DNA from: an uncultured Gemmatimonadales bacterium | GTDB taxonomy: Bacteria > Gemmatimonadota > Gemmatimonadetes > Longimicrobiales > RSA9 | Assembly: GCA_963741945.1 (NCBI GenBank) | Contig: CAVUKA010000001.1 | Location: forward strand, 64,001-128,000 | DNA length: 64,000 bases | Direction: 5' to 3' | In this document: piece by piece, positions 1 through 64,000 of the stretch | Layout of the letters: each line of letters opens with the position of its first letter | Position numbering within the stretch: the first letter of the stretch is position 1 | Program-made: the position numbers and the translations under genes | Notes under the pieces: model-generated | Databases searched by the model: none | What the model was told of the DNA's origin: nothing | What the model saw: only the letters and a program-made list of their open reading frames with translations

Positions 1-1829
1 CCGATGACGCCCACGACCTCCCGCCACGTCCGCTCCCCCATGGTGCCGGAGCCGATGTAGCGGCCCACGGCCGCGGCGGGGCTGTCCCAGTACTCCCGCG
101 CGAAATCGGCGGTCACCACTGCCACGGGGGCGCGTGTCGCTACATCGGCCCAGGTCATGGCGCGGCCGGCCAGGACGCGCATTCCCATGGCGTCGAAATA
201 CCCCGGCGCTGCCCACTTCAGGCGGCGCACGGCGGGCAGCTGCCCTTCCTCCACGGGGAAGTCGCGCACCCAGACAGGGTCACTGGTGCCGGAGCCGCTG
301 AGCGGGAGGGAGGACACGGCCCCGACGGCCTCGACGCCGGGGATCCCTTCGAGCTGGTGAACGATCTGCTCGTGGGTGAGCGCCACCTGCGCGGGATCGT
401 CCACGAGCCCCTCGGGGATGTTGATGCCGAAGGTGAACACGCGCGCGGGATCGCGGAAGCCGGGATCCACCTCGCGGAGCGACCGGAAGGTCCGAATCAT
501 GAGCCCGGACGCCACGAGGAGCACCAGCGCCAGCGCCACCTGGGCCACGACGAGGGCGTTGCGGGCGCGGCTGCGTCCCCGACCGGCACCGCCGCCTCGC
601 CCGGCCTCCTTGAGCGACCCCGCGAGGTCCGGTCGTCCGAAGCGCAGCAGGGGGATCAGCCCGAAGAGGAACCCGGCCAGGAGGGAGACCCCCAGGGCGA
701 AGCCGAGCACGGCCGGGTCGAGACCGATCTCGTGCACGCGCGGGAGGTTCCCGGAGGGCACGAGGGCCAGGAGCAGCCGCAAACCGCCCCACGCCAGGAG
801 CAGACCCAGCGCTCCACCCGCGAGCCCCAGGACCACGCTCTCGGTCAGGAAGTGGGAAGCGAGGCGGCCGCGGCCCGCGCCGAGCGCCGAGCGGACCGCG
901 ACCTCGTGGGCCCCGCCCTCCGCCCGGACGAGGAAGAGGTTGGCGACGTTGGCGCAGGCGATGAGGAGGACCATGCCCACCGTCGCAAGCAGGATCCACA
1001 GCACCGTGCGGACGTTGCCCACCACCGACTCCTTCAACGGCCGGACCAGGCTCGCGAGCCGCGCCTGGTCCATCATCGACTGCGTCAGAGGGCCCGGAAA
1101 GCGCTGCGTGGCTACGGGGAGCAGCGCATCCACTTCCGCCGCCGCCTGCCCGGGCGTGACGCCGGGCTTCAGCCGGGCCACGCCCTGATAGGAGAAGTTC
1201 CCCATGAACACGTCCGCCGGATCGAACTGTAGGGGATACAGCACCGCCGGGTCGTAGCTCCGGAAGTGGAAGTCGCGGGGGAGGACGCCGATGATCTCCC
1301 GCGGCTCCCCGTTCACGTTCAGGGAGCGCCCCAGGACGTCGGGGGCGCCGCCGAACGCGCGCTGCCAGTAGCCCCAGCCGAGGATGACCGTGAGCGGAGC
1401 GCCGGGAGCGTCATCTTCGCGGGTGAACGCGCGGCCCAGGATCGGGCGGACGCCGAGGATCGGGAGCAGACCGTCCGTGACCGCGAGCGTCTCCACCCGC
1501 TCCGGCCGCTCGAGTCCCGTGATGGAGGCACGGGAGTCGAAGTAGAGCGCGAGATCGTCCAGGAGATCCGCGTCGGAGCGAAGCGTGAAGTACACGGCCG
1601 GCGATTCGGGGAGGTCGTGGAATCCGAGCCCCGGCGCGGTGTTCCGGACACTGACCAGCCGATCGGGATCCGGATAGGGGAGCGGCTTCAGGAGCACGCC
1701 GTTGACCACGCTGAAGATGGCCGTGTTGGCGCCGATCCCCACCGCCAGTGTGATCACCGCGGTGACCGTGAACAGGGGACTCCGGGCCAGCCGCCGGAGC
1801 GCGTACCGCATCTCGCCCAACCGTTCCAT
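1..1829 (-). CDS. ABC transporter permease, ADOP/MacB-FtsX duplicated-permease family (3' end beyond window start)
   Basis: Manual translation from ATG at 1829: MERLGEMRYALRRLARSPLFTVTAVITLAVGIGANTAIFSVVNGVLLKPLPYPDPDRLV..., later LLIACANVANLFLVRA...EVAVRSALGAGRGRL, the typical ADOP signature; absent from the ORF track because it runs off the edge. Confidence 0.9.
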   Translation of the reverse strand, partial: MERLGEMRYALRRLARSPLFTVTAVITLAVGIGANTAIFSVVNGVLLKPLPYPDPDRLVSVRNTAPGLGFHDLPESPAVYFTLRSDADLLDDLALYFDSRASITGLERPERVETLAVTDGLLPILGVRPILGRAFTREDDAPGAPLTVILGWGYWQRAFGGAPDVLGRSLNVNGEPREIIGVLPRDFHFRSYDPAVLYPLQFDPADVFMGNFSYQGVARLKPGVTPGQAAAEVDALLPVATQRFPGPLTQSMMDQARLASLVRPLKESVVGNVRTVLWILLATVGMVLLIACANVANLFLVRAEGGAHEVAVRSALGAGRGRLASHFLTESVVLGLAGGALGLLLAWGGLRLLLALVPSGNLPRVHEIGLDPAVLGFALGVSLLAGFLFGLIPLLRFGRPDLAGSLKEAGRGGGAGRGRSRARNALVVAQVALALVLLVASGLMIRTFRSLREVDPGFRDPARVFTFGINIPEGLVDDPAQVALTHEQIVHQLEGIPGVEAVGAVSSLPLSGSGTSDPVWVRDFPVEEGQLPAVRRLKWAAPGYFDAMGMRVLAGRAMTWADVATRAPVAVVTADFAREYWDSPAAAVGRYIGSGTMGERTWREVVGVI

Positions 1830-1946
1830 GGCTTCCTCGCCGATGGGGAACCCTGGTGCTGCGCTGGCGCACCGTACGGGAAGGTGAGCGTCGGGGTTTC
1901 CGGCGACGGTCGACCGCGCTCGCTGCGCTCGGGCGGCCCCTGGGGC

Positions 1947-1994
1947 GGGGAGTCGAACCGGGGCGGACTTCGCCGCCCCGGTTCGAGACTCCCC
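1947..1994. terminator. GC-rich hairpin (14-bp perfect stem plus extension) downstream of the tricorn gene
   Basis: tcgaaccggggcgg (1953-1966) pairs with ccgccccggttcga (1973-1986), and outer ggggag pairs with ctcccc; no U-tract. Confidence 0.5.
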
Positions 1995-2020
1995 TGAATG
2001 ACGCCGGCCTGGCTACTACG

Positions 2021-5000
2021 CTAGTGGCCGGTCCGGTCGGGCGGCGTGGGCCGCGCGGGGAGGTGCTTCGGATGCGCCTTCATGTCCTCGAGCACTTCCT
2101 GAACGGCGCGCTCGAGCTGGGGGTCGCGGCCCTCCAGCACCGCCTTCGGGTCGTTCTCGACCACGATGTCCGGATCGACGCCGTGCCCCTCGATGATCCA
2201 GGAGCCGTCCACGCCGATGAAGCCGAACTCGGGGACGTTCACGGTCCCTCCGTCGATCAGGGTGCCGTGGTTGGTGATCCCGGTGACACCGCCCCACGAG
2301 CGCTTGCCGATGAGCGGGCCGAGGCCGGCCTGCTTGAACATGGCCGGGAAGATGTCGCCATCGGAAGCCGACGTCTCATCGAGCAGAGCCACGAGCGACC
2401 CGTAGAAGACCGGGCCGCGCGGGTACGTGGACGGGTAGTCGTTGTTGCGCGAGTACCCACTGGCCAGCAGCTCCTTGCTGAGCCGTTCGATGACCATGGA
2501 GGAGATGTTGCCGCCCCCGTTCCCGCGGTCATCGATGATGAAGCCCTGCTTGCGGATCTGCGGGTAGTACCACTTCACGAACTCGCGGATGCCGTCGGCG
2601 CCCATGTCCGGCAGGTGCATGTATCCCACCCTGCCCTCGGTCATCCGGGCCACGCGCTCGCGATTCCGCTTCACCCAGTCGTAGTAGATGAGCTTGCTCT
2701 CGGCCGTGCGCGGCTCGAACGCGACCTCGCGGGCGCCGTCCATGGTGGGGCGGCTGTTGAGCGTCAGCGTCACCGGGTGGTCGGCCCGGTTGCGGAGGAG
2801 CCGGTACGGGTTGTCGGGTGCCATCAGCTGCTGCCCGTCGATGGCCAGGACGTAATCGCCCACGCGGGCATCCACGCCCACCTGGGTGAGCGGCGACCGG
2901 TACTCGGGCTCCGCGTTGTCGCCCGGAAGGATCTCCGCGACCCGGTAGCGGCCCGCCGCCGGATCGAGCTCGAACCGGGCCCCGGGCAGAGCGACGTCGG
3001 CGCGGTCGGGGAGGTCGTGATCGCCGCCGGAGATGTACGTGTGGGAGTTGCTCAGCTCCGCGATCATCTCGTTCAGGACATAGTCCAGGTCGGAGCGGTC
3101 GCCCACGTACTGCAGGAGCGGCCGGTACTGCTCGCGCAGCGCCTTCCAGTCGTACCCGTTCATGTTGGCGACGTAGAAGAAGTCGCGGAACCGACGCCAG
3201 ACCTCGTCATAGATCTGGTTCCATTCCTGCTTCGGGACGATGTCCGCCTCGAGGCCATCCGTGGCCACGCTCTTCTTCGAGCTTTCGCCCTTGGCGACAT
3301 CGTAGAGCGTGTAGCCCCGCCCCTGGCGCGCCAGCAGCTTCGTGCCATCCGGCGAGAGCGCGTAGCCGCGCACGCCTTCGGCCAGCGTGCTGCTCTTCCG
3401 ATCCTTCAGGTCGAACGTGAGCAGCGCCGGCTCCTCACCCGAGCTCCGGCCGTAGAAGAACGCCGGGGTCCGCACGTACACGAGCTTCCCTTCCACCGCG
3501 GACAGGCTGGCGTAGTTGTCGGGCTCCACGGGCACCGGCGCGATGCGGTCCGCGAGGCCATCGAAGTCGATGCGGACGTCCGTCGGCGCCTCGTTCCTGT
3601 CCGGCGTGGCACTCCCGTCCTTGCCGGAGGACGCGTCCTCCGAGGCCACATCCACCTCGTCGCTCTGCGGCGGGAAGGGCGCGGGCACGTCCTTTCGGAG
3701 CGCCAGCGCGAAGATGCCCGTGCTCTTCGTGGTGGCGAAGTTCCACTCGTTCTGGCTGATCTGTGGCGCGTACTCCCGGTCGCTGAAGAAGTAGAGGTAG
3801 CGGCCGTCGGCGCCGAACACGGGCTCGTAGTCGTTGGTCAGGTCGCTGGTCACGCGACGCGGCGCGGCATCGCCGAGGCCCCAGATGTAGAGCGACCGGT
3901 AGCCGGCCGCGTCGCTCAGGGAGAACGCGAGCCAGCGCCCGTCCTTCGACCAGCTCTGGTCGGACATCTGGCCACTGGAGTCCCGGGCCACGAGCGTGCT
4001 CTTCCGGGTCCCGAGGTCCAGCACCCAGAGTCGACCGCGGGCATCCGAGAAGGAGAGCCGCTTGCCATCCGGCGCCCACTGGGGGCCGTAGCGCATGACA
4101 TCGCCGTCGGACGTGAGCTGCTCGGGCTGTCCGCTCCCGTCCTGATTGACGAGGTAGAGCTCCTCCTCGCCCGAGCGATCGGAGATGAACGCGATCCTGC
4201 GGCCGTCCGGCGACCACGCCGCGCCCTTCTCGTGAGATGTCGAGCTGTTGGTGAGGTTGCGCGTGGCGCCGTGCTCGATGGGGGCCGTGAAGAGGTCGCC
4301 GCGGGCGATGAAGACCGCGCGCTGCCCCTTCGGCGCCAGGCCGAAGTCCTCGATCCAGCGGGAGACGTTCTCGTGCACGGGGCGCCAGGCCACGCCGTCG
4401 TCGGGGACCGTGATGTCGAGCTTCCGGTCCGCCGACGACCCGGTGTCGAACACGTGCAGCTCGCCGGCCATCTCGTAGACGATCTGGCCATCGGCCGAAG
4501 CACTGGGCCAGCGTACGTCCCACCGGGTGCTGCTGGTCAGCCGCTTCAGGTCACTGCCATCCGGATTCATGGAGTAGAGGTTGAGCGTGCCCGTGCGATC
4601 GGAATCGAAATAGAGGCGGCCGCCGATCCACATGGGATCGCGGTCGGTGCGCACGTCGTCGGTGAGGTTCTTCGCCTCGTGGCTCGCCAGGTCGAACGTC
4701 CAGAGGTCCTCCGCCCACCCGCCCGAATAGCGCTTCCAGGCGCGGAAGTCCCGGAAGAGCGGAGAGTAGAACACCGACTTGCCGTCCGGCGACAGCGTTC
4801 CCGCGCCGGCCTTCGGCATGGGCAGCTGCTGCGGCAGTCCACCGTCGAGGGAGACCACGTAGAGGTGCTGGTTGGCCAGGTCCCAGCTGTCGCGCATGGA
4901 GCGGAACAGGATCCCCTTCCCGTCCGGGGTCCATCCGTAGACCTGGTTGTCGTAGCCCCAGCGAGGTGGGAGCGGCCCGGTCGCCGGGTAGTACGTCAGC

Positions 5001-5341
5001 TGCTTCGGCACGCCGCCGCCCGCCGGCATGACGTACACCTGCTCGTCGCCGTCGTACTGGCCGGTGAACGCGATCCAGCGGCCGTCCGGGGAGTACTTCG
5101 CGAACAGCTCCTGGCCCGGGTGCGCGGTGAGGCGCACGGCCGTGCCACCGTTCGCGCCGGCGCTCCAGAGGTCTCCCGCGTACGTGAAGACCACGTGGTC
5201 GCCCTGGATATCGGGGAAGCGGAGCAGCTTGGTCTGCGCCGCCAGTGAGCTCGCGGCGCCGAGCACCAGAAGCGCCGCCACGAGAAGCGGAGTCGCAGCG
5301 CCCCGGGGGCCCACGGCTCCGAACCGGTTCGACCTCATCAT
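2021..5341 (-). CDS. Tricorn protease homolog (S41), secreted
   Basis: Signal peptide, LLRFPDI start, PD40 beta-propeller repeats, PDZ, DDRGNGGG and catalytic SASDGD motif; ATG at 5341 with GGAGA RBS. Confidence 0.95.
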   Translation of the reverse strand: MMRSNRFGAVGPRGAATPLLVAALLVLGAASSLAAQTKLLRFPDIQGDHVVFTYAGDLWSAGANGGTAVRLTAHPGQELFAKYSPDGRWIAFTGQYDGDEQVYVMPAGGGVPKQLTYYPATGPLPPRWGYDNQVYGWTPDGKGILFRSMRDSWDLANQHLYVVSLDGGLPQQLPMPKAGAGTLSPDGKSVFYSPLFRDFRAWKRYSGGWAEDLWTFDLASHEAKNLTDDVRTDRDPMWIGGRLYFDSDRTGTLNLYSMNPDGSDLKRLTSSTRWDVRWPSASADGQIVYEMAGELHVFDTGSSADRKLDITVPDDGVAWRPVHENVSRWIEDFGLAPKGQRAVFIARGDLFTAPIEHGATRNLTNSSTSHEKGAAWSPDGRRIAFISDRSGEEELYLVNQDGSGQPEQLTSDGDVMRYGPQWAPDGKRLSFSDARGRLWVLDLGTRKSTLVARDSSGQMSDQSWSKDGRWLAFSLSDAAGYRSLYIWGLGDAAPRRVTSDLTNDYEPVFGADGRYLYFFSDREYAPQISQNEWNFATTKSTGIFALALRKDVPAPFPPQSDEVDVASEDASSGKDGSATPDRNEAPTDVRIDFDGLADRIAPVPVEPDNYASLSAVEGKLVYVRTPAFFYGRSSGEEPALLTFDLKDRKSSTLAEGVRGYALSPDGTKLLARQGRGYTLYDVAKGESSKKSVATDGLEADIVPKQEWNQIYDEVWRRFRDFFYVANMNGYDWKALREQYRPLLQYVGDRSDLDYVLNEMIAELSNSHTYISGGDHDLPDRADVALPGARFELDPAAGRYRVAEILPGDNAEPEYRSPLTQVGVDARVGDYVLAIDGQQLMAPDNPYRLLRNRADHPVTLTLNSRPTMDGAREVAFEPRTAESKLIYYDWVKRNRERVARMTEGRVGYMHLPDMGADGIREFVKWYYPQIRKQGFIIDDRGNGGGNISSMVIERLSKELLASGYSRNNDYPSTYPRGPVFYGSLVALLDETSASDGDIFPAMFKQAGLGPLIGKRSWGGVTGITNHGTLIDGGTVNVPEFGFIGVDGSWIIEGHGVDPDIVVENDPKAVLEGRDPQLERAVQEVLEDMKAHPKHLPARPTPPDRTGH

Positions 5342-5538
5342 CGGTTCTCCTGTGATTCGTGCGTCCGGCTGTGCGCAGCCGGTTCCGTCAATCTGGAGCC
5401 CTGCGCGCCGATGGTCCAGCGAAGAGCTCAACCGCGCGGGCGGAGACGGGAACGCCTCCGGGGGGATGCCCGCGCCGGGAGGATGTACGTCGGCCGATGC
5501 CGGATGTTCCAGCGCTCGTTCCAGGCCTCGGCACGCAT

Positions 5539-5583
5539 GTGCGCCTCACTCGCGTGCGCCTCACGCGCGTGCGGCTCACCCGC
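5539..5583. repeat. 15-bp tandem repeat x3 overlapping the pqiC stop codon
   Basis: gtgcgcctcactcgc/gtgcgcctcacgcgc/gtgcggctcacccgc. Confidence 0.7.
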
Positions 5584-6241
5584 CGACCGGCGGCGCCTCC
5601 GGGAGTGCGCTCACGACCATGTCGGCAAGGCGGGCGAGGGCCGCGCTCATGGCGTGCGCCACATCGGCCGCCGAGGAAGAGGCGGTGTCCACTTCGATGT
5701 GTGCATCGCGCGCGAGGAGGCTGCGCTGGGAGGCGTCGTCGACGATGGACCAGCGACCATCCAGGACCACGGTGCCGCCGGGACTGGCGGCGAACCGCTC
5801 CAGGGTGACGACGAGGAGCCGCATGTCCCCCGGCGGATCCGGCTGGCCGGGGAGCGCCACGCTGCCATCGGGGAGGCGGGCGGCCAGGTCGAAGGCGAGC
5901 GTCCGCCGGACCACGACGGCGAGGCCGGCGGGCCAGCGGACGGTGCCATCCACCTCGAGCCTGTTCTCGGCCGTGATCCGCACCAGCGCCGCGCGGTCCA
6001 GCCCGGGGGGCAGGGTGATCCGCCCCACCGCCAGCGGAGCGCTGGTCGCGGCGGGCGCGGCGCTGCGGGGCGAGATGGTGCTGAGGTCGACATAGCGCGT
6101 GGCGGGGCTGGACGCGCACCCGACCATGCCGAACGCGAGGAGAAGCAGGGGAAGACCGCGGGCCGCCGGGTGAGGCCAGCGGGGCGATGAACGTGGGGAA
6201 CGGCGTCGTCGCACGACCGGGGTGTGGAATCGAAGAGTCAC
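5576..6241 (-). CDS. pqiC: PqiC-family lipoprotein (ABC_trans_aux)
   Basis: Lipobox-like MVGC, then ASSPATRYVDL, LDR..LV, RWPAGL, GTVVLDGRWSI; follows pqiB with a 4-bp overlap. Confidence 0.85.
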   Translation of the reverse strand: MTLRFHTPVVRRRRSPRSSPRWPHPAARGLPLLLLAFGMVGCASSPATRYVDLSTISPRSAAPAATSAPLAVGRITLPPGLDRAALVRITAENRLEVDGTVRWPAGLAVVVRRTLAFDLAARLPDGSVALPGQPDPPGDMRLLVVTLERFAASPGGTVVLDGRWSIVDDASQRSLLARDAHIEVDTASSSAADVAHAMSAALARLADMVVSALPEAPPVGG

Positions 6242-7989
6242 GGTCCTGACCTCCCCTGTATCAGCGCTTCGGGGTGACGATCGAGGTAATCGGTGAGGGA
6301 GCGCAGGGAGCGGGCGGCGCGGGTCATCTCGTCGATCAGGTCCTGGAGATTGTGCTGGTCGCGCAGTGAGCCGCCGGAGAGCCCCTGGACCGCGTCGGCC
6401 GTGGAAGCCAGGTCGCTCATGGCCTGTCGGAGGTCGGAGAGCGCCGGCTGGAGCTGGCGGCGGGCGTCGGCGGTGAGCGTATCCGCGTTGGCCATGAGCC
6501 GGTCCAGGTGTTCCAGGGTCTGATTCAGCTCCGGCGATCGGACCAACGTGTCGAGCCCCGCGGTGAGGTTGCGCAGATTGCGCCCGATGGTCCGGATCGG
6601 GAGGGCGGCCACGGCGTCGGCCGCGCGACTGACCGACGACAGCGCGCTCTGGATTCCCCCGCCCGCGATGGCCGGGATCCCTGGCGGCTGCTGCTGCCGG
6701 TCGAGCCTCCGGCCCCGCTCGTCGGTCATCACCAGCGACGCCTGCTCGCCACCGAGCACGAGCCCGGCCTGCGCCAGCTGGGCGCGCATCCCGTGCCGGA
6801 CCAGCTGGTCTACCACGTCATAGAGCGGCCGGGGCGAATCGCCGGGGCCGCGCGGCGCGAGCCCGAACCGTTCCGGATACAGGTCGAGGATCACGGGCGT
6901 GCTGACCACCCCGCGATCCGGCCGCACGCGGAGCTGCACATCCGCCACTTCGCCCACGCGGATCCCGCGCAGTGTCACCGCCGCGCCCGGCTCCAGCCCG
7001 CCGACGGAGCCGGGGAAGTCGGCCGCGAAGCGGACCGGGCGTCCGGCCAGAGGCGAGCGCGCGTCCGTGGCGCTGGCGTAGAGCCGGTACGCGGAATCCC
7101 GCGTGCCCGCAGCGGACCGGGCGGCCCCCGGCTCCGCAGTCGACGCGCCCGCCGCGCCGGGGGACGGCGACCCGGCGGTGTCGGTGAACGTGTCGAACGC
7201 GACACAGCCGTTGAGGAGCCGGGGGATCGGCGGGAAGTGGACGTCCAGTCCGCCCCCGCCGGTGGACACGTCCAGGCCGCTGCAGCGCCAGAAGCGCGAC
7301 TGCGGCTGGACCAGCGTATCGAACGGCGGCCGGACCAGCACATGGAAGCGGACCTCGCCTGCGGACGGCCCCAGGGAGAGACCGAGCACGCGGCCCGCTT
7401 CAAGGCCGTGATAGATGACCTGCGCTCCACGGCCGATCCCGTGGGCGCGCGCGTCCACCAGCGTGACGGTGCGGCCCGGCTCGACATGGGCGTCGGGGGG
7501 CGGTGAAGTCAGACCCGTGAAGTGGTGGGTGGGCTCCCCCGCGCCGGGCTCCATGACCAGGTACGGTCCGGAGAGGAGGCTGGACAGGTCGCCGCTCAGA
7601 AGGCTGGGGCTCTGGATCCAGAAGCGCGTACCCGTGCGCAGCGCTTCCTGCATGCCATCATCCATTGCGAGGTGCATCACCACGCCGTTCAGCGAGTCCC
7701 CCAGCTCCACGGAAGAGACCTGGCCTACCTGCAGCCCGCGGTAGCGGACCGCCGTCGCCCCTTTCCCCGAGATCCCGTGCGCCGTCGGGAAGGTCACGGT
7801 CACGTTCGGGCCGCCCCCGAACACCGCCTTGAACCCCAGGTACCCCGCGACGAGCAGCGCGGCCAGCGGCACCGCCCAGATCCATCCTCGCCAGGACGAC
7901 TGCTGGATGCGCGCCCACGGCGGTCCCGTCTCGTTCTCGGCAGCCTCGCGGTCGGGGGCGTCGCGGTCGGGGGCGTCGCGGTCGGTCAT
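6238..7989 (-). CDS. pqiB: PqiB-family intermembrane transport protein (three MCE domains plus helical needle)
   Basis: WIWAVP TM, VRYRGLQVGQV, TRFW, SLLSGPY, VTLRGIRVGEV, C-terminal LDRHPEALIQGR. Confidence 0.92.
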   Translation of the reverse strand: MTDRDAPDRDAPDREAAENETGPPWARIQQSSWRGWIWAVPLAALLVAGYLGFKAVFGGGPNVTVTFPTAHGISGKGATAVRYRGLQVGQVSSVELGDSLNGVVMHLAMDDGMQEALRTGTRFWIQSPSLLSGDLSSLLSGPYLVMEPGAGEPTHHFTGLTSPPPDAHVEPGRTVTLVDARAHGIGRGAQVIYHGLEAGRVLGLSLGPSAGEVRFHVLVRPPFDTLVQPQSRFWRCSGLDVSTGGGGLDVHFPPIPRLLNGCVAFDTFTDTAGSPSPGAAGASTAEPGAARSAAGTRDSAYRLYASATDARSPLAGRPVRFAADFPGSVGGLEPGAAVTLRGIRVGEVADVQLRVRPDRGVVSTPVILDLYPERFGLAPRGPGDSPRPLYDVVDQLVRHGMRAQLAQAGLVLGGEQASLVMTDERGRRLDRQQQPPGIPAIAGGGIQSALSSVSRAADAVAALPIRTIGRNLRNLTAGLDTLVRSPELNQTLEHLDRLMANADTLTADARRQLQPALSDLRQAMSDLASTADAVQGLSGGSLRDQHNLQDLIDEMTRAARSLRSLTDYLDRHPEALIQGRSGP

Positions 7990-9245
7990 GTCGTGCTGCG
8001 GAGAGCCAGCCGTGTCCGGGCGTGTGTGGTGGTGGCGGCGCCGAGCCTTCCTTCCGCGGCATCCCAGAGCAGGCGCGTGTCGAACAGCCGGGCGGCCATC
8101 ATGGTGAACACCACGACCAGCGTGAACGGCACCGCGGCGATGTCGATGTGCACCAGGGCGGCGCCGGGGAAGGAGAGCAGCGGGATCGAGAACGCCTCGA
8201 TGAGCGGGTCGGTGGTGGACCAGCGACCGATGCCGTGGATCGTGCGGTGGATGTGCGTCTGGCGGCGCAGGTTCTCGGGGTGTGGGCTTCGCACGCGGAA
8301 GAGCAGCCAGGTCAGCCCCACCAGCTTCAGGAACGGCACGAGGATGCTGGCGATGATGATGATCACGGCCAGATACCAGAACCCGGCCTGGAACAGCTCT
8401 CGAACCCCGATGATGATCGTCCGATGCTTAACCCCGGTGGGCTGCATGGTGTAGCTCATCGGGAAATAGTACGAGGGGAAATAGAAGATGTAGCCGGCGG
8501 CCACGAGGGCGGCCGTGCGCGTGAGGGCGTTCAACTTCCGGATCCGCAGGCGCCGGCCGCACCGCGGACAGGGTTTCCCTTCCGCGGAGGCGGGGAGCAC
8601 GAGCATGCAGGCATCGCAGCCGAGCGCGTTTCCGTGCTCGGGCGCCTCGCGGTCCGGCTGAATGGCCTCCCAGACAGTGTGGTTAGTCACCACGCGGTTC
8701 AATACCAGGGAGAGCACGCCGGCGCCGGCGAGGCACCAACCGCCCGGCTCCACGTGGGCGGTGAGCTGCTCGGCCGTCCGCATGTAGATGACGAAGCCGG
8801 CCACGATCATGACCTCGGGCATGGCCCAGAGCCGGATGTTGTCGGCGTAGCGGTAGAGCCGCCCGAGCCAGCCGGGCCTCCAGCGCGTGCGTACGGCCGT
8901 GAGCACGAAGGTCAGCAGCGTGGCGCGTGCCACCGGGAGGAACATGACGAAGGCCGCGAGGATGAGGGCCAGCACGGGCCAGCCGTCGCCCCAGACGCCC
9001 ATGATCCCGGAGACGATCCAGGCCTTGTGCGTCCGTCCCAGTGCGGACGCAGACATGACGGGAAAGAGGTTGGCGAGGAGGAGGAGCACGAGCAGGGCCG
9101 CGGACCAGGCCAGACTCAGGGACAGGGTGAGGGACCGGTTGCGATCCAGGATCTGATCGCAGCGGAGGCACCTGGCCTCGGCTCCGGCCTCCACGACCGG
9201 GATACGCTGTATGGCTCCGCAACCCGAACACGCGACCGTCGACAC
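7986..9245 (-). CDS. pqiA: PqiA-family inner membrane protein (duplicated domain with CxxC motifs)
   Basis: CSGC..CLRC and CDAC..CPRC motifs, ANLFPVM, WAMPEV, ASILVPFLK, IGRWS, FDTRLLWD. Confidence 0.93.
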   Translation of the reverse strand: MSTVACSGCGAIQRIPVVEAGAEARCLRCDQILDRNRSLTLSLSLAWSAALLVLLLLANLFPVMSASALGRTHKAWIVSGIMGVWGDGWPVLALILAAFVMFLPVARATLLTFVLTAVRTRWRPGWLGRLYRYADNIRLWAMPEVMIVAGFVIYMRTAEQLTAHVEPGGWCLAGAGVLSLVLNRVVTNHTVWEAIQPDREAPEHGNALGCDACMLVLPASAEGKPCPRCGRRLRIRKLNALTRTAALVAAGYIFYFPSYYFPMSYTMQPTGVKHRTIIIGVRELFQAGFWYLAVIIIIASILVPFLKLVGLTWLLFRVRSPHPENLRRQTHIHRTIHGIGRWSTTDPLIEAFSIPLLSFPGAALVHIDIAAVPFTLVVVFTMMAARLFDTRLLWDAAEGRLGAATTTHARTRLALRSTT

Positions 9246-9308
9246 TACCCCGGCTCCCCTCGAACCAGTCCGTCAACCTGCCCGTACAAAGCTTCCGGAG
9301 GCCCGCAC

Positions 9309-9324
9309 TGCAATTTCGGCTCCG
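9309..9324 (-). promoter_or_regulatory. Possible sigma54 -24/-12 promoter for pqiABC
   Basis: Minus strand cGGagccgaaaTTGCA = GG-N10-GC, about 65 nt upstream of pqiA; the -24 box is imperfect. Confidence 0.35.
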
Positions 9325-9339
9325 GCGTGCCGCGCCGGT

Positions 9340-10347
9340 TCAGGCGGCCGGTTCGTCCTCCGGATGCACGAGGAGCACGGGAAGGCTCGCGGCCCGGATG
9401 ACCTTGTCACTGACGCTGCCCAGGATCAAGCGACGCACGCCGCCCCGGCCGCGCGTGGCCATGGCCACCAGGTCCGCTCCCGCGCTGGCGGCAGCGTCGA
9501 GGATGCCCTCGGCCACGGGTCCCACCCATACGAGCGGCTCCGCCACGGCGACGCCCTGCTCCCGGAGCCGCGCGGAAACGGACTCGAGGTATTCCCCGGC
9601 GGTGCGTCGTGCAGCGTTCACCTGCACCTCCGCCTCTTCCGCCATCTCCGGCATGTACGGCGACGCCACAGGCAGGGTAGGCGCGGTGACGCGGAAGGGA
9701 AGGATCTCGGCCTCCATGACCCGGGCGAGAGCGACGGCTGGAGGCAGGATGGCCTCCGACAGCGGGGAGCCATCGAGTGGCACGAGAAAGCGCCCGATCT
9801 TGGTCGAGCCGGCGGCCGCGACGCTCTGCGCTGCGCCGCCCCCTGCCCCGGCACCCGCCGCCTCCCCGGGGCGGACCAGCAGGATCGGCGTGCTCGACGT
9901 GCGGACCAGGCGATCCGCAACGCTGCCGAGCCACGCACGTTCGATGGGTCCTCTTCCGTGCGTGGACATGACCACGATACCCGGATCCGCTTCCCCGATT
10001 CGACGCGTGAGCTGGGCTTCGGCTGCGCCTTCCAGGACCACCGTGTCGACCTTGTCGATCCCGGCATCGCGAAGCCGCTGCTCGACGCGGTCGAGGTACG
10101 CGGCCCTGTCGCGGAGCAGCGATTCGCGGAGCGCGGCGGTCGAGCCGGTCGTGTCGGCGGGGATCTCCATGCCAATGTCCCAGGCGACGGGTGGCGTGGC
10201 TATGCCTCCGGCGGCCAGCGGAGCGGCGTCGACCACGGTGACGAGCTCCAGCGCGCCGTCGCAGGACCGCGCAATGGCCGTGGCCAGCGGGAGCGCGGCT
10301 TCCGCGAACCCGGATCCATCCAGTGGCACCAGAACGCGCTCGAACAT
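9340..10347 (-). CDS. Universal stress protein, tandem USP domains
   Basis: MFERVLVPLDGS...MSTHGRG..RAWLGSVADRLVR, second domain LVPLDGS...MATRGRGG.RRLILGSVSDKVIR; RBS GGGAGG; true start 10347, not 11334. Confidence 0.93.
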   Translation of the reverse strand: MFERVLVPLDGSGFAEAALPLATAIARSCDGALELVTVVDAAPLAAGGIATPPVAWDIGMEIPADTTGSTAALRESLLRDRAAYLDRVEQRLRDAGIDKVDTVVLEGAAEAQLTRRIGEADPGIVVMSTHGRGPIERAWLGSVADRLVRTSSTPILLVRPGEAAGAGAGGGAAQSVAAAGSTKIGRFLVPLDGSPLSEAILPPAVALARVMEAEILPFRVTAPTLPVASPYMPEMAEEAEVQVNAARRTAGEYLESVSARLREQGVAVAEPLVWVGPVAEGILDAAASAGADLVAMATRGRGGVRRLILGSVSDKVIRAASLPVLLVHPEDEPAA

Positions 10348-10412
10348 GCATCCTCCCTTTGTTGCGCCGGAGACCCGCCTCGGAGACGGACGGGCGCAAG
10401 CCCCGTTCCCGC

Positions 10413-11201
10413 TCAGGCCGTGCCGTTCTCCCGGTCCGTCGGCGGTCCCGGAGGTCGCGGAGCTCCCGGGTCCGCACAGGCGACCCGGCCGATCTCGGGG
10501 CCCCACACGAGGGTTCGTACCTGGCCGGCGGCCTCGCTCCACGCGCCGTGCCAGCGGGCGCCGCCGGGGACCTGGACGATGAAGTCGTCGGCCCCGATCT
10601 CTTCGACCACCACGGCGCGGGTATCGAGCCGAAGCCCCGTTCGCAGCGCCTTCAGGGCGGCTTCCTTCGCCGCCCACGTGAGGTTGGCGAAAAGCGGCCG
10701 CTCGCCCGGCGCCGCCGCGCGCACGCGGGCCGCTTCCGCGGGCGTGAAATAGTCGTCGATGAAGCGCTCGCTTCGCGGCTCGATGGTCTCGAGGTCCACG
10801 CCCAGCTCGCCGCCCCCGAGCCGGGCAGCGGCCAACCCGTTTCCGCCGCTGTGGCTGATGGACACCGCCATGGCAATGAACTCGTCGGCAGCGACGATAC
10901 GGGGTTCCGGAGCGCCGTCGTCCGCCGGGAGCACCTCCACCATGTCGGGCCCGACCTCCCGCCCCGCCGCGGACAGCGCCAGGGCCACGGCGCGCTTCGC
11001 CGCCCAGCGCCCGATCCTCCAGTCGGCTCGCCGTCCGGGCACGCGGTACGCCATGAGCCTGGCCAGCTCCGCATCGGTCAGCCAGTCGCTCGCTTCCGGC
11101 ACCTCCGAGGCGGCCACCAGCACTTCGTGCACGCGCGGCGCGGGGTGCCCGCGCCGGCGCTGGTGGTGGGCGGTGCGCGGCCGGGGCGGCAAAGGTGTCA
11201 T
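10413..11201 (-). CDS. 4'-phosphopantetheinyl transferase (Sfp-like)
   Basis: WLTDAE, GRWAAK, SISHS, GVDLE, WAAKEAALK motifs; ATG overlaps the PKS stop (ATGA). Confidence 0.9.
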   Translation of the reverse strand: MTPLPPRPRTAHHQRRRGHPAPRVHEVLVAASEVPEASDWLTDAELARLMAYRVPGRRADWRIGRWAAKRAVALALSAAGREVGPDMVEVLPADDGAPEPRIVAADEFIAMAVSISHSGGNGLAAARLGGGELGVDLETIEPRSERFIDDYFTPAEAARVRAAAPGERPLFANLTWAAKEAALKALRTGLRLDTRAVVVEEIGADDFIVQVPGGARWHGAWSEAAGQVRTLVWGPEIGRVACADPGAPRPPGPPTDRENGTA

Positions 11202-14200
11202 GCCTTCTGTCGGAGCTCCGGGAACGGGCGCCCTTCCATGGTGGTGGGGAGGGCGGCGGTGCGGTAGCCACGCACCGAAGCCAGCACGGTGCCATCCTCC
11301 GCCACCACGTCCACGTCGTAGCCGGCTTCGGCATCGCCGCCGGCGAGCAGCGCCATGGAGCCTCCGGCGTCGCCCCGGGCCGGGTCGATCAGGTCGACGC
11401 GTTCCACGCTGTACGGCAGCCCCATGCGGGCCGCGTCCGCGATCTCGGCCAGGCCGGCGGTCTGGAACGCCAGCTCGACGAGGCGAGGCGCCGTGAGCAG
11501 CGTCCGCTCCGCGGGGACGTGGTTCGGCGGCAGCGCTTCGGCGAGCCGCCCGGCCAGGAGCGCGCCGGAGCGCCACGCCCGGCCCAGGACCCGGTACGCT
11601 GGGCCATGGAAATAGACATCGTAGATGGCGTCCGCGCCGATCCCGGGCCCGCTCCCGGGAAGATCGCGGCGGTGCGGAGCGTCGGGCGCGCTGGCGGTGA
11701 GCCTCACACGCGCCGTGAAATGCGTGGTCACTTCGGGCTCGGGGCGGCCGTGCAGCGTGCGGGCGCCGAGCAGCGCGCACTCCGCCACCACCTCGTCGCC
11801 ATCCTCGCCGTAGCGCACCCGGACGCTCACGGTGCGCGGCTCATCGCGGTAGAACTTGAACGGCGCGAGGAACGTGACGTCCTCCACGGCCGCGACCCGC
11901 AGCGCCGGGAACGGCAGCGCGGCGGCCTCCGCCATGGCTTCCATGCCCATGACGCCGGGGAGCACCGGGGTGCCGTCGATCCGGTGGTCGTCCAGGAACG
12001 GCTGGGCTTTCGGATCGAGCCGGGTTTCGACCAGGAGCCCGTCGTTCAGGCCGAGCTCCACCACCCGCTCGGCGACGACACCACCGGACCCGTCCGCGTC
12101 CGCCCGTACGCCGCCGCCGGGCGCCCGCGCATCGAGCATGGCGCCCAGCGCGCCGGCGATCACGACTTCGCCGCGGGTGCCGGCGGACAGCTCGCGCCGG
12201 ACGACGGGAACCCCCGCCGCGGGCTCGAGCATGTCAATGCCCGCGGCCTTCAGGATGGTCGGGATCGAGCCGCGGGTGGCCATGCCGATGCCTCCCCACG
12301 CGGTCCAGTCGATGGCTATGCCGCGGGAGGCCGACCTCCGACTGCGGAACGATGAGACCGCCTTGCAGAGCAGGTCGTTGGCCGCGCTGTAGTCGGCCTG
12401 GCCCGCGTTGCCGAAGCGGCCGGCGATGGAGCTGAAGACGACGGCGGCGCCCAGCGGGGCGTCGCCGAGCCCCGCCAGCAGGTTGAACCAGCCGTCGGTC
12501 TTCACGTCGAACACGAGGTCGAACTCTTCCGGCGACTTCTCCGGGATCGACCGGCTGACTTCGAGTCCCGCCGCGTGCACCAGAACGTCCAGCCTGCCCC
12601 GGGCGGCCACCACCTCGCGCATCACGGCCGCCACGGCATCGGCGTCGCGCAGGTCGACGGCGCGCCAGTGCGCGGTGCCACCGGCGGCCTCCACGGCGCG
12701 GATGGCGGCGAGTGCCGCGGCCGCCCGCTCGAGGCGGGCCAGCTGCTTCTCCACCAGCGCCGGCGTCGCCCGCTCGCCGCTGTCCTGGAGCCGCGCGAAG
12801 ATCTCCCGCTTCAGCCCGTCCCGATCGGAAGCGAGCCGCGCCAGGTCCGGGTCGGCCGGGTCGGGCTCCGGCGTCAGGTCCAGGAGCCAGAACTCGCCGC
12901 CCGTCGGGGCCAGGTCCGCGAGAATGGCCGACGTGATGCTCCCCGCCGCGCCCGTGACCACCCAGGCGGCGTCGGCGCCCGGCAGATCGTGCCCCGGCTC
13001 CACGGAACGCGTGTCGAGGCCGACCGTCCAGCGCCTGCCTCCGGCGTGGCCGACCTCCACCACGCCCGGGTCCCGCAGGGTCTCCTCGATGAGCAGGTCC
13101 GCCACTTCGGCCGTCCTCCGGCCCGGGGCGAAGTCCACCGCCTTCACGAGCGCGGCCGGCCGCTCGCGGGCGAACGACTTCACGAGCCCGGTGACGGCGC
13201 CACCGAGGACATCGGCGGCCCCTTCGGCGTCGTACCCGTGGCGGCCGCCGAGACGCGTGGCCGAAACCACGAACCCGCCCGCCGCGCCCACGTCGTCATA
13301 GAGCGAGCGGAGCAGTGCGTAGAGCGCTTTCACGCGGAGCTGGAGCGCCTCCCGCCGTTGCCGGGGCTCGAGCAGCGCGGCGTCGTCGAGGATGTCGAGC
13401 GCCGGAAGCCAGTACACCCCCCGGATCGGGCCTTCCGCCCGCCACCCAGCCAGCCGCTTCGCCAGCGCATCCGGGCTCGCCGCGTCCTCGAGCACCAGCG
13501 GCGCGACGCCGCGTTTCTCCAGCCGGCCCACGAGCGCTTTCGCGACCCCGCCGGTGTCGGGCATCACGACCACGCGGGCTCCCTTGCCCAGCGAGACGCC
13601 CGTTTCCCGGAAGAACGCGATGGGCGGACGCAGTCGCGGGACCGGAACGCGGCGCGGAACCGCCTGCGCGGCCGCCATGTCACTCGCCATGTCACCCGCC
13701 ATGTCACCCGCCATGGCGCGCGGGGCCACGTCGAGGCCGGGGGTCGGCGGCGTGTCCGGAGGCGCGGACCCGGGCTGCGGGGCTCCACCGGCCGCGGCGA
13801 TCGATGGTGCTTCGCCGGCGGCGGGCGCGAGGTCCGGTCGCTTCTCGTACACGAACTCGATGGCCCGCTTCAGCGTGGGGTAGTCCCGGAGCGCCAGCTC
13901 CTCGTCCCGCTCGATGCCGTACTCCTCGCGGATCGCCGCGAACATCTCCGCCTGCTTCACGGTGTCGATGCCCAGGTCCGCTTCCAGGTCCAGGTCCAGC
14001 TCCAGCATGTCCGGCGGGTAGCCGGTCTGCTCCGCCACGATCCCAAGGACGCGCGCGCGCACGGGGTCGCCGGGCGCTGCGCCCGGAGCGGGGGCTGCCG
14101 CGGCCGGGGCGGGTGGAGGGGAGGTGGTCGCGCCGGCGGCGGGTGCGAGGTCCGGGCGCTTCTCGTACACGAACTCGATGGCCCGCTTCAGCGTGGGGTA

Positions 14201-17200
14201 GTCCCGCAACGCCAGCTCCTCGTCCCGCTCGATGGCGTACTCCTCGCGGATCGCCGCGAACATCTCCGCCTGCTTCACGGTGTCGATGCCCAGGTCCGCT
14301 TCCAGGTCCAGGTCCAGCTCCAGCATGTCCGGCGGGTAGCCGGTCTGCTCCGCCACGATCCCCAGCACGCGCTCCCGGATCGGATCCGCGACCGCCACGG
14401 CCGCGGTGCCCGGGACAGCAGTCGTGTCCGGGGCCAGGCCCGCGCCGGGCTGCGGGCGCGCACCCGGGGCCGCGGCCGGCGCGCTCGGCACGGACGCCGT
14501 CGCCGGCAGGGGCATTGCCCCGGGGGCGGCCGGTGTCCCGGCCGGGGCGGGGGCGCCGTTGCGCAGCCGGAGCACGCGCTTCACCACTTCCAGCTCGCCC
14601 GGCCGCCCGCCAGCGATGTCCGCCAGCCACCGATCCCAGGCCGCGCGGTCGGCGATGCGGTGGTGGAATCCCACGCTGCCGGGCGCCCGGCGCGCGCCGT
14701 CGGGCGGCGGGGTCCAACGCAGGAGGCTCATGGCGATCTGCGAGCCGAAACCGGCGCCCAGCCGCAGCGCGTAGGTGACCGGCCGAGCGCCGCCGCGGGA
14801 CAGGTTGAGCTCGCCGAGCTCGGGATCGACGTCGCGGAAATTGGCCACCGGGGGGATCACGCCCGTCTCGAGCATGCGCACGGCCAGAGCGTCCTCGATG
14901 CCCACAGCCATCGGGTGGCCCGTGTGACCCTTGGTATTGGCGACGATGATGCGGTCCACCGCGTCGCCGAAGACGCTCCGCAGCGCCACGACTTCCGCCG
15001 ACGCGCTCCCGCCGCGCGCAGGCGTGTACGTCTCGTGGGAGACGAACACGGTGTCGCCGGCGATCTGGCGGCGGTCGATCCCCCATTCTCGCTCGGCATC
15101 GGAAACCAGGCGCTCCATCACGGCGGCGATGTGCTGCACGTCCAGGCGGCTGCCATGGAACGCGCTGTTCGCCACCGCGGTGCCGAGGATCTCACAGATC
15201 GGCGACAGCCCCCGCTCCGCGGCGGCGTCCAGCGCCTCCACCACGAGCGCCGCGCCACCCATCCCGATGATGAGACCATGACGGCGCCGATCAAACGGGA
15301 GCGCAGCGTCCTCCAGGCGCTCGTCGGTGGCCGCGGCTCCGGAGGCCAGGAACCCGCTGCCGAACCACGGAAGGAGGGCGTCGGTGGTGATGTCGTCCGC
15401 GGACAGGACAATGACGCGACGGCAGCGCCCGGCGGCGATCCAGTCCCGGGCGAGCGCCGTGGCCTGGGTGCCGCTGGCGCACGCTGCGTTGGTGCCGATG
15501 TTGGGGCCGCGCGCAACGATGTACTCGGCGAACTGGGCGTGGCCCATGCTGAGCACCTGGAACAGGAAGCGGCGGTCGAAGCGGAAGGGGTTGGCTGCCA
15601 GCTCGGTCTCCAGGGCGACGATCCGGGCGTCCACCTCCTCGATGGCAGACGCTTCCCCTCCCGCCGGCAGCTTCGCTCGCAGGGATCGGAGCTCCTCCAG
15701 CCGCTCGCGCCGGGCACGGTCCTCGTGGTAGCCCTCGATCACGCGCGCGAAGGAATCGTAGCCGGGGAAAGCGGACGCGAAGATGACACCGGTGTCGTCC
15801 CGCATCGATTCCGGGAGCGCCCAGCCGTCCGGGAGCTTCGATCCGGTGGTCGTGGTCTTGTGCCGCAGCACGAGCGGAATTCCGGCATCGCGCAGCGCGT
15901 CGAGCCCCGCGGCGATGGCGAGGCGGGTGACCCGGTCCAATGCGCCGAGCCGATCCTCCGGGAAGCCGTACTCCTCCACCAGGTCCACTGCCCCGCCGCG
16001 GCCAGCGAGCTTGATCACGTCCGCAGGGTCGTCGATGGTCTCGAAGCGCGCGTCCCCGTTCGACCCTTTCACCAGCCGGGTGATCCGGTGCCCGGCCATG
16101 GCTTCACGCAGCCCCTGCGGCACTGCGCCGATCAGCGCCTCTCCCGCGAGGATCCGCTCCAGGTTCCGCTCATCGAACACCCACTCCCCACCGGGGAGCC
16201 CGAGCGCCGCGCCCGTGATCCCCACCCGCACCGGGCGCGCGGCCCGGCCACCCGCCCAGGTCTCGAAGCTGCGCTCGAGGAAGTCGGAGAACATCCGGCC
16301 CAGCGCCAGGTGCCGGTCCTCGTCCCGTGTGGCGCCGGCGATGCGGGAACGCGTGGCTGACAGCGACGGGTCGGGCGCGGGGGTCGGCCAGGGCGTGTCG
16401 GGCGTGTCGGCCGTATCGCGCATGTGGGGCGCGGACAGCGCGGCGGCGGCGGGAGTCGCGGGCTGTGCCAGGCTGTGGGCGCGCGGCGATGGCGCGAGCG
16501 TCCGGGCCGCCCCGTGACCGGCGGCGTAGAGGCCGCAGAGCGCGCGGTTGAACGAGACGACGTCACCCGTCCTGGGGTGATTCGTGAAGAGGGTGGTCAC
16601 GTCCTCGCGGCCGCCGAGAACGTCTTCGGCGAAGCCGTAGAGGACGCGCTTCGGGCCCATCTCGATGAACACGCGGGCGCCGGCGTCGTACAGCGTCTCC
16701 AGCCCCCTGACGAACTGGACGGGGGAGCCGACCTGCCGGGCGAGGATGTCGCGCATGCGCTCCACCACGTCGCCCTCCGCCGGGTAGAACTGGCCATCCA
16801 CGTTGGCGACGATGGGGCGGTCGGGCGGCCGGAGCGACAGCGAGCTCAGCACCTGAACGAGCGGCTCCGAGGCCTGGGCCACGATCTCCGTGTGGAACGC
16901 GTGGCTGACGGGGAGCGGCTGCGCGCGCATGCCGGCTCCCCGCAGTGCTTCCATGGCCGCGGTCACAGCCGCGGTCGCGCCGCCGATGACGCACTCCTTC
17001 GTGCTGTTCAGGTTGGCAATGACCACATAGCCGTCCACGCCTCCGATCACGTCACGCACGCGCTCCACGTCGCCGAACACGGCAGCCATGAGCCCGTTGT
17101 CCTCCATGGCGAGGTGCGTCATGGCGTCCCCGCGCGCGGAGACGGCCCTGAGCGCGTCGGCGAACGACATGCCCGCGGCCGCGACGAGGGCGCCATACTC

Positions 17201-19270
17201 GCCGAGGCTGTGCCCCATGACCATGTCGGGCTCGATGCCGTACGCGACCATCAGCCGGGCCAGCGACGTGTCCACGGCCAGCATCGCGGGCTGGGTGATG
17301 GCCGTCTGCTTCAGCGCCTCCTCTGCGGCCGCCAGTGCAGTACCGTCCCCGGCGTCCACGAAGATCCGGGACGTGAGCGTGCTCCCGATGAGCGGCGCCA
17401 TGACCCCGTCCGCCTCGTCGAACGTGTCCGCCACCACCGGCTCCGTGTCGCGCAGCCCCCGCAGCATGTTGGCGTACTGGGAGCCCTGCCCCGTGAACAG
17501 GAACGCGACTCTCCCGGGCGCGCCCCGGCCCAGGAACACGCCCTTGTTCCGGAGCGCGCGCCAGCGGCCGGCATCGCCCGTGTCGAGCGCGGCGAGGGTC
17601 CTGGTGGCCAGGTCCGCCAGCTCGGCGGCGTCGCCGTAGTCGATGGCGAGGCGGACCGGCGCGTCGAGGTCGGCGCGGGCGGGCGGTGCGGGCGGCGGCG
17701 CGTCGCCGGCCTCCGCGGCCGCCTTCACCGCTTCCAGGCGACGCGCGATGTCCGCTTCCGACGCCCCGCCGATCACGAGCGCGCCCCGAAGGGGAGCCTT
17801 GAGCGGCATGGCCCCGGGTACGTGCGCCCGCGGCGCGGGTGAGGGCACGTACTCCTCCAGCACCACGTGGAAGTTCGTCCCGCCGAAGCCGAACGCGCTC
17901 ACGCCCGCCCTGCGCGGGCCGCCATCGGAGCGATGCGGCCAGTCGCGCATCTCGGCCACCACGGCCATCGTGGCGCGGCCGAAATCGATGCCGGGGTTCG
18001 GGCGCGCGAAGTTGATGCTGGCGGGGACAGCGCCATGGTGGAGCGAGAGGGCGGCCTTGAGCATCCCAACGGCGCCCGCAGCCCCCTTCAGGTGCCCGAT
18101 GTTCGACTTCACCGAGCCGAGCATGAGGGCGCCCGGCGCCAGCGCGGCCCCGGCGAACACCTCATCCATGCTCGCGACTTCCACGACGTCGCCCACGCGC
18201 GTCGACGTGCCGTGCCCCTCGATCAGGTCGCCCGCCGCGGGCACCAGGCCGGCGTTGGCCCACGCGCGCTCCACCGCCAGCTGCTGGCCGATGGGGTTCG
18301 GCGCCGTGATCCCCTTCCCTCGCCCGTCGCTGGAGCCACCCACCCCGCGGATGACGGCGTAGACGCGGTCGCCATCTCGCTCGGCGTCGGCCAGCCGCTT
18401 CAGCAGGAAGATCACCGCACCCTCGCCCATCACGAAGCCATCGGCCCCCTCCGCGTACGGCCGGGAGCCGGTGGCGCTGAGCGCGCCGATCTTGCAGAAC
18501 TTCACGAATGCGGACGGGCTCATGTTCGCGTCCGCGCCGCCCGCCAGGACCGCGTCGAAATCGCCATTCTCGAGACCGTCGATGGCGGCATAGAGGGCGG
18601 CCATGGCGGAGGCGCACGCGGCGTCCGTGACGAAATTGGGGCCGCGGAAGTCGTACAGCGCGGCAATGCGGCCGGCGGTGATGTTGGACAGCTCCCCCGG
18701 CATCGTGTCCTCGGTGATATCCGGGATCCGCCGGTTCACACCGGCCCGGAGCTCTTCGAGGACCGCGGCGCGCACGTCCTCCGGCAGGGCGCGGTAGGCG
18801 GGCGCCGCCCGGAGCTCCTCGGCCACTTCGGGGAAGAGGATGCGGGCGCCCGTCAGGAGGTGGTAGTCGCCACCCATCGCGTTGCCGAGAATCACGGCCG
18901 TGCGGTCGCCATCGAGCGGGCGATGGGGGTGTCCATAGTCGAGCAGCGCCTGCCTCGCCGCGGCGATGGCGTACTTCTGCGTGGGATCCATGGACGCCGC
19001 CACTTTCGGCGGGATCGGCATGCGCCACCCGAGCGGGTTCCACTCGTAGTCGGCGACCCACCCGCCGATCTTCGAGTACGTCCGGTCCGGCGCGCGCGGG
19101 TCCGGGTCGAAGTAGAGGTCCGCGTTCCAGCGCTCGCGGGGAACGTCGCGGATGCTGTTGCGTCCTTCCTTCAGGTTCTTCCAGAACGCGGCCACGTCGG
19201 GCGCGTCCGGGAGGACCGCCCCGACTCCCACGATGGCCACCGACCTGCTGCGCGCGCTGCTGTCCATCAT
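11198..19270 (-). CDS. Iterative type I PKS/FAS, PfaA-like, KS-AT-KS-ACP-ACP-KR-DH
   Basis: KS1 DAACAS/EGHGTST/KSNIGHLK; AT GQGSQY/GHSLGEY/VSHAFH; KS2 NAACAS/SHETYT/TKGHTGHP; two ACPs LEADLGIDTVKQAE; KR VTGAAGSIT/FSSIAGRFGNAGQADYSAAN; DH DHRIDGTPVLPG. Confidence 0.93.
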   Translation of the reverse strand: MMDSSARSRSVAIVGVGAVLPDAPDVAAFWKNLKEGRNSIRDVPRERWNADLYFDPDPRAPDRTYSKIGGWVADYEWNPLGWRMPIPPKVAASMDPTQKYAIAAARQALLDYGHPHRPLDGDRTAVILGNAMGGDYHLLTGARILFPEVAEELRAAPAYRALPEDVRAAVLEELRAGVNRRIPDITEDTMPGELSNITAGRIAALYDFRGPNFVTDAACASAMAALYAAIDGLENGDFDAVLAGGADANMSPSAFVKFCKIGALSATGSRPYAEGADGFVMGEGAVIFLLKRLADAERDGDRVYAVIRGVGGSSDGRGKGITAPNPIGQQLAVERAWANAGLVPAAGDLIEGHGTSTRVGDVVEVASMDEVFAGAALAPGALMLGSVKSNIGHLKGAAGAVGMLKAALSLHHGAVPASINFARPNPGIDFGRATMAVVAEMRDWPHRSDGGPRRAGVSAFGFGGTNFHVVLEEYVPSPAPRAHVPGAMPLKAPLRGALVIGGASEADIARRLEAVKAAAEAGDAPPPAPPARADLDAPVRLAIDYGDAAELADLATRTLAALDTGDAGRWRALRNKGVFLGRGAPGRVAFLFTGQGSQYANMLRGLRDTEPVVADTFDEADGVMAPLIGSTLTSRIFVDAGDGTALAAAEEALKQTAITQPAMLAVDTSLARLMVAYGIEPDMVMGHSLGEYGALVAAAGMSFADALRAVSARGDAMTHLAMEDNGLMAAVFGDVERVRDVIGGVDGYVVIANLNSTKECVIGGATAAVTAAMEALRGAGMRAQPLPVSHAFHTEIVAQASEPLVQVLSSLSLRPPDRPIVANVDGQFYPAEGDVVERMRDILARQVGSPVQFVRGLETLYDAGARVFIEMGPKRVLYGFAEDVLGGREDVTTLFTNHPRTGDVVSFNRALCGLYAAGHGAARTLAPSPRAHSLAQPATPAAAALSAPHMRDTADTPDTPWPTPAPDPSLSATRSRIAGATRDEDRHLALGRMFSDFLERSFETWAGGRAARPVRVGITGAALGLPGGEWVFDERNLERILAGEALIGAVPQGLREAMAGHRITRLVKGSNGDARFETIDDPADVIKLAGRGGAVDLVEEYGFPEDRLGALDRVTRLAIAAGLDALRDAGIPLVLRHKTTTTGSKLPDGWALPESMRDDTGVIFASAFPGYDSFARVIEGYHEDRARRERLEELRSLRAKLPAGGEASAIEEVDARIVALETELAANPFRFDRRFLFQVLSMGHAQFAEYIVARGPNIGTNAACASGTQATALARDWIAAGRCRRVIVLSADDITTDALLPWFGSGFLASGAAATDERLEDAALPFDRRRHGLIIGMGGAALVVEALDAAAERGLSPICEILGTAVANSAFHGSRLDVQHIAAVMERLVSDAEREWGIDRRQIAGDTVFVSHETYTPARGGSASAEVVALRSVFGDAVDRIIVANTKGHTGHPMAVGIEDALAVRMLETGVIPPVANFRDVDPELGELNLSRGGARPVTYALRLGAGFGSQIAMSLLRWTPPPDGARRAPGSVGFHHRIADRAAWDRWLADIAGGRPGELEVVKRVLRLRNGAPAPAGTPAAPGAMPLPATASVPSAPAAAPGARPQPGAGLAPDTTAVPGTAAVAVADPIRERVLGIVAEQTGYPPDMLELDLDLEADLGIDTVKQAEMFAAIREEYAIERDEELALRDYPTLKRAIEFVYEKRPDLAPAAGATTSPPPAPAAAAPAPGAAPGDPVRARVLGIVAEQTGYPPDMLELDLDLEADLGIDTVKQAEMFAAIREEYGIERDEELALRDYPTLKRAIEFVYEKRPDLAPAAGEAPSIAAAGGAPQPGSAPPDTPPTPGLDVAPRAMAGDMAGDMASDMAAAQAVPRRVPVPRLRPPIAFFRETGVSLGKGARVVVMPDTGGVAKALVGRLEKRGVAPLVLEDAASPDALAKRLAGWRAEGPIRGVYWLPALDILDDAALLEPRQRREALQLRVKALYALLRSLYDDVGAAGGFVVSATRLGGRHGYDAEGAADVLGGAVTGLVKSFARERPAALVKAVDFAPGRRTAEVADLLIEETLRDPGVVEVGHAGGRRWTVGLDTRSVEPGHDLPGADAAWVVTGAAGSITSAILADLAPTGGEFWLLDLTPEPDPADPDLARLASDRDGLKREIFARLQDSGERATPALVEKQLARLERAAAALAAIRAVEAAGGTAHWRAVDLRDADAVAAVMREVVAARGRLDVLVHAAGLEVSRSIPEKSPEEFDLVFDVKTDGWFNLLAGLGDAPLGAAVVFSSIAGRFGNAGQADYSAANDLLCKAVSSFRSRRSASRGIAIDWTAWGGIGMATRGSIPTILKAAGIDMLEPAAGVPVVRRELSAGTRGEVVIAGALGAMLDARAPGGGVRADADGSGGVVAERVVELGLNDGLLVETRLDPKAQPFLDDHRIDGTPVLPGVMGMEAMAEAAALPFPALRVAAVEDVTFLAPFKFYRDEPRTVSVRVRYGEDGDEVVAECALLGARTLHGRPEPEVTTHFTARVRLTASAPDAPHRRDLPGSGPGIGADAIYDVYFHGPAYRVLGRAWRSGALLAGRLAEALPPNHVPAERTLLTAPRLVELAFQTAGLAEIADAARMGLPYSVERVDLIDPARGDAGGSMALLAGGDAEAGYDVDVVAEDGTVLASVRGYRTAALPTTMEGRPFPELRQKA
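13814..14386 (-). repeat. Intragenic near-identical duplication of the ACP domain (period 318 bp)
   Basis: Two ~255-bp copies; block 13918-14044 is identical to 14236-14362. Confidence 0.9.
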
Positions 19271-20955
19271 GCGGCTCCGTTCGTGTCACGGCCGTACAGT
19301 GCGTCGGCCACCTCGTCCATGTCCGCCACGAGTCCCGCCTGCGCCGCGTGGATCGGCCCGACGCGGAGCGACTGCTGGAAGCCCGCGAGATCCGGGAGCG
19401 GCACGCCATCGGCGCCCACGGCCCAGCGGATTCCCTCCGCCACGACCGCCGCCGCGGCCTCCCGCGCGTAGACACGGCTGGCCGCCGTGAGGGCGTCCGG
19501 TGCCAGGCGACGATCGGCTTTGGCCGGCAGCTCGCCCGCCGCGGCCCGCGCGGCCCGGCGAGTCAGCGCCGCCGCCGCTTCGACGCGGGCGATGAGGTCG
19601 CCGAACCGCAACAGGAGGTGCTGACTCCGCGTGAGGCGCTGGAGACGGGCGCGCTCCAGCAGCTCCGCCAGGGCGTGGGCGGCCAGAGCGACCGTGTCGG
19701 CCCCCACGCCGGGCGCCACGGCGGACACCTGCTCCAGCTTCACCGCCTCATCGTGGTAGTGCTGCCCGCGCGTCTTCAGATGCTGCTGCCAGCGGTCCCG
19801 TGCAATGGTCATCTCCATGATCTCCGACGTGCCCTCGTAGATCGTGGTGATGCGTACGTCGCGGCGGATCTTCTCCACCTCGTACTCCCGCACGTAGCCG
19901 TAGCCGCCCAGCGCCTGCATCGCCGCGTCCGCCGCCGCGTTCCCCGCTTCCGTGGCGATGTACTTGGCAATGGCGCCCTCCGTGTTCAGCGCGCCTTCGC
20001 CCGCGTCGATCCGCACCGCCGTCTCCTCGATGCACGCCCGCCCGGCTTCCAGACGGCAGGCGTGCGGCACGATCAGCTTGTGCGTGTAGCCCTGTTTCTC
20101 GGCAAGGGGACCGCCCGCCTGGATGCGCGTCCTCGAGTACGCGATGGCCCGATCCAGCGCCGCCCAGCCGGCGCCCAGGCCAAACGCGGCCACCATGAGC
20201 CGCGTGTAGCCGAACACCAGCTGCGCCTGTACGAGCCCCTGCCCCTCCACGCCGCCCACCAGGTCGGACGCCGGGACATACACGTCGTCGAAGGAAAGCG
20301 CGGCCGTATTGCTCGCCCGGATCCCGTGCTTGTCCTCCGGCTTCCCGTGGTCGAGCCCGTCCACCCCCTTCTCCAGCACGAACCACGTCGGCCCGCCCGG
20401 GGCAAGGGCGAGAACGCTGTAGAGGTCGGCGAACCCGCCGTTGCTGATCCACATCTTGGCGCCGTTGATGCGATAGCCGACCACCGCGCCGCCCTCCTCC
20501 ACCCGCTTCGCCACCGTCCGGAGCGCGCCCAGATCGCTTCCCGCTTCCGGCTCCGTGGCGCCGTACGCCATCAGCAATCCCTCTTCCGCGATCCGCCCCA
20601 GCCAGCGCGCCTTCTGCTCTTCCGTCCCACCCCAGAGGATCGGATCACTGCCCAGGAACGTGGCCAGAACCCCCGTCGCCACGCCGAGATCGATCGCCGA
20701 CAGCAGCTCGCACACGCGGTACACGTCGAACGCGCCCCCATCCATCCCGCCGTATGCCTCGGGGATGAAGAGGAGCTGCACGCCCAGCTCCCCGCACATG
20801 GCGCGGATCGTCTCCTCCGGGAACTCGTGGCTGGCGTCCAGCTCGAGCAGCCGCTCCCTGGGCAGGTGCTCGGCCGCGAAATCGCGGATCGAGGCGAGGA
20901 TCAGCTCCAGCGTCTCCCGGTCCAGACCGGCGTTCGGCGTCGCAACGATGGTCAT
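19267..20955 (-). CDS. Acyl-CoA dehydrogenase with C-terminal extension
   Basis: TEPEAGSD, INGAKMWISNG, KHGIRASNT, QALGGYGY..EY, IYEGTSEI; stop overlaps the PKS start. Confidence 0.95.
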   Translation of the reverse strand: MTIVATPNAGLDRETLELILASIRDFAAEHLPRERLLELDASHEFPEETIRAMCGELGVQLLFIPEAYGGMDGGAFDVYRVCELLSAIDLGVATGVLATFLGSDPILWGGTEEQKARWLGRIAEEGLLMAYGATEPEAGSDLGALRTVAKRVEEGGAVVGYRINGAKMWISNGGFADLYSVLALAPGGPTWFVLEKGVDGLDHGKPEDKHGIRASNTAALSFDDVYVPASDLVGGVEGQGLVQAQLVFGYTRLMVAAFGLGAGWAALDRAIAYSRTRIQAGGPLAEKQGYTHKLIVPHACRLEAGRACIEETAVRIDAGEGALNTEGAIAKYIATEAGNAAADAAMQALGGYGYVREYEVEKIRRDVRITTIYEGTSEIMEMTIARDRWQQHLKTRGQHYHDEAVKLEQVSAVAPGVGADTVALAAHALAELLERARLQRLTRSQHLLLRFGDLIARVEAAAALTRRAARAAAGELPAKADRRLAPDALTAASRVYAREAAAAVVAEGIRWAVGADGVPLPDLAGFQQSLRVGPIHAAQAGLVADMDEVADALYGRDTNGAA

Positions 20956-21233
20956 GAGGCGTTCGGGGATGTAGAGATTGGACAGCGGGCGGAGCCCGGG
21001 CGCGATCGACGGCTACGACCCTCGCGCACGAAGGTCACGGCCCTGATGCACGGGATCCCGTGAGTTACCGCGGCCGGCCTGGCGACGAAAGGAGGCGATG
21101 CCGGAATCTGCGGCGGGGAGGTTCCGCACACCGCGCGTGGGGTATTTCCCTGCGACGGAATTCGCCGCGAAAGACGAGCGAGGGGCCTGCGATCACCGTC
21201 GCAAGCCCCTGGCCCCTGGCCGGCTCCCGTGCC

Positions 21234-21842
21234 TCAGTGGCGCGGTCCGGCGGGCGGGGACGCCTCCCGCTTGAACGCCGACGCCTCCTGCGCAGCGAAA
21301 TCGCGGTTCCGCTCCGCCTCCTCCTTCAGCACCTCGCGGTCGTGGGCCAGGTTGCGCCGCGCCCGCTCCAGTCGGAGCTCGCTCGCGTCCCGCATGTCGC
21401 GCGCTGCGCTGCCGGCGAAGATGGCGGCGGCGAGGGCGAGGGCAGCGCCTACGATCAGGCCGCCGGCCCAGAACGCCCCGCCCAGCAGGACGCCGATCCC
21501 GAGGATGGCGCCCGTGGTGAGGGCGAGGCCCGCCAGCAGGCCGAGTGAGAGCGCGACGCCCAGCTTGGTCAGGTCCTTCGCCAGAGTGCGCCCCGCGTCC
21601 TGCAGCTCGGCCGAGAAGGTGCCGGCCACCTCCCGCAGCTCGAGCTTCGCCAGCTCCAGCTCGTCGTGCACCAGCTGTGTCGCGTCGCGGTTCAGCCGGC
21701 CGAGGAGCTGCTTGAGATCGGCGCCGTCCCCGGCCGGGGCGCGGCCGGCACGGAGATACCCCGGGACGGGCTCGCGCAGCCGCTCGACGGACGGGCCGCC
21801 GGGTCTGGGCGTGCGCTCGGGCGTGTATTCGCCGGCGCTCAT
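21234..21842 (-). CDS. Holin-X/YqjE (DUF1469)-like membrane protein
   Basis: L..DATQLVHDELELAKLEL followed by two TM helices; coupled to the DUF3618 gene. Confidence 0.75.
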   Translation of the reverse strand: MSAGEYTPERTPRPGGPSVERLREPVPGYLRAGRAPAGDGADLKQLLGRLNRDATQLVHDELELAKLELREVAGTFSAELQDAGRTLAKDLTKLGVALSLGLLAGLALTTGAILGIGVLLGGAFWAGGLIVGAALALAAAIFAGSAARDMRDASELRLERARRNLAHDREVLKEEAERNRDFAAQEASAFKREASPPAGPRH

Positions 21843-22870
21843 GCTCCCCTCCCCGGCTCGGTCATGGACCGATCCGCGGTCTGGCGATGGTCCTCACCGT
21901 CCGCCACGGGCCAGCTCTCGTCCACCGCCCGCCGCGCCGCCTCCCCGGCCTTCTCCCGGGCGACGTCGTGCGCGCGCCCGCTCATTCGCCGAGCCTGCTC
22001 CTCCGCCCGGTCCAGCACCCGGTCCCGCGTGCGACCGAAGAGCTCGTGCTCGCGCTGCGTCTCCGGCGCCATCAAGCCCGCGGCGAAGCCCAGTGCCGCC
22101 GCCACTGCGCCCGCGGCCAGCGGGTTCTCGCGCACCGCGTACTCGACCCTGTGCTCCGCCCGCATGGTCTGGTGCTCGGCCTCGTGCACCCACTCTCCCG
22201 CCCGCTCGCGGCCGTGTCGCACGCGGTCGGCGGCTTCGTCCGTCAGCTCCGACGCCTTCTCCCGGGCCGTGTCCGCGGCGTCGCTCGCCTTCTCCTGCAC
22301 CCGCGATGCCGCCTGCCGCACACGCTCCTTCGCCCCGGCCTCGGTGTCGTCGCCGGACTCGACGTCCCGGCTCTGCCGCAGCCGCGCCGCCTCGAGCTCC
22401 GAACCGGTGATGTAGCCGGCCGCGTACCGCTCCGCGTAAGGCTCCGCCGCGTAGCCGACGGCGTACCGTTCCACGTACGGGTCCGCCGGGCCGTAGCCGC
22501 CCCGGACCCGGGCCCGGCCCTGCAGGCGACGCGACCGCTCGTACTCGTCGTCGTCATGCCCGCCGCCGTTCGCCACCAGCCAGGCGAGCCCCACGCCCAC
22601 CATCGTGGCCGGGATCGGGTTCTCCTTGATGGTCTGCCACAGGCCCCGGCCGCCCTCCGACACCTCGTGCTCGACGTCCCTCATGGTGCTCCTCGCCTTC
22701 CGCTTCACCGTTCGCTTCCACTCGTCCACTTCACCCCGGGCCCGCGCCTTCAGCTCGCGCTGCAGCCGGTCCGGGTTCACGCGGGCGCCGATCTCCTCTA
22801 CCGTGTCCGCCATGCGGGCGCGCGTATCCTCGATCCGCTCACGGACCTCCCGTTCCGATTCCTCACGCAT
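21839..22870 (-). CDS. DUF3618-domain protein with DUF883-like repeats
   Basis: VRERIEDTRARMADTVEEIGARVNP; two ENP(I/L) + hydrophobic segments; PETQRE; start MREESER with GAGG RBS. Confidence 0.8.
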   Translation of the reverse strand: MREESEREVRERIEDTRARMADTVEEIGARVNPDRLQRELKARARGEVDEWKRTVKRKARSTMRDVEHEVSEGGRGLWQTIKENPIPATMVGVGLAWLVANGGGHDDDEYERSRRLQGRARVRGGYGPADPYVERYAVGYAAEPYAERYAAGYITGSELEAARLRQSRDVESGDDTEAGAKERVRQAASRVQEKASDAADTAREKASELTDEAADRVRHGRERAGEWVHEAEHQTMRAEHRVEYAVRENPLAAGAVAAALGFAAGLMAPETQREHELFGRTRDRVLDRAEEQARRMSGRAHDVAREKAGEAARRAVDESWPVADGEDHRQTADRSMTEPGRGA

Positions 22871-23582
22871 AGCCGCCCTCCTCCTCGATCCGCTCCGCCG
22901 CCTCGCGCGGTGGGGCTTCCCGGCGATAGGGCGCCGACGGGCGGGACTCGCTGCGATACCCCCGCCCCGGCTCAGGGCCGTACACACCGCCATATCCCGC
23001 GGACGACTCGTAGCCCCGGCTCCCGGCGTAGCCACGGCCGGAATCGTACCCCCGGTCACGTCCGCCGCCCCGGGCCTCGGAGCCCGAGCTCTTCAGGAAA
23101 CGCGCGCCAGCCAGCCCCAGCGCGAACGCGCCACCAAGGAAGAGCGGCGCGTTGTCACGGGCGAAACGGCGCGCCTCGCGCGTCAGCCCATCCACGTCGC
23201 GCCGTTCCAGGTACCGCGACGCACCTTCCACGCGTTCCGCCACCGTCTCCAGGAAACGACTGTACTGCCGATCGTCTTCCGGCAGGTCCTCGCTCCCGCG
23301 CCGCAGCGCGTCCGCCACGGTCCGCATCCCGCCGGCGACCCGCTCCTTCTGCTCATCCGCACGTGAACGCGCCTCGCTCGCCGCTTCGTGCCCGAGATCC
23401 CGGGCCTTCTCCTTGCCCTCCTCCACCAGCTCGCGGCCACGGTCCCTGGCCTCCGCGGCGACGGCCTCGGCGCTCGACTCCGCCCGGTACACAGTGCTCC
23501 GCACCTTCTCCTTCGCCTTCCCGGTCGCGTTCTCCGGCTCCCGCCGCCGATGTCGTTCCGCCGACTCGTGTGATTCCGCCAT
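22863..23582 (-). CDS. Hypothetical hydrophilic stress-type protein (LEA/DUF883-like)
   Basis: EQKERVAGGM..VADALR, RYLERRDVDGL..EARRFARDNAPLFLGGAFALGLAGARFLKSS, a common partner of DUF3618/holin-like genes. Confidence 0.75.
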   Translation of the reverse strand: MAESHESAERHRRREPENATGKAKEKVRSTVYRAESSAEAVAAEARDRGRELVEEGKEKARDLGHEAASEARSRADEQKERVAGGMRTVADALRRGSEDLPEDDRQYSRFLETVAERVEGASRYLERRDVDGLTREARRFARDNAPLFLGGAFALGLAGARFLKSSGSEARGGGRDRGYDSGRGYAGSRGYESSAGYGGVYGPEPGRGYRSESRPSAPYRREAPPREAAERIEEEGGYA

Positions 23583-23717
23583 CTGATTCTCCCAGCTGGA
23601 TTTACATCGCCTGGCATGCGCGGCTCGCGGCCATGGGAAGGCGTGCGAGCCGTGTAAACATTTGATGCATTCGCTGTGCCGGACGCTCTGTCCGGAGCCG
23701 CCGGTGGGCGGGGGCGC

Positions 23718-25055
23718 TCAGTAGGCGTCGAAGCGCGGATTGACGATGGCGTTGTGGATGGAGCCGAACGTGTAGCTGAGGCCGACGGACAGGCGGTAGG
23801 TGAAGTCCGTCTGGAGCTCGGTGAGGCGGAGGAGGATCTCCTCGTTGGAAGCGCCCTCGGCGGGGAGTGAGATCTGGTCGTGGACGCGGCTGTAGCGGCC
23901 GCGGACATCGAGGGACAGCCCGCGCAGCAGGTTCACTTCGACATCACCGCGCCAGGTGATGCGGTACTTGGCGGCATCGGCCTGCGCCTGCGCCTCCGGC
24001 GTGGGCGCGTCGGGTGTCCAGTGGAGGATCTGCCGTCCCTCCACGGAGGAGTAGATGCTGCCCCAGGGCTGTCGCAGGGAGAGGGCGACGTTGAGCGTGT
24101 GGTCGAGGAGGCGGTCCCGCGTCTTGCCGTACAGCGTGACTTCGTCGTACGTGCGGTAGGCGGGGCCGAGGGTGTAGAGGATGGTGAGCTGGCGGCGGGT
24201 GGACTCGTCGTAGGGGAAGACGTCATACTCGATCCCGGGCGCCACGCGAGCGGCGAGGGAGATGTTGGAGTAGGTGGACGAGCTGAGGGAGCCGACCAGG
24301 CCTGCGGACCAGTGGGCGCCGAGCGCCTTGACGTTCATCCCGTCGAGGCGGTAGGAGCGCTGCACGGCGCGGGTGGTGGATCCGTCCTCGAGGGTGTAGC
24401 GGCTGTCGTCGTAATTCGACTCCAGGCCGAGCTCGGTCTTCCACTCGGGGGTGACGCGGTTCACGTCGACGCTCCCCTCGAGGGAGGTGCTCTTCTGGAG
24501 CGACTCGCCCTCGAGGCTGGTGCCGGCGCGCAGCCGGAAGACCCAGGCGTTCCAGGGATCGACCGCGACACCCGTGGCGGCGCCCGCGTGGATGTCTCCG
24601 GTGTAGGCCACGTCGAGGCCGGGTGCGAGAGCCGTACGGGCGACGAAGGGGACGAGCCCGATGCGGAGCCAGCGAGCGAAGCGCTGGCGATTCTCGTCGT
24701 CCGTGGTCGACGGGGGCGAGGAGAAGTGCAGGGTGTCCGCCCGCCCGAGGAACCCGTTCCGACCGATGAGCCTCATGGTGTAGGCGCGCCCGCCGCCGCC
24801 GGTCTCGTCGGTGGTGACGAGGACGTGGACGGCGGCATCCTGCCGGTTCCGGACCCATTCGATCCAGTCCATCTCGGTGCGCAGGTAGTCGAAGTCGCAC
24901 CCGGGCACCCGGTCCTGGCAGTCGAGATAGACGCGGAGACCGGCGGGCTCCGGCTGCTGCGCGGCGGCGCCGCGCGGCGCGAGACCGGCCCCGATGACGA
25001 GGAGGAGAGCAATGCCCAGGCGGCCCGGGCCGCCACGCGCGCCGATTCGATCCAT
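23718..25055 (-). CDS. Putative outer-membrane beta-barrel protein
   Basis: Signal peptide, VYLDC..CDFDYLRTE N-domain, DPWNAWVF, amphipathic strands, C-terminal YTFGSIHNAIVNPRF; start uncertain. Confidence 0.7.
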   Translation of the reverse strand: MDRIGARGGPGRLGIALLLVIGAGLAPRGAAAQQPEPAGLRVYLDCQDRVPGCDFDYLRTEMDWIEWVRNRQDAAVHVLVTTDETGGGGRAYTMRLIGRNGFLGRADTLHFSSPPSTTDDENRQRFARWLRIGLVPFVARTALAPGLDVAYTGDIHAGAATGVAVDPWNAWVFRLRAGTSLEGESLQKSTSLEGSVDVNRVTPEWKTELGLESNYDDSRYTLEDGSTTRAVQRSYRLDGMNVKALGAHWSAGLVGSLSSSTYSNISLAARVAPGIEYDVFPYDESTRRQLTILYTLGPAYRTYDEVTLYGKTRDRLLDHTLNVALSLRQPWGSIYSSVEGRQILHWTPDAPTPEAQAQADAAKYRITWRGDVEVNLLRGLSLDVRGRYSRVHDQISLPAEGASNEEILLRLTELQTDFTYRLSVGLSYTFGSIHNAIVNPRFDAY

Positions 25056-25250
25056 GAACTCCGCTGGGTACGTATCCCTTGGGTCGGGGCTCGCAAGATG
25101 AACCCCGGGCGCTCCGCCCGCAAACACACCGGGCCCGGGCCCGGACCGTCATGCCCCGCCCGGCTTCTGCCCACCGCTTTCCGGGGCCGGGCGCAGGCCT
25201 TATCCTCCGATGTTCAACCGAACACTCATCCCGAATCCAGGAACCCGCCC

Positions 25251-28200
25251 ATGTCGCGGCTCACGGTGCCCGCCGTCCTGCTGATGGCGCTCTCGTCCGT
25301 CCCCTGCTTCGCGTCCGCCCAGTCCACGCGGCTCCTTCGTCAGCCCGATGTCAGCGACCGCTACGTGGCGTTCGCCTACGCGGGCGACATCTGGCTGGCG
25401 CCCAGAGCGGGCGGAGAGGCGAGGCGTGTGACGTCATCGCCGACAGTGGAGAGCGATCCGCACTTCTCGCCGGACGGCAAATGGCTGGCGTTCACGGGCG
25501 AGTACGGCGGCAACCCGGACGTCTACGTGGAGCCGGTGGCGGGCGGCGAGCCGCGTCGCCTGACGTGGCACCCGGGGCCCGACCAGGTGCGCGGCTGGAC
25601 GCCGGATGGCAGGAAAGTGGTGTTCGTCTCCACGCGCACGGGCGTGCCGGACGCGGAGCCGAAGCTGTGGACGGTGGCCGTGGACGGCGGGATGCCGGAA
25701 GCGATGGTGGTGCCGCGGGCGCAGGCCGGGGACGTGTCGCCGGACGGACGCTTCGTCGCCTACCAGATGGTGCGGCCGTGGGAGAACGAGTTCCGGAACT
25801 ACCGGGGCGGTCAGAACCAGCCGATCCGGGTGCTGGACCTGAAGGACCACTCGATGACGAAGGTCCCGTGGACGGACAGCCGGGACCAGCAGCCGGCCTG
25901 GCTCGGCAGCACGATCTACTTCATCTCCGACCGGGACTGGACCAACAACGTCTGGGCGTACGACACGCAGACAAAGCAGCTGAAGCAGATCACGCGCTAC
26001 CCCGACTTCGAGGTGGAGAGCGTGAACGCGGGCGCGGGCGCCGTGGTGTACGAGCAGGCGGGCGACATCCACCTGTTCGACCCCGCTGACGGTAGCGATA
26101 CCAAGCTCGACATCCGCGCCACCGGCGACTTCCCGTGGGCCATGCCGCACGCGGCGGAGGTGGGTGCGGACCTCACGGAGCCGCAGCTCTCGCCCACGGG
26201 CGTGCGCGCCGTGTTCGAAGCGCGCGGCGACATCTTCACGGTGCCGGCGGACAAGGGCACCTGGCGGAACCTGACCCGCTCCTCCGGAGTGGCCGACCGC
26301 ACCCCCGTGTGGTCGCCCGACGGGGAGCGAGTGGGGTGGTTCAGCGATCAGGATGGCGAGTACCGGTTCATGGTCGGCCCGCAGGACGGCACCAGCGCGC
26401 CGCGCGCGTACGATATCCCGCGGCCGACCTATTTCTACTCCCCGGCGTGGTCGCCGGACGGGACGCGGATCCTGTTCACCGACGCGGCCGTGCGGCTGCG
26501 GGTCCTGGACCTGGCATCGGGGAAGGTCACGGACGTGGACCAGGACACCTACACGTGGCCGGACCGGGACCTGGCGCCCACCTGGGCGCCGGACTCCCGC
26601 TGGATCGCGTACCAGAAGCGGCTGCCCGGCTCGCAGTACCACGCCATCTTCGTCTATTCCCTCGACGATGGCGCCACGCACCAGGTGACCGACGGGATGG
26701 CCGACGCCATCCACCCCGCGTGGGATCGGAGCGGCAAATACCTCCTCTTCCTCTCGTCCACCGACTGGGCGCTGAACACGGGCTGGCTGGACATGAGCTC
26801 GTACGAGCGCCCGGTGAGCCGCGGCGTCTACCTGGCCGTACTGCCGAAGGACGAGCCGTCGCCGATCCTCCCGGAAGCGGGCGACGAGCCGGGCGACAGC
26901 GCCACGCCGGGCACCGCTCGAGGCGGCGGCCGCGGCAAGGGCGCCGGCGAGGGGAACGGAGAATCGGCGGCGGACGCCTCGCCCCCCTCCGTTCGGATCG
27001 ACTTCGACGGCCTTTCGCAGCGGATCCTGGCGCTGGACGTGCCGAACCGGGACTACCGCCGTCTGCAGGCGGGGACGGCCGGGAAGTTCTTCTGGCTGGA
27101 GCGGGTCCCGAACCAGGGGATCATCCTGCACCGCTACGACCTCCAGGAGCGGAAGCTCGAGGACTTCGTCGCCTCGGCCGCCGCGCAGTACGCCCTCTCC
27201 GCCGACGGCAAGAAGCTGCTCTACCAGGCCGCGAACGAGCAGGGCCGGCCCACGCACCGGTGGTTCGTGGTGGACGCCACCGCGGCGCCGCCCTCCGGCG
27301 GCAAGGGCGCGCTGGCCACGCAGGGGATCGAGGCGCAGATCGACCCGCAGGCGGAGTGGCGGCAGATCTTCCGCGAAGCCGGGCGCATCGAGCGCGACTA
27401 CCTGTACGTGAAGAACCTCCACGGCGCCGACTGGCCGGCGATCCAGAAGGACTATGCCACGCTCCTGCCGTACGTGCGGCACCGCGCCGACCTGAACCAA
27501 CTGCTGGACCAGCTCCAGGGCGAGCTGGCCATCGGCCACAGCTTCGTGGGCGGCGGCGACATCCCGCGCGCCGACGCCTCGCCCGCCGGTCTCCTCGGCG
27601 CTGACATGGCCGTGGACCACGGCCGCTACCGGATCGCGAAGATCTACACGGGGGAGAACTGGAACCCGGAGCTGCAGGCCCCGCTCTCCGCGCCCGGCGT
27701 GAACATCCACGAGGGCGACTACATCCTGGCGGTCAATGGCGAGGCCATCACGCCGCCCGCGAACTTCTACGCACCGTTCGTGGGGACCGTGGGGCGCCAG
27801 GTGAAGCTGCTGGTGAACGGCCGCCCGAGCGAGGACGGCGCCCGCCTGGTCACCGTCGTTCCGATCCCCAACGAGGGCGGGCTGCGGACGCGGGACTGGG
27901 TCGAAGCCAATCGTCGCAAGGTGGACGAGCTTTCCGGCGGGAAGCTGGCGTACGTGTACGTCCCGAACACGGGACAGGGCGGCTACACCAGCTTCAACCG
28001 CTACTACTTCGCGCAGCAGGAGAAGCAGGGCGCGGTCATCGACGAGCGCTTCAACCACGGCGGGAGCATCGCCGACTACATGGTGGACGTCATGAGCCGC
28101 AAGCTCCACGGCTACTTCAACCAGCGCCTGGGCGACCACTACAGCGCCGTGACCGCCCCCGCCGCCGCCGTCTGGGGGCCGAAGGTGCTCATCATCAACG

Positions 28201-28574
28201 AGATGAGCGGCTCCGGCGGCGACATGTTCCCCTACATGTTCCACCAGATGAAGATCGGCCCCATGGTCGGGACCCGGACCTGGGGAGGCCTGGTGGGCCA
28301 CGGGGGGGAGCCCGACTTCATCGACGGCGGCCACATGTCGGCGCCCAGCACGGGCTTCTACGACCCGGATGGGAAGTGGGCCGTGGAGAACGAGGGCGTG
28401 CCGCCCGACATCGAGGTGGAGCAGACGCCCGCCGACGTCATCGCCGGCCACGATCCGCAGCTGGAACGCGCCGTGGCGGAGGCCATGAAGATGCTGCGGG
28501 AGAACCCGACGGTGCTGAAGCCGCAGCCGCCGGATCCCGTGCGGGTCCGGCCCCGGGGGGAGGCGCGGAGGTAG
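25251..28574 (+). CDS. Tricorn protease homolog (S41), second paralog
   Basis: Signal peptide MSRLTVPAVLL, TRLLRQPDV, PD40 repeats, DERFNHGG, catalytic GSGGD, DPQLERAV; true start 25251. Confidence 0.95.
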   Translation: MSRLTVPAVLLMALSSVPCFASAQSTRLLRQPDVSDRYVAFAYAGDIWLAPRAGGEARRVTSSPTVESDPHFSPDGKWLAFTGEYGGNPDVYVEPVAGGEPRRLTWHPGPDQVRGWTPDGRKVVFVSTRTGVPDAEPKLWTVAVDGGMPEAMVVPRAQAGDVSPDGRFVAYQMVRPWENEFRNYRGGQNQPIRVLDLKDHSMTKVPWTDSRDQQPAWLGSTIYFISDRDWTNNVWAYDTQTKQLKQITRYPDFEVESVNAGAGAVVYEQAGDIHLFDPADGSDTKLDIRATGDFPWAMPHAAEVGADLTEPQLSPTGVRAVFEARGDIFTVPADKGTWRNLTRSSGVADRTPVWSPDGERVGWFSDQDGEYRFMVGPQDGTSAPRAYDIPRPTYFYSPAWSPDGTRILFTDAAVRLRVLDLASGKVTDVDQDTYTWPDRDLAPTWAPDSRWIAYQKRLPGSQYHAIFVYSLDDGATHQVTDGMADAIHPAWDRSGKYLLFLSSTDWALNTGWLDMSSYERPVSRGVYLAVLPKDEPSPILPEAGDEPGDSATPGTARGGGRGKGAGEGNGESAADASPPSVRIDFDGLSQRILALDVPNRDYRRLQAGTAGKFFWLERVPNQGIILHRYDLQERKLEDFVASAAAQYALSADGKKLLYQAANEQGRPTHRWFVVDATAAPPSGGKGALATQGIEAQIDPQAEWRQIFREAGRIERDYLYVKNLHGADWPAIQKDYATLLPYVRHRADLNQLLDQLQGELAIGHSFVGGGDIPRADASPAGLLGADMAVDHGRYRIAKIYTGENWNPELQAPLSAPGVNIHEGDYILAVNGEAITPPANFYAPFVGTVGRQVKLLVNGRPSEDGARLVTVVPIPNEGGLRTRDWVEANRRKVDELSGGKLAYVYVPNTGQGGYTSFNRYYFAQQEKQGAVIDERFNHGGSIADYMVDVMSRKLHGYFNQRLGDHYSAVTAPAAAVWGPKVLIINEMSGSGGDMFPYMFHQMKIGPMVGTRTWGGLVGHGGEPDFIDGGHMSAPSTGFYDPDGKWAVENEGVPPDIEVEQTPADVIAGHDPQLERAVAEAMKMLRENPTVLKPQPPDPVRVRPRGEARR

Positions 28575-28903
28575 CGGAGAACGGCAACAGCATCTCACGC
28601 GGAGACGCGGAGAGCGCGGAGAACGGCAACAGCATCTCACGCGGAGACGCGGAGAGCGCGGAGAACGGCAACAGCATCTCACGCGGAGACGCGGAGAGCG
28701 CGGAGATCGGCAACAGCATCTCACGCGGAGACGCGGAGAGCGCGGAGATCGGCAACAGCATCTCACGCGGAGACGCGGAGAGCGCGGAGATCGGCAACAG
28801 CATCTCACGCGGAGACGCGGAGAGCGCGGAGAACGGCAACAGCATCTCACGCGGAGACGCGGAGAGCGCGGAGAACGGCAACAGCATCTCACGCGGAGAC
28901 GCG
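28574..28903. repeat. 42-bp tandem repeat, 7 full + 1 partial copy
   Basis: Unit gcggaga(a/t)cggcaacagcatctcacgcggagacgcggagagc starting at 28574, 28616 ... 28868. Confidence 0.95.
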
Positions 28904-28979
28904 AGCTGGCGCGGGCGAGGGGGGGCGGACAGCATTACTGTTTCGGATTGACCACGCCACTCTCGCCGGGAGGACCCGC

Positions 28980-30149
28980 GTGACGTCCCGATCGCACGAA
29001 GCGACGGCGCGCCGGCGGGCGGAAGCCGCCTTCCACCAGGCGCACGGACAGCCGCCGGAGCTCCTGGTCCGGGCGCCCGGTCGGGTCAACGTCATTGGCG
29101 AGCACACGGACTACAACGAGGGGTTCGTCCTCCCGGCGGCCATCGATCGCGAGCTGTGGATCGCGCTCCGTGGCCGCCCGGACGCGCGAGTCGGGATCCG
29201 CTCGGTGGAGCTCGGTGCCGGGGGGACGTTCGATCTGACCCGGGTCGACCGCGGGGGCGGTGCAGACTGGATCGAGTACGTGAAAGGGGCGGCCTGGGTG
29301 CTGCAGGACGGTGGCCGCCGCCTGCGCGGCTGGGACGGCGTGGTGGCGAGCGACGTGCCGGTGGGCGCGGGGCTGTCGTCGTCCGCTGCGCTGGAGATGG
29401 CCGTGCTGTGCGCGTTCTCCGAAGTGTCCGCGCTGCCGTGGGCGGAGGCGGAAGCAGCGTCGCTCGGGAAGCGCGTGGAGAACGAGTGGATCGGCGTGTG
29501 GTCGGGGATCATGGACCAGCTGGCTGTGGCGGCCGGGCGTCGCGACCATGCTCTTCTCATCGACTGCAGGTCGCTCGAGGTCGAGCCCGTCGGGCTCCCG
29601 CCCGGCGTCTGCCTCGTGGTGCTGGACACCGGGACCCGGCGGGGCCTCGTGGGGTCGGCGTACAACGAGCGCCGTCAGCAATGCGACGAGGCCGCCCGTC
29701 AGCTCGGCGTTCCCGCCCTGCGCGATGCCGCCCCCCCGCTCCTCGAGGCGAGGCGGGGCGCACTCGACCCGGTGGTGCACCGGCGCGCCCGTCACGTGGT
29801 CACCGAGAACGCGCGCACGCTCGAGGCCGCCGCAGCGCTGCGCGCTGGCGACGTCGCCCGCCTGGGCGCGCTCATGGATGCCAGCCATGCCAGCCTCCGC
29901 GACGATTTCGAAGTGAGCACGGACGCACTCGACACCATGGTCGAGCTCGCGGGCGCGCAGGATGGCTGCCTCGGCGCGCGGATGACGGGCGCGGGATTCG
30001 GCGGGTGCGCCATCGCGCTGGTCGAGAAGGATCTCGCGGGGGTGCTCACCGCCGAGGTGTCGCGTGGTTACCGGGACGCAACCGCGCTGCAGCCCACCGC
30101 TTACGTCTGCCGCGCCGCCGACGGCGTATCCGTGGAGCGGCGGAGATGA
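28980..30149 (+). CDS. galK: Galactokinase
   Basis: APGRVNVIGEHTDYNEG, PVGAGLSSSAA, GIMDQ, GARMTGAGFGGC. Confidence 0.96.
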   Translation: MTSRSHEATARRRAEAAFHQAHGQPPELLVRAPGRVNVIGEHTDYNEGFVLPAAIDRELWIALRGRPDARVGIRSVELGAGGTFDLTRVDRGGGADWIEYVKGAAWVLQDGGRRLRGWDGVVASDVPVGAGLSSSAALEMAVLCAFSEVSALPWAEAEAASLGKRVENEWIGVWSGIMDQLAVAAGRRDHALLIDCRSLEVEPVGLPPGVCLVVLDTGTRRGLVGSAYNERRQQCDEAARQLGVPALRDAAPPLLEARRGALDPVVHRRARHVVTENARTLEAAAALRAGDVARLGALMDASHASLRDDFEVSTDALDTMVELAGAQDGCLGARMTGAGFGGCAIALVEKDLAGVLTAEVSRGYRDATALQPTAYVCRAADGVSVERRR

Positions 30150-30171
30150 CGCCACGCCGGCCCTGACACGG

Positions 30172-30723
30172 TCATTGCGTGAAGGCGTCCGAGAACTCGC
30201 TCCGGTCCCCGAATTCGTTCCGCGCGTCTTCGACGAGCGCCTTCAGATAGGGCCGGCCCTCTTCGCTCACGGCTCCCTCATCCAGCGCCCGGAGCGCCGC
30301 ACGGCAGCTCCGCGCGAGGTTCTCCAGTGCTTCACGCAGCGCATTGCGCCGGCGCCGGACGACGCTGTAGGCGTGCACCACCAGCGCAATGCCGGCGGCC
30401 AGGGCCACGCCGAGCCCGATCCAGATCATCAGCCCCGCCTGGCCGGGCGCAACGAATCGGAATCCGACGACGAGCAGGGCCACCACCGCGGAGCCGATCA
30501 CGCGACTCCACAGCTGGCGAAGACTGTCGCCGTACTCTTTCACCGCGGTCTCCGCATCGGTCGTGCGAATCACCACGGCGTCCACTGCCCGGTCGTCCAC
30601 GCCGGCGCTCGTCCTTTCGTGCTCGCTCGCGCCAACCCTGCCGGTACGGCTCACGCGACGGTGATCTCCCGGGCCTGGTACACCTCCCGGATCGGGGTCA
30701 GGAGCCGGATCCCCACGGGCCAC
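30172..30723 (-). CDS. Hypothetical membrane protein (2 TM)
   Basis: Two hydrophobic segments followed by a charged helix; start uncertain. Confidence 0.5.
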   Translation of the reverse strand: MARGDPAPDPDPGGVPGPGDHRRVSRTGRVGASEHERTSAGVDDRAVDAVVIRTTDAETAVKEYGDSLRQLWSRVIGSAVVALLVVGFRFVAPGQAGLMIWIGLGVALAAGIALVVHAYSVVRRRRNALREALENLARSCRAALRALDEGAVSEEGRPYLKALVEDARNEFGDRSEFSDAFTQ

Positions 30724-30783
30724 AGGGAGTCCCGAAGGCTGCAGAATGCGTTCCGCGCAGGAGCGAGCTGCGCGGGTGCCGGG

Positions 30784-32163
30784 CTACTCGCCGCCTGCCG
30801 CCACGGCCGGAGCGGCGGCTGTGGCCGGGACCTGCGGATCGACTTCGATCGTGCGGTCGAGCAGGTCCCGCACCTTTCTGAGGAAAGGCTTCATCTCCAG
30901 CGGCTTGCCCAGGAACGCCTTGGGCTCGCCAGGGACCGAGGACCAGGGGATCTCGCTGCGGTCGTACCCCGAGATGTAGAGCGCGGGGATGGAGCCCCGG
31001 CTCCTTTCGATCATCTCCACCAGGGCGAACCCGTTCATCCCGGGCATGACCAGGTCCACCACCACCAGGTCCACGCCGCCCAGGTGCTCGCGCGCCAGCC
31101 GCTCCGCCTGCTCGGGGGTGCTGGCGGAGAGCGCGCGGTAGCCGGCGCGGCGAAGCATCGGGACGAGGACGCGCAGAACGCCCGCGTCGTCGTCCACCAC
31201 CAGGACCGTCTCCCCCGCCCCGAATCCGGCCTCCTTCGCAGCCCGGCGCGGGTGCCGACCGCCGTTCCGATCCACCGCGGGGCCGGTGTCGGCGCGCTCC
31301 AGCACCAGCGTGCGGTCTCCACCCCGGGTCTTCGCCCGGTACAGCGCCTCCTCGGCCTTGGCCAGGAGCACGTCGGGATGCGTCATCCCGGATTCGTACT
31401 CCGCCAGGCCCGCGCTCGCCGAGATGGGGCCCCAGGGCGCGTCGGCTTTCCGCAGGCGATCGAGGACCCGCTCCGCGAACACCTCCGCGCCCTTCATGTC
31501 GATGCTGTCGAGGATCGAGACGAACGTTCCGCCATCCAGCCGCGCGGACAGGTGCATCTCCCGCGTCAGCTCCGAGAGCGTGCGGACGAACGCCCGGAGC
31601 GCGTCGTCGCCGGCGCCCCGACCCCAGCGATCGTTGACCTGACCGAGGTTATCGAGGTTGAACAGCACCAGGGTCAGGGGCGCTCCCCGCTCCGCCGCCG
31701 CGAACGCCCGGTCCAGGTGCAGCATGGCGAAGCGGAGGTTCGGCAGCCCCGTGGCCGCATCGGTCAGCGCCATCTGCTCCGTTTCCCTGAGCTTCCCCTT
31801 CAGGACTGCGGCCAGTATCCCGGCGCCCAGCGACACCGCGATGAGCGAAACGGTGACGCCGAAGAGCACCACCACCGGTGGCGGCGGGGCGTCCCGCTGG
31901 ATGACCACCACCTGCGCCAGCGCGTACGCGGCCATGGCCCCGGCGAGGGCGGTGGAAGCCCCTTTCCAGCCGCAATGATAGGAGAGCAGGAATGGCGGCA
32001 CGAGCGCCAGCAGCCAGAGGAGCAGCCCGGCTTCGCGGCTGGTCCACTCCGGCAGGAAGTAAGTCCCGATCACCGGCACGGCCAGCGCCATGAGTGAAAG
32101 GAGCAGCGCCTGCGGCGGCGCCCCCACCCGGCTTCGCTTCGATACGTGAGCCGTTTGCGGCAT
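30784..32163 (-). CDS. Membrane protein with degenerate GGDEF domain and C-terminal receiver domain
   Basis: About 4 TM; TDAATGLPN, NLDNLGQVND, ARLDGGTF, ALYRAK; REC VLVVDDD/VVDLVMPGMNG/FLGKP. Confidence 0.85.
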   Translation of the reverse strand: MPQTAHVSKRSRVGAPPQALLLSLMALAVPVIGTYFLPEWTSREAGLLLWLLALVPPFLLSYHCGWKGASTALAGAMAAYALAQVVVIQRDAPPPPVVVLFGVTVSLIAVSLGAGILAAVLKGKLRETEQMALTDAATGLPNLRFAMLHLDRAFAAAERGAPLTLVLFNLDNLGQVNDRWGRGAGDDALRAFVRTLSELTREMHLSARLDGGTFVSILDSIDMKGAEVFAERVLDRLRKADAPWGPISASAGLAEYESGMTHPDVLLAKAEEALYRAKTRGGDRTLVLERADTGPAVDRNGGRHPRRAAKEAGFGAGETVLVVDDDAGVLRVLVPMLRRAGYRALSASTPEQAERLAREHLGGVDLVVVDLVMPGMNGFALVEMIERSRGSIPALYISGYDRSEIPWSSVPGEPKAFLGKPLEMKPFLRKVRDLLDRTIEVDPQVPATAAAPAVAAGGE

Positions 32164-32316
32164 GCCTGTCTCCTGACTCGGAAGAATGCAGGAACGGTCG
32201 GCCTACAGGGGCCTCGGGCCAAGTATCGGCACCGGCCGTCAGGAACTTGAGGTGGGGTTCGGCGTCGTTCATGATGCGACCCGATCGGCCGGGCCGCCAG
32301 CATCCAGCCGGTCGGG

Positions 32317-33963
32317 CTACGGATCGAGCAGGCGAGAAAGATCGCCGGTGGCCAGCGCGGGGTGATCGCTACACTCGCCCTTCCAGCCGTCGAACAGCCA
32401 CAGCCGTTCGCGACGGACGACGTCCGGGCCCCGCCGAAGCGCGACCCGAGCACCGGGAGTCACCGAAGCGAAGCACTGGCGGAGCTCGTCCACGACGGAC
32501 GGGGGCGCCGCCCCGTCGGGAGCCGCCAGGATCAGAGCGTCATCCCGGCTGGCGAGCTGGGGGAAGCCCGGGCCGACCGAGTACTCACTCGGACGCCAGC
32601 TCCCGATGGCAAAGGTCCGGGGATGACCGCGGACGTTGAACGCAAGCTGGGCCGCCGTCTGATAACGCGTCCCGGCGAGCCAGACCCGGGACAATGGGCG
32701 CTCCGCCGTGAGGCTCGCCGCGGTCGAGTCCACCGCCCGCGCCATGGCGTCCCAGCCGGCGGCCCGGGCAATCGGGTCACGGGACCCGTGCAGCGGCAGG
32801 ATCGGGGCGATGGCCTGGCCGAACACCACGGCCGTGAGCGCTGCCGCGAGCGCGAGGCCAGCGCGCAGCCAGCCGCGGCCGCGTCGCCGCCACAGGGTCA
32901 CGGCGATCAGCGGGATCAGCGCGGGATACGCCACGGCGGGCCAGTTCGCTTCCACGCGCTTGGAGATGGCCGAATAGGCGAAGAAGACGAACGGCGCCAG
33001 CGCCGCCACGGCCAGGATCCGGCGCTCGGGACGTGCGCCCGGCCGGAGCGCCACGGCCACCGCGACCACTCCGAGCACGAAGAGGATGGGAGAGAAGAGC
33101 CCCACCTGGCCTCCGAGCAGCTCCAGCTCGCGGCCGACCACGTCCACCAGTGTCCCGGGCTCCGAGCCGAGCCCATGCCTCAGCTGGAAGAGGAAGGAGA
33201 GCCACCCGTGCTCGGCGTTCCACGCGATCACGGGGGCGAAGATCAGCAGCGCCACCAGCGATGCGAGCCAGGGCCCCGGCTCCCGCAGGCGCACGCGCAG
33301 GTCGGCCCACGCCACGAAGGCCACCAGCACGGCCGCGGGGAGCAGCACGGCCGTGTACTTGGAATCGAACGCGCACCCCAGCGCCGCTCCGGCCGCCAGC
33401 CACCACCCGGTGGAGCGGGCCGACCCCGCCGGATGTGAAATGGCGCGCATGACGGCGTACAGCGCGAGCGCCTCGAAGGCGAGGAGCGGGGCGTCCGGCG
33501 TCGCCAGTGTGAATCCGGCGGCGGAGAGCGGGACCACCGAGGCGATCACCGCAGCGACCAGCCCGGCCGTCCCTCCGGCCAGGCGCCGGGCCACGCCCGC
33601 CACCGCAAGCGCCGCCACCGCCCCGAGCACGATCGCGCCCAGGCGAACACCGAGCGGGGTGGGACCCAGGATGGCGGTGCCCGCCCGGATCGCCAGCGCG
33701 ATCCCGGGTGGATGGTCGAAGTACCCCGCAGCCAGGTGCCGCGACCAGTCCCAGTAGTAGGCCTCGTCCGGAAACAGCGGCACCCGGACGGCCACGGCCG
33801 TCCGGATCAGTGCGGAGACGAGAACCACCCCGGCCGTCGCTGCCACCGTGCCATCGACGCGGGCCACCGCCGCTCCGCCCGCGCTCCCGGACCGCGAGCG
33901 CTCCGCACCCCTCCCAGGCCTGCTGGCCGGCCTGCTGACCGAACCACCCCACCCCGCGCTCAC
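32317..33963 (-). CDS. GT-C glycosyltransferase (ArnT/PMT, GT39/83-like)
   Basis: DEAYYWDWSRHLAAGYFDHPPG, TPDAP, SKYT, WNAEHGWLSF.FQ, EANW; GTG start overlaps the gtrA stop. Confidence 0.9.
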   Translation of the reverse strand: MSAGWGGSVSRPASRPGRGAERSRSGSAGGAAVARVDGTVAATAGVVLVSALIRTAVAVRVPLFPDEAYYWDWSRHLAAGYFDHPPGIALAIRAGTAILGPTPLGVRLGAIVLGAVAALAVAGVARRLAGGTAGLVAAVIASVVPLSAAGFTLATPDAPLLAFEALALYAVMRAISHPAGSARSTGWWLAAGAALGCAFDSKYTAVLLPAAVLVAFVAWADLRVRLREPGPWLASLVALLIFAPVIAWNAEHGWLSFLFQLRHGLGSEPGTLVDVVGRELELLGGQVGLFSPILFVLGVVAVAVALRPGARPERRILAVAALAPFVFFAYSAISKRVEANWPAVAYPALIPLIAVTLWRRRGRGWLRAGLALAAALTAVVFGQAIAPILPLHGSRDPIARAAGWDAMARAVDSTAASLTAERPLSRVWLAGTRYQTAAQLAFNVRGHPRTFAIGSWRPSEYSVGPGFPQLASRDDALILAAPDGAAPPSVVDELRQCFASVTPGARVALRRGPDVVRRERLWLFDGWKGECSDHPALATGDLSRLLDP

Positions 33964-34349
33964 CCACCACCTCCGGTGCCTTGCCCCGGCCGCGCCCAGG
34001 TGAACGCCCGGTTCAGAAGGAAGTTCGCCACGAACATCGTCGCGATCGCCACCAGGTTCCACACCAGCAAATGCGTCTTCCCGAGTGCCCGTACCAGGAT
34101 CCACAGGATCGTCACCGTGCCGCCGATGGTGGTCAGGCTGATGGCCTGGAACTTCGCGAACCGCGTGATCCGGCGCCCCTCGCCTTCGCCCGCGAACGTG
34201 ATCAGCTCGTGGCCGAAGAAATTGTGGATGATCGCCGTTTCCGTGGCCACCACCGCCGCCACAAGATAGTACAGTCCAAGGACGCTGTGGCCCAGCCACA
34301 ACACGGCCGTGTTCACACCCACTCCCACCGTTCCCACCACCCCGAACAT
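33960..34349 (-). CDS. GtrA-family flippase-like protein (true start probably further upstream)
   Basis: RFGMFGVVGTVGVGVN, A.ETAIIHNF, NFLLNRAFTW. Confidence 0.85.
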   Translation of the reverse strand: MFGVVGTVGVGVNTAVLWLGHSVLGLYYLVAAVVATETAIIHNFFGHELITFAGEGEGRRITRFAKFQAISLTTIGGTVTILWILVRALGKTHLLVWNLVAIATMFVANFLLNRAFTWARPGQGTGGGG

Positions 34350-34597
34350 GCCGAAACGGGCCAGCCGCTGCGCGCGTCGCGGCAGCCCACCCAGCAGCTC
34401 ACCCGGCAGCCGGCCCGAGTCGCCCCGGGCGCCGGCCCGAGTCGCCCCCCGGCTTCACCATCCGGCGGCTCTCCACCCCGCGTCGAGGTGCTCCGGCATT
34501 TCTTTCTCCGCTTCCGTGCTCGATCCGGGTAGCACCGCCCGGCGAGGGCAGACGCGTACCCCCCTCGCCCGGAACGGCTATCGAAGCGGGATCGCTG

Positions 34598-34613
34598 TGC
34601 AAGGACCGCTCCC
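34598..34613 (-). promoter_or_regulatory. Possible sigma54 promoter for gtrA-GT
   Basis: Minus strand gGGagcggtccTTGCA = GG-N10-GC. Confidence 0.3.
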
Positions 34614-34790
34614 GAACCCGTCGACGGGGCGGGCAGATTCGGAGGCGACGGCCGGCGGGCCCGGCCCCCCGCCCCTCATTGACCCCGCGGCTATCTTGCC
34701 CGCAGGCGCCCCGCGCTGTGGCCGGCTCGGCATTGCGGCGGGCGGGGAGTCTCGATCATCGGTGTGAACGCACGACGAGGCAGGACGGCC

Positions 34791-35021
34791 ATGATCAGGC
34801 GGGACATGCTGGTAGAAGACCTCATGAACGAGCTGCCCGAAGCAGTGGCGTACCTGATCGGCAAGGGCATTCAGCCCATTGCCTGCGGTGAGCCGATCTG
34901 GGGGACGCTCGAAGAAGCGGCCAGGCTCCAGGGCTACGATGACGCCCGGATCGATACCATGGTGGAGGAGCTCCGCGCGATCCAGCGCGAAGCGCGCCCG
35001 GAGAGCGCCGCCGGACCCTGA
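34791..35021 (+). CDS. DUF1858-like small protein
   Basis: MIRRDMLVEDLMNELPEAVAYL..GIQPIACGEPIWGTLEEAA; RBS AGGA. Confidence 0.75.
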   Translation: MIRRDMLVEDLMNELPEAVAYLIGKGIQPIACGEPIWGTLEEAARLQGYDDARIDTMVEELRAIQREARPESAAGP

Positions 35022-35088
35022 CCCGAACCCGGCGCACGGGACCGGATGCGTGACCTGGCGCGCTCATCGCCGCGGGTCCGCAGACACC

Positions 35089-35529
35089 TCAGCTCGCGGG
35101 CGGGGCCCGCGGTCGCGCCAGCACCGGCGCCTGCCCCCGCACCGGCAGACGCTCCACCATCGTACCCACGCGAACGCCCGACCCCGGCGCCCCGCACGCT
35201 TCCAACCCGGCCCCCCCGCCGCCGCCATGGGACCGCCAGTTCCGCCGCCCGCCCACCGCCGGACCGCTGCCCGCCCCGGTGCCGTTGAGCGCCGACAGCT
35301 CCCCCTTCAGACTCTGCTTCAATCGCTCCAGCGGCACACCTCGCCATTCCGGGCCACGCCTCAGACGCAGGATGCGCCCACGGCTCCGCACCACCATCCG
35401 GAGCCCGTCTTCGCTCCCTTCCACCTCCTGAAAGCGGACCCCGATCCGCCGAATCGCCGGATCCCACCGCAACGTCTCGCGCAACAGGTTCGCCCGGCTC
35501 TGCGGATGATGGATGATCGCCCTGGCCAT
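35089..35529 (-). CDS. Hypothetical basic protein divergent from the LysR gene
   Basis: AGGAG RBS then MARAIIHHPQ...IRRIGVRFQEVEG; low-complexity tail. Confidence 0.5.
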   Translation of the reverse strand: MARAIIHHPQSRANLLRETLRWDPAIRRIGVRFQEVEGSEDGLRMVVRSRGRILRLRRGPEWRGVPLERLKQSLKGELSALNGTGAGSGPAVGGRRNWRSHGGGGGAGLEACGAPGSGVRVGTMVERLPVRGQAPVLARPRAPPAS

Positions 35530-35673
35530 GCCGCTCCTCCTCTCGCTCGGGTTCCGCACGCGCGCCCCCGGCGCGCCGCCGCCGCCCCGGACGGCCGACA
35601 GCCGCCAGGGTCTGCCCTCTGGAACGTCGCAGGGCGGGAGGGTTTTGTGAAATATATCTTTCGTCTTGTTTCC

Positions 35674-35688
35674 ATAGGTGCTACCTAT
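35674..35688. promoter_or_regulatory. LysR-type recognition palindrome (T-N11-A)
   Basis: ATAGGT-gct-ACCTAT in an AT-rich divergent intergenic region. Confidence 0.7.
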
Positions 35689-35742
35689 TGTGTGAGGCAC
35701 CCGGGCAGGACGGAGCGGATCGACAGCGACGGAGGGCGGGCC

Positions 35743-36666
35743 ATGCCCCTGAACTATCGACGGCTGCACTATTTCCGGACGGTGGCGCACGAGGGAGGGG
35801 TGACGGCGGCGGCGGCGGCGCTGCACGTGAGCCAGCCATCGATCAGCGTTCAGATCCAGAAGCTGGAGAAAGCGCTGGGGCACAAGCTGTTCGACCGGAG
35901 CGGGCGGTCGATGGAGCTGACGCCGGAGGGGAAGGTGGTGCTGGAATACGCGGACGAGATCTTCCGTCTGATGCGGGAGCTGGAGGAGACGGTTCGGGGG
36001 CGGGTGGGCGGACGTCCTCTGCGGCTGGTGGTGGGGCTGTCGGCGACGGTGCCGAACCTGGTGGCGTTCCATCTTCTGAATCCGGCGTTCACCCTGGAGT
36101 CGCCTGTCCGGCTGGTGCTCCGTGAGAAGGCGACGGACCGTCTGATGGCGGAGCTATCGACGCACGAGGTGGACCTGGTGCTGGCGGACATGCCGATCCC
36201 GCAGAACGTGAGCGTTCAGGCGTTCAATCATCCGCTGGGGTCGAGTCCGATCGACATCTTCGGGCCGCCGCTGCTTGCACACCTTGCCCGTGACGACTTC
36301 CCCCACAGCCTGGACGGGCAGCCGTTCCTTCTTCCGGCGGAGGGGTACGCGCTGCGCCGATCGATCGACGACTGGTTCGCGCGGAACGCGATCCAGCCGC
36401 GCGTGGTGGCGGAAGTGGAGGACATCGACCTCATCAACGTGCTGGCGGAAGCGGGCGCCGGGATGTTCGCGGCGCCATCGACCATCGCCGACGACCTGCG
36501 CGTGCGCTTCGCGGTGGAGCGGATCGGGCGTGCGGAGGGGATCCGCCAGCAGTTCTTCGCCATCACCGTGGACCGCCGCCTGAAGCACCCCGCGGTAGTG
36601 GCCATCACGGAGGCGGCCCGGCGCGAGCTCTCCACGGCCATGGCGGACGAGGGGGTCGGCGCATAG
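35743..36666 (+). CDS. nhaR: LysR-family regulator, NhaR-like
   Basis: LNYRRLHYFRTVAHEGGV..AA..LHVSQPSIS, VLEYADEIF, LSTHEVDLVLAD, FNHPLG, RRLKHPAVVAI. Confidence 0.85.
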   Translation: MPLNYRRLHYFRTVAHEGGVTAAAAALHVSQPSISVQIQKLEKALGHKLFDRSGRSMELTPEGKVVLEYADEIFRLMRELEETVRGRVGGRPLRLVVGLSATVPNLVAFHLLNPAFTLESPVRLVLREKATDRLMAELSTHEVDLVLADMPIPQNVSVQAFNHPLGSSPIDIFGPPLLAHLARDDFPHSLDGQPFLLPAEGYALRRSIDDWFARNAIQPRVVAEVEDIDLINVLAEAGAGMFAAPSTIADDLRVRFAVERIGRAEGIRQQFFAITVDRRLKHPAVVAITEAARRELSTAMADEGVGA

Positions 36667-36722
36667 CGGGAGTCACCCGCGCGCCGGTCCGCACCGGGGA
36701 CGGGGACGGGGGACGGATGGGG

Positions 36723-36753
36723 GGCGGGAGCGGCTGCGCGTGCCGCTCCCGCC
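36723..36753. terminator. 12-bp hairpin between convergent genes
   Basis: ggcgggagcggc-N7-gccgctcccgcc. Confidence 0.55.
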
Positions 36754-36762
36754 GGAGGCGGA

Positions 36763-37905
36763 TCAGTCGTCGATGGTGACGAGGTGCGGGTACTTAACGA
36801 CCTGGCCGGCGCCGGGTTGGCCTAGGGCACTGATGGCAACGTAGGCGTTGCCTTCCCCGTCGAACGCGATGGCGGTCGGCAGCTGGAGCCCGGTCAGGAT
36901 CGGCTCCGAGGTATCGCCGGGTCCGATGCGGATGACGGAGCCGGAGTTGGGCGTGGGCCCCTGCTCCGTGAACGTGCCCATGGAAACGCCGTAGAGCTTC
37001 CCGTCCGGACCGGTCCTGAGATCGGAGAGCATCGAGAAGCCCGTCGCATAGTCCGCGTATTCACCGCTGGACGACACGTGGACGACCTTGCCGGATCCCG
37101 GCACGAACGGAGCGCCCGGGAGGAACGAGACGTAGGCCTCGCCGTCCATGAACGCGATTCCGGTGGGGACGGGCTCCGTCTCCATCGCGTTCCCTCGCTC
37201 CGGGTTCGGGACGGGGCCGGGCAGCGCGGCGAAGATCGCGACCAGCTGGAGCGTGTCCGCTGGGGACGCGAGCCGGAACAGGTCGTTGGCGGCTGCGTCC
37301 GCGATCCACAGCGCGCCGTCCGGGCCGACGGCGATCCCGAAGGGGTGCGCTTCGACGAGGGCCCCCGCCGGGTTGCGGCTCTCCTCGATATCCCACGTGT
37401 TGGCCACCTCGCTCGCCTGATCACCGTCGAGACGCATCAGCGCGGCGTTCTTCGTGGGGCGCGCCCCGGTTCCTCCCTGCCAGGCGCCACTGGTGAAGTA
37501 GATGCTGCCGTTCCACACGGCGAGCCGGGCGGCGCCGATCGGGGCGTCCGGCAGGATCACCGAGGGCAGATCGCTCAGGACGTCGGTCTGCTGTCCGGAG
37601 GGATCGACGCGGACGAAGCGCGCGGTGTTCCCTGCAGGCAGCTTGGTGGCCTGCCCGCTCGAATCGGGGGGACCCGCCAGGGAATCCGGACCGCCCGTGC
37701 CGCTGTCGGTGATCCAGATCGTGCCGTCGTCGGTCACGAGCACGCCCATGGGCGTGTTCAGCCCCGTGGCGACGACGGTGGGGCCGGCATCATCGGCGCT
37801 GGCGGCGCTGTTCGCCGCATCGTCGCCGCCTGCACACGCGAGGAGCGGGAACAGGGCGGCAAGGGCGAGGGGGGAGAGGCGTGCGGGGCTTCGCGGCATC
37901 GTCAT
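36763..37905 (-). CDS. ScyD/ScyE-family beta-propeller lipoprotein
   Basis: Lipobox LLAC, VVATGLNTPMG, AHPFG, ADAAANDL, EPVPTGI, G.PFVPG. Confidence 0.8.
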   Translation of the reverse strand: MTMPRSPARLSPLALAALFPLLACAGGDDAANSAASADDAGPTVVATGLNTPMGVLVTDDGTIWITDSGTGGPDSLAGPPDSSGQATKLPAGNTARFVRVDPSGQQTDVLSDLPSVILPDAPIGAARLAVWNGSIYFTSGAWQGGTGARPTKNAALMRLDGDQASEVANTWDIEESRNPAGALVEAHPFGIAVGPDGALWIADAAANDLFRLASPADTLQLVAIFAALPGPVPNPERGNAMETEPVPTGIAFMDGEAYVSFLPGAPFVPGSGKVVHVSSSGEYADYATGFSMLSDLRTGPDGKLYGVSMGTFTEQGPTPNSGSVIRIGPGDTSEPILTGLQLPTAIAFDGEGNAYVAISALGQPGAGQVVKYPHLVTIDD

Positions 37906-38483
37906 CTTCCTTCTGTTGGAGGTTGCCAGAGGAGCATCCGGACCAGTGCATCCACTTCGGAGTCGGGCAGCTGCGTGTACGCGGGCATTGAGAAGTGCGT
38001 GCGCTCGAACCCCGGAATGCGCCACGCGCCGGGATCACGAATGCTCTCGCGGACGTATCCCTCCGGCGTGGTCGCGTGGCCGGTGTACCCGGGGTCGCGG
38101 AGCCGGCGCGCTGCGTTCACGCGCAGGCTGTCGTGGTTCGGACCGAAAACCCCGGCCGTGCCCGCGAGCGTGTTGTGGTGGCATGTCCCGCAGTAGTTGG
38201 AACGGTACACGCGGATCCCCTCCGCGACGTGTTCCGGTACGGCCGGCATGGTCCATGGGGCCGCGCCCTGCGAGGCGTCGGTGGGGGCGCTCACGGCAGG
38301 CGAGCCACCCGGAGTGGAAGCCGCGCCCGTGGTCGCCCGGTCGGATTCGCTCGACCCCTGCGCTGCGGCGCGATGTTCCTGTCCGCACGCCACGAGCGGG
38401 AGCAGCCCGATGGCGAGGACGAGCGGCATGAGCGTCGCCGGGCGCGCCCACCGCCGTGGCCGGGCTCCGATGCGACGCGGCAT
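37902..38483 (-). CDS. Monoheme c-type cytochrome lipoprotein
   Basis: Lipobox LVAC, CGTCH heme motif, GP.H, YVRESIRDPGA, MP axial Met. Confidence 0.85.
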   Translation of the reverse strand: MPRRIGARPRRWARPATLMPLVLAIGLLPLVACGQEHRAAAQGSSESDRATTGAASTPGGSPAVSAPTDASQGAAPWTMPAVPEHVAEGIRVYRSNYCGTCHHNTLAGTAGVFGPNHDSLRVNAARRLRDPGYTGHATTPEGYVRESIRDPGAWRIPGFERTHFSMPAYTQLPDSEVDALVRMLLWQPPTEGR

Positions 38484-38484
38484 C

Positions 38485-40540
38485 TCAGGAGCCCAGCGTG
38501 AAGCGGAGGTCGATGGCCCGGCCCATCCCCGGGTGGATCATGCGCACGTTCTCGCTCGTGAACGGATCGTAGAGCAGGAAGCCGAAGCTGCCGTACCCGG
38601 TGTCGAAGATGTTGCGGATGGAGAGCCGTGCGCCGACCCTCCCGACCCGCATCTGAACTGCCGCATCGAAGAGCGAGCTGCCGGGCAGCGACTCCGTGTT
38701 CTCGTCGTCGAGCCAGACCCGGCCAATGGCGCGGTGCGTCAGCGTGACCGAAAGGGGCTCCGCGAGGGTCACACGCGCGGTGGTCGTGAAGGCGCTCTCC
38801 GGAATGTTCTTCAGCTGGTTGCCCCGGTTCTCCGAGCTCCGGAACGTGGCCCGTCCCAGCGTGGCCGCGTGCGTCACCTCGAAGCGCCCGGAGAGCACGG
38901 CGCGGAGAGACAGCTCCGCGCCCGTGTGCCGGCTCGCCAGGATGTTGCCGTAGCGGTAGGTCAGGATGTCGAAATCGATCTCGTCATCCAGCCATTGCCG
39001 GTACGCCGTGACCGAGAGCTCGGCATAGCGTTCGGCGCTGCCGAGCGGGACCCGCTGATAGGCACCGGCCTCGATCGCGGTGGAGTGCTGCGGCCTCAGC
39101 TCGCCGTTGGAGATCCGGATCGTCACGCCGGGCTCACCGGTCGAAATCGCGCGGGCGTCGAAGAGCTGATCGAGAGTCGGCGCCTTGAACGCGCGGGTCC
39201 ACGAGACGTAGACGTTGCCGGCGCTCGTCGCCTCCTCGCGGTACGCATAGTTCGCCCCGAGTCTCGGCGACCACTGATGGAACGAGGGCGCCGCCGGCGA
39301 CCCGGAGGCGTCGTTCGTCGGCAGCACCGCATCGAAGCGGATCCCGCCGACCAGGCGGAGCCGCTCCGTGGGCGAGCCGCTCAGCTCGCCATGCAGGCCG
39401 ACCTTCCACTGGCGCGCGTCCCCGGATGTCAGCGGCGCGCCCGTCCCGGGATCGGTGTAGCGGGTCCGGAACGATGCGCCGTGCGCCTCGGCGCCGACAT
39501 GGAGGAGCGCCGGGCCGAGCGGCGCGGCGACCTGCGTGCGCGCCCAGACGCCGACCTCCCGGTCATCCTGGTCCTGCGTGTCGCCGAACGTGGGAGCGAG
39601 CAGGAGCGTTCGCGTCCGATCCTGCTGGTACCAGCGAAGCCGCGCCGCCGCATCCACCCGCACGCCACCGGGCCAGGCACGCCGGCCCCTGACCATGGCT
39701 TCCGCCGTGCGCCGCGTGCGCTCGTCGCCCGAAAATGCGGGGTGGCTGCCCCGCCGTTCGAAGTCGCCGTCCGCTTCCGGCACCGGCCCCGGATCCTCGT
39801 TGAACAGCTGGCTGAACGCCACTCGTCCAGACAGCGCATTGCCATCGGATCCCGGGGGCCGACTCAGGGAAAGCGAAGCCGTCAGCCGGTCCGAGCGGGA
39901 ATGTTCCCGGAAGCCATCCTCGCGATCGTAGTCGAGCGTCGCGCCCATCCCCGCCCCGCCCAGCCCCGAGGCGGTGGACGCGTGCACTCCCTCGCCGCTC
40001 CACGACGACACGGATGCCGATGCCTGGCCCGCGAGCCGGCCGGGCGGCGACCCGTGTCGGGTCACGACATTGATCACTGCCCCGAGGGCAGCATCCCCAT
40101 AAGAGACCGACGCGGAACCGCGGAGAACTTCGAATGCGCTCCACGTTCTCGAGCGGGATCCGGCTCCACTCCACCAACCCGCTCCTGCCATCGTTCGCAG
40201 GGACACCGTCGATCGTGAGCAGCACGTACGACGTCTCGCCGCCGCCGAAGAAGCCGCGCGCGATCGCGATCGGCATCCGGCCGGAGCCATCCTGCTCGAC
40301 GAACATCAACCCGGGAACGGTCTCGAGTGCTTCGGCAAGCGTGCGGGCGGGCAGCGCATCGAGATCGGCCCGCGTGAGCAGGCTGGTGGCCGTCACCGTG
40401 CTCCGGAGCTCCGTGGCGTAGCGGTCGGCCACGACCACCAGCGCGTCCAGCCGGTACGGCTCGCCAGCCAGCGAATCCGGTCCCGCCTGCGCGAGCACCG
40501 ACGAGGGCAGAGCGAGCAGCGCCACCGCCCGGATGACCAT
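38485..40540 (-). pseudogene. TonB-dependent receptor split by a +1 frameshift near 40133 (pseudogene or sequencing error)
   Basis: Plug domain (ARGFFGGGETSYVLLTIDGVP...ENVERI) and EVLRGSASVSYG...barrel (FKAPTLDQLF, NIFD) lie in different frames; removing one T restores ERIEVLRG. Confidence 0.85.
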
Positions 40541-40962
40541 CGCAATGCCGTGCGCCCGCGCGGTGTACGCGGCTTCTCCTGGTGCGTTATCCACTCCTCG
40601 GACCTCGACGGAAGGGCATGAAGCGGCCGTCCGGCTCCAGCACGGAACCAAGGCGGACGGCCTGGCTGTCACGCTGCGCGCAGCGTGGGACTTCGATCTA
40701 TGGAACGTCTTCGCCGGGTCCCGCTCCGACTCCGACGGGACACCGCGCCACTGTCATCACGGGTCCGGCGTCCGGTCCCCGGAACGCGCGTGCGTCGAGG
40801 CATCAGGAAGGATACTCACTATCCAATACTGTAACAGCGGCTCACCCGCGTGCCAAGGACTTCGTCCGGGACCGGCGCTTGTGTGCGCCCACGCCTTGCC
40901 ACTATCCTGGTCCGGCCCCCTGCCGCCCTTCCGTCACAACAACATCGTTGCGGAGTCCGATC

Positions 40963-43900
40963 ATGCGCCGTCGCACATCCGGCCTTCTCCTGGCCGCCGC
41001 CCTCGCTCTCGCCGTCGTCCCACGTGGTCCCGCCGCCGCACAGCAGGCGGCGCCGGCGGAGCCGCCCCCATCGGCCACGGAGCCGGGGCGTGACCCGTCG
41101 CAGGCGATGGACGAGGCGTACACGCGGAAGATCCGCGAGTACACCACGGAGCCGTTCTTCCTGTCGCCGCTGGTGGACTACCTGCCGGCGTCGGCAACCG
41201 TGCCGACGCCAGCGAAAGTGCTGGGCGACGTCGCGGGAGCGCCCGGCAAGCTGCCCTATTCGGGGGAGGTCTACGCGTACATGCGCATGCTCGCGGCGGC
41301 GAGCCCCCGCGTGGAAGTCTTCACGATCGGCAAGACCGAGGAAGGCCGCGAGATGATCGCCGTGGCCGTGGCCTCGGAGGAGCTGATGAACCGGCTGGAC
41401 GAGAACCGCGCGGAGCTGGCGAAGCTGGCGGACCCCCGGACCATCGGGCTGAACGATGCCGAAGCGGCGGTCATCGAGGGCCATGCGGCGCCGGTGTACT
41501 ACATCACCGGGACGATCCACTCCGCCGAAGCGGGCGCACCGACGGCGCTGATGGAGCTGGCGTACCGTCTGGCGGTGGACGAGAGCCCGTACGTCCGGAA
41601 CATCCGGGACCACGTGATCACGTTGATCACGCCGGTGACCGAGGTGGACGGGCGCGATCGCATGGTGGACGTATACGAATGGCACAAGAGCCACCCCGGT
41701 GAGACGGCGCCGGCGGTGATCTACTGGGGCCATTACGTGCGGCATGACAACAACCGCGATGCCATGGGCCTCACGCTCGATCTCTCCCGGAACGTGCTGG
41801 ACACGTACGTGGACTGGAAAGCGCAGGTGCTGCACGACCTGCACGAGTCGGTGGCCTACCTCTACGACAACACCATCGGCGACGGCCCCTACAACGCCTG
41901 GCTCGACCCGCTGCTCACGAACGAGTGGCAGATGATCGGGTGGAACAACGTGCAGGAGATGACGCGTTTCGGGATGCCCGGGGTGTTCGCGTTCGGCACG
42001 TTCGACACCTGGTCGCTCGGGTACCTCATGTCGCTGGCGGCCGCGCACAACGGCATCAGCCGACTGTACGAGACGTTCGGCAACGGTGGCACCGCCGAAA
42101 CCGTGGAGCGGACTCTTTCGCCCGGCGAGACCGCGCGCACCTGGTACAAGCAGAACCCGCCGCTGCCGCGGGTGATGTGGTCGCTTCGCAACAACAACAA
42201 CTACCAGCAGACGGGGCTGCTCGTCTCTCTCAGCTACGTCGCGCGGAACCGGCAGCTCTTCCTCAAGAATTTCTACGAGAAGAGCAAGCGCTCGATCCTC
42301 AAGGCGAACACCGAGGGACCCGCGGCCTACGTCCTTCCCGGAGACGACCCGCGGCCGGGGGCGCAGGCGGAGCTTCTGCGTGTCCTGCGGCGCCAGCACG
42401 TCGAGATCGCCCGCGCCACAGCCGCTTTCACCGTGGCCCTGCCCGCCGAGCACGTGGCCTCCGAGGGACGCGGCGGGAAGGGCGCCGAGGAGGCCGACAG
42501 CGCCCCGGAGGATGCGGCGACGCCGGACAGCGCGGGCACCAGGCACCGCACGTTCCCGGCTGGCAGCTTCATCATTCGCATGGACCAGCCGTACTCGCGC
42601 ATCGCGGACGCGCTCCTGGACTACCAGTACTGGTCCCCGACGGACGCGCAGCAGCGGCCGTACGACGACACCGGGTGGACCTTCCCGGAAGGCTTCGGCG
42701 TGAAAGCGTTCCGCGTGCTGGACACGAAGGTGCTCGATGCGCCCATGGAGATGGTCACGGGCTCACTGACTCCGGCAGGCGGCGTACGGGGCACCGGCGG
42801 CGTGTTCCTCATCGAACACGATGGAGACAATGCCCTGGCCACACTCCGCTACCGCTTCGCCGGGGCCGATTTCCGGGCGGCCGAGGAGCCGTTCGACGTG
42901 GGCGACGCGCATTTCGACCGCGGCAGCTTCATCATCCGGGGCATCTCTCGTGGCGAGCTGGACGCGGCCACGAAGGAGCTGGGACTGAAAGCGTATGCCG
43001 TGCCGGCCGCACCCGCGGTCGCTTCCCACCCGCTACGCGCCGCGCGCGTCGCCATCCTGCACACGTGGACCGGCACGCAGACGGAGGGCTGGTGGCGCAT
43101 GGCGTTCGACAAGCTGGGCCTGCCGTTCAGCTATATCTCCGTGCAGGACGTGGCGAAGGACCCGGACCTGAACGCCAGGTACGACGTCATCATCTTCCCG
43201 CCGGCGGGCGGCAGCGGGAAGTCCATCATCGAGGGGATGCCCATGTGGCGAAACCCGATGCCCTGGAAGCACACGTCCCTGACGCCGAACATCGGCGTCA
43301 TCGACGAGACCGAGGATGTGCGGCCGGGACTCGGCTGGAACGGACTGGAGCACCTCCAGCGCTTCGTGCAGCGCGGCGGCGTGCTCATCACCACCTCGAA
43401 CACGTCGGCCTTCGCCATCGACTACGGGTTCGCCAGCGGGGTCAGCCTCAACGACCCGAGCAGCCGGGTCGTGGGAAGTCTGCTCCGCTCGCGCGTCGTG
43501 GATGAACGGAGCCCGATCGTCTACGGCATTCCGGACAGTCTCGCCGTCTACAGCGACAATGGCGCGAGCTTCAGCATCAGCAGCACCAGCGGCGGCCGCG
43601 GCTTCCGCGGCTTCGGGCGCGGTGACGCCGGGCGGCCCACTGGCCGCGGCCGGCCGGATGAAGCCGATGTCCCGCAGGGCCGTCCTCGCCTGGACCCGAA
43701 GTTCGAGGCCCCGCCCACCCCGAAGGTGCGGCCGTGGGAGGCCGCGCCGGTCACGGACGACATGATGCGCGACCCGCTCAACGTCATCCCGCCCGACCAG
43801 CGCCCGCGTGTGGCGCTCCGCTTCGGTGACGCCCACGGCCTTCTCGTCTCCGGACTCCTGGGCGGCGGCGGCAGCGACATCGCGGAGCGCCCGGTGGTGG

Positions 43901-44049
43901 TGGACGTCCCCGTGCAGAAGGGGCACGTGGTCATGTTCGCCAACAACCCGATCTGGCGGGGCGAGGCGATCGCTTCCTACTTCCTGGTCTTCAACACCCT
44001 GTTGAACTGGGACAACCTGAACGCGGGGCGGGCGCTGGACGAACGCTGA
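40963..44049 (+). CDS. M14 zinc carboxypeptidase-family secreted protein
   Basis: Signal peptide, GKTEEGR, IHSAE, DNNRD, HDLHE, YDDTGWT, glutamine-amidotransferase-like C-domain. Confidence 0.88.
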   Translation: MRRRTSGLLLAAALALAVVPRGPAAAQQAAPAEPPPSATEPGRDPSQAMDEAYTRKIREYTTEPFFLSPLVDYLPASATVPTPAKVLGDVAGAPGKLPYSGEVYAYMRMLAAASPRVEVFTIGKTEEGREMIAVAVASEELMNRLDENRAELAKLADPRTIGLNDAEAAVIEGHAAPVYYITGTIHSAEAGAPTALMELAYRLAVDESPYVRNIRDHVITLITPVTEVDGRDRMVDVYEWHKSHPGETAPAVIYWGHYVRHDNNRDAMGLTLDLSRNVLDTYVDWKAQVLHDLHESVAYLYDNTIGDGPYNAWLDPLLTNEWQMIGWNNVQEMTRFGMPGVFAFGTFDTWSLGYLMSLAAAHNGISRLYETFGNGGTAETVERTLSPGETARTWYKQNPPLPRVMWSLRNNNNYQQTGLLVSLSYVARNRQLFLKNFYEKSKRSILKANTEGPAAYVLPGDDPRPGAQAELLRVLRRQHVEIARATAAFTVALPAEHVASEGRGGKGAEEADSAPEDAATPDSAGTRHRTFPAGSFIIRMDQPYSRIADALLDYQYWSPTDAQQRPYDDTGWTFPEGFGVKAFRVLDTKVLDAPMEMVTGSLTPAGGVRGTGGVFLIEHDGDNALATLRYRFAGADFRAAEEPFDVGDAHFDRGSFIIRGISRGELDAATKELGLKAYAVPAAPAVASHPLRAARVAILHTWTGTQTEGWWRMAFDKLGLPFSYISVQDVAKDPDLNARYDVIIFPPAGGSGKSIIEGMPMWRNPMPWKHTSLTPNIGVIDETEDVRPGLGWNGLEHLQRFVQRGGVLITTSNTSAFAIDYGFASGVSLNDPSSRVVGSLLRSRVVDERSPIVYGIPDSLAVYSDNGASFSISSTSGGRGFRGFGRGDAGRPTGRGRPDEADVPQGRPRLDPKFEAPPTPKVRPWEAAPVTDDMMRDPLNVIPPDQRPRVALRFGDAHGLLVSGLLGGGGSDIAERPVVVDVPVQKGHVVMFANNPIWRGEAIASYFLVFNTLLNWDNLNAGRALDER

Positions 44050-44166
44050 TCCGCGGCGAGCGGCGCGCCGCCGCAGGCGGCAGCCGCGTGCAGCGCCCCG
44101 GGAGCGCGCCGGACCGGGGTGGATGTCGGCCCGGCTCGGCGGGCCCGCGGAAGCCCCCGGCGTTCG

Positions 44167-44661
44167 CTACTCCGCCGCCCGGTCATCGCGCGCGCGGGGA
44201 AGCTCTCCCGCGATCAGCGGGTCCTGGCATCCCTTTCCGCCGCGGTACGCTTCGCGGATCCGCGCGTGCGCCTCTCCCGACGAGATCGGTCGCACTACCC
44301 AGTAGTCCTGGAGGCGGGTCGCTGCGAGTTGCAGCCCGCGCTCTGCCGCCACCGGACCGCCCTGTGCAAGCTGGCATATGGCGGGGAGGCTGGCTTCTGC
44401 TTCCCACATCAGGCGCGCCCGACGGTCGAAGATGTAGCGCAGAACGAATCGCCCCACTCCCACCTGCCGATACTGAGCCCGGTGAATCTTCTCGTGGAGC
44501 GCGATCCTGCGTCGTGTCGGCGCGTCGCGGGGGGGATGGAGCACGACCGTCTCCTGTCCCACGGTGATCGCCACGGGGCTCACGCGGCTCGCGGTCGAGA
44601 GCAGCAGTCCGATGCCGGCACAGAGGAGGAGAAACGCGAAGAGCAACCGGCGCCAGCTCAC
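44167..44661 (-). CDS. Small membrane-anchored HExxH putative metallopeptidase (DUF4157-like)
   Basis: N-terminal TM, LHEKIHRAQY...EAEA. Confidence 0.6.
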   Translation of the reverse strand: MSWRRLLFAFLLLCAGIGLLLSTASRVSPVAITVGQETVVLHPPRDAPTRRRIALHEKIHRAQYRQVGVGRFVLRYIFDRRARLMWEAEASLPAICQLAQGGPVAAERGLQLAATRLQDYWVVRPISSGEAHARIREAYRGGKGCQDPLIAGELPRARDDRAAE

Positions 44662-44976
44662 CTCCGCTGCTCACATGCGCGGATGCTGCCGATCTCGCGT
44701 CTGAGCGCCGCAGGGTCCGGATTCACCACATGAATCTCCATGGCTCGAAGTACGACCAGGAGATTCAACGTCCTGCACCGCAGCCCGTGGCCTCCTGTTG
44801 CACCTCCCGCAGACGCGCAATCGGCAAGCCAGCGCCGGCAGATCCGACGCGGATCGTGCTCACGGTGGCCGCAATCGTCCGCCAGTGTCGCAGCGGGTGC
44901 ACGAGAACCGCCCCGGGAGTGGCCGCGACTGGCGGGCTCCCGGGGCGGTTCTACGCCCGTTCGGAGTGGTTCCGGC

Positions 44977-47103
44977 TCAGGGGCGCATGAGCTTGCGCGT
45001 GAAGTAGGTGAACTCCAGCGCGTTCGTGTGCGCCGACTCCCGCAGGTTCGCGCCCGCGCCATGGCCGCCTTCGGTCACCTCGAAGAACAGGTACGGGTCG
45101 CCGAGCATGGCCATCTTCGCCGCGAACTTGCGCGCGTGCTGCGGGCCCACGCGGTCATCCTTCGTGGTGGTCCAGATCAGCGGCTCGGGGTACTTCACGC
45201 CGGGCTTCAGGTTCTGGTACGGAGAGATGGAAGCCAGGAAGGCGCGCTCCGCCGGATTGGATACGCTGCCGTACTCGCCCACCCACGATGTGCCCGCGTC
45301 GATGTACTCGTAGCGAAGCATGTCGAGCAGCGGCACCTGGATGTCCACCGCCTGGAAGAGGTCGGGGTTCTGCGTCATCTCCACGCCCATGAGCAGTCCG
45401 CCGTTCGAGCCGCCCATGATCCCGAGCCGTCTGGAGCTGGTGATCCCGCGGGCTATGAGGTCGCGGGCGACGGCGGCGAAATCGTCGTAGATGATCTGCC
45501 GCTTGGTCTTGAGTCCCGCCTCGTGCCACGCCGGCCCGAACTCTCCACCGCCCCGGATGTTGGCGAGCACGAACACACCGCCTCGCTCCAGCCAGAGCTT
45601 CCCGACAATGCCACTGTAGCGCGGCGTCTCCGAGACCTCGAAGCCGCCATACGCGTTCAGGATGGTGGGGTTGGAGCCATCCCGCTTCATGTCCTTCGGG
45701 TGGACCACGAAATACGGGATCCTGGTGCCATCCGTCGACGTCGCCTCCAGCTGCTCCACGGTGTCGGCGGCGGCATCGAACTGGGGGGGCAGGGACTTGA
45801 GCTGTTGCACGTCCCGGGTCGCGGCATCGGCGAGCCACACGCTGCTCGGAGTGAGGAACCCGCTGACACCCACGAACGCCGCCTCGCCATGCGTGTCGGC
45901 GCTCATCACGCCGGTGCTGAGGTTGTCCGGCAGCGACAGACGCTGCCGCGTCCAGCTGCCATCGCCGGCGCGCGCGAACGTGAAGACGCGCCCGCGCACG
46001 TTCTGGTAGATGCTCGCGAGCAGGTGGTCGCGCGTGGCCGCCACACCGCCCACCGATTCCCGCGGGCCGGGAACGAAGACCGCCACCGGATCGAGCTGAT
46101 CGGGATGCGCGGCGGCACCCGCGGCATCGAACGACGCCAGCGCCCCCGAGCCGATCGTCGCCGAGCCTTCCTGCCACGGCTCCGAGAGCTGCACGATCAG
46201 CTGGCCATCCACCATGTCGGTGATGCCGGACTTGAGGGGCAGCGCCAGCTTCACGACGCCGGACGGTGCGACCAGGTACTTCTCCGACTCGAACGTGGTG
46301 AGGGGGCGCTCGATCACGATCGCGCGGTGCCCTGTGCCGTCCACGAGCGTGCCGGGCGAGACACCATACCCGCCGTCGCCGGGATCGCCGCGGAAGATCT
46401 CGATGGCGCCGGCGAGCGGCTGTCCGCGCACCAGGCGCTTCACGATGTACGGATAGCCGGAAGGGGTCAGCTCCCCTTCCTGCCATTCCCGCGAGACCAG
46501 CAGCGTATCCTCGCCCTGCCACGCCACGCGCTGCTTGCCCGTCGGCAGCTCGAAGCCGCCGTCCACGAACGAGCGCGCCCCGAGATCGAACTCCCGGTAC
46601 GTGACCGCGTCCTCACCGCCGTCCGAGAGCGCGATCAGACACCGCCGCTCCGCCGGCTCCGCGCAGTTCGCGCCCCGCCACACCCAGTTGGCGTTCTCGG
46701 CGGTGGCCAGGGAATCCAGGTCCAGCACCGTCGTCCACACGGGCGAGGCCGTGCGGTAGCTGGCCAGTGAGGTGCGGCGCCAGATGCCGCGGACGTGCGC
46801 GCTGTCCTGCCAGAAGTTGTACAGGTCGCCGCCGAGGAACGACGCGTAGGGGATCCGGTCGTGGGCCTGCGCGATCGCCAGCGCGTCGCGGTAGAGCTCC
46901 GCGTACGCCGGATCGTTCTCCAGCACCGCCGTCGTCTTCGCGTTCTCCTTGGCGACCCAGGCCATCGCCCGCTCGCCGCGCTGGGCTTCGAGCCACAGGA
47001 ACGGGTCGTTCGTCGTATCCGGTGATGACGCAGCCGGCTGCTGCGCGAGGGCCGGGGTCGCCAGCGCTGTCATCAAGCACATCAGGGCGATCGCAGATCG
47101 CAT
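44977..47103 (-). CDS. Prolyl oligopeptidase (S9A)
   Basis: DPFLWLE, ANIRGGGEFG, GGSNGGLL, DDRV, GGH catalytic triad; signal peptide. Confidence 0.95.
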   Translation of the reverse strand: MRSAIALMCLMTALATPALAQQPAASSPDTTNDPFLWLEAQRGERAMAWVAKENAKTTAVLENDPAYAELYRDALAIAQAHDRIPYASFLGGDLYNFWQDSAHVRGIWRRTSLASYRTASPVWTTVLDLDSLATAENANWVWRGANCAEPAERRCLIALSDGGEDAVTYREFDLGARSFVDGGFELPTGKQRVAWQGEDTLLVSREWQEGELTPSGYPYIVKRLVRGQPLAGAIEIFRGDPGDGGYGVSPGTLVDGTGHRAIVIERPLTTFESEKYLVAPSGVVKLALPLKSGITDMVDGQLIVQLSEPWQEGSATIGSGALASFDAAGAAAHPDQLDPVAVFVPGPRESVGGVAATRDHLLASIYQNVRGRVFTFARAGDGSWTRQRLSLPDNLSTGVMSADTHGEAAFVGVSGFLTPSSVWLADAATRDVQQLKSLPPQFDAAADTVEQLEATSTDGTRIPYFVVHPKDMKRDGSNPTILNAYGGFEVSETPRYSGIVGKLWLERGGVFVLANIRGGGEFGPAWHEAGLKTKRQIIYDDFAAVARDLIARGITSSRRLGIMGGSNGGLLMGVEMTQNPDLFQAVDIQVPLLDMLRYEYIDAGTSWVGEYGSVSNPAERAFLASISPYQNLKPGVKYPEPLIWTTTKDDRVGPQHARKFAAKMAMLGDPYLFFEVTEGGHGAGANLRESAHTNALEFTYFTRKLMRP

Positions 47104-47348
47104 GAGCATCTCCATGTTTGCGTGTCCGCTGATTCTACCCCGCTGCGCCATGGCCGCAAGCGGAAACCGGCCGCCGCGGCGGCGACACCGGGGCGAGCAC
47201 CTCTACACCCGGCTTGCCATCCTGTGGCGGCGCACCGACGATTCCGGCCATGATCCCGCGCGTCGCGCGGGGTCGACGCGGGCGTCGGCCGCCCGTGGCG
47301 CGCCCCCGGTCCCGCGCCGGACCCTGCACGCCCGCCGGGGGTTAGGAC

Positions 47349-48815
47349 ATGCCCATGAAGCTGCGCGTGCCACGCTTCCCGAAGCGCCAGATCGGCCGCC
47401 CGGCGCTCGCTGCGCTGCTGGCGGCGCTGGGGGCGTGTGCCGGTGCGTCACTGCCGGGCCGCCCCGGCGGACCCTCGCCCGCGGATGACCCGTGCCTCCT
47501 CACGACGTCGACGCCTGCCGCGGACGAGGCGTCGACGCGGTGGGTGGCGGCGCTCCCCGGCCCGGTGGACCCGGCGCATTCACCCGTGCCGCGGAGCGAG
47601 GCCGAAGGTCTCGTCTTCGCGCAGCTGTACGAGACGCTGGTGCGGATCGACTGCCGGGGCGAGGCGCAGCCTCTCCTGGCGACCGCGTGGGAGGAGGAGG
47701 ATGGGGGCCGGAGGTGGACTTTCCACCTGCGCCCGGGGGCCCGAGCGTGGAACGGCGCCGCTGTTCGTGCGACCGACGTGACGCGGAGCTGGCAGACCAC
47801 CGCTCCGGCCGGCGAGCTGGCCGCGCTGACAGTCCTGAGCGACACCACTCTCCGGGTCGAGCTGCGTTCCCCCGCGAAGGCCGCGTTCTTCGCACGCCCG
47901 GAGCTCGCCGTGGCGCTGCCCGGGACGCCCGGCGGCTGGGCGGTCGGCACGGGCCCGTATCGACCCGAGGCCGCGTCGCCCCGGCTCGCCTCCTCCAGCG
48001 TGCTCCTGCGGTCCGGATCCGGACACGAAGCGGTGGAGTTCCGCGAGATGCGGGGCGATCCCCGGAACGCGCTCGACGCCGGCGTGGACCTCCTGGTCAC
48101 GCGGGATCAGGAAGCCCTCGACTACGCGGCCGCATCCGGAGGGTATCATCGGGCAGCGCTGCCGTGGGACCGCGTGTATGTCCTCGTCGCCCGGGTACCC
48201 GCCGGGTACGACGCGCGGGTCGGGCCATCCGCGGCGGCGCTCCAGGCACTGGCGCGGGACGCGGTGCGCGTGCAGGCGAGGGCCGCGGCAGCCGCTCCGG
48301 CCGATCTGGCCGCCTGCGCTCCGCCCACCACCGCTCCACTCGACGCCGGCGCCGGCCTCCGGAGCTCCGCCGCCCCGGCCGCTCCGGCGCCCGGTGTCGC
48401 TGGCGCGGGGGAGATCCTCTACCCCCGCGAAGACGCCACGGCAGCGGCACTGGCCCAGCGGCTCGTGGCGCTCGCCCGCGCGGGGACGGGCGCGCCGTGG
48501 GTCCACGCCGCGCTGGCGAACGGAAGCGCGCGGCTCACTGCGCGCGGCATGTCCGCCGGGGACTTCGAGAGCGCCCTGGGAAGCGCCACGGCGGCGGGGT
48601 ACGTCCTCCCCATCCGGCGCACGGCGGCGAGCGACCCGTGCGATCTGCTTGCGCGGGCGCGTCGACGGGCACCGTGGCTGGGGCCTTTCGAGCTGCTGCC
48701 GCTCGTGGAGACGCGCGCCAGCGCGATCCTGCGCGAGGGCGTCGCCGGGGTCACGGTGGACGGGGCGGGCACGCTCCTCCTGCCCCCGGCCGGCGCGACG
48801 GGGACCCGGCCGTGA
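47349..48815 (+). CDS. Atypical family-5 solute-binding lipoprotein
   Basis: Lipobox LGAC, QLYETLVRID, PLLATAW, WTFHLR, GTGPY; degenerate C-half. Confidence 0.7.
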   Translation: MPMKLRVPRFPKRQIGRPALAALLAALGACAGASLPGRPGGPSPADDPCLLTTSTPAADEASTRWVAALPGPVDPAHSPVPRSEAEGLVFAQLYETLVRIDCRGEAQPLLATAWEEEDGGRRWTFHLRPGARAWNGAAVRATDVTRSWQTTAPAGELAALTVLSDTTLRVELRSPAKAAFFARPELAVALPGTPGGWAVGTGPYRPEAASPRLASSSVLLRSGSGHEAVEFREMRGDPRNALDAGVDLLVTRDQEALDYAAASGGYHRAALPWDRVYVLVARVPAGYDARVGPSAAALQALARDAVRVQARAAAAAPADLAACAPPTTAPLDAGAGLRSSAAPAAPAPGVAGAGEILYPREDATAAALAQRLVALARAGTGAPWVHAALANGSARLTARGMSAGDFESALGSATAAGYVLPIRRTAASDPCDLLARARRRAPWLGPFELLPLVETRASAILREGVAGVTVDGAGTLLLPPAGATGTRP

Positions 48816-50637
48816 GCTTCCGCACGCGTCTGCTCGCCGCCGGGCTCCTGCTGGCCGTGGCCCCGCTCGCGTTCTTCGGCGTGCGCGCGCGGCAGGAGGT
48901 CTCGGCCCGGCTCCGGGCGCTGGACCAGCGGCGCGTGGACGGACTCGCCACCCTCATCCAGCAGGAGCTCGGGCGCCAGTCGGATGCCATTGCCACGCGC
49001 CTCGACCGCCTGGCCGCGGCCATGGCGGACGACAACCGGCTGCGCGTGGCGGTCCGGGGCGGCACCGGTGCGGACCGCGCCTACCTCCTCGACTACGCCC
49101 CGCGCGCCATGCCTCTCTCCGGCCTCGATGCTCTGCGCATCCAGGCGGCGGACGGGCGCGTCCTCAGCTCGGGGCATTTCCGGAACGAGTACGACGTGGT
49201 CGACCCGGCGCTGCCGGAAGCGCTCCGTCGAGCGGGCGACGAGGGCGCCCTCGTCGCGATGCCCACCGCTTCGGGCTCGCTGCTCGCCCTGGCGCGTGCC
49301 CGGTCGGTCCGCCTCGGCACCGGCACCCTCATCCTGGTGGGCGGACTCACCGTGGACGAGGCGTTTCTCGAGCGCCTGGCCCGCGGCACGGGTCTCGACG
49401 TGACCCTGCGCGGGGCACCGGGCGGAGAGCCGGGGCGGGCGGGCCCCCCGACGGGTGACGCCGGCTCCCGCACTGCGCATGATCCGGGGCCGCGAACGGC
49501 CGGCGCCGTGTCCGGCCCCGGAGACTACGTGCGCGTGGTGCAGATCCGGGCAGTGGATGACGATGACGGCATGGCCCGCTTCGAAGTTCGCGCCTCCAGC
49601 GCACCGCTGGCGGCCGTCCTGCGCAGCCTGGATCGCTGGCTCCTGGTCGCACTGGCGGCCGCCGTGCTCCTCGCCCTGCTGCTGGCGCTCCTGGTCGCGC
49701 GCCGCCTGGGACGCCCCATCGCGGCGCTGGCCGGCAAGGCGGAAGCGCTGGACCTGGACCGCCTCGATGTCTCGTTCGCCACGGACCGCGGCGATGAGAT
49801 CGGAACACTTTCCCGCGTGCTCGATGGCATGGTGGCCCGCCTGCGCGCCAGCGCCGCGCGCCTGCGGGAGGCCGAGCGCCGCGCCACGATCGGCGAGATC
49901 GCGCGGCAGGTGAACCACGACGTCCGCAACGGGCTGATCCCCATCCGGAACGTGGTCTCCCACCTTGCGGAACTCGCGCGCGACCGGCCGGACGAGCTGC
50001 CGGCGGTGTTCCGAGAGCGGCAGCAGACGCTGGAATCCAGCGTCGCATACCTCCAGACCCTCGCCAGCCAGTACGCCCGCCTGTCGCCGCGTGCGGAGCG
50101 CCGACCCTGCGACCTCAACGCCATCGTCCGGGAGGTGGCGGGCGACACCCGGCCGCCCACGCCCCCGGACTCCCAGCAGGAGACGCGGCCGGCGAGCGGG
50201 AGCGGACGTGCGACGCCCCCGGTCGCCCTCCGCCTGGGCCCCGGTCTCCCGCTCGTGACGGCCGACCCCGTGGCGCTCCGGCGCATCGTCGAGAACCTGG
50301 TGGTGAACGCCCTGGAGAGCCTCCCGGATGGCCGCGGCGGCGTCACCATCGCCACCCGCCCGGATGGCGGCGCCGTGGTCCTCGAGGTGGCCGATACGGG
50401 AACGGGGATGCCGCCGGAGGAGCGCGACCGCATCTTTCAGGACTTCTATACGACGAAGGAACGGGGAACGGGGCTCGGGCTCTCCATTGTGCGGCGGCTG
50501 GTCAGCGACCTGGGCGGGCGCATCACGGTCGACAGCTCACCCGGCGTCGGCAGCCGGTTCCGGGTCGAGCTGCCCGCCCCGGCCGGGCCCGGCCGCGCGG
50601 CGAGCGCCGATCCCGACAGCAGCGCGGAGGCGAGGAC

Positions 50638-50641
<4 letters not shown>
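48812..50641 (+). CDS. HAMP sensor histidine kinase (NtrY-like)
   Basis: GTG start overlapping the upstream stop; 2 TM, HAMP DEIG.L, H-box NHDVRNGLIPI, NLVVNA, DTGTG, TTKERGTGLGL. Confidence 0.92.
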
Positions 50642-52014
<1,373 letters not shown>

Positions 52015-52060
52015 CCGCCTCGCGGCGCCGCCGGCTCCGTCCGCCCAGGCCGGCCCTGGC

Positions 52061-52110
52061 GTGTCCATGTGGACACAAACAGGCCGATCTGCACGTGTCC
52101 GCCGCGACAC
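52061..52110. promoter_or_regulatory. Tandem palindromic enhancer (UAS) sites GTGTC-N6-GACAC
   Basis: GTGTCCATGTGGACAC (52061-76) and GTGTCCGCCGCGACAC (52095-110). Confidence 0.7.
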
Positions 52111-52197
52111 ATCCCACTTCGAGCATCGGGTCGGTCGAATGCGCTAAGCCCATTTCCGACAATACTTTATGTCCTTCTGCGTGAAGGTGCGCCGCAA

Positions 52198-52213
52198 CGG
52201 CTGAACCCTTGCC
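52198..52213 (+). promoter_or_regulatory. Sigma54 -24/-12 promoter of the TPR gene
   Basis: cGGctgaacccTTGCc = GG-N10-GC, about 90 bp downstream of the UAS pair. Confidence 0.55.
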
Positions 52214-52275
52214 CTCCTCCAGACCGAGAGCAGGACCCCGCGCCGGGGAGCGGCGCACTGCGGAAGGAGGCAACC

Positions 52276-53655
52276 ATGATCCGGATTCGAGGCGGAATGA
52301 GCGCGCTGGTGGTCGGGCTGGCCGTTGGGGCCGTCACGGCGTGTGCGGACGAGCCCGCGACGGCATCCGCGAAGAGCGGGGCGAAGGTGCCGGCGCGGCA
52401 GGTCGCGGCCGTGGCCGCCGTTTCCCCGGCACCTAGGCCGGCGCCGGTGGCAATGGCGAGTGCGGAGCCGGTCGCTCCGGAGGAAGTGGCGAACGTTACA
52501 TACGGCGAGGCGGAGCGCGTCTACCGGTCCGGCGACTATGGCAGGGCGGCCGATCTGTTCGAGGCGTACGCGACGCGACGGGCGGACAACCCGTGGGGTC
52601 ACTACATGCTCGGGATCGCCGCGTGGAAGGCGGGCGACCATGCCCGCGCCGAAGAGGCGCTGCGGCGAACGCTCGACGTCTCTCCTGACCACCGGAAGGG
52701 GCTGATCAATCTCGCCCGGGTGCTGCTGGAAGAGGGCAATGCGTCGGACGCCCTGGAGTACGCGGAGCGGGTCGTCGCACTGGATTCCACGTCGGGACCG
52801 ACGTGGCGCGTGCTGGGGAACGCGAGGTCCGACCTGGGAATGGTGGACGACGCCGTCGCCGCCTACCGTCGGGCGCTGACCATCGACCACCGGGACGCAT
52901 GGACCATGAACAACCTCGGGCTGCTCATGATCCGGGAGGGACGATACGACGAGGCGCTCCCGCCGCTGGCGCGCGCCACCGAGCTGCGCCCCGACGTCCC
53001 CACGTTCCAGAACAACCTCGGAACGGCGCTCGAGCGGAGCGGACACGCCGTCGGGGCGATGGCCGCCTTCTCGGCCGCGCTCGCTGCGGATTCCACCTAT
53101 GAAAAGGCCCGGATCAGCCTGGACCGGATCCAGGCGCGGGGAATCCCCGGCGATGCCGAGCCCGTGGACCTGGCCGGGCTCGCGCGCTCGTTCGCCGACG
53201 AGGTGACGGGGTGGCAGGAGGCGCCGGACCGGACCGCACACCCGGTCCAGGAGGGGGAGGCGGACTTCCGACAGGGGGAGCCGGCCTTCCGGGAGGGCGG
53301 AGCGCAGCCGGCGGCGGGTGCGGCGGGTGCGGCGGGTGCGGCGGGTGCGGCGGGTGCGGCGGGTGCGGCGGGTGCGGCGGGTGCGGCGGGTGCGGCGGGT
53401 GCGGCGGGTGCGGCGGGTGCGGCGGGTGCGGCGGGTGCGGCGGGTGCGGCGGGTGCGGCGGGTGCGGCGGGTGCGGCGGGTGCGGCGGGTGCGGCGGGTG
53501 CGGCGGGTGCGGCGGGTGCGGCGGGTGCGGCGGGTGCGGCGGGTGCGGCGGGTGCGGCGGCGGGCGGCGCCGAAGCCCAGGCGGGCCGGGGGCGGACACC
53601 GATTCCGTCGGCTGACGCGGCTGCCGGGGTTCGCCCGGCCGATTCCGTCGGCTGA
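52276..53655 (+). CDS. TPR-repeat lipoprotein with (AAG)27 tail
   Basis: AGGAGG RBS, lipobox VTAC, multiple TPRs (HYMLG, NLARVL, MNNLG, QNNLG). Confidence 0.88.
   Translation: MIRIRGGMSALVVGLAVGAVTACADEPATASAKSGAKVPARQVAAVAAVSPAPRPAPVAMASAEPVAPEEVANVTYGEAERVYRSGDYGRAADLFEAYATRRADNPWGHYMLGIAAWKAGDHARAEEALRRTLDVSPDHRKGLINLARVLLEEGNASDALEYAERVVALDSTSGPTWRVLGNARSDLGMVDDAVAAYRRALTIDHRDAWTMNNLGLLMIREGRYDEALPPLARATELRPDVPTFQNNLGTALERSGHAVGAMAAFSAALAADSTYEKARISLDRIQARGIPGDAEPVDLAGLARSFADEVTGWQEAPDRTAHPVQEGEADFRQGEPAFREGGAQPAAGAAGAAGAAGAAGAAGAAGAAGAAGAAGAAGAAGAAGAAGAAGAAGAAGAAGAAGAAGAAGAAGAAGAAGAAGAAGAAGAAAGGAEAQAGRGRTPIPSADAAAGVRPADSVG
53311..53553 (+). repeat. Perfect 9-bp tandem repeat (gcggcgggt) x27, in frame
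   Basis: Direct count; encodes Ala-Ala-Gly. Confidence 0.95.
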
Positions 53656-53678
53656 CGCGGCTGCCGGGGTTCGCCCGG
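53599..53678. repeat. 40-bp exact direct repeat x2 across the TPR gene stop
   Basis: ccgattccgtcggctgacgcggctgccggggttcgcccgg at 53599 and 53639. Confidence 0.9.
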
Positions 53679-53959
53679 CAAGGTTCAACGCCGAGTCCCC
53701 GCAGGCCGCCCGCCGCCCTGTGGGGACTCGGCTTCCTTCGTCATACGGCCTCCGGCCATGCGGCGGGCTGCGTTGGCGGCCACGCCAGGTGACGGCCGCG
53801 GGGCCGGAGGGCGGCCGTCCGCCCGCTCAGGGTGGCGGCCTGCAACCGGGCGATGGACGCGCTCCGGGCGGTCGGCCTTCCTCCGGGCGATGGCCGCGCT
53901 CCGGGCGCCAGCCTGCCTCCGGGCGGTCAAAGTCTGTCACGGGAAAGGGCCTCTGGTGT

Positions 53960-54068
53960 CCGGATGCAGATTCGTCTCGGAACTCGAGCGAAATCTGCAT
54001 CCGGTTGCTCCCTTCTCCACGACGCGTGCGCGATCAGTCTCGCTTTCCGATCGAAATCCGCATCCGGT
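53960..54068. repeat. REP-like palindrome plus a partial second copy downstream of the DUF559 gene
   Basis: ccggatgcagatt/aatctgcatccgg 13-bp perfect arms; cgaaatc(t/c)gcatccggt repeated at 53989 and 54052. Confidence 0.75.
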
Positions 54069-54150
54069 CACTCGGGTTGGGTGCGCGATCCTGCTCGCCT
54101 GCCCGGGGCAGCCGAGGCCGCACCCACGGTCTCTCCGCTCCCCGCGAGGC

Positions 54151-55113
54151 CTACCCCCTGCCCCGCTCGCGCCGGTCGCGTGCGGCGAGGGCGAGGATCT
54201 GGCCGACCTGGACGGCGGTGGGAAGGGCATCGCGGGTGATCTGTCGCCAGGTGAGGCGGACCACCTGGATGCTGCGGGCACGCAGCCAGGCATCCTTGCG
54301 CCGGTCGCCTTCGAAGCGGGGGTCGGCGGAGTGGTAGGCGCGGCCATCGACCTCCACGGCCACGCCTACGTCGGGCCACAGGAAGTCCAGCTCGTACGGT
54401 CCAACGCGGGCGTTGGCGAGGGGCCGCGGCAGGCCGGCCGACTCAAACAGGTCGAGGCAGCGCCGTTCGGCCACGGAGCGCGTGAACGGCGGTCCGCCCT
54501 CCTCCTCGACGACGGCGCGCAGGAGCGCCGTTCCTCGCCGGCGCCGATACCGAAGCAGGAGCGCGGACAGCTCTTCGGGGCGGATGAGGCCCTGGCGCCG
54601 GGCGGTGGCGACGGCGAGTTCCACCTCCCGGCGCCCGAGCATGCCCGCGAGGTCCACGAGGGTGCGGCCGGCGCACGTGACGGGGATCCCGCGGATCACG
54701 GAACGTTCATCGTCGTCGATGCGACGCACCCGGTGGAAGCAGACTCCCTCTGCGGACGGCCGGGCGCACGCCGTTCCGGTGACGTGTCGCGGCCCGTCAG
54801 GATCGATCGGGCGGAGGCCGAGCGCCGCGGCGGCCGTCGTATGGCTCAGCAGGGCGCCGACGCCCCCTGCCAGCACGGCGGCCATGTCGCGTGCCGCCTC
54901 CGGCACGACCGGGCCGAGGACGTACACGCCGCGGTGGAGCGCGCGCAGTCGCCGCGCCCGGAGGCTGCGCCCGATGGCGGCCGGCGAGAGGCCGGCCTCG
55001 AGCAGCTGCGGACGGGTGATCACGCCCTGCTGGCGGCGGGCGACTACCTCGATCCGCTCCTCGATCCCCCGTCGGCGCGGGGTGCCCGGGGTGGCTTCGA
55101 GGGTGCGCGGCAT
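54151..55113 (-). CDS. AbiEi-like antitoxin N-domain plus DUF559 (Vsr-like PD-(D/E)xK) protein
   Basis: RQQGVITRPQL..AG, LHRGVY, LSHTTAA, GIPVT..RTLVDLA, RSVAE, DFLW, VEVDGRAYH, DRRKD. Confidence 0.88.
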   Translation of the reverse strand: MPRTLEATPGTPRRRGIEERIEVVARRQQGVITRPQLLEAGLSPAAIGRSLRARRLRALHRGVYVLGPVVPEAARDMAAVLAGGVGALLSHTTAAAALGLRPIDPDGPRHVTGTACARPSAEGVCFHRVRRIDDDERSVIRGIPVTCAGRTLVDLAGMLGRREVELAVATARRQGLIRPEELSALLLRYRRRRGTALLRAVVEEEGGPPFTRSVAERRCLDLFESAGLPRPLANARVGPYELDFLWPDVGVAVEVDGRAYHSADPRFEGDRRKDAWLRARSIQVVRLTWRQITRDALPTAVQVGQILALAARDRRERGRG

Positions 55114-55326
55114 GATTCAGGGAGGCACGGAGATCCGGAGGCCGGGTGCACGGCGGCGGGAGCCTCCCGCCTGCCCGAGGTCACGGTGTGGATCGCGGCG
55201 GGGCACGTCCATGGCGGAATGCGACGAAGCCCCCGCAGCTCCGCGGCCCGCGCCGGCGCCCCGGAAGCAATGCCGGGGCCCCCGCCCCCCTCGCGCCCGC
55301 CGAACGCCGGCCTGCCGCGGCTCTCC

Positions 55327-56931
55327 TCAGACGCCGGGCATCGCCTTCTTCAGGGGCCGGAGCAGGAGGAGCAGGAGCGCGGCCATGGCGGCGGCCATGG
55401 CGGCGAGGGTGATGAAGAAGCCGGCGTGGCTCCAGAGGTCCCAGAAGCGGCCGATCGCGGTCAGCTTGTTGCCAATGGCGGTAGCGGCGAACCAGCCGCC
55501 CATCATGAGGCCGCGCATGCGGATGGGCGCCACCTTCGAAACGAGGGCGAGCCCCATGGGGCTGAGCATCAGCTCGCCGAGCGAGAGGACGCCATAGGCC
55601 AGGATCAGCCACCAGGGCGAGACGCGGTGGGTGGGCGCGGCCTGGATGCCGTTTCCGGCATCGCCTTCCATGCGCACGAACTGGCCGGTGTGCACGTCAG
55701 TTCCCGCCGGCAGTCGCGCCAGCCAGAGGTCGCGGCCGTCGTCCGTCCGCAGGACGGGCCGGGACGAGATGGCCAGGTGCCGGCGCGCTTCGGGTGAGAT
55801 GTGGACCAGCACCTGGCCGTCGGTGACCTGGGCCACGCGGAACACGGGACGATCGAAGCCGCCCGCGCGGGCGGCGAAGAAGAGGATGGTGAAGGAGGCG
55901 GCGGTCAGCAGCATGCCGACCATCATCTTCGCCGGCGTGGACGGCTCGAGCCCCTTCCGGTCCAGCCATCCCCAGAAGGAGGCCAGCGGGAGGGATAGGA
56001 GAATGATCCACATCGGGTTGATGGCGTTTGACAGGATGCCGGTGACGTTCCAGTCGGTGTGGTCGTTCGCCCAGAAGGTGAGCGTGATACTGTTCTGGTG
56101 GAAGATCATCCAGAACACGATCACGATGGCGAAGATGACCAGCAGCGCGATGATCCGCTTCCACTCCGGAACGGCGTCCATGGCCTGTGCCCTCTCGTTG
56201 ACGACGGGGGGCAGGTCCTCCGTCGTCGCCACGGCCTGCTGATGGCCGGTGGAGGCATCGGTGCGGGCGAAGTCCGCGCGCGCGGCGGCGCCGGCCGCCC
56301 GGTCCCGCGGCGTGTCGGCATCCCGCACGTAGCGCTGGTTGGAGGCGAAGAGGGTGAGGCCGATGAGCATTCCGACGGCGCCCATGGCGAACGCGATGTT
56401 GAAGCCGAAGCGGGGCTGGATGATCTCGGCCAGGACCGGGGCGATGAAGGCGCCGATGTTGATCCCCATGTAGAAGATCAGGTACGCCTTGTCCTTGAGC
56501 CGGCTACCCTCGGGATAGAGGTTGCCGACCATGGATGACACGTTCGGCTTGAACAGCCCGTTGCCGATCACGAGCAGGCCCAGGGCGGTGTAGAAGAGCG
56601 GCAGGCTGTGGGGGACGGCCAGGAGCGAGTAGCCGGCCACGAAGAACAGCGCGCCGAGCATGATGGCGCGGCGGAAGCCGAGGATGCGGTCCGCCAGGAA
56701 GCCGCCGAGGAGCGGGCTGAAGTAGACGAAGCCCAGATACCATGAGCTGAGGACGGCGGCCTGCGCGTTGCTGAAGCCGAAGCCCTGCGTAGCATCCCGC
56801 ACGTACAGGGCGAGCATGCCATTGACCGTGTAGAAGCCGAAGCGCTCCCACATCTCGGTGCCGAACAGGACATACAGCCCGCGCGGGTGCTTCTGCGCGG
56901 CGGCGTTCGCACGGGGAGCGGTCGTTGCCAT
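55327..56931 (-). CDS. POT/PTR proton-dependent oligopeptide transporter
   Basis: HPRGLY, EMWERFGFY, GNGLFKPN, FYMGINIG, GELMLSPMG. Confidence 0.95.
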   Translation of the reverse strand: MATTAPRANAAAQKHPRGLYVLFGTEMWERFGFYTVNGMLALYVRDATQGFGFSNAQAAVLSSWYLGFVYFSPLLGGFLADRILGFRRAIMLGALFFVAGYSLLAVPHSLPLFYTALGLLVIGNGLFKPNVSSMVGNLYPEGSRLKDKAYLIFYMGINIGAFIAPVLAEIIQPRFGFNIAFAMGAVGMLIGLTLFASNQRYVRDADTPRDRAAGAAARADFARTDASTGHQQAVATTEDLPPVVNERAQAMDAVPEWKRIIALLVIFAIVIVFWMIFHQNSITLTFWANDHTDWNVTGILSNAINPMWIILLSLPLASFWGWLDRKGLEPSTPAKMMVGMLLTAASFTILFFAARAGGFDRPVFRVAQVTDGQVLVHISPEARRHLAISSRPVLRTDDGRDLWLARLPAGTDVHTGQFVRMEGDAGNGIQAAPTHRVSPWWLILAYGVLSLGELMLSPMGLALVSKVAPIRMRGLMMGGWFAATAIGNKLTAIGRFWDLWSHAGFFITLAAMAAAMAALLLLLLRPLKKAMPGV

Positions 56932-57132
56932 ATCCTTCGGCCTCCTCATCGTGGATCGGGGAGCCGGTGGTCCGGGAGTGCGACGCCGGCAGGTCGCGCA
57001 TTCTGATTGCCGCGGCACTGGGGCGCAATGGTCGCGCAGTCGCCCTCCGGAGCTCGGCTCCCGCTTGACTCGTCGGAGGCGGCTCCGTCAAACTCCCCTG
57101 CCCACATCCTCTTCCCCGACCCCCGCGCTGCC

Positions 57133-58326
57133 ATGGCCACGCTCCATCCCGCCGAGACTCCCGATACCGTCCGCGAAGCCGTGATCGAGTGGCGCCGGGA
57201 CCTCCACCGCCACCCCGAGCTCTCCTTCCACGAGGAGCGAACGGCGGCGTTCGTGGCCGAGAAGCTGGAGGGGTTCGGCGGGCTCGAGATCTCCCGCCCC
57301 ACCCCCACCAGCGTGATGGCGCGCCTGCACGGTGCTGCGGGCCCCGGAGCGGTCCTGGCGATCCGTGCCGACATGGACGCGCTCCCGGTCCAGGAGCGCA
57401 ACACCCACGACTTCGTATCCACCCGCCCCGGCGTCATGCACGCGTGCGGGCACGATGGCCACACGGCCATGCTCCTGGGTGCCGCGCGCGTGCTGACGTC
57501 ACGGCGCGCGCAGCTCACCGGCGAAGTCCGCTTCCTTTTCCAGCACGCGGAAGAGCTTTTTCCGGGTGGGGCGCAGCAGATGGTGGACGCCGGCGTGCTC
57601 GAGGGCGTGGACGTCGTCATCGGCGCCCACCTGTGGAGTCCGCTCGAGTTCGGGAAAGTCGGCGTGAAGTCGGGACCGTTCATGGCCGCGCCCGACACTT
57701 TCCTCGTCCGGGTCCGGGGAAGCGGTGGACACGCGGCGCTGCCCCACCAGACGGTGGACGCCGTCGCGGTGGCCGCGCAGGTCGTCACCAACCTGCAGCA
57801 CGTGGTGGCGCGCAACGTGGACCCGCTGGAGCCGGCCGTGCTCTCCGTGACGCGGATCGCGGGCGGGACCACGAACAACGTCATCCCCGGGGAAGTCGAG
57901 CTGGAAGGGACGGTGCGCACGTTCGATCCGGAGCTGCGCGAGCGAATGCCGGAGCTGATGCGCCGGGTCATCGGCGGCATCACCAGCGCGCACGGTGCGA
58001 GCTTCGAGATGGAGTACGAGATGGGATACCGTCCGGTGGTGAACGACGACGCCGCCAGCGAGCTCCTGCGCCGCGCTGTCGTCGCCGCGCTGGGTGAGGA
58101 CGCCCTGGTGGAAGCCGACCCGGTCATGGGGGGCGAGGACTTCTCCGCCTATCAGCAGGCCGTGCCGGGCGCGTTCTTCTTCATCGGTGCCCGGAACGAA
58201 CAAGCGGGCATCGTGCACCCTCACCACCACGATCGCTTCGATGTGGACGAGCGGGCGCTCGACCATGGCACGCGCATCTTCGTCGCGGCGGCCCTCGACG
58301 TCCTGGGAACCGGCGACCATGACTGA
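57133..58326 (+). CDS. M20D amidohydrolase (aminoacylase-like)
   Basis: RRDLHRHPELS, RADMDALP, HACGHDGH, FQHAEE, GEDF, HHH.FD. Confidence 0.95.
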   Translation: MATLHPAETPDTVREAVIEWRRDLHRHPELSFHEERTAAFVAEKLEGFGGLEISRPTPTSVMARLHGAAGPGAVLAIRADMDALPVQERNTHDFVSTRPGVMHACGHDGHTAMLLGAARVLTSRRAQLTGEVRFLFQHAEELFPGGAQQMVDAGVLEGVDVVIGAHLWSPLEFGKVGVKSGPFMAAPDTFLVRVRGSGGHAALPHQTVDAVAVAAQVVTNLQHVVARNVDPLEPAVLSVTRIAGGTTNNVIPGEVELEGTVRTFDPELRERMPELMRRVIGGITSAHGASFEMEYEMGYRPVVNDDAASELLRRAVVAALGEDALVEADPVMGGEDFSAYQQAVPGAFFFIGARNEQAGIVHPHHHDRFDVDERALDHGTRIFVAAALDVLGTGDHD

Positions 58327-58678
58327 CGCGCGCACCGGCGACGGCCCCGGCCACGCGGACGATCCCGGCAGCGACGGCCCCGGCCACGCGGACGATCCCG
58401 GCAGCGGCGGCGTCGGCCACACGGACGATCCCGGCAGCGGCGGCGCCCCGGAGAACGGCGGTCGCCGCGGCCTCCGCGCCTACCACCTCCTGGCGCTGCT
58501 CCCCCCGCTCGGGATGCTGGGCGGAATCCCGTTCGCCAACCGAACGGAGCCGTACGTGCTCGGCCTCCCGTTCCTCCTCTTCTGGATCCTGGCGTGGGTG
58601 GTGGGCACCTCGGCGGTGCTCGCCGTCATCTATGGCCTCGACAGCCGCCGCGCCGCGCGGGGCGAGCCGCTGCCGTGA
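58319..58678 (+). CDS. DUF3311 small membrane protein (SSS accessory)
   Basis: NRTEPYVLGLPFLLFW; overlaps the flanking genes. Confidence 0.85.
   Translation: MTDARTGDGPGHADDPGSDGPGHADDPGSGGVGHTDDPGSGGAPENGGRRGLRAYHLLALLPPLGMLGGIPFANRTEPYVLGLPFLLFWILAWVVGTSAVLAVIYGLDSRRAARGEPLP
58338..58444 (+). repeat. 33-bp tandem repeat x3 (DGPGHADDPGS) in the DUF3311 N-terminus
   Basis: gcgacggccccggccacgcggacgatcccggca twice exactly, third copy diverged. Confidence 0.85.
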
Positions 58679-60165
58679 GCGGGGCTCTGCTCGTCCTGGC
58701 CCTGGTCTTCGCCGTGGCGGTGGCGCTCGGTCTGCTCGCCCGCCGCGGCCACGAGATGAGCCTGGAGCAGTGGAGCGTGGGCGGCCGGGGGTTCGGCACC
58801 ATCTTCGTCTTCCTCCTCCTGGCGGGCGAGATCTACACCACGTTCACGTTCCTCGGCGGAAGCGGCTGGGCGTACGGCAAGGGGGCTCCCGCCTTCTACA
58901 TCCTCTGCTACGGGGCGGTGGCGTACACGTTCTCGTACTTCCTGCTGCCCGTGGTCTGGCGGTACGCGCAGGCCAGGCGGCTGGTCTCGCAGGCGGACTT
59001 CTTCGTGGCCAAGTATGACAGTCGGGCGCTCGGCGTGCTGGTGGCGCTCGTGAGCGTGGCCGCGCTGGTGCCGTACCTGGTGCTCCAGCTGAAGGGGCTC
59101 GGGATCATCGTCTCCGAAGCGTCCTACGGTCGCATCTCCTCCGCCGTGGCGGTCTGGACCGGCAGCGCCGCGCTCGTGGGCTACGTGGTGGTGTCCGGCG
59201 TGCGGGGCTCCGCCTGGACCGCCGCGCTCAAGGACGTGCTGATCCTTGCCGTGGCCGTGGCCCTCGGCGTCTATCTCCCCTGGCACTACTATGGCGGCTA
59301 CGCCGAGATGTTCAGCGCCGTGGAAAACGCCAGGCCGGGCTTCCTCACCCTCCCGCCGAGCGGGATGAGCCCCGCCTGGTTCATCTCCACCGTGATCCTG
59401 ACATCCCTCGGCTTCTACATGTGGCCGCAGTTCTTCGCCGGCGTCTACACCGCACGCGACGAGAACGTCTTCCGACGCAACGCCGTGATGCTCCCCCTCT
59501 ACCAGCTCGTGATCCTCTTCGTCTTCTTCGTGGGGTTCGCCGCCATCCTGGTCGTGCCCGGGCTCCAGGGCGCCGAGGGCGACCTCTCGCTGCTGCGGAT
59601 ATCCCGCCTCAGCTTCGCCCCCTGGATCGTCGGCGTGATCGGCGGCGCGGGCCTGCTCACCGCCCTCGTGCCCGGCTCCATGATCCTCATCACCGCGGCC
59701 ACCATCCTCGCGCAGAACGTCTACCGCGGCGTGCTTCCGGCCACGTCCGAGCGCACCGTGGTCGTGCTCGCCCGCGCCCTGGTCCCCGTGGTGGCGCTGG
59801 CCAGTGCCCTGTTCGCCCTGCACGGCGGCGAGGCGATCGTGACGCTGCTGCTCATGGGCTACAACTTCGTCACCCAGCTCTTCCCCGCCCTCGTCCTGAG
59901 CCTGGGGCGGCGACCGTGGGCGAGCACCGCGGGGGCGTTCTCCGGCATCGTGGCCGGCGAGGCCGTCGTCGCCTGGCTGTCGCTCACCGGGGCATCGCTG
60001 GCAACGCTGCTCCCGAGCGCGCCTCAGCTCGTGAAGGACCTGAACGTGGGCTTCGTTGCGCTCGGCGTGAACGTGATCGTCACGGTCCTCGTGACGCTCG
60101 CGGGCCGGCGCTCCGCCGCTACCACGGCGGGCTCAGGCGTTCGAGGGTTCGTCCTGCGCGGCTGA
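58675..60165 (+). CDS. Sodium:solute symporter (YhjB-like)
   Basis: EQWSVGGRGFG, GEIYTTFTFLG, PYLVLQLKG, GFYMWP, many TM; GTG start. Confidence 0.92.
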   Translation: MSGALLVLALVFAVAVALGLLARRGHEMSLEQWSVGGRGFGTIFVFLLLAGEIYTTFTFLGGSGWAYGKGAPAFYILCYGAVAYTFSYFLLPVVWRYAQARRLVSQADFFVAKYDSRALGVLVALVSVAALVPYLVLQLKGLGIIVSEASYGRISSAVAVWTGSAALVGYVVVSGVRGSAWTAALKDVLILAVAVALGVYLPWHYYGGYAEMFSAVENARPGFLTLPPSGMSPAWFISTVILTSLGFYMWPQFFAGVYTARDENVFRRNAVMLPLYQLVILFVFFVGFAAILVVPGLQGAEGDLSLLRISRLSFAPWIVGVIGGAGLLTALVPGSMILITAATILAQNVYRGVLPATSERTVVVLARALVPVVALASALFALHGGEAIVTLLLMGYNFVTQLFPALVLSLGRRPWASTAGAFSGIVAGEAVVAWLSLTGASLATLLPSAPQLVKDLNVGFVALGVNVIVTVLVTLAGRRSAATTAGSGVRGFVLRG

Positions 60166-60322
60166 ATCGCCACGGCAGGCAGGCGTTTCGGAACATCGGC
60201 CAAACAACCGCGCCAGGCGCGGCTGAATCGCCATCTTCGGAACGCGGCCGCGGAAGGATGAACAATGGACCGCGCTGCGCGCGGGAATTTGACCATCCCC
60301 CCCGGCCCGGCCCGTTCGGGAT

Positions 60323-60535
60323 TCAGTCGCCCTTGTACCGGAACGACACCTTCACCTTCGCCCGGTACGCCCGCACTTTTCCGCCCTCGATCTGCAGGTC
60401 CTGCTCGACCACTTCGGCGATCCGCAGGTCTTCGAGGCTCTGCGCCGCCCGCTCCACTGCCGCGGCGGCGGCCTTCTCCCACGACTCGGGGCTGGTGCCG
60501 ACCAGCTCGATGACCTTGTAAACGCTCTCGGGCAT
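60323..60535 (-). CDS. Dodecin (flavin-binding)
   Basis: MPESVYKVIELVGTSPESWEKAA...YRAKVKVSF; GGAGG RBS. Confidence 0.93.
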   Translation of the reverse strand: MPESVYKVIELVGTSPESWEKAAAAAVERAAQSLEDLRIAEVVEQDLQIEGGKVRAYRAKVKVSFRYKGD

Positions 60536-60668
60536 GATGTCCTCCGGAGGTGAGGGTGCGTGGAGGCACACCCGTCGGGGGACCGTCGTCAGCGCGCCCG
60601 CGGGCCGCCATGCCAGGAAACGTGGCCCGCGGGCCGTCGTCTGTCAAAAGATGCGCCGTGTTGGGCCA

Positions 60669-61622
60669 TCACCCGGCGGCGAGCTCCGCGATCTCCTGCC
60701 CGGTCATCTCGAAATCCAGGCACGCCGCGTTCTGCTCCGCGTGCTTCACCTTCGACGCGCCCGGTATCGCCACGACCGTGTCGCCGTGCGCGCGGACGAG
60801 CCACTGGAGCGCCACCTGTCCGGGGGTCGCGTCATGGTTCCGGGCGATCCTGCGCAGCATGTCGACGATGGGCCGACTGCTCTCCAGCCCCTTCTTGCGG
60901 AAGCTCCTGAGCCAGCGCCGTGGCCCGCCACGCTCCTTGATGAGGGATGGGTTCTCGTGAAATTTGCCGGTGAGAATGCCCTGCTCCAGCGGAGAGTAGG
61001 CGATGATCGTGATGCCCAGCTCCTTCGCGGCGTCGAGGACGCCGTTCCGCTCGATGCGGCGGTCGAGGAGGCTGTAGCGCACCTGGTTGCTGACCAGGGG
61101 GACCCCTCGCTCGGCCAGGTAGCGGTGGGCGCGACGCATCTTCTTTTCGCTGTAATTGCTCACCCCTACGGCGCCGACCAGCCCCCTCTCGGCCAGATCG
61201 GCCATGGCGTTCATGACCGATCGCTGGGTGGAGAGGATGCCGTGGGGATTGTGGACCTGGTGGAGGTCGATGGGATACGGGCTCAGGCAGCGGATCCGCT
61301 CGTCGATGGTGCGGCCAATGCTCCCGGCAGTCCGGAAGAAAGGCATCCACTTCGTCGCCACTCTGACCTGGCCCGGCTCGACGCCGGCGTGCCGCAGGGC
61401 TTCGCTCAGGGCACGCTCGCTGTTCCCGTTCCCGTACGCCTCGGCGGTGTCGAACCAGTTGATGCCGCCATCCAGCGTGGCCCGTACGATGGCACGGGTC
61501 GTGGCGCGGTCGAGAGAAGGCCAGTAGCGGCCGGCCATGCCCTCGCCGCCGCTGAACTGCCAGCAGCCGAGGCCGACGGGGGTGATCCTGATGGTCGAGG
61601 TGCCGAGGCTCCGAAGCTCCAT
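60669..61622 (-). CDS. Aldo/keto reductase
   Basis: GLGCWQ, FDTAEAYG, VATK, DLHQVH, GVSNY, NQVRY, AYSPL, IPGA. Confidence 0.93.
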   Translation of the reverse strand: MELRSLGTSTIRITPVGLGCWQFSGGEGMAGRYWPSLDRATTRAIVRATLDGGINWFDTAEAYGNGNSERALSEALRHAGVEPGQVRVATKWMPFFRTAGSIGRTIDERIRCLSPYPIDLHQVHNPHGILSTQRSVMNAMADLAERGLVGAVGVSNYSEKKMRRAHRYLAERGVPLVSNQVRYSLLDRRIERNGVLDAAKELGITIIAYSPLEQGILTGKFHENPSLIKERGGPRRWLRSFRKKGLESSRPIVDMLRRIARNHDATPGQVALQWLVRAHGDTVVAIPGASKVKHAEQNAACLDFEMTGQEIAELAAG

Positions 61623-61788
61623 GGGCGGTTCCGTCGAAGGAGGTGAAACGCCTGGCCGCCGGGCGCCTCCAACATACCCGCTCGTCCGGCGACTCGGGAA
61701 GGCCGGACGGGGCGAGGCCCCGCGCATCCGCATTGACGAGCCTCTGCTCCCGCGCGACCTTCCGGCCCGGGAACAACGGAGGAGGCTC

Positions 61789-62985
61789 ATGGCGAGCGGC
61801 GACGGCGAAGTCATGGAACGCGGAGCCCACCCGTGGGGACTCCGTCGCCACCCGGTCGCGTGGGGTGTGGCGGTTGCCCTGGTCCTCGCCGCGGGATGGC
61901 TGGCCGTTCGCGCGCTGACCCCCGCTGCCGTGTCGGGCGTGGCGCTGCAACAGCGCGATGTGGTGAGCACGCTGGTCCTCACCGGCCGTGTCCGGCCGCC
62001 ATCGCGGGTGCAGGCGGGCGCCACCATCGTGGGGACCGTGGAGCGGGTTCCCGTGCGGGAAGGAGACCGTGTTCACGGCGGTGAGGTCCTGGTCGTGCTG
62101 GACGACCGTGAAGCCCGGGCCGCCGTGGCCCAGGCGGAAGCCGCCGTGGCGGAAGCCGCGGCCCAGACCAGCGCCACCGTGCAGCAGGCCGAGAACGAGC
62201 TCCGGCAGGCGGAGCGCGACCTGGAGCGCGTCCAGACCGTGTTCGCGGCGGGCGCGCTGACGCAACAGCAGGTGGAGCAGGCCCGCCAGCGGGCCGACGA
62301 CGCCCGCAGCCGCCTGGAAGCGGCCCGGGCTCACACCGCCCCCGGGTCCAACGCGACGGTCGCCGGGGCTCGAGCCGCTCTGGAGACGGCCCGTGCCCGC
62401 CTGGCGCTCACCCGGGTGGTGGCACCGGCCGCCGGGGTGGTCCTCACCCGCGAAGTGGAGCCCGGAGACGCCGTCCAGCCTGGGCGTGCCCTGCTGGACC
62501 TGGCGCTGGACGGACCCACCGAGCTCGTGGTGTTCCCCTCCGAAGAGAATCTCGGCCAGCTCCGCGTCGGCGCCCCGGCCACGGCCTCGGCGGATGCCTA
62601 TCCGGACTCGACGTTCGCGGCACGGATCTCCAGCATCGCGCCCGCCGTGGATCCCACCCAGGGCACCATCGAAGTGCGGCTCGGGGTGGACGCCCCTCCC
62701 GCCTACCTGCGCCCGGACATGACCGTCTCGGTGAACATCGAAGCGGGTCGGAGCCCCGGGGCATGGGTGCTCCCGGACCGGGCGGTCCGGGGCCTCGGCA
62801 CCGACTCGCCCTGGGTCGCGGTCGCCCGCGACGGCAGGCTCGTCCGCCAGCCGGTGGCCGTGGGGCTCCGGGCCGACCCGCTCGTGGAGATCCTCTCCGG
62901 CGTGGAGCCCGGCGAGCTCGTGGTTCCGCCCGCCGGCTCTCCGGAGCTGGGCAGGCGCGTCCGGGTTCGCTCCCCGGAGAGCTGA
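61789..62985 (+). CDS. Efflux periplasmic adaptor (HlyD/MacA-like MFP)
   Basis: TM anchor, lipoyl halves VREGDRV/APAAGVV, alpha hairpin, LRPDMTVSV; GGAGG RBS. Confidence 0.9.
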   Translation: MASGDGEVMERGAHPWGLRRHPVAWGVAVALVLAAGWLAVRALTPAAVSGVALQQRDVVSTLVLTGRVRPPSRVQAGATIVGTVERVPVREGDRVHGGEVLVVLDDREARAAVAQAEAAVAEAAAQTSATVQQAENELRQAERDLERVQTVFAAGALTQQQVEQARQRADDARSRLEAARAHTAPGSNATVAGARAALETARARLALTRVVAPAAGVVLTREVEPGDAVQPGRALLDLALDGPTELVVFPSEENLGQLRVGAPATASADAYPDSTFAARISSIAPAVDPTQGTIEVRLGVDAPPAYLRPDMTVSVNIEAGRSPGAWVLPDRAVRGLGTDSPWVAVARDGRLVRQPVAVGLRADPLVEILSGVEPGELVVPPAGSPELGRRVRVRSPES

Positions 62986-62986
62986 C

Positions 62987-64000
62987 GTGCCCTTCGAGCT
63001 ATTCGTCGCCCTCCGCTACCTGCGGGAAGGCCGGCTCCAGACGTGGCTCATCCTGGCCGGCGTGGGCGTGGGCCTCGGGGCCATCATCTTCGTGTCCGCC
63101 CTCATCACCGGTCTCCAGCAGAGCCTCGTGGACCGCACGCTGGGGAGCCAGGCCCACGTGGTGGTGCGCCCGCCGGAGGAGATGCCCCGGGTCCTGCCGG
63201 ACCCCGACTCCGCACTCCGTGCCACGGTGCTGCAGCGGCCGCCGCAGCGCGTGCGGTCCATCGTGGAATGGCAGCGCGTGCAGGACGTCCTTCGTCGCAT
63301 CCCGGGCGTGGTGGCCGTGGCGCCTACCGTGGCCGGGCCCGCCATGGCCGCGCGCGGGCTCGGCGCCACCTCGGTGACGGTTCGGGGCATCGACATCGCG
63401 AGCTACGAGCCCATCGTCGAGCTGGAAGGCAAGCTCGTGGACGGAGCGTTCGACCTGACGGGGTTCCATGCGGTGGTGGGCACCGAGCTCGCCCGGACGC
63501 TGGGGATCACGGTGGGGAGCCGGATGCGCGTGCAAGCCGCCGGAGGTCGGGCCGGGGTCTACACGGTCTCGGGGATCTTCGACCTGGGCAGCAAGGACCT
63601 CAACGAGCGCTGGGTCTTCGTCTCGCTCCGCGGCGCCCAGACCATGTTCGACCTCGAAGGGGGCGTCTCCACGCTCGAAGTGAAAGGCACGAAGATCTTC
63701 CAGGCCGAGGACCTGGCGGCCCGCATCGAGGACCGTACCGGGCTGGACGCGGAAAGCTGGATGACGCGGAACAGCGACTTGCTGGTGGGCCTCCGCTCCC
63801 AGAGCCAGTCCAGCCGGATGATCCAGGTGTTCGTCATGCTCGCCGTGGCGCTGGGCATTGCCAGCGTGCTCGCCGTCTCCGTGGTGCAGAAGTCACGGGA
63901 GATCGGCATCCTCAAGGCCACGGGCACCCGCACGGCCTCGATCACCCGCATCTTTCTTCTCCAGGGCGCCATCCTCGGGACCGTCGGCTCCCTGCTCGGC
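62987..64000 (+). CDS. ABC permease, LolE/MacB-FtsX family (truncated by window end)
   Basis: Manual translation from GTG: MPFELFVALRYLREGRLQTWLILAGVGVG...SVVQKSREIGILKATG. Confidence 0.9.
   Translation, partial: MPFELFVALRYLREGRLQTWLILAGVGVGLGAIIFVSALITGLQQSLVDRTLGSQAHVVVRPPEEMPRVLPDPDSALRATVLQRPPQRVRSIVEWQRVQDVLRRIPGVVAVAPTVAGPAMAARGLGATSVTVRGIDIASYEPIVELEGKLVDGAFDLTGFHAVVGTELARTLGITVGSRMRVQAAGGRAGVYTVSGIFDLGSKDLNERWVFVSLRGAQTMFDLEGGVSTLEVKGTKIFQAEDLAARIEDRTGLDAESWMTRNSDLLVGLRSQSQSSRMIQVFVMLAVALGIASVLAVSVVQKSREIGILKATGTRTASITRIFLLQGAILGTVGSLLG

Follow-up and report, generated by a model that had tools for sequence, protein, structure and literature searches.

We find that three adjoining genes of an uncultured Gemmatimonadales bacterium are, judged from their sequence, a Type R secondary lipid synthase cluster in compact form (ACAD-synthase-PPTase), and that the acyl-CoA dehydrogenase (ACAD) gene is, by its conservation and synteny, a core gene of this cluster type. 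Our analysis further suggests that the ACAD probably supplies the enoyl-reductase (ER) step that is missing from the synthase. The genes lie in the window (the whole stretch of 64,000 nucleotides that was analysed), where we delineated the following features:

20956–21233, minus strand: non-coding gap of 278 bp ahead of the ACAD gene (gap between ORFs)
19267–20955, minus strand: ACAD gene, VLCAD-like flavoenzyme of 562 aa (Pfam ACAD N, M and C domains)
11198–19270, minus strand: Type R megasynthase gene, 2690 aa, KS1-AT-KS2-ACP-ACP-KR-DH (Pfam, NCBIfam, motifs, conservation)
17831–19270, minus strand: KS1, PfaA-type ketosynthase, residues 1–480, Cys219/His353/His393 (Pfam ketoacyl-synt and Ketoacyl-synt_C, motifs, conservation)
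16601–17518, minus strand: AT, residues 585–890, GHSLGE with Ser688, Arg713, HAFH motif (Pfam Acyl_transf_1, FabD model, invariant columns)
14561–16243, minus strand: KS2, residues 1010–1570, diverged FabF-like, with a charged insertion (FabF model at 124.8 bits, conservation)
14156–14398, minus strand: carrier domain 1, motif DLGIDTVKQAE, Thr1664 (codon 14279–14281) at the Ser position (Pfam, alignments)
13826–14083, minus strand: carrier domain 2, sharing 93% identity with domain 1, Thr1770 (codon 13961–13963) at the Ser position (HMMER, alignments)
12251–13603, minus strand: KR, residues ~1890–2340, Lys2257, Ser2280/2281, Tyr2294, Asn2298 (Pfam KR and adh_short, invariant columns)
11201–12088, minus strand: DH, PKS-type double-hotdog, residues ~2395–2690, His2429 (Pfam PKS_DH_N and PS-DH, conservation)
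10413–11201, minus strand: Sfp-type 4'-phosphopantetheinyl transferase (PPTase) gene, 262 aa from the overlapping ATG (Pfam ACPS, TIGR00556)

The first-pass annotation of this DNA described three genes joined by ATGA overlaps, and the minus-strand open reading frames, packed tightly into one unit, and the overlaps read from the sequence confirm it: the ACAD and synthase genes overlap at 19267–19270 (gcATGAtgg) and the synthase and PPTase genes at 11198–11201 (gcATGAcac), where the PPTase frame overlaps the synthase stop codon. Similarity to the PPTases of relatives begins only at about residue 24–41, so translation of the PPTase may in fact begin at a codon further inside the frame and not at the overlapping ATG; either way the operon is the same. 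Third-position GC is 0.90 in the ACAD gene and 0.91 in the synthase gene. The operon promoter likely lies in the 278-bp gap at 20956–21233, a placement drawn from the gap itself; a consensus scan of 9200–21400 returned no sigma-70-like promoter sites, and one terminator-like site, within the USP gene, was found in the same interval (fewer than in shuffles). We also considered horizontal transfer, of which composition gave no clear sign (cluster GC 0.72–0.74, genome 0.70). The neighbouring USP (9340 to ~10480), PqiABC (5576–9245) and Holin-X plus DUF3618 (21234–23059) genes were rejected as cluster members because none of 80 related loci has them.

Type R clusters were catalogued by Shulse & Allen (2011, PLoS One 6:e20146, PMC3098273) as a pfaA homolog of the form KS-MAT-'CLF'-ACPn-KR followed by a PPTase gene, with Koribacter, Solibacter, Elusimicrobium and Roseiflexus as named members. 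That paper places them in unrelated phyla, states 3–6 ACPs, gives the product as unknown and notes, for some, an acetyl-CoA carboxylase (ACC) gene between synthase and PPTase. The operon in the window follows the same plan: one pfaA homolog with KS, MAT, a second KS-like domain, tandem ACPs and KR, and a PPTase gene downstream. It departs from that description in having two ACPs and no ACC gene. Its upstream ACAD, C-terminal DH and carrier Thr go unmentioned in the accessible text of PMC3098273, in which the term 'acyl-CoA dehydrogenase' has no occurrence. Of 55 loci, 45 have an ACC gene next after the synthase; a search of the present genome for a single-chain ACC gave only matches of biotin-carboxylase size, so this genome lacks the ACC found in other Type R clusters.

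We found Type R synthases in at least 595 genome stretches of a species-level collection, from Acidobacteriota, Actinomycetota, Gemmatimonadota, Myxococcota, Chloroflexota, Elusimicrobiota and others. Full-length relatives from Elusimicrobia are about 40% identical; those from Acidobacteriota, Actinomycetota, Myxococcota, Chloroflexota and Rhodothermales reach 50–63%. Among MAGs, identity is 56–59% in Korobacteraceae/Solibacteraceae (L021, L068, L036), 55% in Caldilineaceae (L078) and 40–42% in Elusimicrobiaceae (L055–L057, L061). The first reading is incomplete in this respect: the architecture is not new, having been described as Type R in PMC3098273. The view of the product as uncharacterised stands: in the literature searched beyond Shulse & Allen 2011 we found no product and no characterised Type R cluster or domain string, and Type R is in this sense catalogued, not characterised. 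The cluster type was therefore known already; added here are the ACAD as a core gene with a putative ER role, the mutual exclusion of Type R and FabF in the Elusimicrobia sampled and the Thr of the carrier domains.

Pfam recognised KS, AT, PP-binding, KR and PKS-DH domains in the synthase, and neither an ER domain nor a FabA-type DH. As the first reading had it, no thioesterase or reductive release domain was detected in the three operon proteins by Pfam and NCBIfam. The AT is predicted to be of malonyl type by the established motif rule (HAFH). The statement that there is no KS-CLF gene holds for a separate gene in this genome, but it overlooked the second KS inside the synthase (residues ~1010–1570), which keeps Cys1264 (codon 15479–15481), His1412 and His1452. 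This triad is invariant in 14 of 14 aligned family members, and KS2 is 60–85% identical to 119 other relatives among the matches listed (the window's own protein, P0004, excluded). The middle domain thus keeps Cys-His-His family-wide, which corrects the 'CLF' label (a KS without the active-site Cys) used in PMC3098273 and does not exclude the gene from Type R.

Both carrier domains belong to the expected fold family (PF00550, 60 bits), and in both copies the canonical Ser of the DSL-type motif is a Thr; AcpP of the same genome has a DSL motif. Carrier domain 2 contains no Ser residues, and HMMER alignments place its Thr on the pantetheine-bearing DS-Ser of five solved ACPs. Across 121 relatives, 380 of 381 carrier motif copies have Thr at this position. 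Phosphopantetheine would, from this pattern, most likely be attached to Thr1664 and Thr1770. Carrier proteins with Ser changed to Thr are poor PPTase substrates. We found no report of Thr-linked phosphopantetheine in the literature searched, including the accessible part of bioRxiv 10.1101/2025.01.28.635281. The operon's own PPTase is of the Sfp type, with an ACPS/4'-PPT domain (PF01648, 67.8 bits; TIGR00556, 47.7 bits, above cut-off) in a two-lobed protein of the ~230–260-aa class; against the HetI equivalog model it reaches 28 versus 370 bits and is not assigned there. In relatives, the PPTase gene comes next after the synthase, or follows it with an ACC gene in between.

The case for the ACAD as a partner of the synthase comes from relatives. 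Among 70 loci holding more than 1.8 kb of upstream DNA, 63 have an ACAD gene directly upstream of the synthase on the same strand. Two of the other seven have fragmentary ACAD matches, and the genomes of the remaining five (L054–L057 and L061) all carry an ACAD ortholog elsewhere (5 of 5; 54% identity over residues ~10–552). A survey of 151 genomes from the phylum detected KS2 in two (G000 and G028) and a full-length ACAD ortholog in exactly the same two, all remaining ACAD matches being at most 44% identical and confined to the core. In 39 of 71 loci the ACAD gene is immediately preceded, on its own strand, by genes for an EtfD-like protein, EtfB and EtfA, which occur in two gene orders; in four Elusimicrobia MAGs the unlinked ACAD gene is followed by EtfB-EtfA.

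The Elusimicrobia class (61 genomes, completeness not given) includes 14 genomes that we count as clear Type R (two KS matches in one open frame of at least 1800 aa) and three partial ones. Nine of the 14 have an ACAD ortholog without FabI, four have FabI immediately upstream of the synthase without ACAD (adjacency confirmed on the DNA for three of these four), one has both and none has neither. Two genomes with partial synthase ORFs (G194, G201) have neither ACAD nor FabI. The genome with both an ACAD and a FabI candidate is G195; in L054, a FabK-type ER domain is fused ahead of KS1 and the genome also holds an ACAD ortholog, so ACAD and other ER candidates are not strictly exclusive. Four gut Elusimicrobia MAGs carry the synthase and ACAD-EtfBA without FabI, FabK or a stand-alone FabF; a search for FabV in Elusimicrobia gave no signal in the control genomes, so FabV may be present. 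FabF matches above cut-off occur in none of the 17 Type R-bearing Elusimicrobia (14 clear, 3 partial) versus 30 of the 44 others. Type R and FabF are mutually exclusive in the Elusimicrobia sampled, where Type R seems to replace FAS II altogether, and this exclusion implies ordinary fatty acids. It is the clustering with Etf genes, FabI in the place of ACAD and the FabK fusion in relatives that point to the ACAD as enoyl reductase; the enzyme that was first considered missing is, by the Etf linkage and FabI displacement, probably the ACAD itself. We found no report of an ACAD as the ER of a PUFA-like synthase in the literature searched.

The protein itself combines an ACAD core (residues 1–390) with a C-terminal helical domain (~395–555). 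It has the features of the VLCAD type, namely three core domains with the catalytic Glu in YEGT and the extra helical domain, and its Glu374, in the motif YEGTSEI, is invariant in 28 of 28 aligned sequences. An AF2 model (pLDDT 88.2, pTM 0.90; helices 399–554 mostly with pLDDT above 90) matches 3OWA, VLCAD (7S7G, 2UXW, 3B96), 2Z1Q and ACAD9 (8PHE) over the full length (TMq 0.73–0.80, ~580 columns), and the full-length fold match to VLCAD, ACAD9 and 3OWA (TMq 0.74–0.80) points to long acyl chains. The PDB matches also include the reductive Bcd-Etf (5OL2) and CarC (6FAH), and the best NCBIfam match is AcrC, at 240 bits and below the cut-off of 640. Complex prediction of the ACAD with carrier domain 2 gave a median score of 0.57 (runs of 0.57, 0.60 and 0.55; best control 0.11), with the runs agreeing in 100% of contacts and a partner pLDDT of at least 85. 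Of 157 solved complexes 116 attain the mark used, as do 2 of 215 mismatches, and scores of 0.60 or below comprise only 18 of the 157 and both passing mismatches; the prediction is weakly consistent with contact between the two.

On the basis of the observed layout of genes and domains, the family assignment, the conservation and the synteny, we infer a direction for the ACAD reaction, a Thr attachment site, a product and a division of labour between KS1 and KS2, as follows. The PPTase would activate the two tandem carrier domains, most likely at Thr1664 and Thr1770, and the AT would load malonyl units. The chain would be extended iteratively by two ketosynthases predicted to be catalytically intact, the PfaA-like KS1 and the FabF-like KS2, and KR and DH would bring each beta-keto group to the trans-2-enoyl stage. 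The translationally coupled ACAD, working in the reductive direction, would then reduce the carrier-bound long-chain enoyl intermediate, with electrons arriving via ETF (EtfAB) and an EtfD-like membrane Fe-S oxidoreductase. The outcome would be a long-chain acyl group, for the most part saturated, synthesised in parallel with the housekeeping FAS II. The EtfD-EtfB-EtfA genes lie at C1:135745–139482 (135.7–139.5 kb), on the same contig and about 50 kb from the operon. The description of the system as self-contained does not fully hold, because these likely redox partners are encoded at that distance. We give the whole proposed mechanism, with ACAD-driven enoyl reduction, Thr-carriers and a saturated long-chain product, slightly better than even chances.

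ACADs are normally oxidative, and EtfD and ETF normally send electrons to quinone. The genome's EtfD-EtfB-EtfA genes are located within a beta-oxidation operon (fadB-fadA-ACAD-EtfD-EtfB-EtfA), not beside the synthase, and its own FabI, found via PF13561 and NCBIfam, could act in trans. A reduced acyl chain may accordingly be imagined in which the housekeeping FabI performs the enoyl step and the ACAD works oxidatively, through ETF and EtfD to quinone, either adding a 2,3-double bond to the finished chain or feeding in an enoyl starter. Besides the FabI and the placing of the Etf genes, this is favoured by the close PDB relatives of the ACAD, which are all dehydrogenases, though Bcd-Etf and CarC are also listed, and by G195 and the L054 genome, with their ACAD plus another ER candidate. 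We nonetheless consider it unlikely: the four gut Elusimicrobia MAGs with synthase and ACAD-EtfBA lack FabI, FabK and stand-alone FabF, and FabI occupies the exact place of the ACAD where the latter is absent, whereas a desaturase is not expected to alternate with an enoyl reductase.

It is improbable that enoyl reduction is omitted altogether, such that the product of a PKSE-like KS-AT-KS-ACP-KR-DH synthase is a pigment or signal, either a conjugated polyene or a 3-hydroxy polyketide, and the ACAD is a tailoring or unrelated enzyme. The absence of an ER domain and a thioesterase, a DH of PKS type only and the patchy occurrence in the phylum (2 of 151 genomes), as for secondary metabolites, would fit such a route. 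However, the FabF distribution in Elusimicrobia implies ordinary fatty acids, ER candidates (FabI, FabK fusion, ACAD) accompany the synthase, an ACC gene commonly follows it, and the proteins are 58–80% identical across phyla, a level that would be unusual among pigment PKSs. We find it hardly credible that this is an incomplete or split PUFA synthase with its pfaB/C/D-like complement at other sites in the genome, even with the PfaA model TIGR02813 as the best NCBIfam match of the synthase, since its 855.7 bits fall below the cut-off of 1010.1, a FabA-type DH is lacking, the PfaD-type enoyl reductase model TIGR02814 has no match in the 96.73%-complete genome, and tblastn for PfaB and PfaC with KS, AT, KR and DH domains finds only the synthase gene and FAS II genes. 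On these grounds we agree with the first-pass annotation that this is not a standard PUFA synthase. That annotation had also raised the matter of FAS II, which is present and complete in the genome; together with the lack of PfaB/C/D partners, this argues for an auxiliary synthase.

Should the ACAD be the reductase, as we favour, it would constitute a new class of enoyl-ACP reductase, evolutionarily interchangeable with FabI and FabK and the fifth solution after FabI, FabL, FabK and FabV, and it would tie lipid synthesis to the ETF/quinone pool. Such a role would matter for the targets of FabI-type inhibitors and for the reading of lipid biomarkers from major soil phyla. Thr-linked phosphopantetheine, if true, would make these the first natural Thr-linked carrier proteins and would alter the textbook carrier rule and motif-based annotation tools. 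That Type R as a whole is a complete type I FAS, with an ETF-driven reverse ACAD as its ER and Thr-phosphopantetheinylated carriers, is a tentative proposal that we place a little short of an even chance. The compact three-gene form, at 10.5 kb and without an ACC gene, lends itself well to constructs that test both the ACAD and the Thr ideas.

Several known systems resemble parts of this one. The Pfa PUFA synthases (PfaA-E) of marine Gammaproteobacteria share the PfaA-like KS-AT head, tandem ACPs, KR, PKS-type DH and a dedicated Sfp-type PPTase, and they use two different KS activities. In the present system, in contrast, PfaB, PfaC (with its FabA-type DH pair) and PfaD are absent, a second KS lies between AT and ACP in the same polypeptide, Thr stands in place of Ser in the carriers, and no cis-double-bond chemistry is predicted. 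The VLCAD group (human VLCAD, ACAD9, B. anthracis 3OWA and T. thermophilus 2Z1Q) has the same ACAD core, C-terminal helical domain and YEGT Glu, but the ACAD described here is only 24–27% identical to it, is in an operon with a biosynthetic megasynthase and alternates with FabI in relatives. Use of the ACAD fold as an enoyl-thioester reductase with ETF as donor is found in clostridial butyryl-CoA dehydrogenase/EtfAB (5OL2), caffeyl-CoA reductase CarC (6FAH) and acryloyl-CoA reductase AcrC; these are enzymes of about 380 aa that act on short CoA esters in fermentation. The 2-methyl-branched-chain enoyl-CoA reductase of Ascaris is likewise an ACAD-family enzyme working reductively with ETF. We know of no reductive ETF-linked ACAD that acts as ER for a megasynthase of fatty acids or polyketides. 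Finally, the enediyne PKSE (KS-AT-ACP-KR-DH-PPTase) is comparable in being iterative, of type I and ER-less, with KR and DH and a PPTase of its own. It differs in its single KS, its fused PPTase, its partner thioesterase and its polyene products, whereas the synthase system in the window contains a second KS, carriers with Thr in tandem, a stand-alone PPTase and a candidate ER.

The operon consists of three minus-strand genes in a source genome of 4.09 Mb (8 contigs, 70% GC, 96.73% complete), of which the window covers C1:64001-128000.

Genes of the operon (window positions)
19267-20955, minus strand: ACAD gene, 562 aa; three ACAD domains (Pfam)
11198-19270, minus strand: synthase gene, 2690 aa; ketoacyl-synt, Acyl_transf_1, two PP-binding, KR and PKS_DH/PS-DH (Pfam)
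10413-11201, minus strand: PPTase gene, 262 aa; ACPS (Pfam)

The three genes and both ATGA overlaps described in the first-pass annotation were found in the sequence, with open reading frames at these coordinates. Third-position GC of 0.90-0.91 in the ACAD and synthase frames indicates that both are coding. The PPTase start codon is less certain, because likeness to the proteins of relatives begins at approximately residue 24-41. We mapped the synthase domains by scanning its pieces separately and by aligning 14 family members (58-80% identity).

Domains of the synthase (residues)
1-480: KS1, the first ketosynthase, from piecewise scan and 14-member alignment
585-890: AT, with motifs GHSLGE and HAFH
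~1010-1570: KS2, the second ketosynthase, FabF-like (TIGR03150, 124.8 bits)
1625-1705 and 1730-1815: two carrier domains, 93% identical to one another
~1890-2340: KR, from piecewise scan and 14-member alignment
~2395-2690: DH, PKS-type, from piecewise scan and 14-member alignment

KS2 was overlooked in the first-pass domain account. Its Cys1264, His1412 and His1452 are invariant in 14/14 aligned sequences, and it is therefore not a Cys-less chain-length factor. Neither Pfam nor NCBIfam revealed an ER, thioesterase or reductase domain in the three operon proteins, in agreement with the earlier statement that a thioesterase and a reductive release domain are lacking.

By its gene content the operon is not a split PUFA synthase, in keeping with the first reading, which took it to be no standard PUFA synthase. 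The 96.73% complete genome gave 0 matches to the PfaD family, and tblastn with each synthase domain found no other megasynthase, the only other matches being FabD/FabF on contig C8 and, on C4, a second FabF-like gene. FAS II, whose completeness had been left as a question, is complete (plsX-fabH-fabD-fabG-acpP-fabF on C8, fabZ, fabI on C3), and FabK gave no match above the cut-off. The operon is therefore an auxiliary synthase rather than the cell's sole one. The C4 ketosynthase (C4:73329-74678; L082:5329-6678) scores 487.3 bits, narrowly below the FabF cut-off of 493.75, and adjoins a geranylgeranyl-reductase-family flavoprotein and a PRK06202-like protein.

The architecture is a known one: the operon is a further member of an uncharacterized kind, the Type R secondary lipid synthase clusters catalogued in 2011. 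Shulse & Allen 2011 (PMC3098273) describe Type R as one pfaA homolog, KS-MAT-CLF-ACP(3-6)-KR, with a PPTase gene downstream, and record it in Koribacter, Solibacter, Elusimicrobium and Roseiflexus with an unknown product; in Koribacter an ACC gene lies between the two. By its sequence, the window's operon fits this description. No later characterization of Type R was found in the literature searched; the first reading's point that the product is uncharacterized stands.

Searching proteins by word index with KS2 yielded 3625 matches (E ≤ 0.001) out of 8000 candidates scored. The 120 matches listed, including the window's own P0004, were 60-100% identical over at least 90% of KS2, and most of those listed had the full Pfam set in common. 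Pattern matching on contigs from one genome per species gave 601 matches, of which 595 encode a synthase relative, and 80 relative loci from these contigs were kept for synteny analysis. Within its own phylum the cluster is rare, while common in Acidobacteriota: among 151 genomes (146 at least 90% complete), KS2 was found in two, the source genome and G028, the 149 negatives including the unpublished G102, which enters into no other statement here. Outside the source genome, only G028 carries an ACAD ortholog (78% identity over residues 8-556, a few kb from its synthase), all remaining matches in the phylum sample being at most 44% identical and confined to the core. The cluster was not found in G032, the one same-family genome searched; its patchy spread in the phylum would fit either gene transfer or repeated loss.

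The window's proteins were compared with the 80 loci by tblastn. Of the 70 loci that extend >1.8 kb upstream, 63 have a full-length ACAD (56-78% identity, C-terminal 170 aa included) as the gene immediately before the synthase, in the same orientation. L058 and L065 gave fragmentary matches, and five, four from Elusimicrobia and one labelled Thermoplasmatota, had no adjacent ACAD. Right after the synthase, a single-chain acetyl-CoA carboxylase (ACC) of ~1870 aa (BC-BCCP-central-CT) follows in 45 of 55 loci with at least 1.5 kb downstream; the PPTase comes next after it in 26 of these 45, and stands directly after the synthase, as in the window, in six loci. No single-chain ACC was found in the source genome. 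The Type R ACC is eukaryote-style (BC-BCCP-ACC_central-CT; e.g., L004:14916-20537 and 44 other loci) and is encoded between synthase and PPTase in most of the relatives from Acidobacteriota and Actinomycetota.

The neighbouring USP, PqiABC, Holin-X and DUF3618 genes occur in 0/80 loci and were rejected as members of the Type R unit on this count. The tandem universal-stress-protein (USP) gene (9340-~10480, minus strand) begins at or just past the PPTase stop, its reading frame overlapping the PPTase 3' end, and may be co-transcribed. Next in the downstream direction, also on the minus strand, is a PqiA-PqiB(MlaD x3)-PqiC intermembrane lipid-transport operon (5576-9245). Upstream, beyond a 278-bp gap 5' of the ACAD gene, are a Holin-X family gene (PF07332) and a DUF3618/DUF883 gene (21234-23059, minus, 4-bp overlap), then an ORF without family at 23183-23908. 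The region is bordered on either side by a large tricorn-type protease (PD40 propeller, Tricorn C1, PDZ, S41), one at 2021-5431 (minus) and the other at 23880-28574 (plus); the latter is 1564 aa as listed, its true start probably being later than the first start codon.

Both carrier domains of the synthase contain the motif DLGIDTVKQAE, whose Thr sits exactly on the pantetheine-bearing Ser in HMMER alignments to PigH and four type II ACPs. At the matching position the genome's AcpP reads DLGADSLDTVEL, in gapless alignment with the carrier motif. Carrier domain 2 has zero Ser, and Thr is present in 380 of 381 motif copies of 121 relatives, distant Elusimicrobia forms included. Since the carrier domains are strongly conserved and a dedicated PPTase is present, Thr is probably the site of phosphopantetheine attachment; we found no paper describing attachment to Thr.

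The predicted ACAD structure (28-row alignment; pLDDT 88.2, pTM 0.90) matches long ACADs over its full length, namely B. anthracis 3OWA (TMq 0.80), human VLCAD, T. thermophilus 2Z1Q and ACAD9, and short ACADs over the core only. Glu374 in YEGTSEI is invariant in the alignment. No NCBIfam equivalog was reached, the best being acryloyl-CoA reductase AcrC (240 versus a cut-off of 640 bits). We clustered the flank ORFs of the relative loci, scanned them with Pfam and then ran tblastn. Of the 71 loci with >2 kb upstream, 39 encode EtfB, EtfA and an EtfD-like Fe-S/CCG oxidoreductase of ~720 aa immediately before the ACAD and in the same orientation; the order is EtfD-EtfB-EtfA-ACAD in the Acidobacteriota, whereas Actinomycetota have EtfB-EtfA-EtfD-ACAD. 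The source genome's orthologs (58, 59 and 55% identity to those linked to Type R in Acidobacteriota) lie at C1:135745-139482, just outside the window and ~50 kb from the operon; with the ACAD's likely redox partners thus outside it, the three-gene unit is self-contained as first described, though not fully so. They belong to a beta-oxidation operon beyond the window's 3' end (C1:130305-139485; L083:2305-11485), fadB-fadA-ACAD-EtfD-EtfB-EtfA, whose 605-aa ACAD carries Acyl-CoA_dh_C. A second, more distant EtfBA pair is on C3 at ~416.7-418.7 kb.

All five genomes without an adjacent ACAD encode an ortholog elsewhere (54% identity, residues ~10-552), followed by EtfB-EtfA in the four Elusimicrobia MAGs. 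These four have no FabF-like match apart from the synthase's own KS1 and KS2 and no stand-alone adh_short_C2 protein apart from FabG, and FabK was not found in them. We extended the comparison to 61 genomes of the class (completeness not stated), counting as clear Type R cases those in which a single open frame of at least 1800 aa holds two KS matches; there were 14, plus three partial synthases. FabF scored above the cut-off in 0/17 synthase-bearing genomes versus 30/44 others, with weaker stand-alone KS-like matches in 3 of the 17. The ACAD ortholog (48-59% identity, E ≤ 1e-90) occurred in 13/61 genomes, 10 of them clear cases, and in 0/30 FabF-positive ones; a FabI homolog (E ≤ 1e-40) occurred in 12/61 and FabK in 0/61. 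In five genomes without the ortholog (G163, G167, G169, G173, G184), FabI shares contig and strand with the KS1 match and lies ~0.5 kb upstream of it. The 14 clear cases divide into nine with ACAD only, four with adjacent FabI only, one (G195) with both and none with neither; an ACAD ortholog and FabI were both missing from G194 and G201 (1.4 Mb), which have partial synthases. A DNA check of loci L116-L118 (G173, G163, G184) showed FabI abutting KS1-AT-KS2-ACP-KR-DH in the place of ACAD, the carriers again reading DLGIDTVKQAE. This FabI is 46-50% identical to that of the source genome and diverged, with 237-246 bits on the FabI model versus 340-359 for FabI in FabF-bearing relatives. In L054:4885-9675, from the MAG labelled Thermoplasmatota archaeon, the Type R-like ORF opens with a ~370-aa FabK-type ER domain before KS1 (best PDB matches FabK-type enoyl-ACP reductases, E 1.7e-12 to 1e-7); this MAG also has two ACAD orthologs, one on L090 and one on another contig. 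Transfer or bin contamination could account for the presence of such a bacterial-type lipid megasynthase in an archaeal bin.

With ACAD, FabI or a fused FabK-like domain at one position, FabF replaced in one lineage and ACC usual, the simplest account from comparative genomics would be a complete fatty-acid-type cycle with outsourced enoyl reduction. In most lineages, the source genome's included, this step would be carried out by the VLCAD-like ACAD with ETF. The first-pass claim of no enoyl reductase thus holds for the synthase, without an ER domain, and for PfaD, which is absent; the upstream ACAD probably supplies the missing activity. ACADs usually oxidise, however, the source genome has FabI, and its Etf genes stand with beta-oxidation genes; we therefore give the reductase role somewhat better than an even chance. 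An oxidative tailoring role, in keeping with usual ACAD chemistry, seems rather unlikely to us. A predicted complex of the ACAD with carrier domain 2 lends the reading weak support: it scored 0.57 versus 0.11 for the best control, contacts agreed 100% between runs, and partner pLDDT was at least 85. In the calibration, however, most passes at or below 0.60 are wrong if the pair was not already a likely one.

The middle domain of Type R is named CLF in PMC3098273, whereas KS2 of the synthase keeps Cys-His-His. The displacement among ACAD, FabI and FabK and the threonine carriers are oddities of the whole family, and they make Type R, an orphan for 15 years, directly testable.

What the first reader, a model, noticed from the sequence alone, without database searches (positions are those of the whole stretch)
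13814..14386. Both ACP domains have Thr instead of the phosphopantetheinylated Ser and contain no serine at all
Seen: both ACPs read LEADLGID-T-VKQAE (ACC codons at 14279-81 and 13961-63; Thr1664 and Thr1770), and neither ~85-aa domain contains a Ser. Established: carrier proteins are primed on the Ser of GxDS (PfaA ACPs read LGIDSIK). Seen: the KS, AT, KR and DH catalytic motifs are intact, no free-standing ACP lies nearby, and a PPTase is translationally coupled. Inference: the synthase may use Thr-O-phosphopantetheine installed by a specialised PPTase, a non-canonical carrier chemistry. Caveat: the two copies are a recent duplication, so they are not independent evidence.
Basis: partly seen in the sequence, partly recalled or inferred. 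Interest (0 to 1): 0.92.

Follow-up and report, generated by a model that had tools for sequence, protein, structure and literature searches.

The report
Threonine-type carrier domains, lipid synthase
A giant lipid-building enzyme found in hundreds of bacterial species has threonine instead of the expected serine at the spot where its swinging cofactor arm is attached, which points to an undescribed way of attaching that cofactor.

Summary
Both carrier (ACP) domains of the 2690-aa synthase (window 11198-19270, minus strand) read DLGIDTVKQAE. ACC (Thr) codons sit at 14279-81 and 13961-63, and neither 85-aa domain has a Ser or Cys.

This is not decay or a local duplication artefact. The gene belongs to the uncharacterised "Type R secondary lipid synthase" class (Shulse & Allen 2011).
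- In relatives chosen only by their second ketosynthase domain, 313 of 334 carrier-domain hits have Thr.
- Twelve have Ser; the ten well-formed ones share the Thr motif (G-x-D-S-[VI]-K). No other residue occurs in a well-formed domain.
- In 77 species-level genomes, 277 of 277 sites are Thr, with all four Thr codons in use.
- Ser-bearing members nest inside Thr clades.

The domain folds as a canonical ACP with Thr at the start of helix II. A dedicated PPTase with intact catalytic residues is overlapped (ATGA) with the synthase gene. It co-occurs with the synthase in 5 of 5 related genomes that have it, and in 0 of 36 that lack it.

The best reading (confidence about 0.6) is Thr-O-phosphopantetheine installed by this PPTase. 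That chemistry is untested. I found no report of it in eight literature searches. An earlier report of this scan, on other DNA, appears to have noted the same oddity.

The parts
11198..19270 (-). Type R PfaA-like synthase gene, 2690 aa: KS (9-480), AT (590-885), second Cys-His-His KS (about 1000-1560), ACP, ACP, KR (2181-2326), PS-DH (2404-2675)
   Evidence: ORF list and translation; Pfam domains; NCBIfam best match PfaA TIGR02813 at 855.7 bits, below its 1010.1 cut-off
14141..14395 (-). ACP domain 1 (residues 1626-1710), motif DLGIDTVKQAE, Thr1664
   Evidence: PF00550 at 35.6 bits; 0 Ser and 0 Cys in 85 aa
14279..14281 (-). ACC codon for Thr1664, at the canonical Ser position of ACP 1
13823..14077 (-). 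ACP domain 2 (residues 1732-1816), motif DLGIDTVKQAE, Thr1770
   Evidence: PF00550 at 38.5 bits; AF2 model pLDDT 89.2 with helix II starting at the Thr; Foldseek top hits are all ACPs
13961..13963 (-). ACC codon for Thr1770, at the canonical Ser position of ACP 2
10413..11201 (-). Dedicated PPTase of two PPTase-fold halves, 262 aa; its start ATG overlaps the synthase stop (ATGA)
   Evidence: PF01648 at E 1e-18; overlap seen; catalytic His117, Asp136, Glu138, Glu180 and Lys184 conserved in 20 orthologues; strong matches only in relatives that also have the synthase
19267..20955 (-). Acyl-CoA dehydrogenase-family flavoprotein, 562 aa; its stop overlaps the synthase start (ATGA). Probable trans-acting reductase or desaturase of the pathway
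   Evidence: Pfam ACAD N, M and C domains; overlap; found upstream of the synthase in 74 of 80 related loci

Best explanation
The two domains are working acyl carrier domains of an iterative, PfaA-like 'Type R' lipid/polyketide synthase. In this family the cofactor-bearing residue at the N-terminus of helix II is Thr, not Ser. The most likely mechanism runs as follows. The operon's own PPTase docks on helix II (the invariant T-V-K-Q-A-E face). Its catalytic Glu deprotonates the Thr hydroxyl, and 4'-phosphopantetheine is transferred from CoA to give Thr-O-phosphopantetheine. The thiol arm then carries malonyl and acyl intermediates between KS, AT, KS2, KR and DH, and probably the neighbouring acyl-CoA-dehydrogenase-type flavoprotein.

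Shown here: the Thr itself, the ACP fold, the family-wide conservation, the exchange with Ser only, the PPTase linkage and its intact catalytic residues.

Inferred: that Thr is actually phosphopantetheinylated, and that the Thr serves to make priming depend on the dedicated PPTase (orthogonal to AcpS and other PPTases) or to give a more stable phosphodiester. The synthase product is unknown.
For: 1. Fold and register. PF00550 passes for both domains. The AF2 model has pLDDT 89.2 with helix II starting exactly at the Thr. All top Foldseek hits are ACPs, TM 0.80-0.88 normalised to the target. The Thr aligns to the Ser of solved ACPs.

2. Conservation in samples chosen without the ACP.
- The best 150 of 7960 cluster representatives found with the KS2 domain alone gave 121 proteins with a carrier and 334 carrier-domain hits. 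These were 313 Thr, 12 Ser, 5 truncated and 4 degenerate short pseudo-domains.
- Of 80 species-level genome loci found through two KS2 peptide patterns, 77 show the motif. All 277 of 277 sites are Thr, with codons ACC 136, ACG 107, ACT 19 and ACA 15. Conservation is therefore at the amino-acid level.

3. Only Ser replaces Thr in well-formed domains, within the same G-x-D-S-[VI]-K motif: GVDSVKQAE in P0232, GVDSVKQVE in P0226, DSVKVAE in P0172, and mixed DSIK/DTVK in P0221. On a KS2 tree, P0226, P0172 and P0221 each sit inside Thr clades with 100% local support, so there were at least 3 separate changes. A helix cap could also be Asp or Asn. A hydroxyl-only pattern fits a nucleophile.

4. No alternative attachment site. 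Across 590 domains no column has Ser above 22%, and there is no Cys at all.

5. The domains occur as tandem arrays of 2-7 or 4-8, as in PUFA synthases. The ACP is the most conserved part: mean column identity 72%, against 42% for both KS2 and the PPTase.

6. The PPTase.
- It overlaps the synthase gene as ATGA.
- It was found in 38 of 80 loci. Most misses lack downstream sequence.
- Of 5 such misses checked in their full records, 3 have a PPTase just past the locus end on the same strand and 1 has one 3 kb away on the opposite strand.
- Among 41 related genomes, matches of at least 108 bits occur only in the 5 that have the synthase. The other 36 score at most 40 bits.
- His117, Asp136, Glu180 and Lys184 are invariant and Glu138 nearly so.

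7. This genome has three PPTases for three carrier sets. Its AcpP and three NRPS carriers all keep Ser.

8. Complex model of PPTase + CoA + Mg + ACP: score 0.65, best of 3 controls 0.02. That mark was reached by 58 of 80 solved complexes and 2 of 110 mismatched pairs. The runs agree in at least 88% of contacts, and the partner pLDDT is at least 77. Thr42 touches Glu180, and Val43 touches Trp176, Glu138 and Arg143.
Against: - I found no experimental precedent for phosphopantetheine on Thr in eight literature searches.
- E. coli ACP S36T is described as unable to be modified and non-functional (PMC3340395, passages read). A secondary alcohol is therefore not a trivial substitute, at least for AcpS.
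- The complex model may pass from memory of solved Sfp-PCP and AcpS-ACP complexes, and it cannot tell Ser from Thr reactivity.
- The catalytic motifs of the PPTase look ordinary. I found no residue change that would explain Thr acceptance.
- The operon partners are CoA-type enzymes: ACAD here, plus ETF and a multidomain acetyl-CoA carboxylase in Acidobacteriota. This leaves room for CoA-bound chemistry.
- Nothing here measures expression or protein mass.
Confidence: 0.62

Rival explanations
1. The Thr domains are never phosphopantetheinylated. They are structural or docking 'pseudo-carriers', and the KS/KR/DH domains work on acyl-CoA or on the housekeeping AcpP in trans. Thr and Ser are kept only as a helix N-cap.
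For: E. coli ACP S36T is not modified (PMC3340395 passages). The operon neighbours are CoA-type enzymes: ACAD here, and ETF plus acetyl-CoA carboxylase in Acidobacteriota. The genome has an AcpP with Ser elsewhere. Serine-less ACP look-alike families exist, according to earlier unchecked notes of this scan.
Against: In well-formed domains only Thr (313) and Ser (10 well-formed) occur. There is never Asp, Asn, Glu or Ala, which a cap or dead site would tolerate. The arrays are tandem. The ACP is the most conserved module at 72% column identity. A dedicated PPTase with intact catalytic residues travels with the synthase: 5 of 5 against 0 of 36 relatives. The genome already has a separate AcpS-like PPTase and an NRPS-linked one, so the third has no other evident client.
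Confidence: 0.2
2. The Thr hydroxyl carries a different group, for example phosphate, another nucleotide-derived arm or a direct O-acyl ester. The adjacent PF01648 enzyme has drifted to that transfer.
For: The hydroxyl-only pattern demands a modification or nucleophile, not specifically Ppant. The PPTase clade has its own conserved motifs (RxDWRxGRWxAK, EPRS..F..DYFT) that are absent from the genome's ordinary Sfp/EntD-type PPTase.
Against: All residues that bind Mg and CoA and act as base in Sfp-type enzymes are conserved. KS, AT, KR and DH chemistry needs a long thiol arm. The rare Ser revertants fit the standard cofactor.
Confidence: 0.08
3. Lineage-specific decay, a sequencing or assembly error, or a pseudogene: the Thr is a recent accident copied by duplication of the ACP.
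For: The two copies in this gene are 92% identical in DNA.
Against: The 8-kb ORF is intact. Thr is found in 277 of 277 sites from 77 other species-level genomes of many phyla, with four different codons. It is also found in 313 of 334 domain hits of KS2-selected representatives.
Confidence: 0.01

Closest known systems
Type R secondary lipid synthase cluster (Shulse & Allen 2011, PMC3098273; Ca. Koribacter, Ca. Solibacter, Elusimicrobium, Roseiflexus)
   Same: One pfaA homologue with KS-MAT-'CLF'-tandem ACP-KR, followed by a PPTase gene (passages read). The layout here is the same. Relatives include Korobacteraceae, Terriglobales and Chloroflexota proteins.
   Different: The paper's main text never mentions the Thr: 0 occurrences of 'threonine' or 'serine'. 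Its supplements could not be read. It calls the second KS a CLF, but here that domain keeps Cys-His-His. It lists 3-6 ACPs; this gene has 2. It lists neither the DH domain nor the upstream ACAD. The product is unknown.
PfaA tandem ACPs of PUFA synthases (NCBIfam TIGR02813)
   Same: Tandem, near-identical ACP repeats between the AT/KS and KR-DH modules. This is the best NCBIfam match for both the whole protein and the single ACP.
   Different: The protein scores 855.7 bits, below the family cut-off of 1010.1. From my own recall, not from a call, PfaA ACPs carry Ser (LGIDSIK). There are no PfaB, PfaC or PfaD partners here, and there is an extra KS.
Sfp-type PPTase priming of carrier proteins (Sfp 1qr0/4mrt, EntD 7bcz, AcpS-ACP 1f80)
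   Same: The PPTase profile hits these chains. The Mg/CoA and base residues are conserved. The predicted docking puts the acceptor residue at the catalytic Glu.
   Different: The acceptor is Thr. The N-terminal half carries an AcpS-like RxDWRxGRWxAK motif and a conserved EPRS..F..DYFT stretch, both absent from this genome's ordinary Sfp/EntD-type enzyme.
E. coli AcpP S36T mutant
   Same: The same Ser-to-Thr substitution at the cofactor site.
   Different: In E. coli it abolishes modification and function (PMC3340395 passages). Here Thr is the conserved wild-type state of a large family.
PigH doublet ACP (PDB 5y08)
   Same: The closest solved sequence (E 1.7e-10), also a tandem ACP with a DLG(V/I)D-x-(I/V) motif.
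   Different: PigH has Ser at the aligned position.

Membership tests
Acyl carrier protein / PP-binding domain (PF00550) | Profile match above the curated cut-off | tested here: met
   38.5 and 35.6 bits against a cut-off of 20.8
Acyl carrier protein / PP-binding domain (PF00550) | Four-helix ACP fold with the attachment residue at the N-terminus of helix II | tested here: met
   AF2 pLDDT 89.2, helix II at residues 42-56 starting at Thr42. The Foldseek top hits listed are all ACPs, TMt 0.80-0.88 except the two-domain PigH chain
Acyl carrier protein / PP-binding domain (PF00550) | Conserved Ser in the (D/H)S(L/I/V) motif as cofactor site | tested here: not met
   Thr in both domains and in 313 of 334 family domain hits
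Acyl carrier protein / PP-binding domain (PF00550) | Carries 4'-phosphopantetheine | not testable with these tools
   Needs mass spectrometry of the expressed protein
Type R secondary lipid synthase (Shulse & Allen 2011) | A single pfaA homologue with KS-MAT-second KS/CLF-tandem ACP-KR | tested here: met
   Pfam domain order; paper passages
Type R secondary lipid synthase (Shulse & Allen 2011) | A PPTase gene downstream | tested here: met
   PF01648 ORF overlapping the stop codon
Type R secondary lipid synthase (Shulse & Allen 2011) | 3-6 tandem ACPs | tested here: not met
   2 ACPs here; relatives have 2-7
Type R secondary lipid synthase (Shulse & Allen 2011) | The proximal KS falls in the Type R clade of their tree | not tested
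Membership rests on architecture and on close relatives from Korobacteraceae, Terriglobales and Chloroflexota
PfaA, PUFA synthase subunit A (TIGR02813) | Whole-protein score above the curated cut-off | tested here: not met
   855.7 bits against 1010.1
Sfp-type 4'-phosphopantetheinyl transferase (PF01648) | Profile match above the cut-off | tested here: met
   67.8 bits against 25; TIGR00556 at 47.7 against 45.35
Sfp-type 4'-phosphopantetheinyl transferase (PF01648) | Catalytic and Mg/CoA residues: SxSH His, GxDxE, W/FxxKE..K | tested here: met
   H117, D136, E180 and K184 are invariant and E138 nearly invariant in 20 orthologues
Sfp-type 4'-phosphopantetheinyl transferase (PF01648) | Transfers Ppant to a carrier Ser | not testable with these tools
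   The cognate carrier offers Thr. Only a docking model is available

The most novel reading that the evidence does not exclude
A whole, widespread family of megasynthases uses O-(4'-phosphopantetheinyl)-threonine as its carrier prosthetic linkage. At least 590 species-level genomes encode a relative of its KS2 domain; the Thr itself was read in the 77 of the 80 inspected loci that show the motif. The linkage would be installed by a co-inherited PPTase clade that accepts a secondary alcohol. This would be the first natural exception to the 'Ser only' rule of carrier-protein priming. It would also be a built-in orthogonal priming system: the Thr carriers would be invisible to AcpS-type enzymes and dependent on their own PPTase.
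Probability: 0.55. Interest if true: 0.9.

Novelty: new variant of a known kind. Interest (0 to 1): 0.8.

Why it matters
- Every textbook and every annotation rule treats the helix-II Ser as the defining residue of carrier proteins in fatty acid, polyketide and non-ribosomal peptide synthesis.
- A large natural family with Thr would extend the chemistry of phosphopantetheinylation.
- It would explain why these clusters always bring their own PPTase.
- It could give synthetic biology a carrier/PPTase pair that does not cross-talk with host enzymes.
- It would warn that heterologous expression of these very common soil-bacterial clusters with Sfp alone may fail.
- It gives a concrete handle on a 15-year-old orphan class (Type R) whose product is unknown.

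Tried and rejected
- **Literature.** Eight searches found no report of a Thr-bearing or Thr-phosphopantetheinylated carrier.
  - The searches were Thr/'instead of serine', 'DTVKQ' (3 irrelevant hits), Type R/pfaA, 'serine to threonine', S36T, tandem ACP/conserved serine, 'replaced by threonine' and PUFA synthase/attachment.
  - The one hopeful hit concerns a KS cysteine, not an ACP.
  - Subscription journals and paper supplements were not searchable.
- **Word-seeded homologue search**. All 120 best hits have Thr, 591 of 591 motifs counting this protein's own two. I treat this as biased, because the query words include the motif itself. That is why I ran the KS2-based samples.
- **Pfam** failed on a mis-set coordinate of a neighbouring ORF. 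It was repeated correctly.
- **Tree building.** One search failed on a regex offset. The maximum-likelihood run did not finish in time. The tree used is FastTree, with local supports only and midpoint rooting. 64 of 151 rows were dropped because they had fewer than 400 KS2 profile positions or no well-formed carrier; the Ser-bearing P0232 was among them.
- **Relatives' loci.** L012 (G019) has a run of N inside the ACP repeat and L013 (G007) ends at a contig edge, so neither shows the motif.
- **PPTase change explaining Thr acceptance.** I looked for one and found none. The catalytic motifs are ordinary.
- **L031** (Calditrichota). No PPTase lies within 5.7 kb downstream. The nearest match may lie 11 kb past the locus end, if it is on the same contig at all. 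This is unresolved.
- **Artefact or decay reading.** Rejected.

Full report
**Observation**

The ORF at window 11198-19270 (minus strand) encodes a 2690-aa protein. Pfam gives this domain order:
- KS (9-480)
- AT (590-885)
- a second KS-like region (about 1000-1560)
- two PP-binding domains
- KR (2181-2326)
- a PKS dehydratase (2404-2675)

Both carrier domains read LEADLGIDTVKQAEMF. The codons at 14279-14281 and 13961-13963 are ACC, giving Thr1664 and Thr1770. Each 85-aa domain window has no Ser and no Cys.

**The operon**

The stop of the upstream gene (19267-20955) overlaps the synthase start as ATGA. That gene encodes a 562-aa acyl-CoA-dehydrogenase-family protein. The synthase stop overlaps the ATG of a 262-aa ORF (10413-11201) in the same way. 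That ORF matches the PPTase family PF01648 at E 1e-18. The genes further downstream (a tandem Usp protein, PqiA, MlaD) and upstream (a holin-like protein, DUF3618) look unrelated to the pathway.

**The domains are true ACP folds and the Thr is in register**

- Each domain passes PF00550.
- HMMER aligns the Thr to the cofactor Ser of PigH and of bacterial ACPs.
- An AlphaFold2 model built on 41 orthologous domains has mean pLDDT 89.2. Its helices lie at 8-21, 42-56 and 72-82, so helix II begins exactly at the Thr.
- The best Foldseek matches in the PDB are all acyl carrier proteins, with TM 0.80-0.88 normalised to the target.

**Family-wide conservation: three samplings**

1. *Word-seeded search.* A search with the ACP region returned 5127 hits. 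The 120 best are all large synthases. Every one of 591 motif matches, including this protein's own two, has Thr. This sample is biased, because the seed words include the motif.
   - Across its 590 domain windows, Thr is 100% at the site.
   - No column has Ser above 22%, and there is no Cys anywhere. Ser makes up 1.6% of residues.
2. *KS2-selected representatives.* To remove the bias I searched 1.84 billion cluster representatives with the second KS domain alone (residues 1000-1560). This gave 7960 hits; the best 150 are listed, at 37-69% identity.
   - An HMM of the carrier domain found 334 domain hits in 121 of these 150 proteins.
   - These were 313 Thr, 12 Ser, 5 truncated and 4 degenerate short pseudo-domains.
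   - Ten of the Ser cases are well-formed domains with the same motif: GVDSVKQAE in P0232, GVDSVKQVE in P0226, five DSVK domains (mostly DSVKVAE) in P0172, and DSIK next to DTVKQAE within P0221.
   - By protein: 115 Thr-only, 3 Ser-only, 1 truly mixed and 2 uninformative.
The best 80 were kept.
   - They come from Gemmatimonadota (the closest, 67-73% identity), Acidobacteriota (most), Bacteroidota, Calditrichota, Verrucomicrobiota, Binatia, Actinomycetota, Myxococcota and others.
   - 77 of the 80 show the motif. All 277 of 277 sites are Thr, encoded by ACC 136, ACG 107, ACT 19 and ACA 15.
   - The three loci without the motif are short.

On a FastTree tree of KS2 (87 rows; 64 rows dropped as too short or without a well-formed carrier), the Ser rows P0226 and P0172 and the mixed row P0221 each lie inside Thr clades with 100% local support. 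The tree needs at least three separate changes.

Thr is therefore the conserved state of the family. Ser is a rare, recurrent alternative, and nothing else is tolerated in well-formed domains.

**This genome**

The assembly (4.09 Mb, 8 contigs, 96.7% complete) has three PF01648 matches:
- an AcpS-sized one
- one beside an NRPS
- the one in the window

It has six PF00550 matches. The AcpP-like one (DLGADSLDTVE) and the three NRPS carriers (GGHS, GGNS, GGDS) all have Ser. Only the two synthase domains have Thr.

**The PPTase**

*Linkage in related loci.* In the 80 loci a PPTase was found in 38: 14 directly after the synthase and 24 about 5.5 kb further on. Of the 42 misses:
- 21 have under 1 kb after the largest ORF.
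- 18 have 1-6.5 kb of downstream sequence and no PPTase match. In the two loci I examined (L074, L033), this space is filled by one 1820-1870-aa gene.
- 3 have a broken synthase ORF.

In L074 that long gene is a multidomain acetyl-CoA carboxylase, and the PPTase follows it. I checked five of the 18 in their full records:
- Three have a PPTase just past the locus end on the same strand (L033, L046, L050).
- One has it 3 kb away on the other strand (L077).
- One is unresolved (L031).

*Co-occurrence among relatives.* Among 41 related genomes (own included), the KS2 query matches 5. PPTase matches of at least 108 bits occur in exactly those 5. The other 36 reach at most 40 bits. One of those 36, G017, is flagged as unpublished and enters only this count.

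*Sequence features.* Twenty orthologous PPTases keep His117, Asp136, Glu180 and Lys184 invariant, and Glu138 nearly so. The profile hits AcpS, Sfp, EntD and the human enzyme in the PDB. The clade also has conserved stretches of its own (RxDWRxGRWxAK, EPRS..F..DYFT). These are missing from this genome's NRPS-linked PPTase.

*Docking model.* A complex model of PPTase + CoA + Mg + ACP scored 0.65, against 0.02 for the best of 3 controls.
- That mark was reached by 58 of 80 solved complexes and 2 of 110 mismatched pairs.
- The runs agree in at least 88% of contacts, and the partner pLDDT is at least 77.
- Thr42 touches Glu180. Val43, Ala46 and Glu47 touch Trp176, Arg143, Phe147 and Tyr151.
- Like complexes have been solved, so the pass may reflect likeness only.

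**Interpretation**

The pattern is best explained by Thr being the cofactor acceptor. Five features point that way:
- a hydroxyl-only residue at the acceptor position
- extreme conservation of helix II
- tandem arrays
- no alternative Ser or Cys
- a co-inherited PPTase with intact chemistry

A mere helix cap or a dead site should also admit Asp, Asn, Glu or Ala, as in serine-less ACP look-alikes noted elsewhere in this scan (unchecked notes).

Against this reading:
- I found no precedent.
- E. coli ACP S36T is described as unmodifiable (PMC3340395, passages).
- I could not identify a PPTase residue that explains Thr acceptance.

Why Thr is preferred is pure inference. Possibilities are insulation from other PPTases, or a more stable phosphodiester. 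I put Thr-O-phosphopantetheine at about 0.6. Non-primed pseudo-carriers with trans or CoA-bound chemistry get about 0.2, another modification about 0.08, and artefact or decay about 0.01.

**What the synthase makes**

The product remains unknown. The ACAD's best NCBIfam matches are acryloyl-CoA reductase AcrC (240 bits, cut-off 640) and, more weakly, prolyl-carrier-protein dehydrogenases. A trans-acting enoyl reductase or desaturase role is therefore plausible but inferred.

**Known versus new**

The gene cluster is the 'Type R secondary lipid synthase' of Shulse & Allen 2011 (PMC3098273). That paper describes KS-MAT-CLF-ACP(3-6)-KR plus a PPTase in Koribacter, Solibacter, Elusimicrobium and Roseiflexus (passages read). 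The lead came from earlier notes of this scan.

NCBIfam has no specific model; the PfaA model scores below its cut-off. Eight full-text searches found no description of Thr carriers. Subscription literature is not covered.

An earlier report of this scan on another genome (e1-4853985) already said that the carrier domains of this operon type 'break the usual rules'. The scan therefore appears to have met the same feature before, on other DNA.

**Limits**

- All evidence is comparative or predicted.
- Kin are not independent.
- The tree is FastTree with midpoint rooting.
- Only the best 80 of at least 590 loci and the best 150 of 7960 representatives were inspected.
- The genomic context of the Ser-bearing members could not be fetched.

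Noticed in passing
L074:1360-21669 (Acidobacteriales MAG); also L033: In Acidobacteriota the operon is longer: an Fe-S/CCG oxidoreductase, ETF beta, ETF alpha, ACAD, the synthase, a 1870-aa eukaryote-like single-chain acetyl-CoA carboxylase (BC-BCCP-ACC_central-CT), then the PPTase. This suggests an ETF-coupled reductase or desaturase and a private malonyl-CoA supply.
   Followed up: partly
window 14591-16273 (-), residues 1000-1560: The second KS, called CLF in the 2011 paper, keeps the Cys-His-His triad: Cys265 is invariant and His413 and His453 are nearly invariant in 12 aligned sequences. It is therefore probably a second active ketosynthase.
   Followed up: partly
P0157, P0161, P0164, P0172, P0174 (after or among the tandem ACPs): Some relatives carry a short (50-65 aa) degenerate ACP-like segment after or among the tandem ACPs. 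It keeps DLG but has Gln, Asp, Gly or Ser-Glu where the D-T-V motif should be. It may be a decayed repeat or a docking element.
   Followed up: no
window 13823-14395 (-) and alignment A2: Two further Thr positions are nearly invariant in the carrier domain: EKTGYP, 21 residues before the site (98%), and DYPTL, 29 residues after it (100%). Ser is strongly depleted, at 1.6% of residues.
   Followed up: no
window 10413-11201 (-) and alignment A3: The N-terminal half of the PPTase aligns to AcpS (RxDWRxGRWxAK against the AcpS motif). Most orthologues read LGCDLE, with a Cys before the catalytic Asp, but this one reads LGVDLE.
   Followed up: no
G000 contig C1:921000-932000 (outside the window): An NRPS cluster with three Ser carriers and its own Sfp/EntD-type PPTase.
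   Followed up: partly
window 2021-9245 (-) and 9340-10300 (-): Neighbouring genes: a Tricorn-type protease (1136 aa), an MlaD-domain protein (583 aa), PqiA (419 aa) and a tandem universal-stress protein. No link to the synthase is evident.
   Followed up: no
L012 (G019:C3): The ACP repeat region of this related genome holds a run of N, showing how tandem ACP repeats collapse in metagenome assemblies. ACP copy numbers from MAGs may be underestimates.
   Followed up: no
relatives G001-G040: The synthase is patchy. The KS2 match is found in 4 of 24 genomes of the same family and in 0 of 16 from two other families of the order. The closest loci elsewhere span many phyla, which fits horizontal spread.
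   Followed up: partly

Follow-up and report, generated by a model that had tools for sequence, protein, structure and literature searches.

A second FabF-like ketosynthase domain with a conserved active site in a PfaA-like synthase of an uncultured Gemmatimonadales bacterium

We describe a PfaA-like type I synthase of an uncultured Gemmatimonadales bacterium in which a second ketosynthase domain, KS2, lies between the AT and the tandem carrier domains (ACPs) and retains the aligned catalytic residues of FabF. The reading that we favor, with about an even chance of being right, is that KS2 serves as a second catalytically competent condensing domain of a Type R iterative PfaA-like synthase, encoded in an operon of acyl-CoA dehydrogenase (ACAD), synthase and PPTase genes and acting through the steps proposed in the Discussion. 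KS2 is probably paired with the first ketosynthase, KS1. Coordinates refer to the window, that is, the whole 64,000-nucleotide stretch of DNA that was analyzed.

Results

Domain organization of the synthase

Translation and Pfam give the synthase the domain order KS1-AT-KS2-ACP-ACP-KR-DH, and in the whole protein ketoacyl-synt and Ketoacyl-synt_C are each matched twice; the open reading frame has a GC3 of 0.91. A first-pass annotation of this DNA had placed a second ketosynthase after KS1-AT and a Pro/Ala linker and before the ACPs, and that order is confirmed.

11198..19270, minus strand: synthase open reading frame, 2690 residues, iterative PfaA-like type I (open reading frame list, translation, Pfam)
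17828..19270, minus strand: KS1, PfaA-type ketosynthase, residues 1-481 (Pfam PF00109, PF02801, PF16197, covering 9-481)
16616..17503, minus strand: AT domain, residues 590-885 (Pfam PF00698, E=1.3e-40; NCBIfam fabD, 196 bits)
16238..16498, minus strand: Pro/Ala-rich linker from AT to KS2, residues about 925-1011 (translation; no Pfam match)
14702..16237, minus strand: KS2, divergent FabF-like ketosynthase, residues 1012-1523 (Pfam, NCBIfam, PDB matches, AlphaFold2, Foldseek)
13853..14371, minus strand: two tandem ACPs, residues about 1634-1700 and 1740-1806 (Pfam PP-binding, two stretches)
12293..12730, minus strand: core of the KR domain, residues 2181-2326 (Pfam PF08659, E=1.3e-23)
11246..12061, minus strand: PKS-type (PS-type) DH, residues 2404-2675 (Pfam PF21089 and PF14765)

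KS1 carries the catalytic set C219, H353, K388 and H393, its cysteine lying in DAAC(219)AS at residues 216-221. The AT, the only one in the synthase, contains the motifs GHSLGE and HAFH, which we take to indicate malonyl specificity. Both ACPs read DLGIDTV, with threonine, T1664 and T1770, at the position where the serine for phosphopantetheine is usual in alignments with E. coli AcpP and the PigH carrier domains; our literature search found no precedent for Thr-linked phosphopantetheine. Pfam finds neither a loading acyltransferase nor a starter domain in the synthase, and no thioesterase domain in the synthase or the neighboring genes. The first-pass annotation was right about the missing thioesterase, which it took to speak for a terminal head-to-head condensation; this is a weak argument, since PUFA-type synthases, to our knowledge, generally lack such a domain.

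PfaA is built as KS-AT-ACPn-KR-DH and PfaC as KS-CLF-DH2. The synthase scores 855.7 bits against the NCBIfam model omega_3_PfaA (TIGR02813), under the cut-off of 1010.1, and no pfaB, pfaC or pfaD gene was found in the window or among the conserved neighbors of related loci. Like PUFA synthases, the protein combines a PfaA-like KS1-AT with a PfaA-like ACP-KR-DH, and there are two KS-type domains per synthase. It differs from them in that the second ketosynthase follows the AT within one polypeptide and has not lost its cysteine, and in that there is no FabA-type DH.

KS2 resembles FabF in fold and active site

15593..15760, minus strand: helical hairpin insert of KS2, residues 1171-1226 (AlphaFold2; gaps in E. 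coli FabF)
15479..15481, minus strand: codon of C1264, the active-site cysteine of KS2 (aligned with the FabF cysteine)
15035..15037, minus strand: codon of H1412, the first catalytic histidine, in SHETYTPAR (aligned with the FabF histidine of HGTST)
14915..14932, minus strand: codons of K1447 to H1452 in NTKGHTGH, the catalytic lysine and second histidine (aligned with FabF Lys and His)

The span given earlier for KS2, 14715-16235, corresponds to residues 1012-1519, and the three motifs then quoted are all present in the translation: NAAC(1264)AS at residues 1261-1266 (window 15473-15490), SHETYT at 1411-1416 (15023-15040) and TKGHTGHP at 1446-1453 (14912-14935). HMMER comparison with solved FabF structures and a MAFFT alignment with E. 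coli FabF put C1264, H1412, K1447 and H1452 in the Cys, His, Lys and His columns of FabF. The phenylalanine of the KS2 motif GFGS falls on the FabF gate Phe, and both threonines of H-x-T-x-T are also present. KS2 has the Cys-His-His triad plus lysine of KAS I/II enzymes and, as far as alignment can tell, is catalytically complete, as had been proposed.

On the KS2 piece alone, Pfam returns PF00109 (E=8.8e-13) and PF02801 (E=4.2e-6). The NCBIfam fabF model TIGR03150 matches at E=1.4e-36 and 126 bits, far under its equivalog cut-off of 493.75; as judged by these profiles, KS2 is FabF-like, yet not FabF. The AlphaFold2 model (mean pLDDT 88.9, pTM 0.90) shows a predicted FabF/FabB-type thiolase fold: Foldseek ranks FabF structures at the top (E about 4e-31, target TM 0.85), and nearly all of the matches listed are FabF/KAS II-type, with target TM of 0.77-0.87. 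Pfam, NCBIfam, AlphaFold2 and Foldseek all agree with the thiolase fold suggested at first pass. A search of the ESM Atlas returned generic ketosynthase clusters only, some of them eukaryotic (diatoms, Zoopagomycota).

FabF/KAS II (P. aeruginosa 4b7v, E. coli 1kas) is the best match to KS2 in both sequence and structure, with identical triad, lysine, Thr-x-Thr and gate Phe. Identity, however, is just 20-27%, KS2 is embedded in a megasynthase, and three insertions add about 100 residues to it. One of these is the helical insert noted earlier, which AlphaFold2 models as a pair of long helices spanning KS2 residues 160-189 and 196-215, or 1171-1200 and 1207-1226 of the protein; its landmarks are RARRERLEELRSL at residues 1185-1197 and LETELAA at 1220-1226. 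About 45 residues of this hairpin are without counterpart in E. coli FabF in the MAFFT alignment. Its sequence is variable among homologues, and its presence is constant throughout the homologue alignment. Motifs beside the catalytic residues also depart from those of characterized elongating ketosynthases, with HGTGT changed to HETYT, GFGG-T-N to GFGSQ and RDGF to RHGL; the corresponding FabF motifs are HGTST for the first and GFGGTN for the second. These changes could reflect a different substrate or reaction.

The KS2 active site is conserved across the family

The first-pass annotation had named a triad that is not conserved in homologues as the observation that would count against an active KS2. 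We found the opposite: Cys-His-Lys-His is complete in 262 of the 264 KS2-type domains (37-100% identity) that came from 271 proteins. Taken singly, the cysteine is present in 262, the first histidine in 263, and the lysine and second histidine in all 264; the glutamate after the first histidine (HETYT) is kept in 263. The two domains that have lost the cysteine carry Trp (P0167) and Ala (P0225) in its place. Among the KS1-type domains of homologues the set is retained in 185 of 186. Identity across 80 related loci, by tblastn, is 61-75% for KS2 and 55-71% for KS1, and by this measure KS2 is as well conserved as KS1.

In a tree of 45 proteins, with E. coli FabF and FabB as the sole outside references, KS1 and KS2 form one clade each (SH-aLRT 100) on long stems; the tree program gives a warning about meeting long branches. 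Many subclades of one clade have their counterpart in the other. The tree shows an apparently ancient split of KS1 from KS2, and joint inheritance of both across the family. Chain-length factors lack the active-site cysteine, which in type II CLFs is replaced by Gln, and that replacement is not what we see in KS2. The four retained catalytic residues, together with a separate clade long diverged from KS1, argue that KS2 is not a chain-length factor.

Predicted pairing of KS1 and KS2

A complex prediction for KS1 and KS2 scored 0.86, against 0.00 for the best control, a result that the likeness of the pair to solved KS dimers may explain and that does not tell KS1-KS2 apart from homodimers. Of 157 solved complexes, 116 came up to that mark, as did 2 of 215 mismatched pairs. 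Runs had at least 85% of contacts in common, with a partner pLDDT of at least 84, and the predicted interface is the canonical dimer interface formed by the strand before the cysteine. Because KS dimers and KS/CLF dimers have already been solved, we read the model as a likeness and not as proof. In the type II PKS KS/CLF of actinorhodin (1tqy), two different thiolase-fold domains form a pseudo-dimer, as KS1 and KS2 possibly do, and its KS chain, 1tqy_A, matches KS2 in sequence (E=3e-16) and stands at rank 33 in the structural search. In contrast to KS2, the actinorhodin CLF is without the cysteine, and the CLF chain is absent from the best 60 of 72 PDB sequence matches.

The synthase lies in a compact, coupled operon

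19267..20955, minus strand: ACAD gene, 562 residues (Pfam Acyl-CoA_dh_N/M/1)
10413..11201, minus strand: Sfp-type PPTase gene, 262 residues (Pfam PF01648, E=1e-18)

The ACAD stop and the synthase start overlap in an ATGA, as do the PPTase ATG and the synthase stop; the three genes are a translationally coupled operon. The ACAD keeps the YEGT motif with the catalytic glutamate and has a C-terminal extension of about 170 residues. Its best NCBIfam match is the acryloyl-CoA reductase AcrC, at 240 bits, below the cut-off of 640. The PPTase is 45% identical to that of a related locus, L001, by tblastn. Both partners went unseen in the first-pass annotation. A GC3 filter overlooked the PPTase gene and is not a dependable gene finder in this window.

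Directly upstream of the synthase and in the same orientation, 73 of the 80 related loci have an ACAD ortholog of 64-80% identity; the remaining seven are contigs without upstream DNA. A fused N-terminal FabK-like enoyl reductase is present in 13 representative homologues, and a 'Rosetta stone' search for a fusion of ACAD with the synthase found none among 272 proteins. Neighbors were counted, with genes clustered, in 66 related loci of at least 15 kb each. A single-chain BC-BCCP-CT carboxylase stands downstream of the synthase in 43 of them, PPTase occurs in 27, EtfA and EtfB in 38 each, and an Fe-S/CCG oxidoreductase in 37; WS/DGAT was seen in 11 and a FabH-like gene in just four. The carboxylase has an ACC_central region, as acetyl-CoA carboxylases typically do. 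The conserved neighbors of these loci include no FadD-type ligase. In the 64-kb window itself, tblastn found no ETF, Fe-S oxidoreductase, carboxylase or WS/DGAT, and Pfam on the other open reading frames agrees.

Discussion

The synthase belongs to a family that has been described once, to judge by our literature search for later characterization or a product of this architecture, which gave only one relevant paper. There, Shulse and Allen (2011, PLoS One; PMC3098273) defined the 'Type R secondary lipid synthase' of Koribacter, Solibacter, Elusimicrobium and Roseiflexus as a pfaA homolog with the order KS-MAT-CLF-ACP(3-6)-KR and a downstream PPTase, its product uncharacterized. By that description our synthase is a member: it is a pfaA homolog with a second ketosynthase between the AT and tandem ACPs, followed by a KR, and the PPTase gene lies directly downstream. 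The arrangement had seemed unusual in the first-pass annotation; it has this published match, and matches to the synthase occur in at least 592 stretches of DNA from species-representative genomes of many phyla. The carboxylase that follows the synthase in related loci recalls the Koribacter locus, where it was read as an acetyl-CoA carboxylase (PMC3098273), and Acidobacteria are the main hosts among the relatives listed here. There are also differences from the published description. We find two ACPs versus three to six, a DH is recognized after the KR, and the domain labeled CLF there has a complete active site here; the ACAD, the ETF genes and the Thr-type ACPs are features of our loci that go without mention in the paper's Type R section.

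We propose that KS2 carries out ordinary decarboxylative Claisen elongation with malonyl-ACP that would be loaded by the single AT. It may act on chain lengths or beta-carbon states other than those of KS1, a division of labor like that of FabB and FabF or of the KS pair of PUFA synthases, and the two domains may associate as a pseudo-dimer of the KS/CLF kind with two working active sites. Enoyl reduction, for which the polypeptide has no domain, would be supplied in trans by the adjacent ACAD, with ETF where it is encoded, and the fused FabK-like reductase may replace the ACAD in this role in sister clades. As the product we would expect a long-chain 'secondary' lipid, for the most part saturated, whose release would fall to a separate enzyme in place of a thioesterase domain.

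It is tempting to extend this proposal to the whole family, and we do so only as a doubtful, long-shot conjecture. The family might be an undescribed, self-contained type I fatty-acid synthase in which KS1 and KS2, both live, pair intramolecularly as a heterodimer and divide the substrate range between them, and in which the ACAD performs enoyl reduction through EtfAB and an Fe-S oxidoreductase linked to the membrane quinone pool (a fused FabK-like reductase in sister clades). Phosphopantetheine would be borne on threonine and delivered by a co-evolved PPTase, and what it makes would be a major lipid in Acidobacteriota, Gemmatimonadota and other soil phyla, one so far linked to no gene. Against a reductive role of the ACAD, Fe-S partners of the EtfD kind normally take part in oxidation.

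The alternative that survives best, and to which we would still give only a minor share of belief, is that KS2 is a priming ketosynthase, which would obtain the starter by decarboxylating malonyl-ACP to acetyl-ACP or accept an acyl-CoA primer and perform the first condensation, leaving the later rounds to KS1. The synthase offers no loading or starter domain for this step, and because a FabH-like gene is so rare among the related loci, initiation must proceed by some other route. It also fits that KS2 is FabF-like and not type-I-like, and that a FabH-type profile (PF08545) gives a weak, sub-threshold match around the KS2 cysteine, at 21.4 bits versus a cut-off of 24. Dedicated decarboxylating primers, KSQ and type II CLF, however, have Gln in place of the cysteine that KS2 almost invariably keeps. 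The enlarged helical cap, by analogy with KasA, where such a cap goes with long chains, would also seem better suited to long-chain substrates than to a starter.

The first-pass annotation had raised the possibility that KS2 joins two long chains head to head in a terminal Claisen condensation like that of Pks13 or OleA, releasing the product in the same step. We consider this very improbable and find no positive support for it. Pks13 and OleA are, like KS2, thiolase-fold condensing enzymes proposed as chain-joining routes, and the absence of a thioesterase from the synthase and its neighbors would suit such a role. In mycolate condensation a long acyl chain is carboxylated, and by that analogy the large single-chain biotin carboxylase found downstream in many related loci could in principle take a long acyl chain as substrate. 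Against this, that carboxylase has ACC_central, and its Koribacter counterpart was read as an acetyl-CoA carboxylase in the published account of that locus (PMC3098273). The only AT carries malonyl-type motifs, and no FadD-type ligase accompanies the synthase. Pks13 is organized as ACP-KS-AT-ACP-TE, whereas this synthase is without TE, N-terminal ACP or FadD partner. The NCBIfam Pks13 model (NF040607) matches only the KS1(-AT) region, residues 6-482, at 419.7 bits versus a cut-off of 2100, and is absent from the 22 NCBIfam matches of KS2. OleA-type enzymes are FabH-like with Cys-His-Asn, whereas KS2 is FabF-like with Cys-His-His and has the complete decarboxylative set of two histidines, lysine, both threonines and the gate Phe.

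That same set weighs on the equally improbable idea that KS2 is a transacylase or release catalyst, taking the finished chain onto its cysteine and passing it to CoA, a glycerolipid or an alcohol, a reaction for which the two histidines and the lysine of decarboxylation, invariant as they are, would not be needed. Release does have to be explained in a synthase with no thioesterase, and because WS/DGAT is found at so few of the loci, another route is needed elsewhere. The unusual yet conserved motifs beside the catalytic histidine and in the gating loop, and a weak NCBIfam match of KS2 (78.9 bits) to AmcF, a ketosynthase-like 'acyltransferase subunit', would be compatible with such an activity. 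Least probable of all is a purely structural role, with KS2 as an inactive, CLF-like partner of KS1 whose triad is vestigial: the published CLF label for Type R (PMC3098273), the position after a ketosynthase with a predicted canonical pairing that recalls KS/CLF dimers, and the altered motifs around the triad point that way, but 262 of 264 domains, at identities as low as 37%, retain the four catalytic residues, both threonines and the gate Phe. The KS2 clade separated from KS1 long ago, and a vestigial triad would have drifted since then, just as known CLFs have lost the cysteine.

We return to the reading of KS2 as a second condensing domain for what it may mean for the family. With at least 592 matching stretches in many phyla, this synthase ranks with the most common large synthases found in soil bacteria, and the sole description found, in its account of Type R, labels the second ketosynthase a chain-length factor (PMC3098273). 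Two live, co-inherited ketosynthases would lead one to expect other chemistry from the family. The conserved partners (ACAD, ETF, carboxylase and PPTase) and the Thr-type ACPs define a compact operon. If it is true that the ACAD acts as a reductase and that threonine is pantetheinylated, exceptions would have to be made to two textbook rules on fatty-acid and polyketide synthases.

Results

A second complete ketosynthase in the synthase

The synthase ORF has a GC3 of 0.91, the usual value for coding DNA in this window of about 72% average G+C. Pfam orders its domains as a ketosynthase (KS1), an AT, a second pair of ketosynthase half-domains (KS2), two PP-binding domains, KR and a PKS-type DH, and detects neither an enoyl reductase (ER) nor a thioesterase (TE) in the chain. 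As judged from sequence, each chain has a single malonyl-type AT, tandem carriers, a KR, a DH and two ketosynthase active sites, both of them complete. Dedicated acyl-CoA dehydrogenase (ACAD) and phosphopantetheinyl transferase (PPTase) genes accompany it.

Features of the synthase locus
19267-20955, minus strand: ACAD gene, 562 aa, directly upstream of the synthase
11198..19270, minus strand: synthase ORF, 2690 aa
Residues 9-481, minus strand: KS1 and its linker (Pfam)
Residues 590-885, minus strand: AT (Pfam)
14702-16237, minus strand: KS2
13853-14371, minus strand: two ACP domains, T1664 and T1770 at the pantetheine position
Residues 2181-2326, minus strand: KR (Pfam)
Residues 2404-2675, minus strand: PKS-type DH (Pfam)
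10413-11201, minus strand: Sfp-type PPTase gene (PF01648, E=1e-18)

The first-pass annotation had described a catalytically complete second ketosynthase at residues 1012-1519, which is the entire KS2, and its motifs all lie where it placed them: C1264 within NAACAS, SHETYT at 1411-1416, TKGHTGHP at 1446-1453 and a charged helical stretch at 1185-1226. Both Pfam ketosynthase models recognise the region on its own (E=8.8e-13 and 4.2e-6). NCBIfam ranks FabF highest for it (E=1.4e-36) at 126 bits, well below the equivalog cut-off, and none of the 22 matches is to a model for type I PKS or PfaA. FabF proteins also lead a sequence search of solved structures (E about 1e-22). Alignments to solved structures pair C1264, H1412, K1447 and H1452 with the FabF Cys, His, Lys and His, residues of textbook function; MAFFT against E. 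coli FabF recovers the same catalytic columns and also matches the Thr of the H-x-T-x-T motif and the gate Phe. The leading Foldseek hits of an AlphaFold2 model built from 47 sequences (pLDDT 88.9, pTM 0.90) are FabF structures (E about 4e-31, target TM 0.85). Compared with FabF, KS2 has about 100 additional residues, which form a two-helix hairpin (KS2 residues 160-189 and 196-215 in the model) and two beta-hairpin insertions; the two-helix hairpin is the helical insert reported earlier. In an ESM Atlas feature search the nearest ketosynthase clusters include eukaryotic ones, from diatoms and Zoopagomycota (scores 0.93-0.96), and KS2-like domains may exist in eukaryotes.

Conservation and pairing of the two ketosynthases

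In a word-indexed search with KS2, multidomain relatives numbered in the thousands, and the top 120 share 64-100% KS2 identity and identical Pfam content. An exhaustive HMMER search across 1.84 billion cluster representatives found 656 proteins with E<=1e-30. The top 150 all fall below E=1e-122, and most of them are 2000-3900 aa long with KS2 about 1000 residues in. From 271 collected proteins we took 264 KS2-type domains covering the catalytic core. A triad not conserved in homologs, named at first pass as a refutation, was looked for and is not what the domains show: Cys-His-Lys-His is kept in 262 of the 264, which favours the original observation, and SHETYTPAR and NTKGxTGH are nearly invariant. 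The two exceptions, P0167 (Trp) and P0225 (Ala, Arg), have no Cys and count against an active KS2. KS1 keeps its catalytic residues in 185 of 186 domains.

A maximum-likelihood tree was built with E. coli FabF and FabB and with both ketosynthases of 45 proteins, the first 45 among 50 in which KS1 and KS2 are complete. Each domain forms one clade (SH-aLRT 100 each; the root is arbitrary, and long branches drew a warning from the program), and many subclades correspond between the two. Given its separate clade and retained residues, KS2 is not a recent duplicate of KS1, nor has it decayed. A KS1+KS2 complex model, covering that pair only, scored 0.86 (best control 0.00), with at least 85% agreement in contacts and a partner pLDDT of at least 84, a pass perhaps due to solved KS dimers. 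Among solved complexes 116 of 157 reach the mark, as do 2 of 215 mismatched pairs. The modelled interface is canonical, around the strands before each Cys.

Genes surrounding the synthase

A genome scan gave at least 592 matching stretches, of which 80 loci were kept. An ACAD ortholog lies in the same place and strand in 73 of these (64-80% identity), and in the other seven (L013, L024, L035, L053, L061, L067, L078) the contig ends before the ACAD position; it is thus upstream in 73/73 loci with upstream DNA, and its conservation exceeds that of every synthase domain. In the window the ACAD stop codon overlaps the synthase start, coupling the two translationally. The protein retains YEGT, the motif of the catalytic Glu, and is extended at its C-terminus by about 170 aa. 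The PPTase ATG likewise overlaps the synthase stop codon; this gene was missed by the GC3-based gene filter and recovered by tblastn.

Neighbour genes by tblastn in 66 loci of at least 15 kb
Single-chain BC-BCCP-ACC_central-CT carboxylase (1794 aa), downstream: 43/66 (for example L066:11902-17286)
PPTase: 27/66
Carboxylase or PPTase: 64/66
EtfA, ahead of ACAD: 38/66
EtfB, ahead of ACAD: 38/66
Fe-S/CCG oxidoreductase, ahead of ACAD: 37/66
WS/DGAT wax-ester/diacylglycerol acyltransferase, upstream: 11/66 (for example L075:74-1225)

Of this set the window holds only ACAD, synthase and PPTase; tblastn found no carboxylase, WS/DGAT, ETF or Fe-S oxidoreductase there. A tandem universal-stress-protein gene (9340-10410) follows the PPTase gene. 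Just downstream of the operon (5576-9245, minus strand) are PqiA-, MlaD/PqiB- and PqiC-like genes, of a type that forms a lipid-transport system in diderm bacteria; none of the 80 loci has a counterpart beside the synthase, so these are probably unrelated neighbours. Two large tricorn-protease-like genes (2021-5431, minus; 23880-28574, plus) encode PD40 repeats, Tricorn_C1, a PDZ domain and peptidase S41.

Gene fusions vary around a constant KS2. Thirteen representatives carry an N-terminal FabK-like ER (PF03060; TIGR03151 E=1.8e-31): P0152, P0153, P0154, P0183, P0184, P0195, P0233, P0235, P0236, P0252, P0254, P0256 and P0269. A C-terminal PPTase is fused in 28, and distant ER-fused members often have both, giving ER-KS-AT-KS2-ACPn-KR-DH-PPTase in one chain; no representative has a fused dehydrogenase. 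P0217, P0256 and P0269 show three ketosynthase stretches, and P0233 and P0254 a carrier domain before the AT.

Discussion

The second ketosynthase reported at first pass is confirmed, and the interpretation given with it finds partial support. Because KS2 retains the exact residue set for malonyl decarboxylation and condensation, it would most simply perform ordinary decarboxylative elongation, with a substrate range different from that of KS1. FabF and KasA have a cap over the acyl pocket at the site matching the enlarged helical region of KS2, which hints at long chains. The conserved departures HETYT, GFGSQ and RHGL beside the catalytic residues, for which we know of no characterised precedent, could mean different chemistry and count against elongation. 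The complex model would support a KS/CLF-like pseudo-dimer of KS1 and KS2 with both sites predicted live, although solved KS dimers may explain its pass.

That KS2 primes the synthase is unlikely, even though the chain has no starter module and FabH-like genes occur in just 4 loci. A transacylase or release function is very improbable, as the invariant decarboxylation residues would be superfluous. Terminal head-to-head condensation, offered at first pass alongside the complete second ketosynthase, has an equally slim chance: it found no positive support, the malonyl-type AT and FabF-like Cys-His-His chemistry conflict with it, and NCBIfam and Foldseek found no Pks13- or OleA-like feature in KS2. 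Nor does the absent TE argue for condensing release, since the product would be released by another enzyme, in some loci WS/DGAT. Least probable is a purely structural KS2, with which the conservation of catalytic residues conflicts.

Enoyl reduction would, on the simplest reading, be supplied in trans by the ACAD, which is constant in this clade, often with EtfAB, where sister clades have a FabK-like fusion; in clostridia, butyryl-CoA dehydrogenase/Etf performs this step. Alternatively, the ACAD may act oxidatively, as a desaturase. EtfD-like Fe-S partners normally serve oxidation, which, like the lack of ETF genes in the window, counts against a reductase.

Both ACPs read DLGIDTV, with Thr aligned to the phosphopantetheine Ser of E. 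coli AcpP (DLGADSL) and PigH (DLGVDSI). In homologs that carry KS2, 671 copies of the motif have Thr and 10 have Ser; 223 of 270 proteins have Thr only, 38 have no motif, and P0171 has Ser at the identical position. Together with the dedicated PPTase, this suggests Thr-linked pantetheine, of which we found no report in the literature.

Type R secondary lipid synthases, as Shulse and Allen set out in 2011, consist of a single pfaA homolog, KS-MAT-CLF-ACP(3-6)-KR, with a PPTase gene after it; the hosts named are Koribacter, Solibacter, Elusimicrobium and Roseiflexus (PMC3098273). In Koribacter a gene for acetyl-CoA carboxylase separates the synthase and PPTase genes, and the paper gives the product as unknown (PMC3098273). 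Its CLF has the position of KS2. The window synthase has the identical domain order and, likewise, a downstream PPTase gene. We found no later literature on the KS1-AT-KS2 architecture. Among the matches listed, relatives are mainly Acidobacteriota and Gemmatimonadota, with others in Calditrichota, KSB1, Verrucomicrobiota, Binatia, Bacteroidota, Myxococcota and Actinomycetota. Absence of the active-site Cys is part of what defines a CLF; KS2 has this Cys, so the label does not hold. The synthase would be a new member of an already known, uncharacterised family, and the earlier CLF label is at odds with the sequence of the domain.
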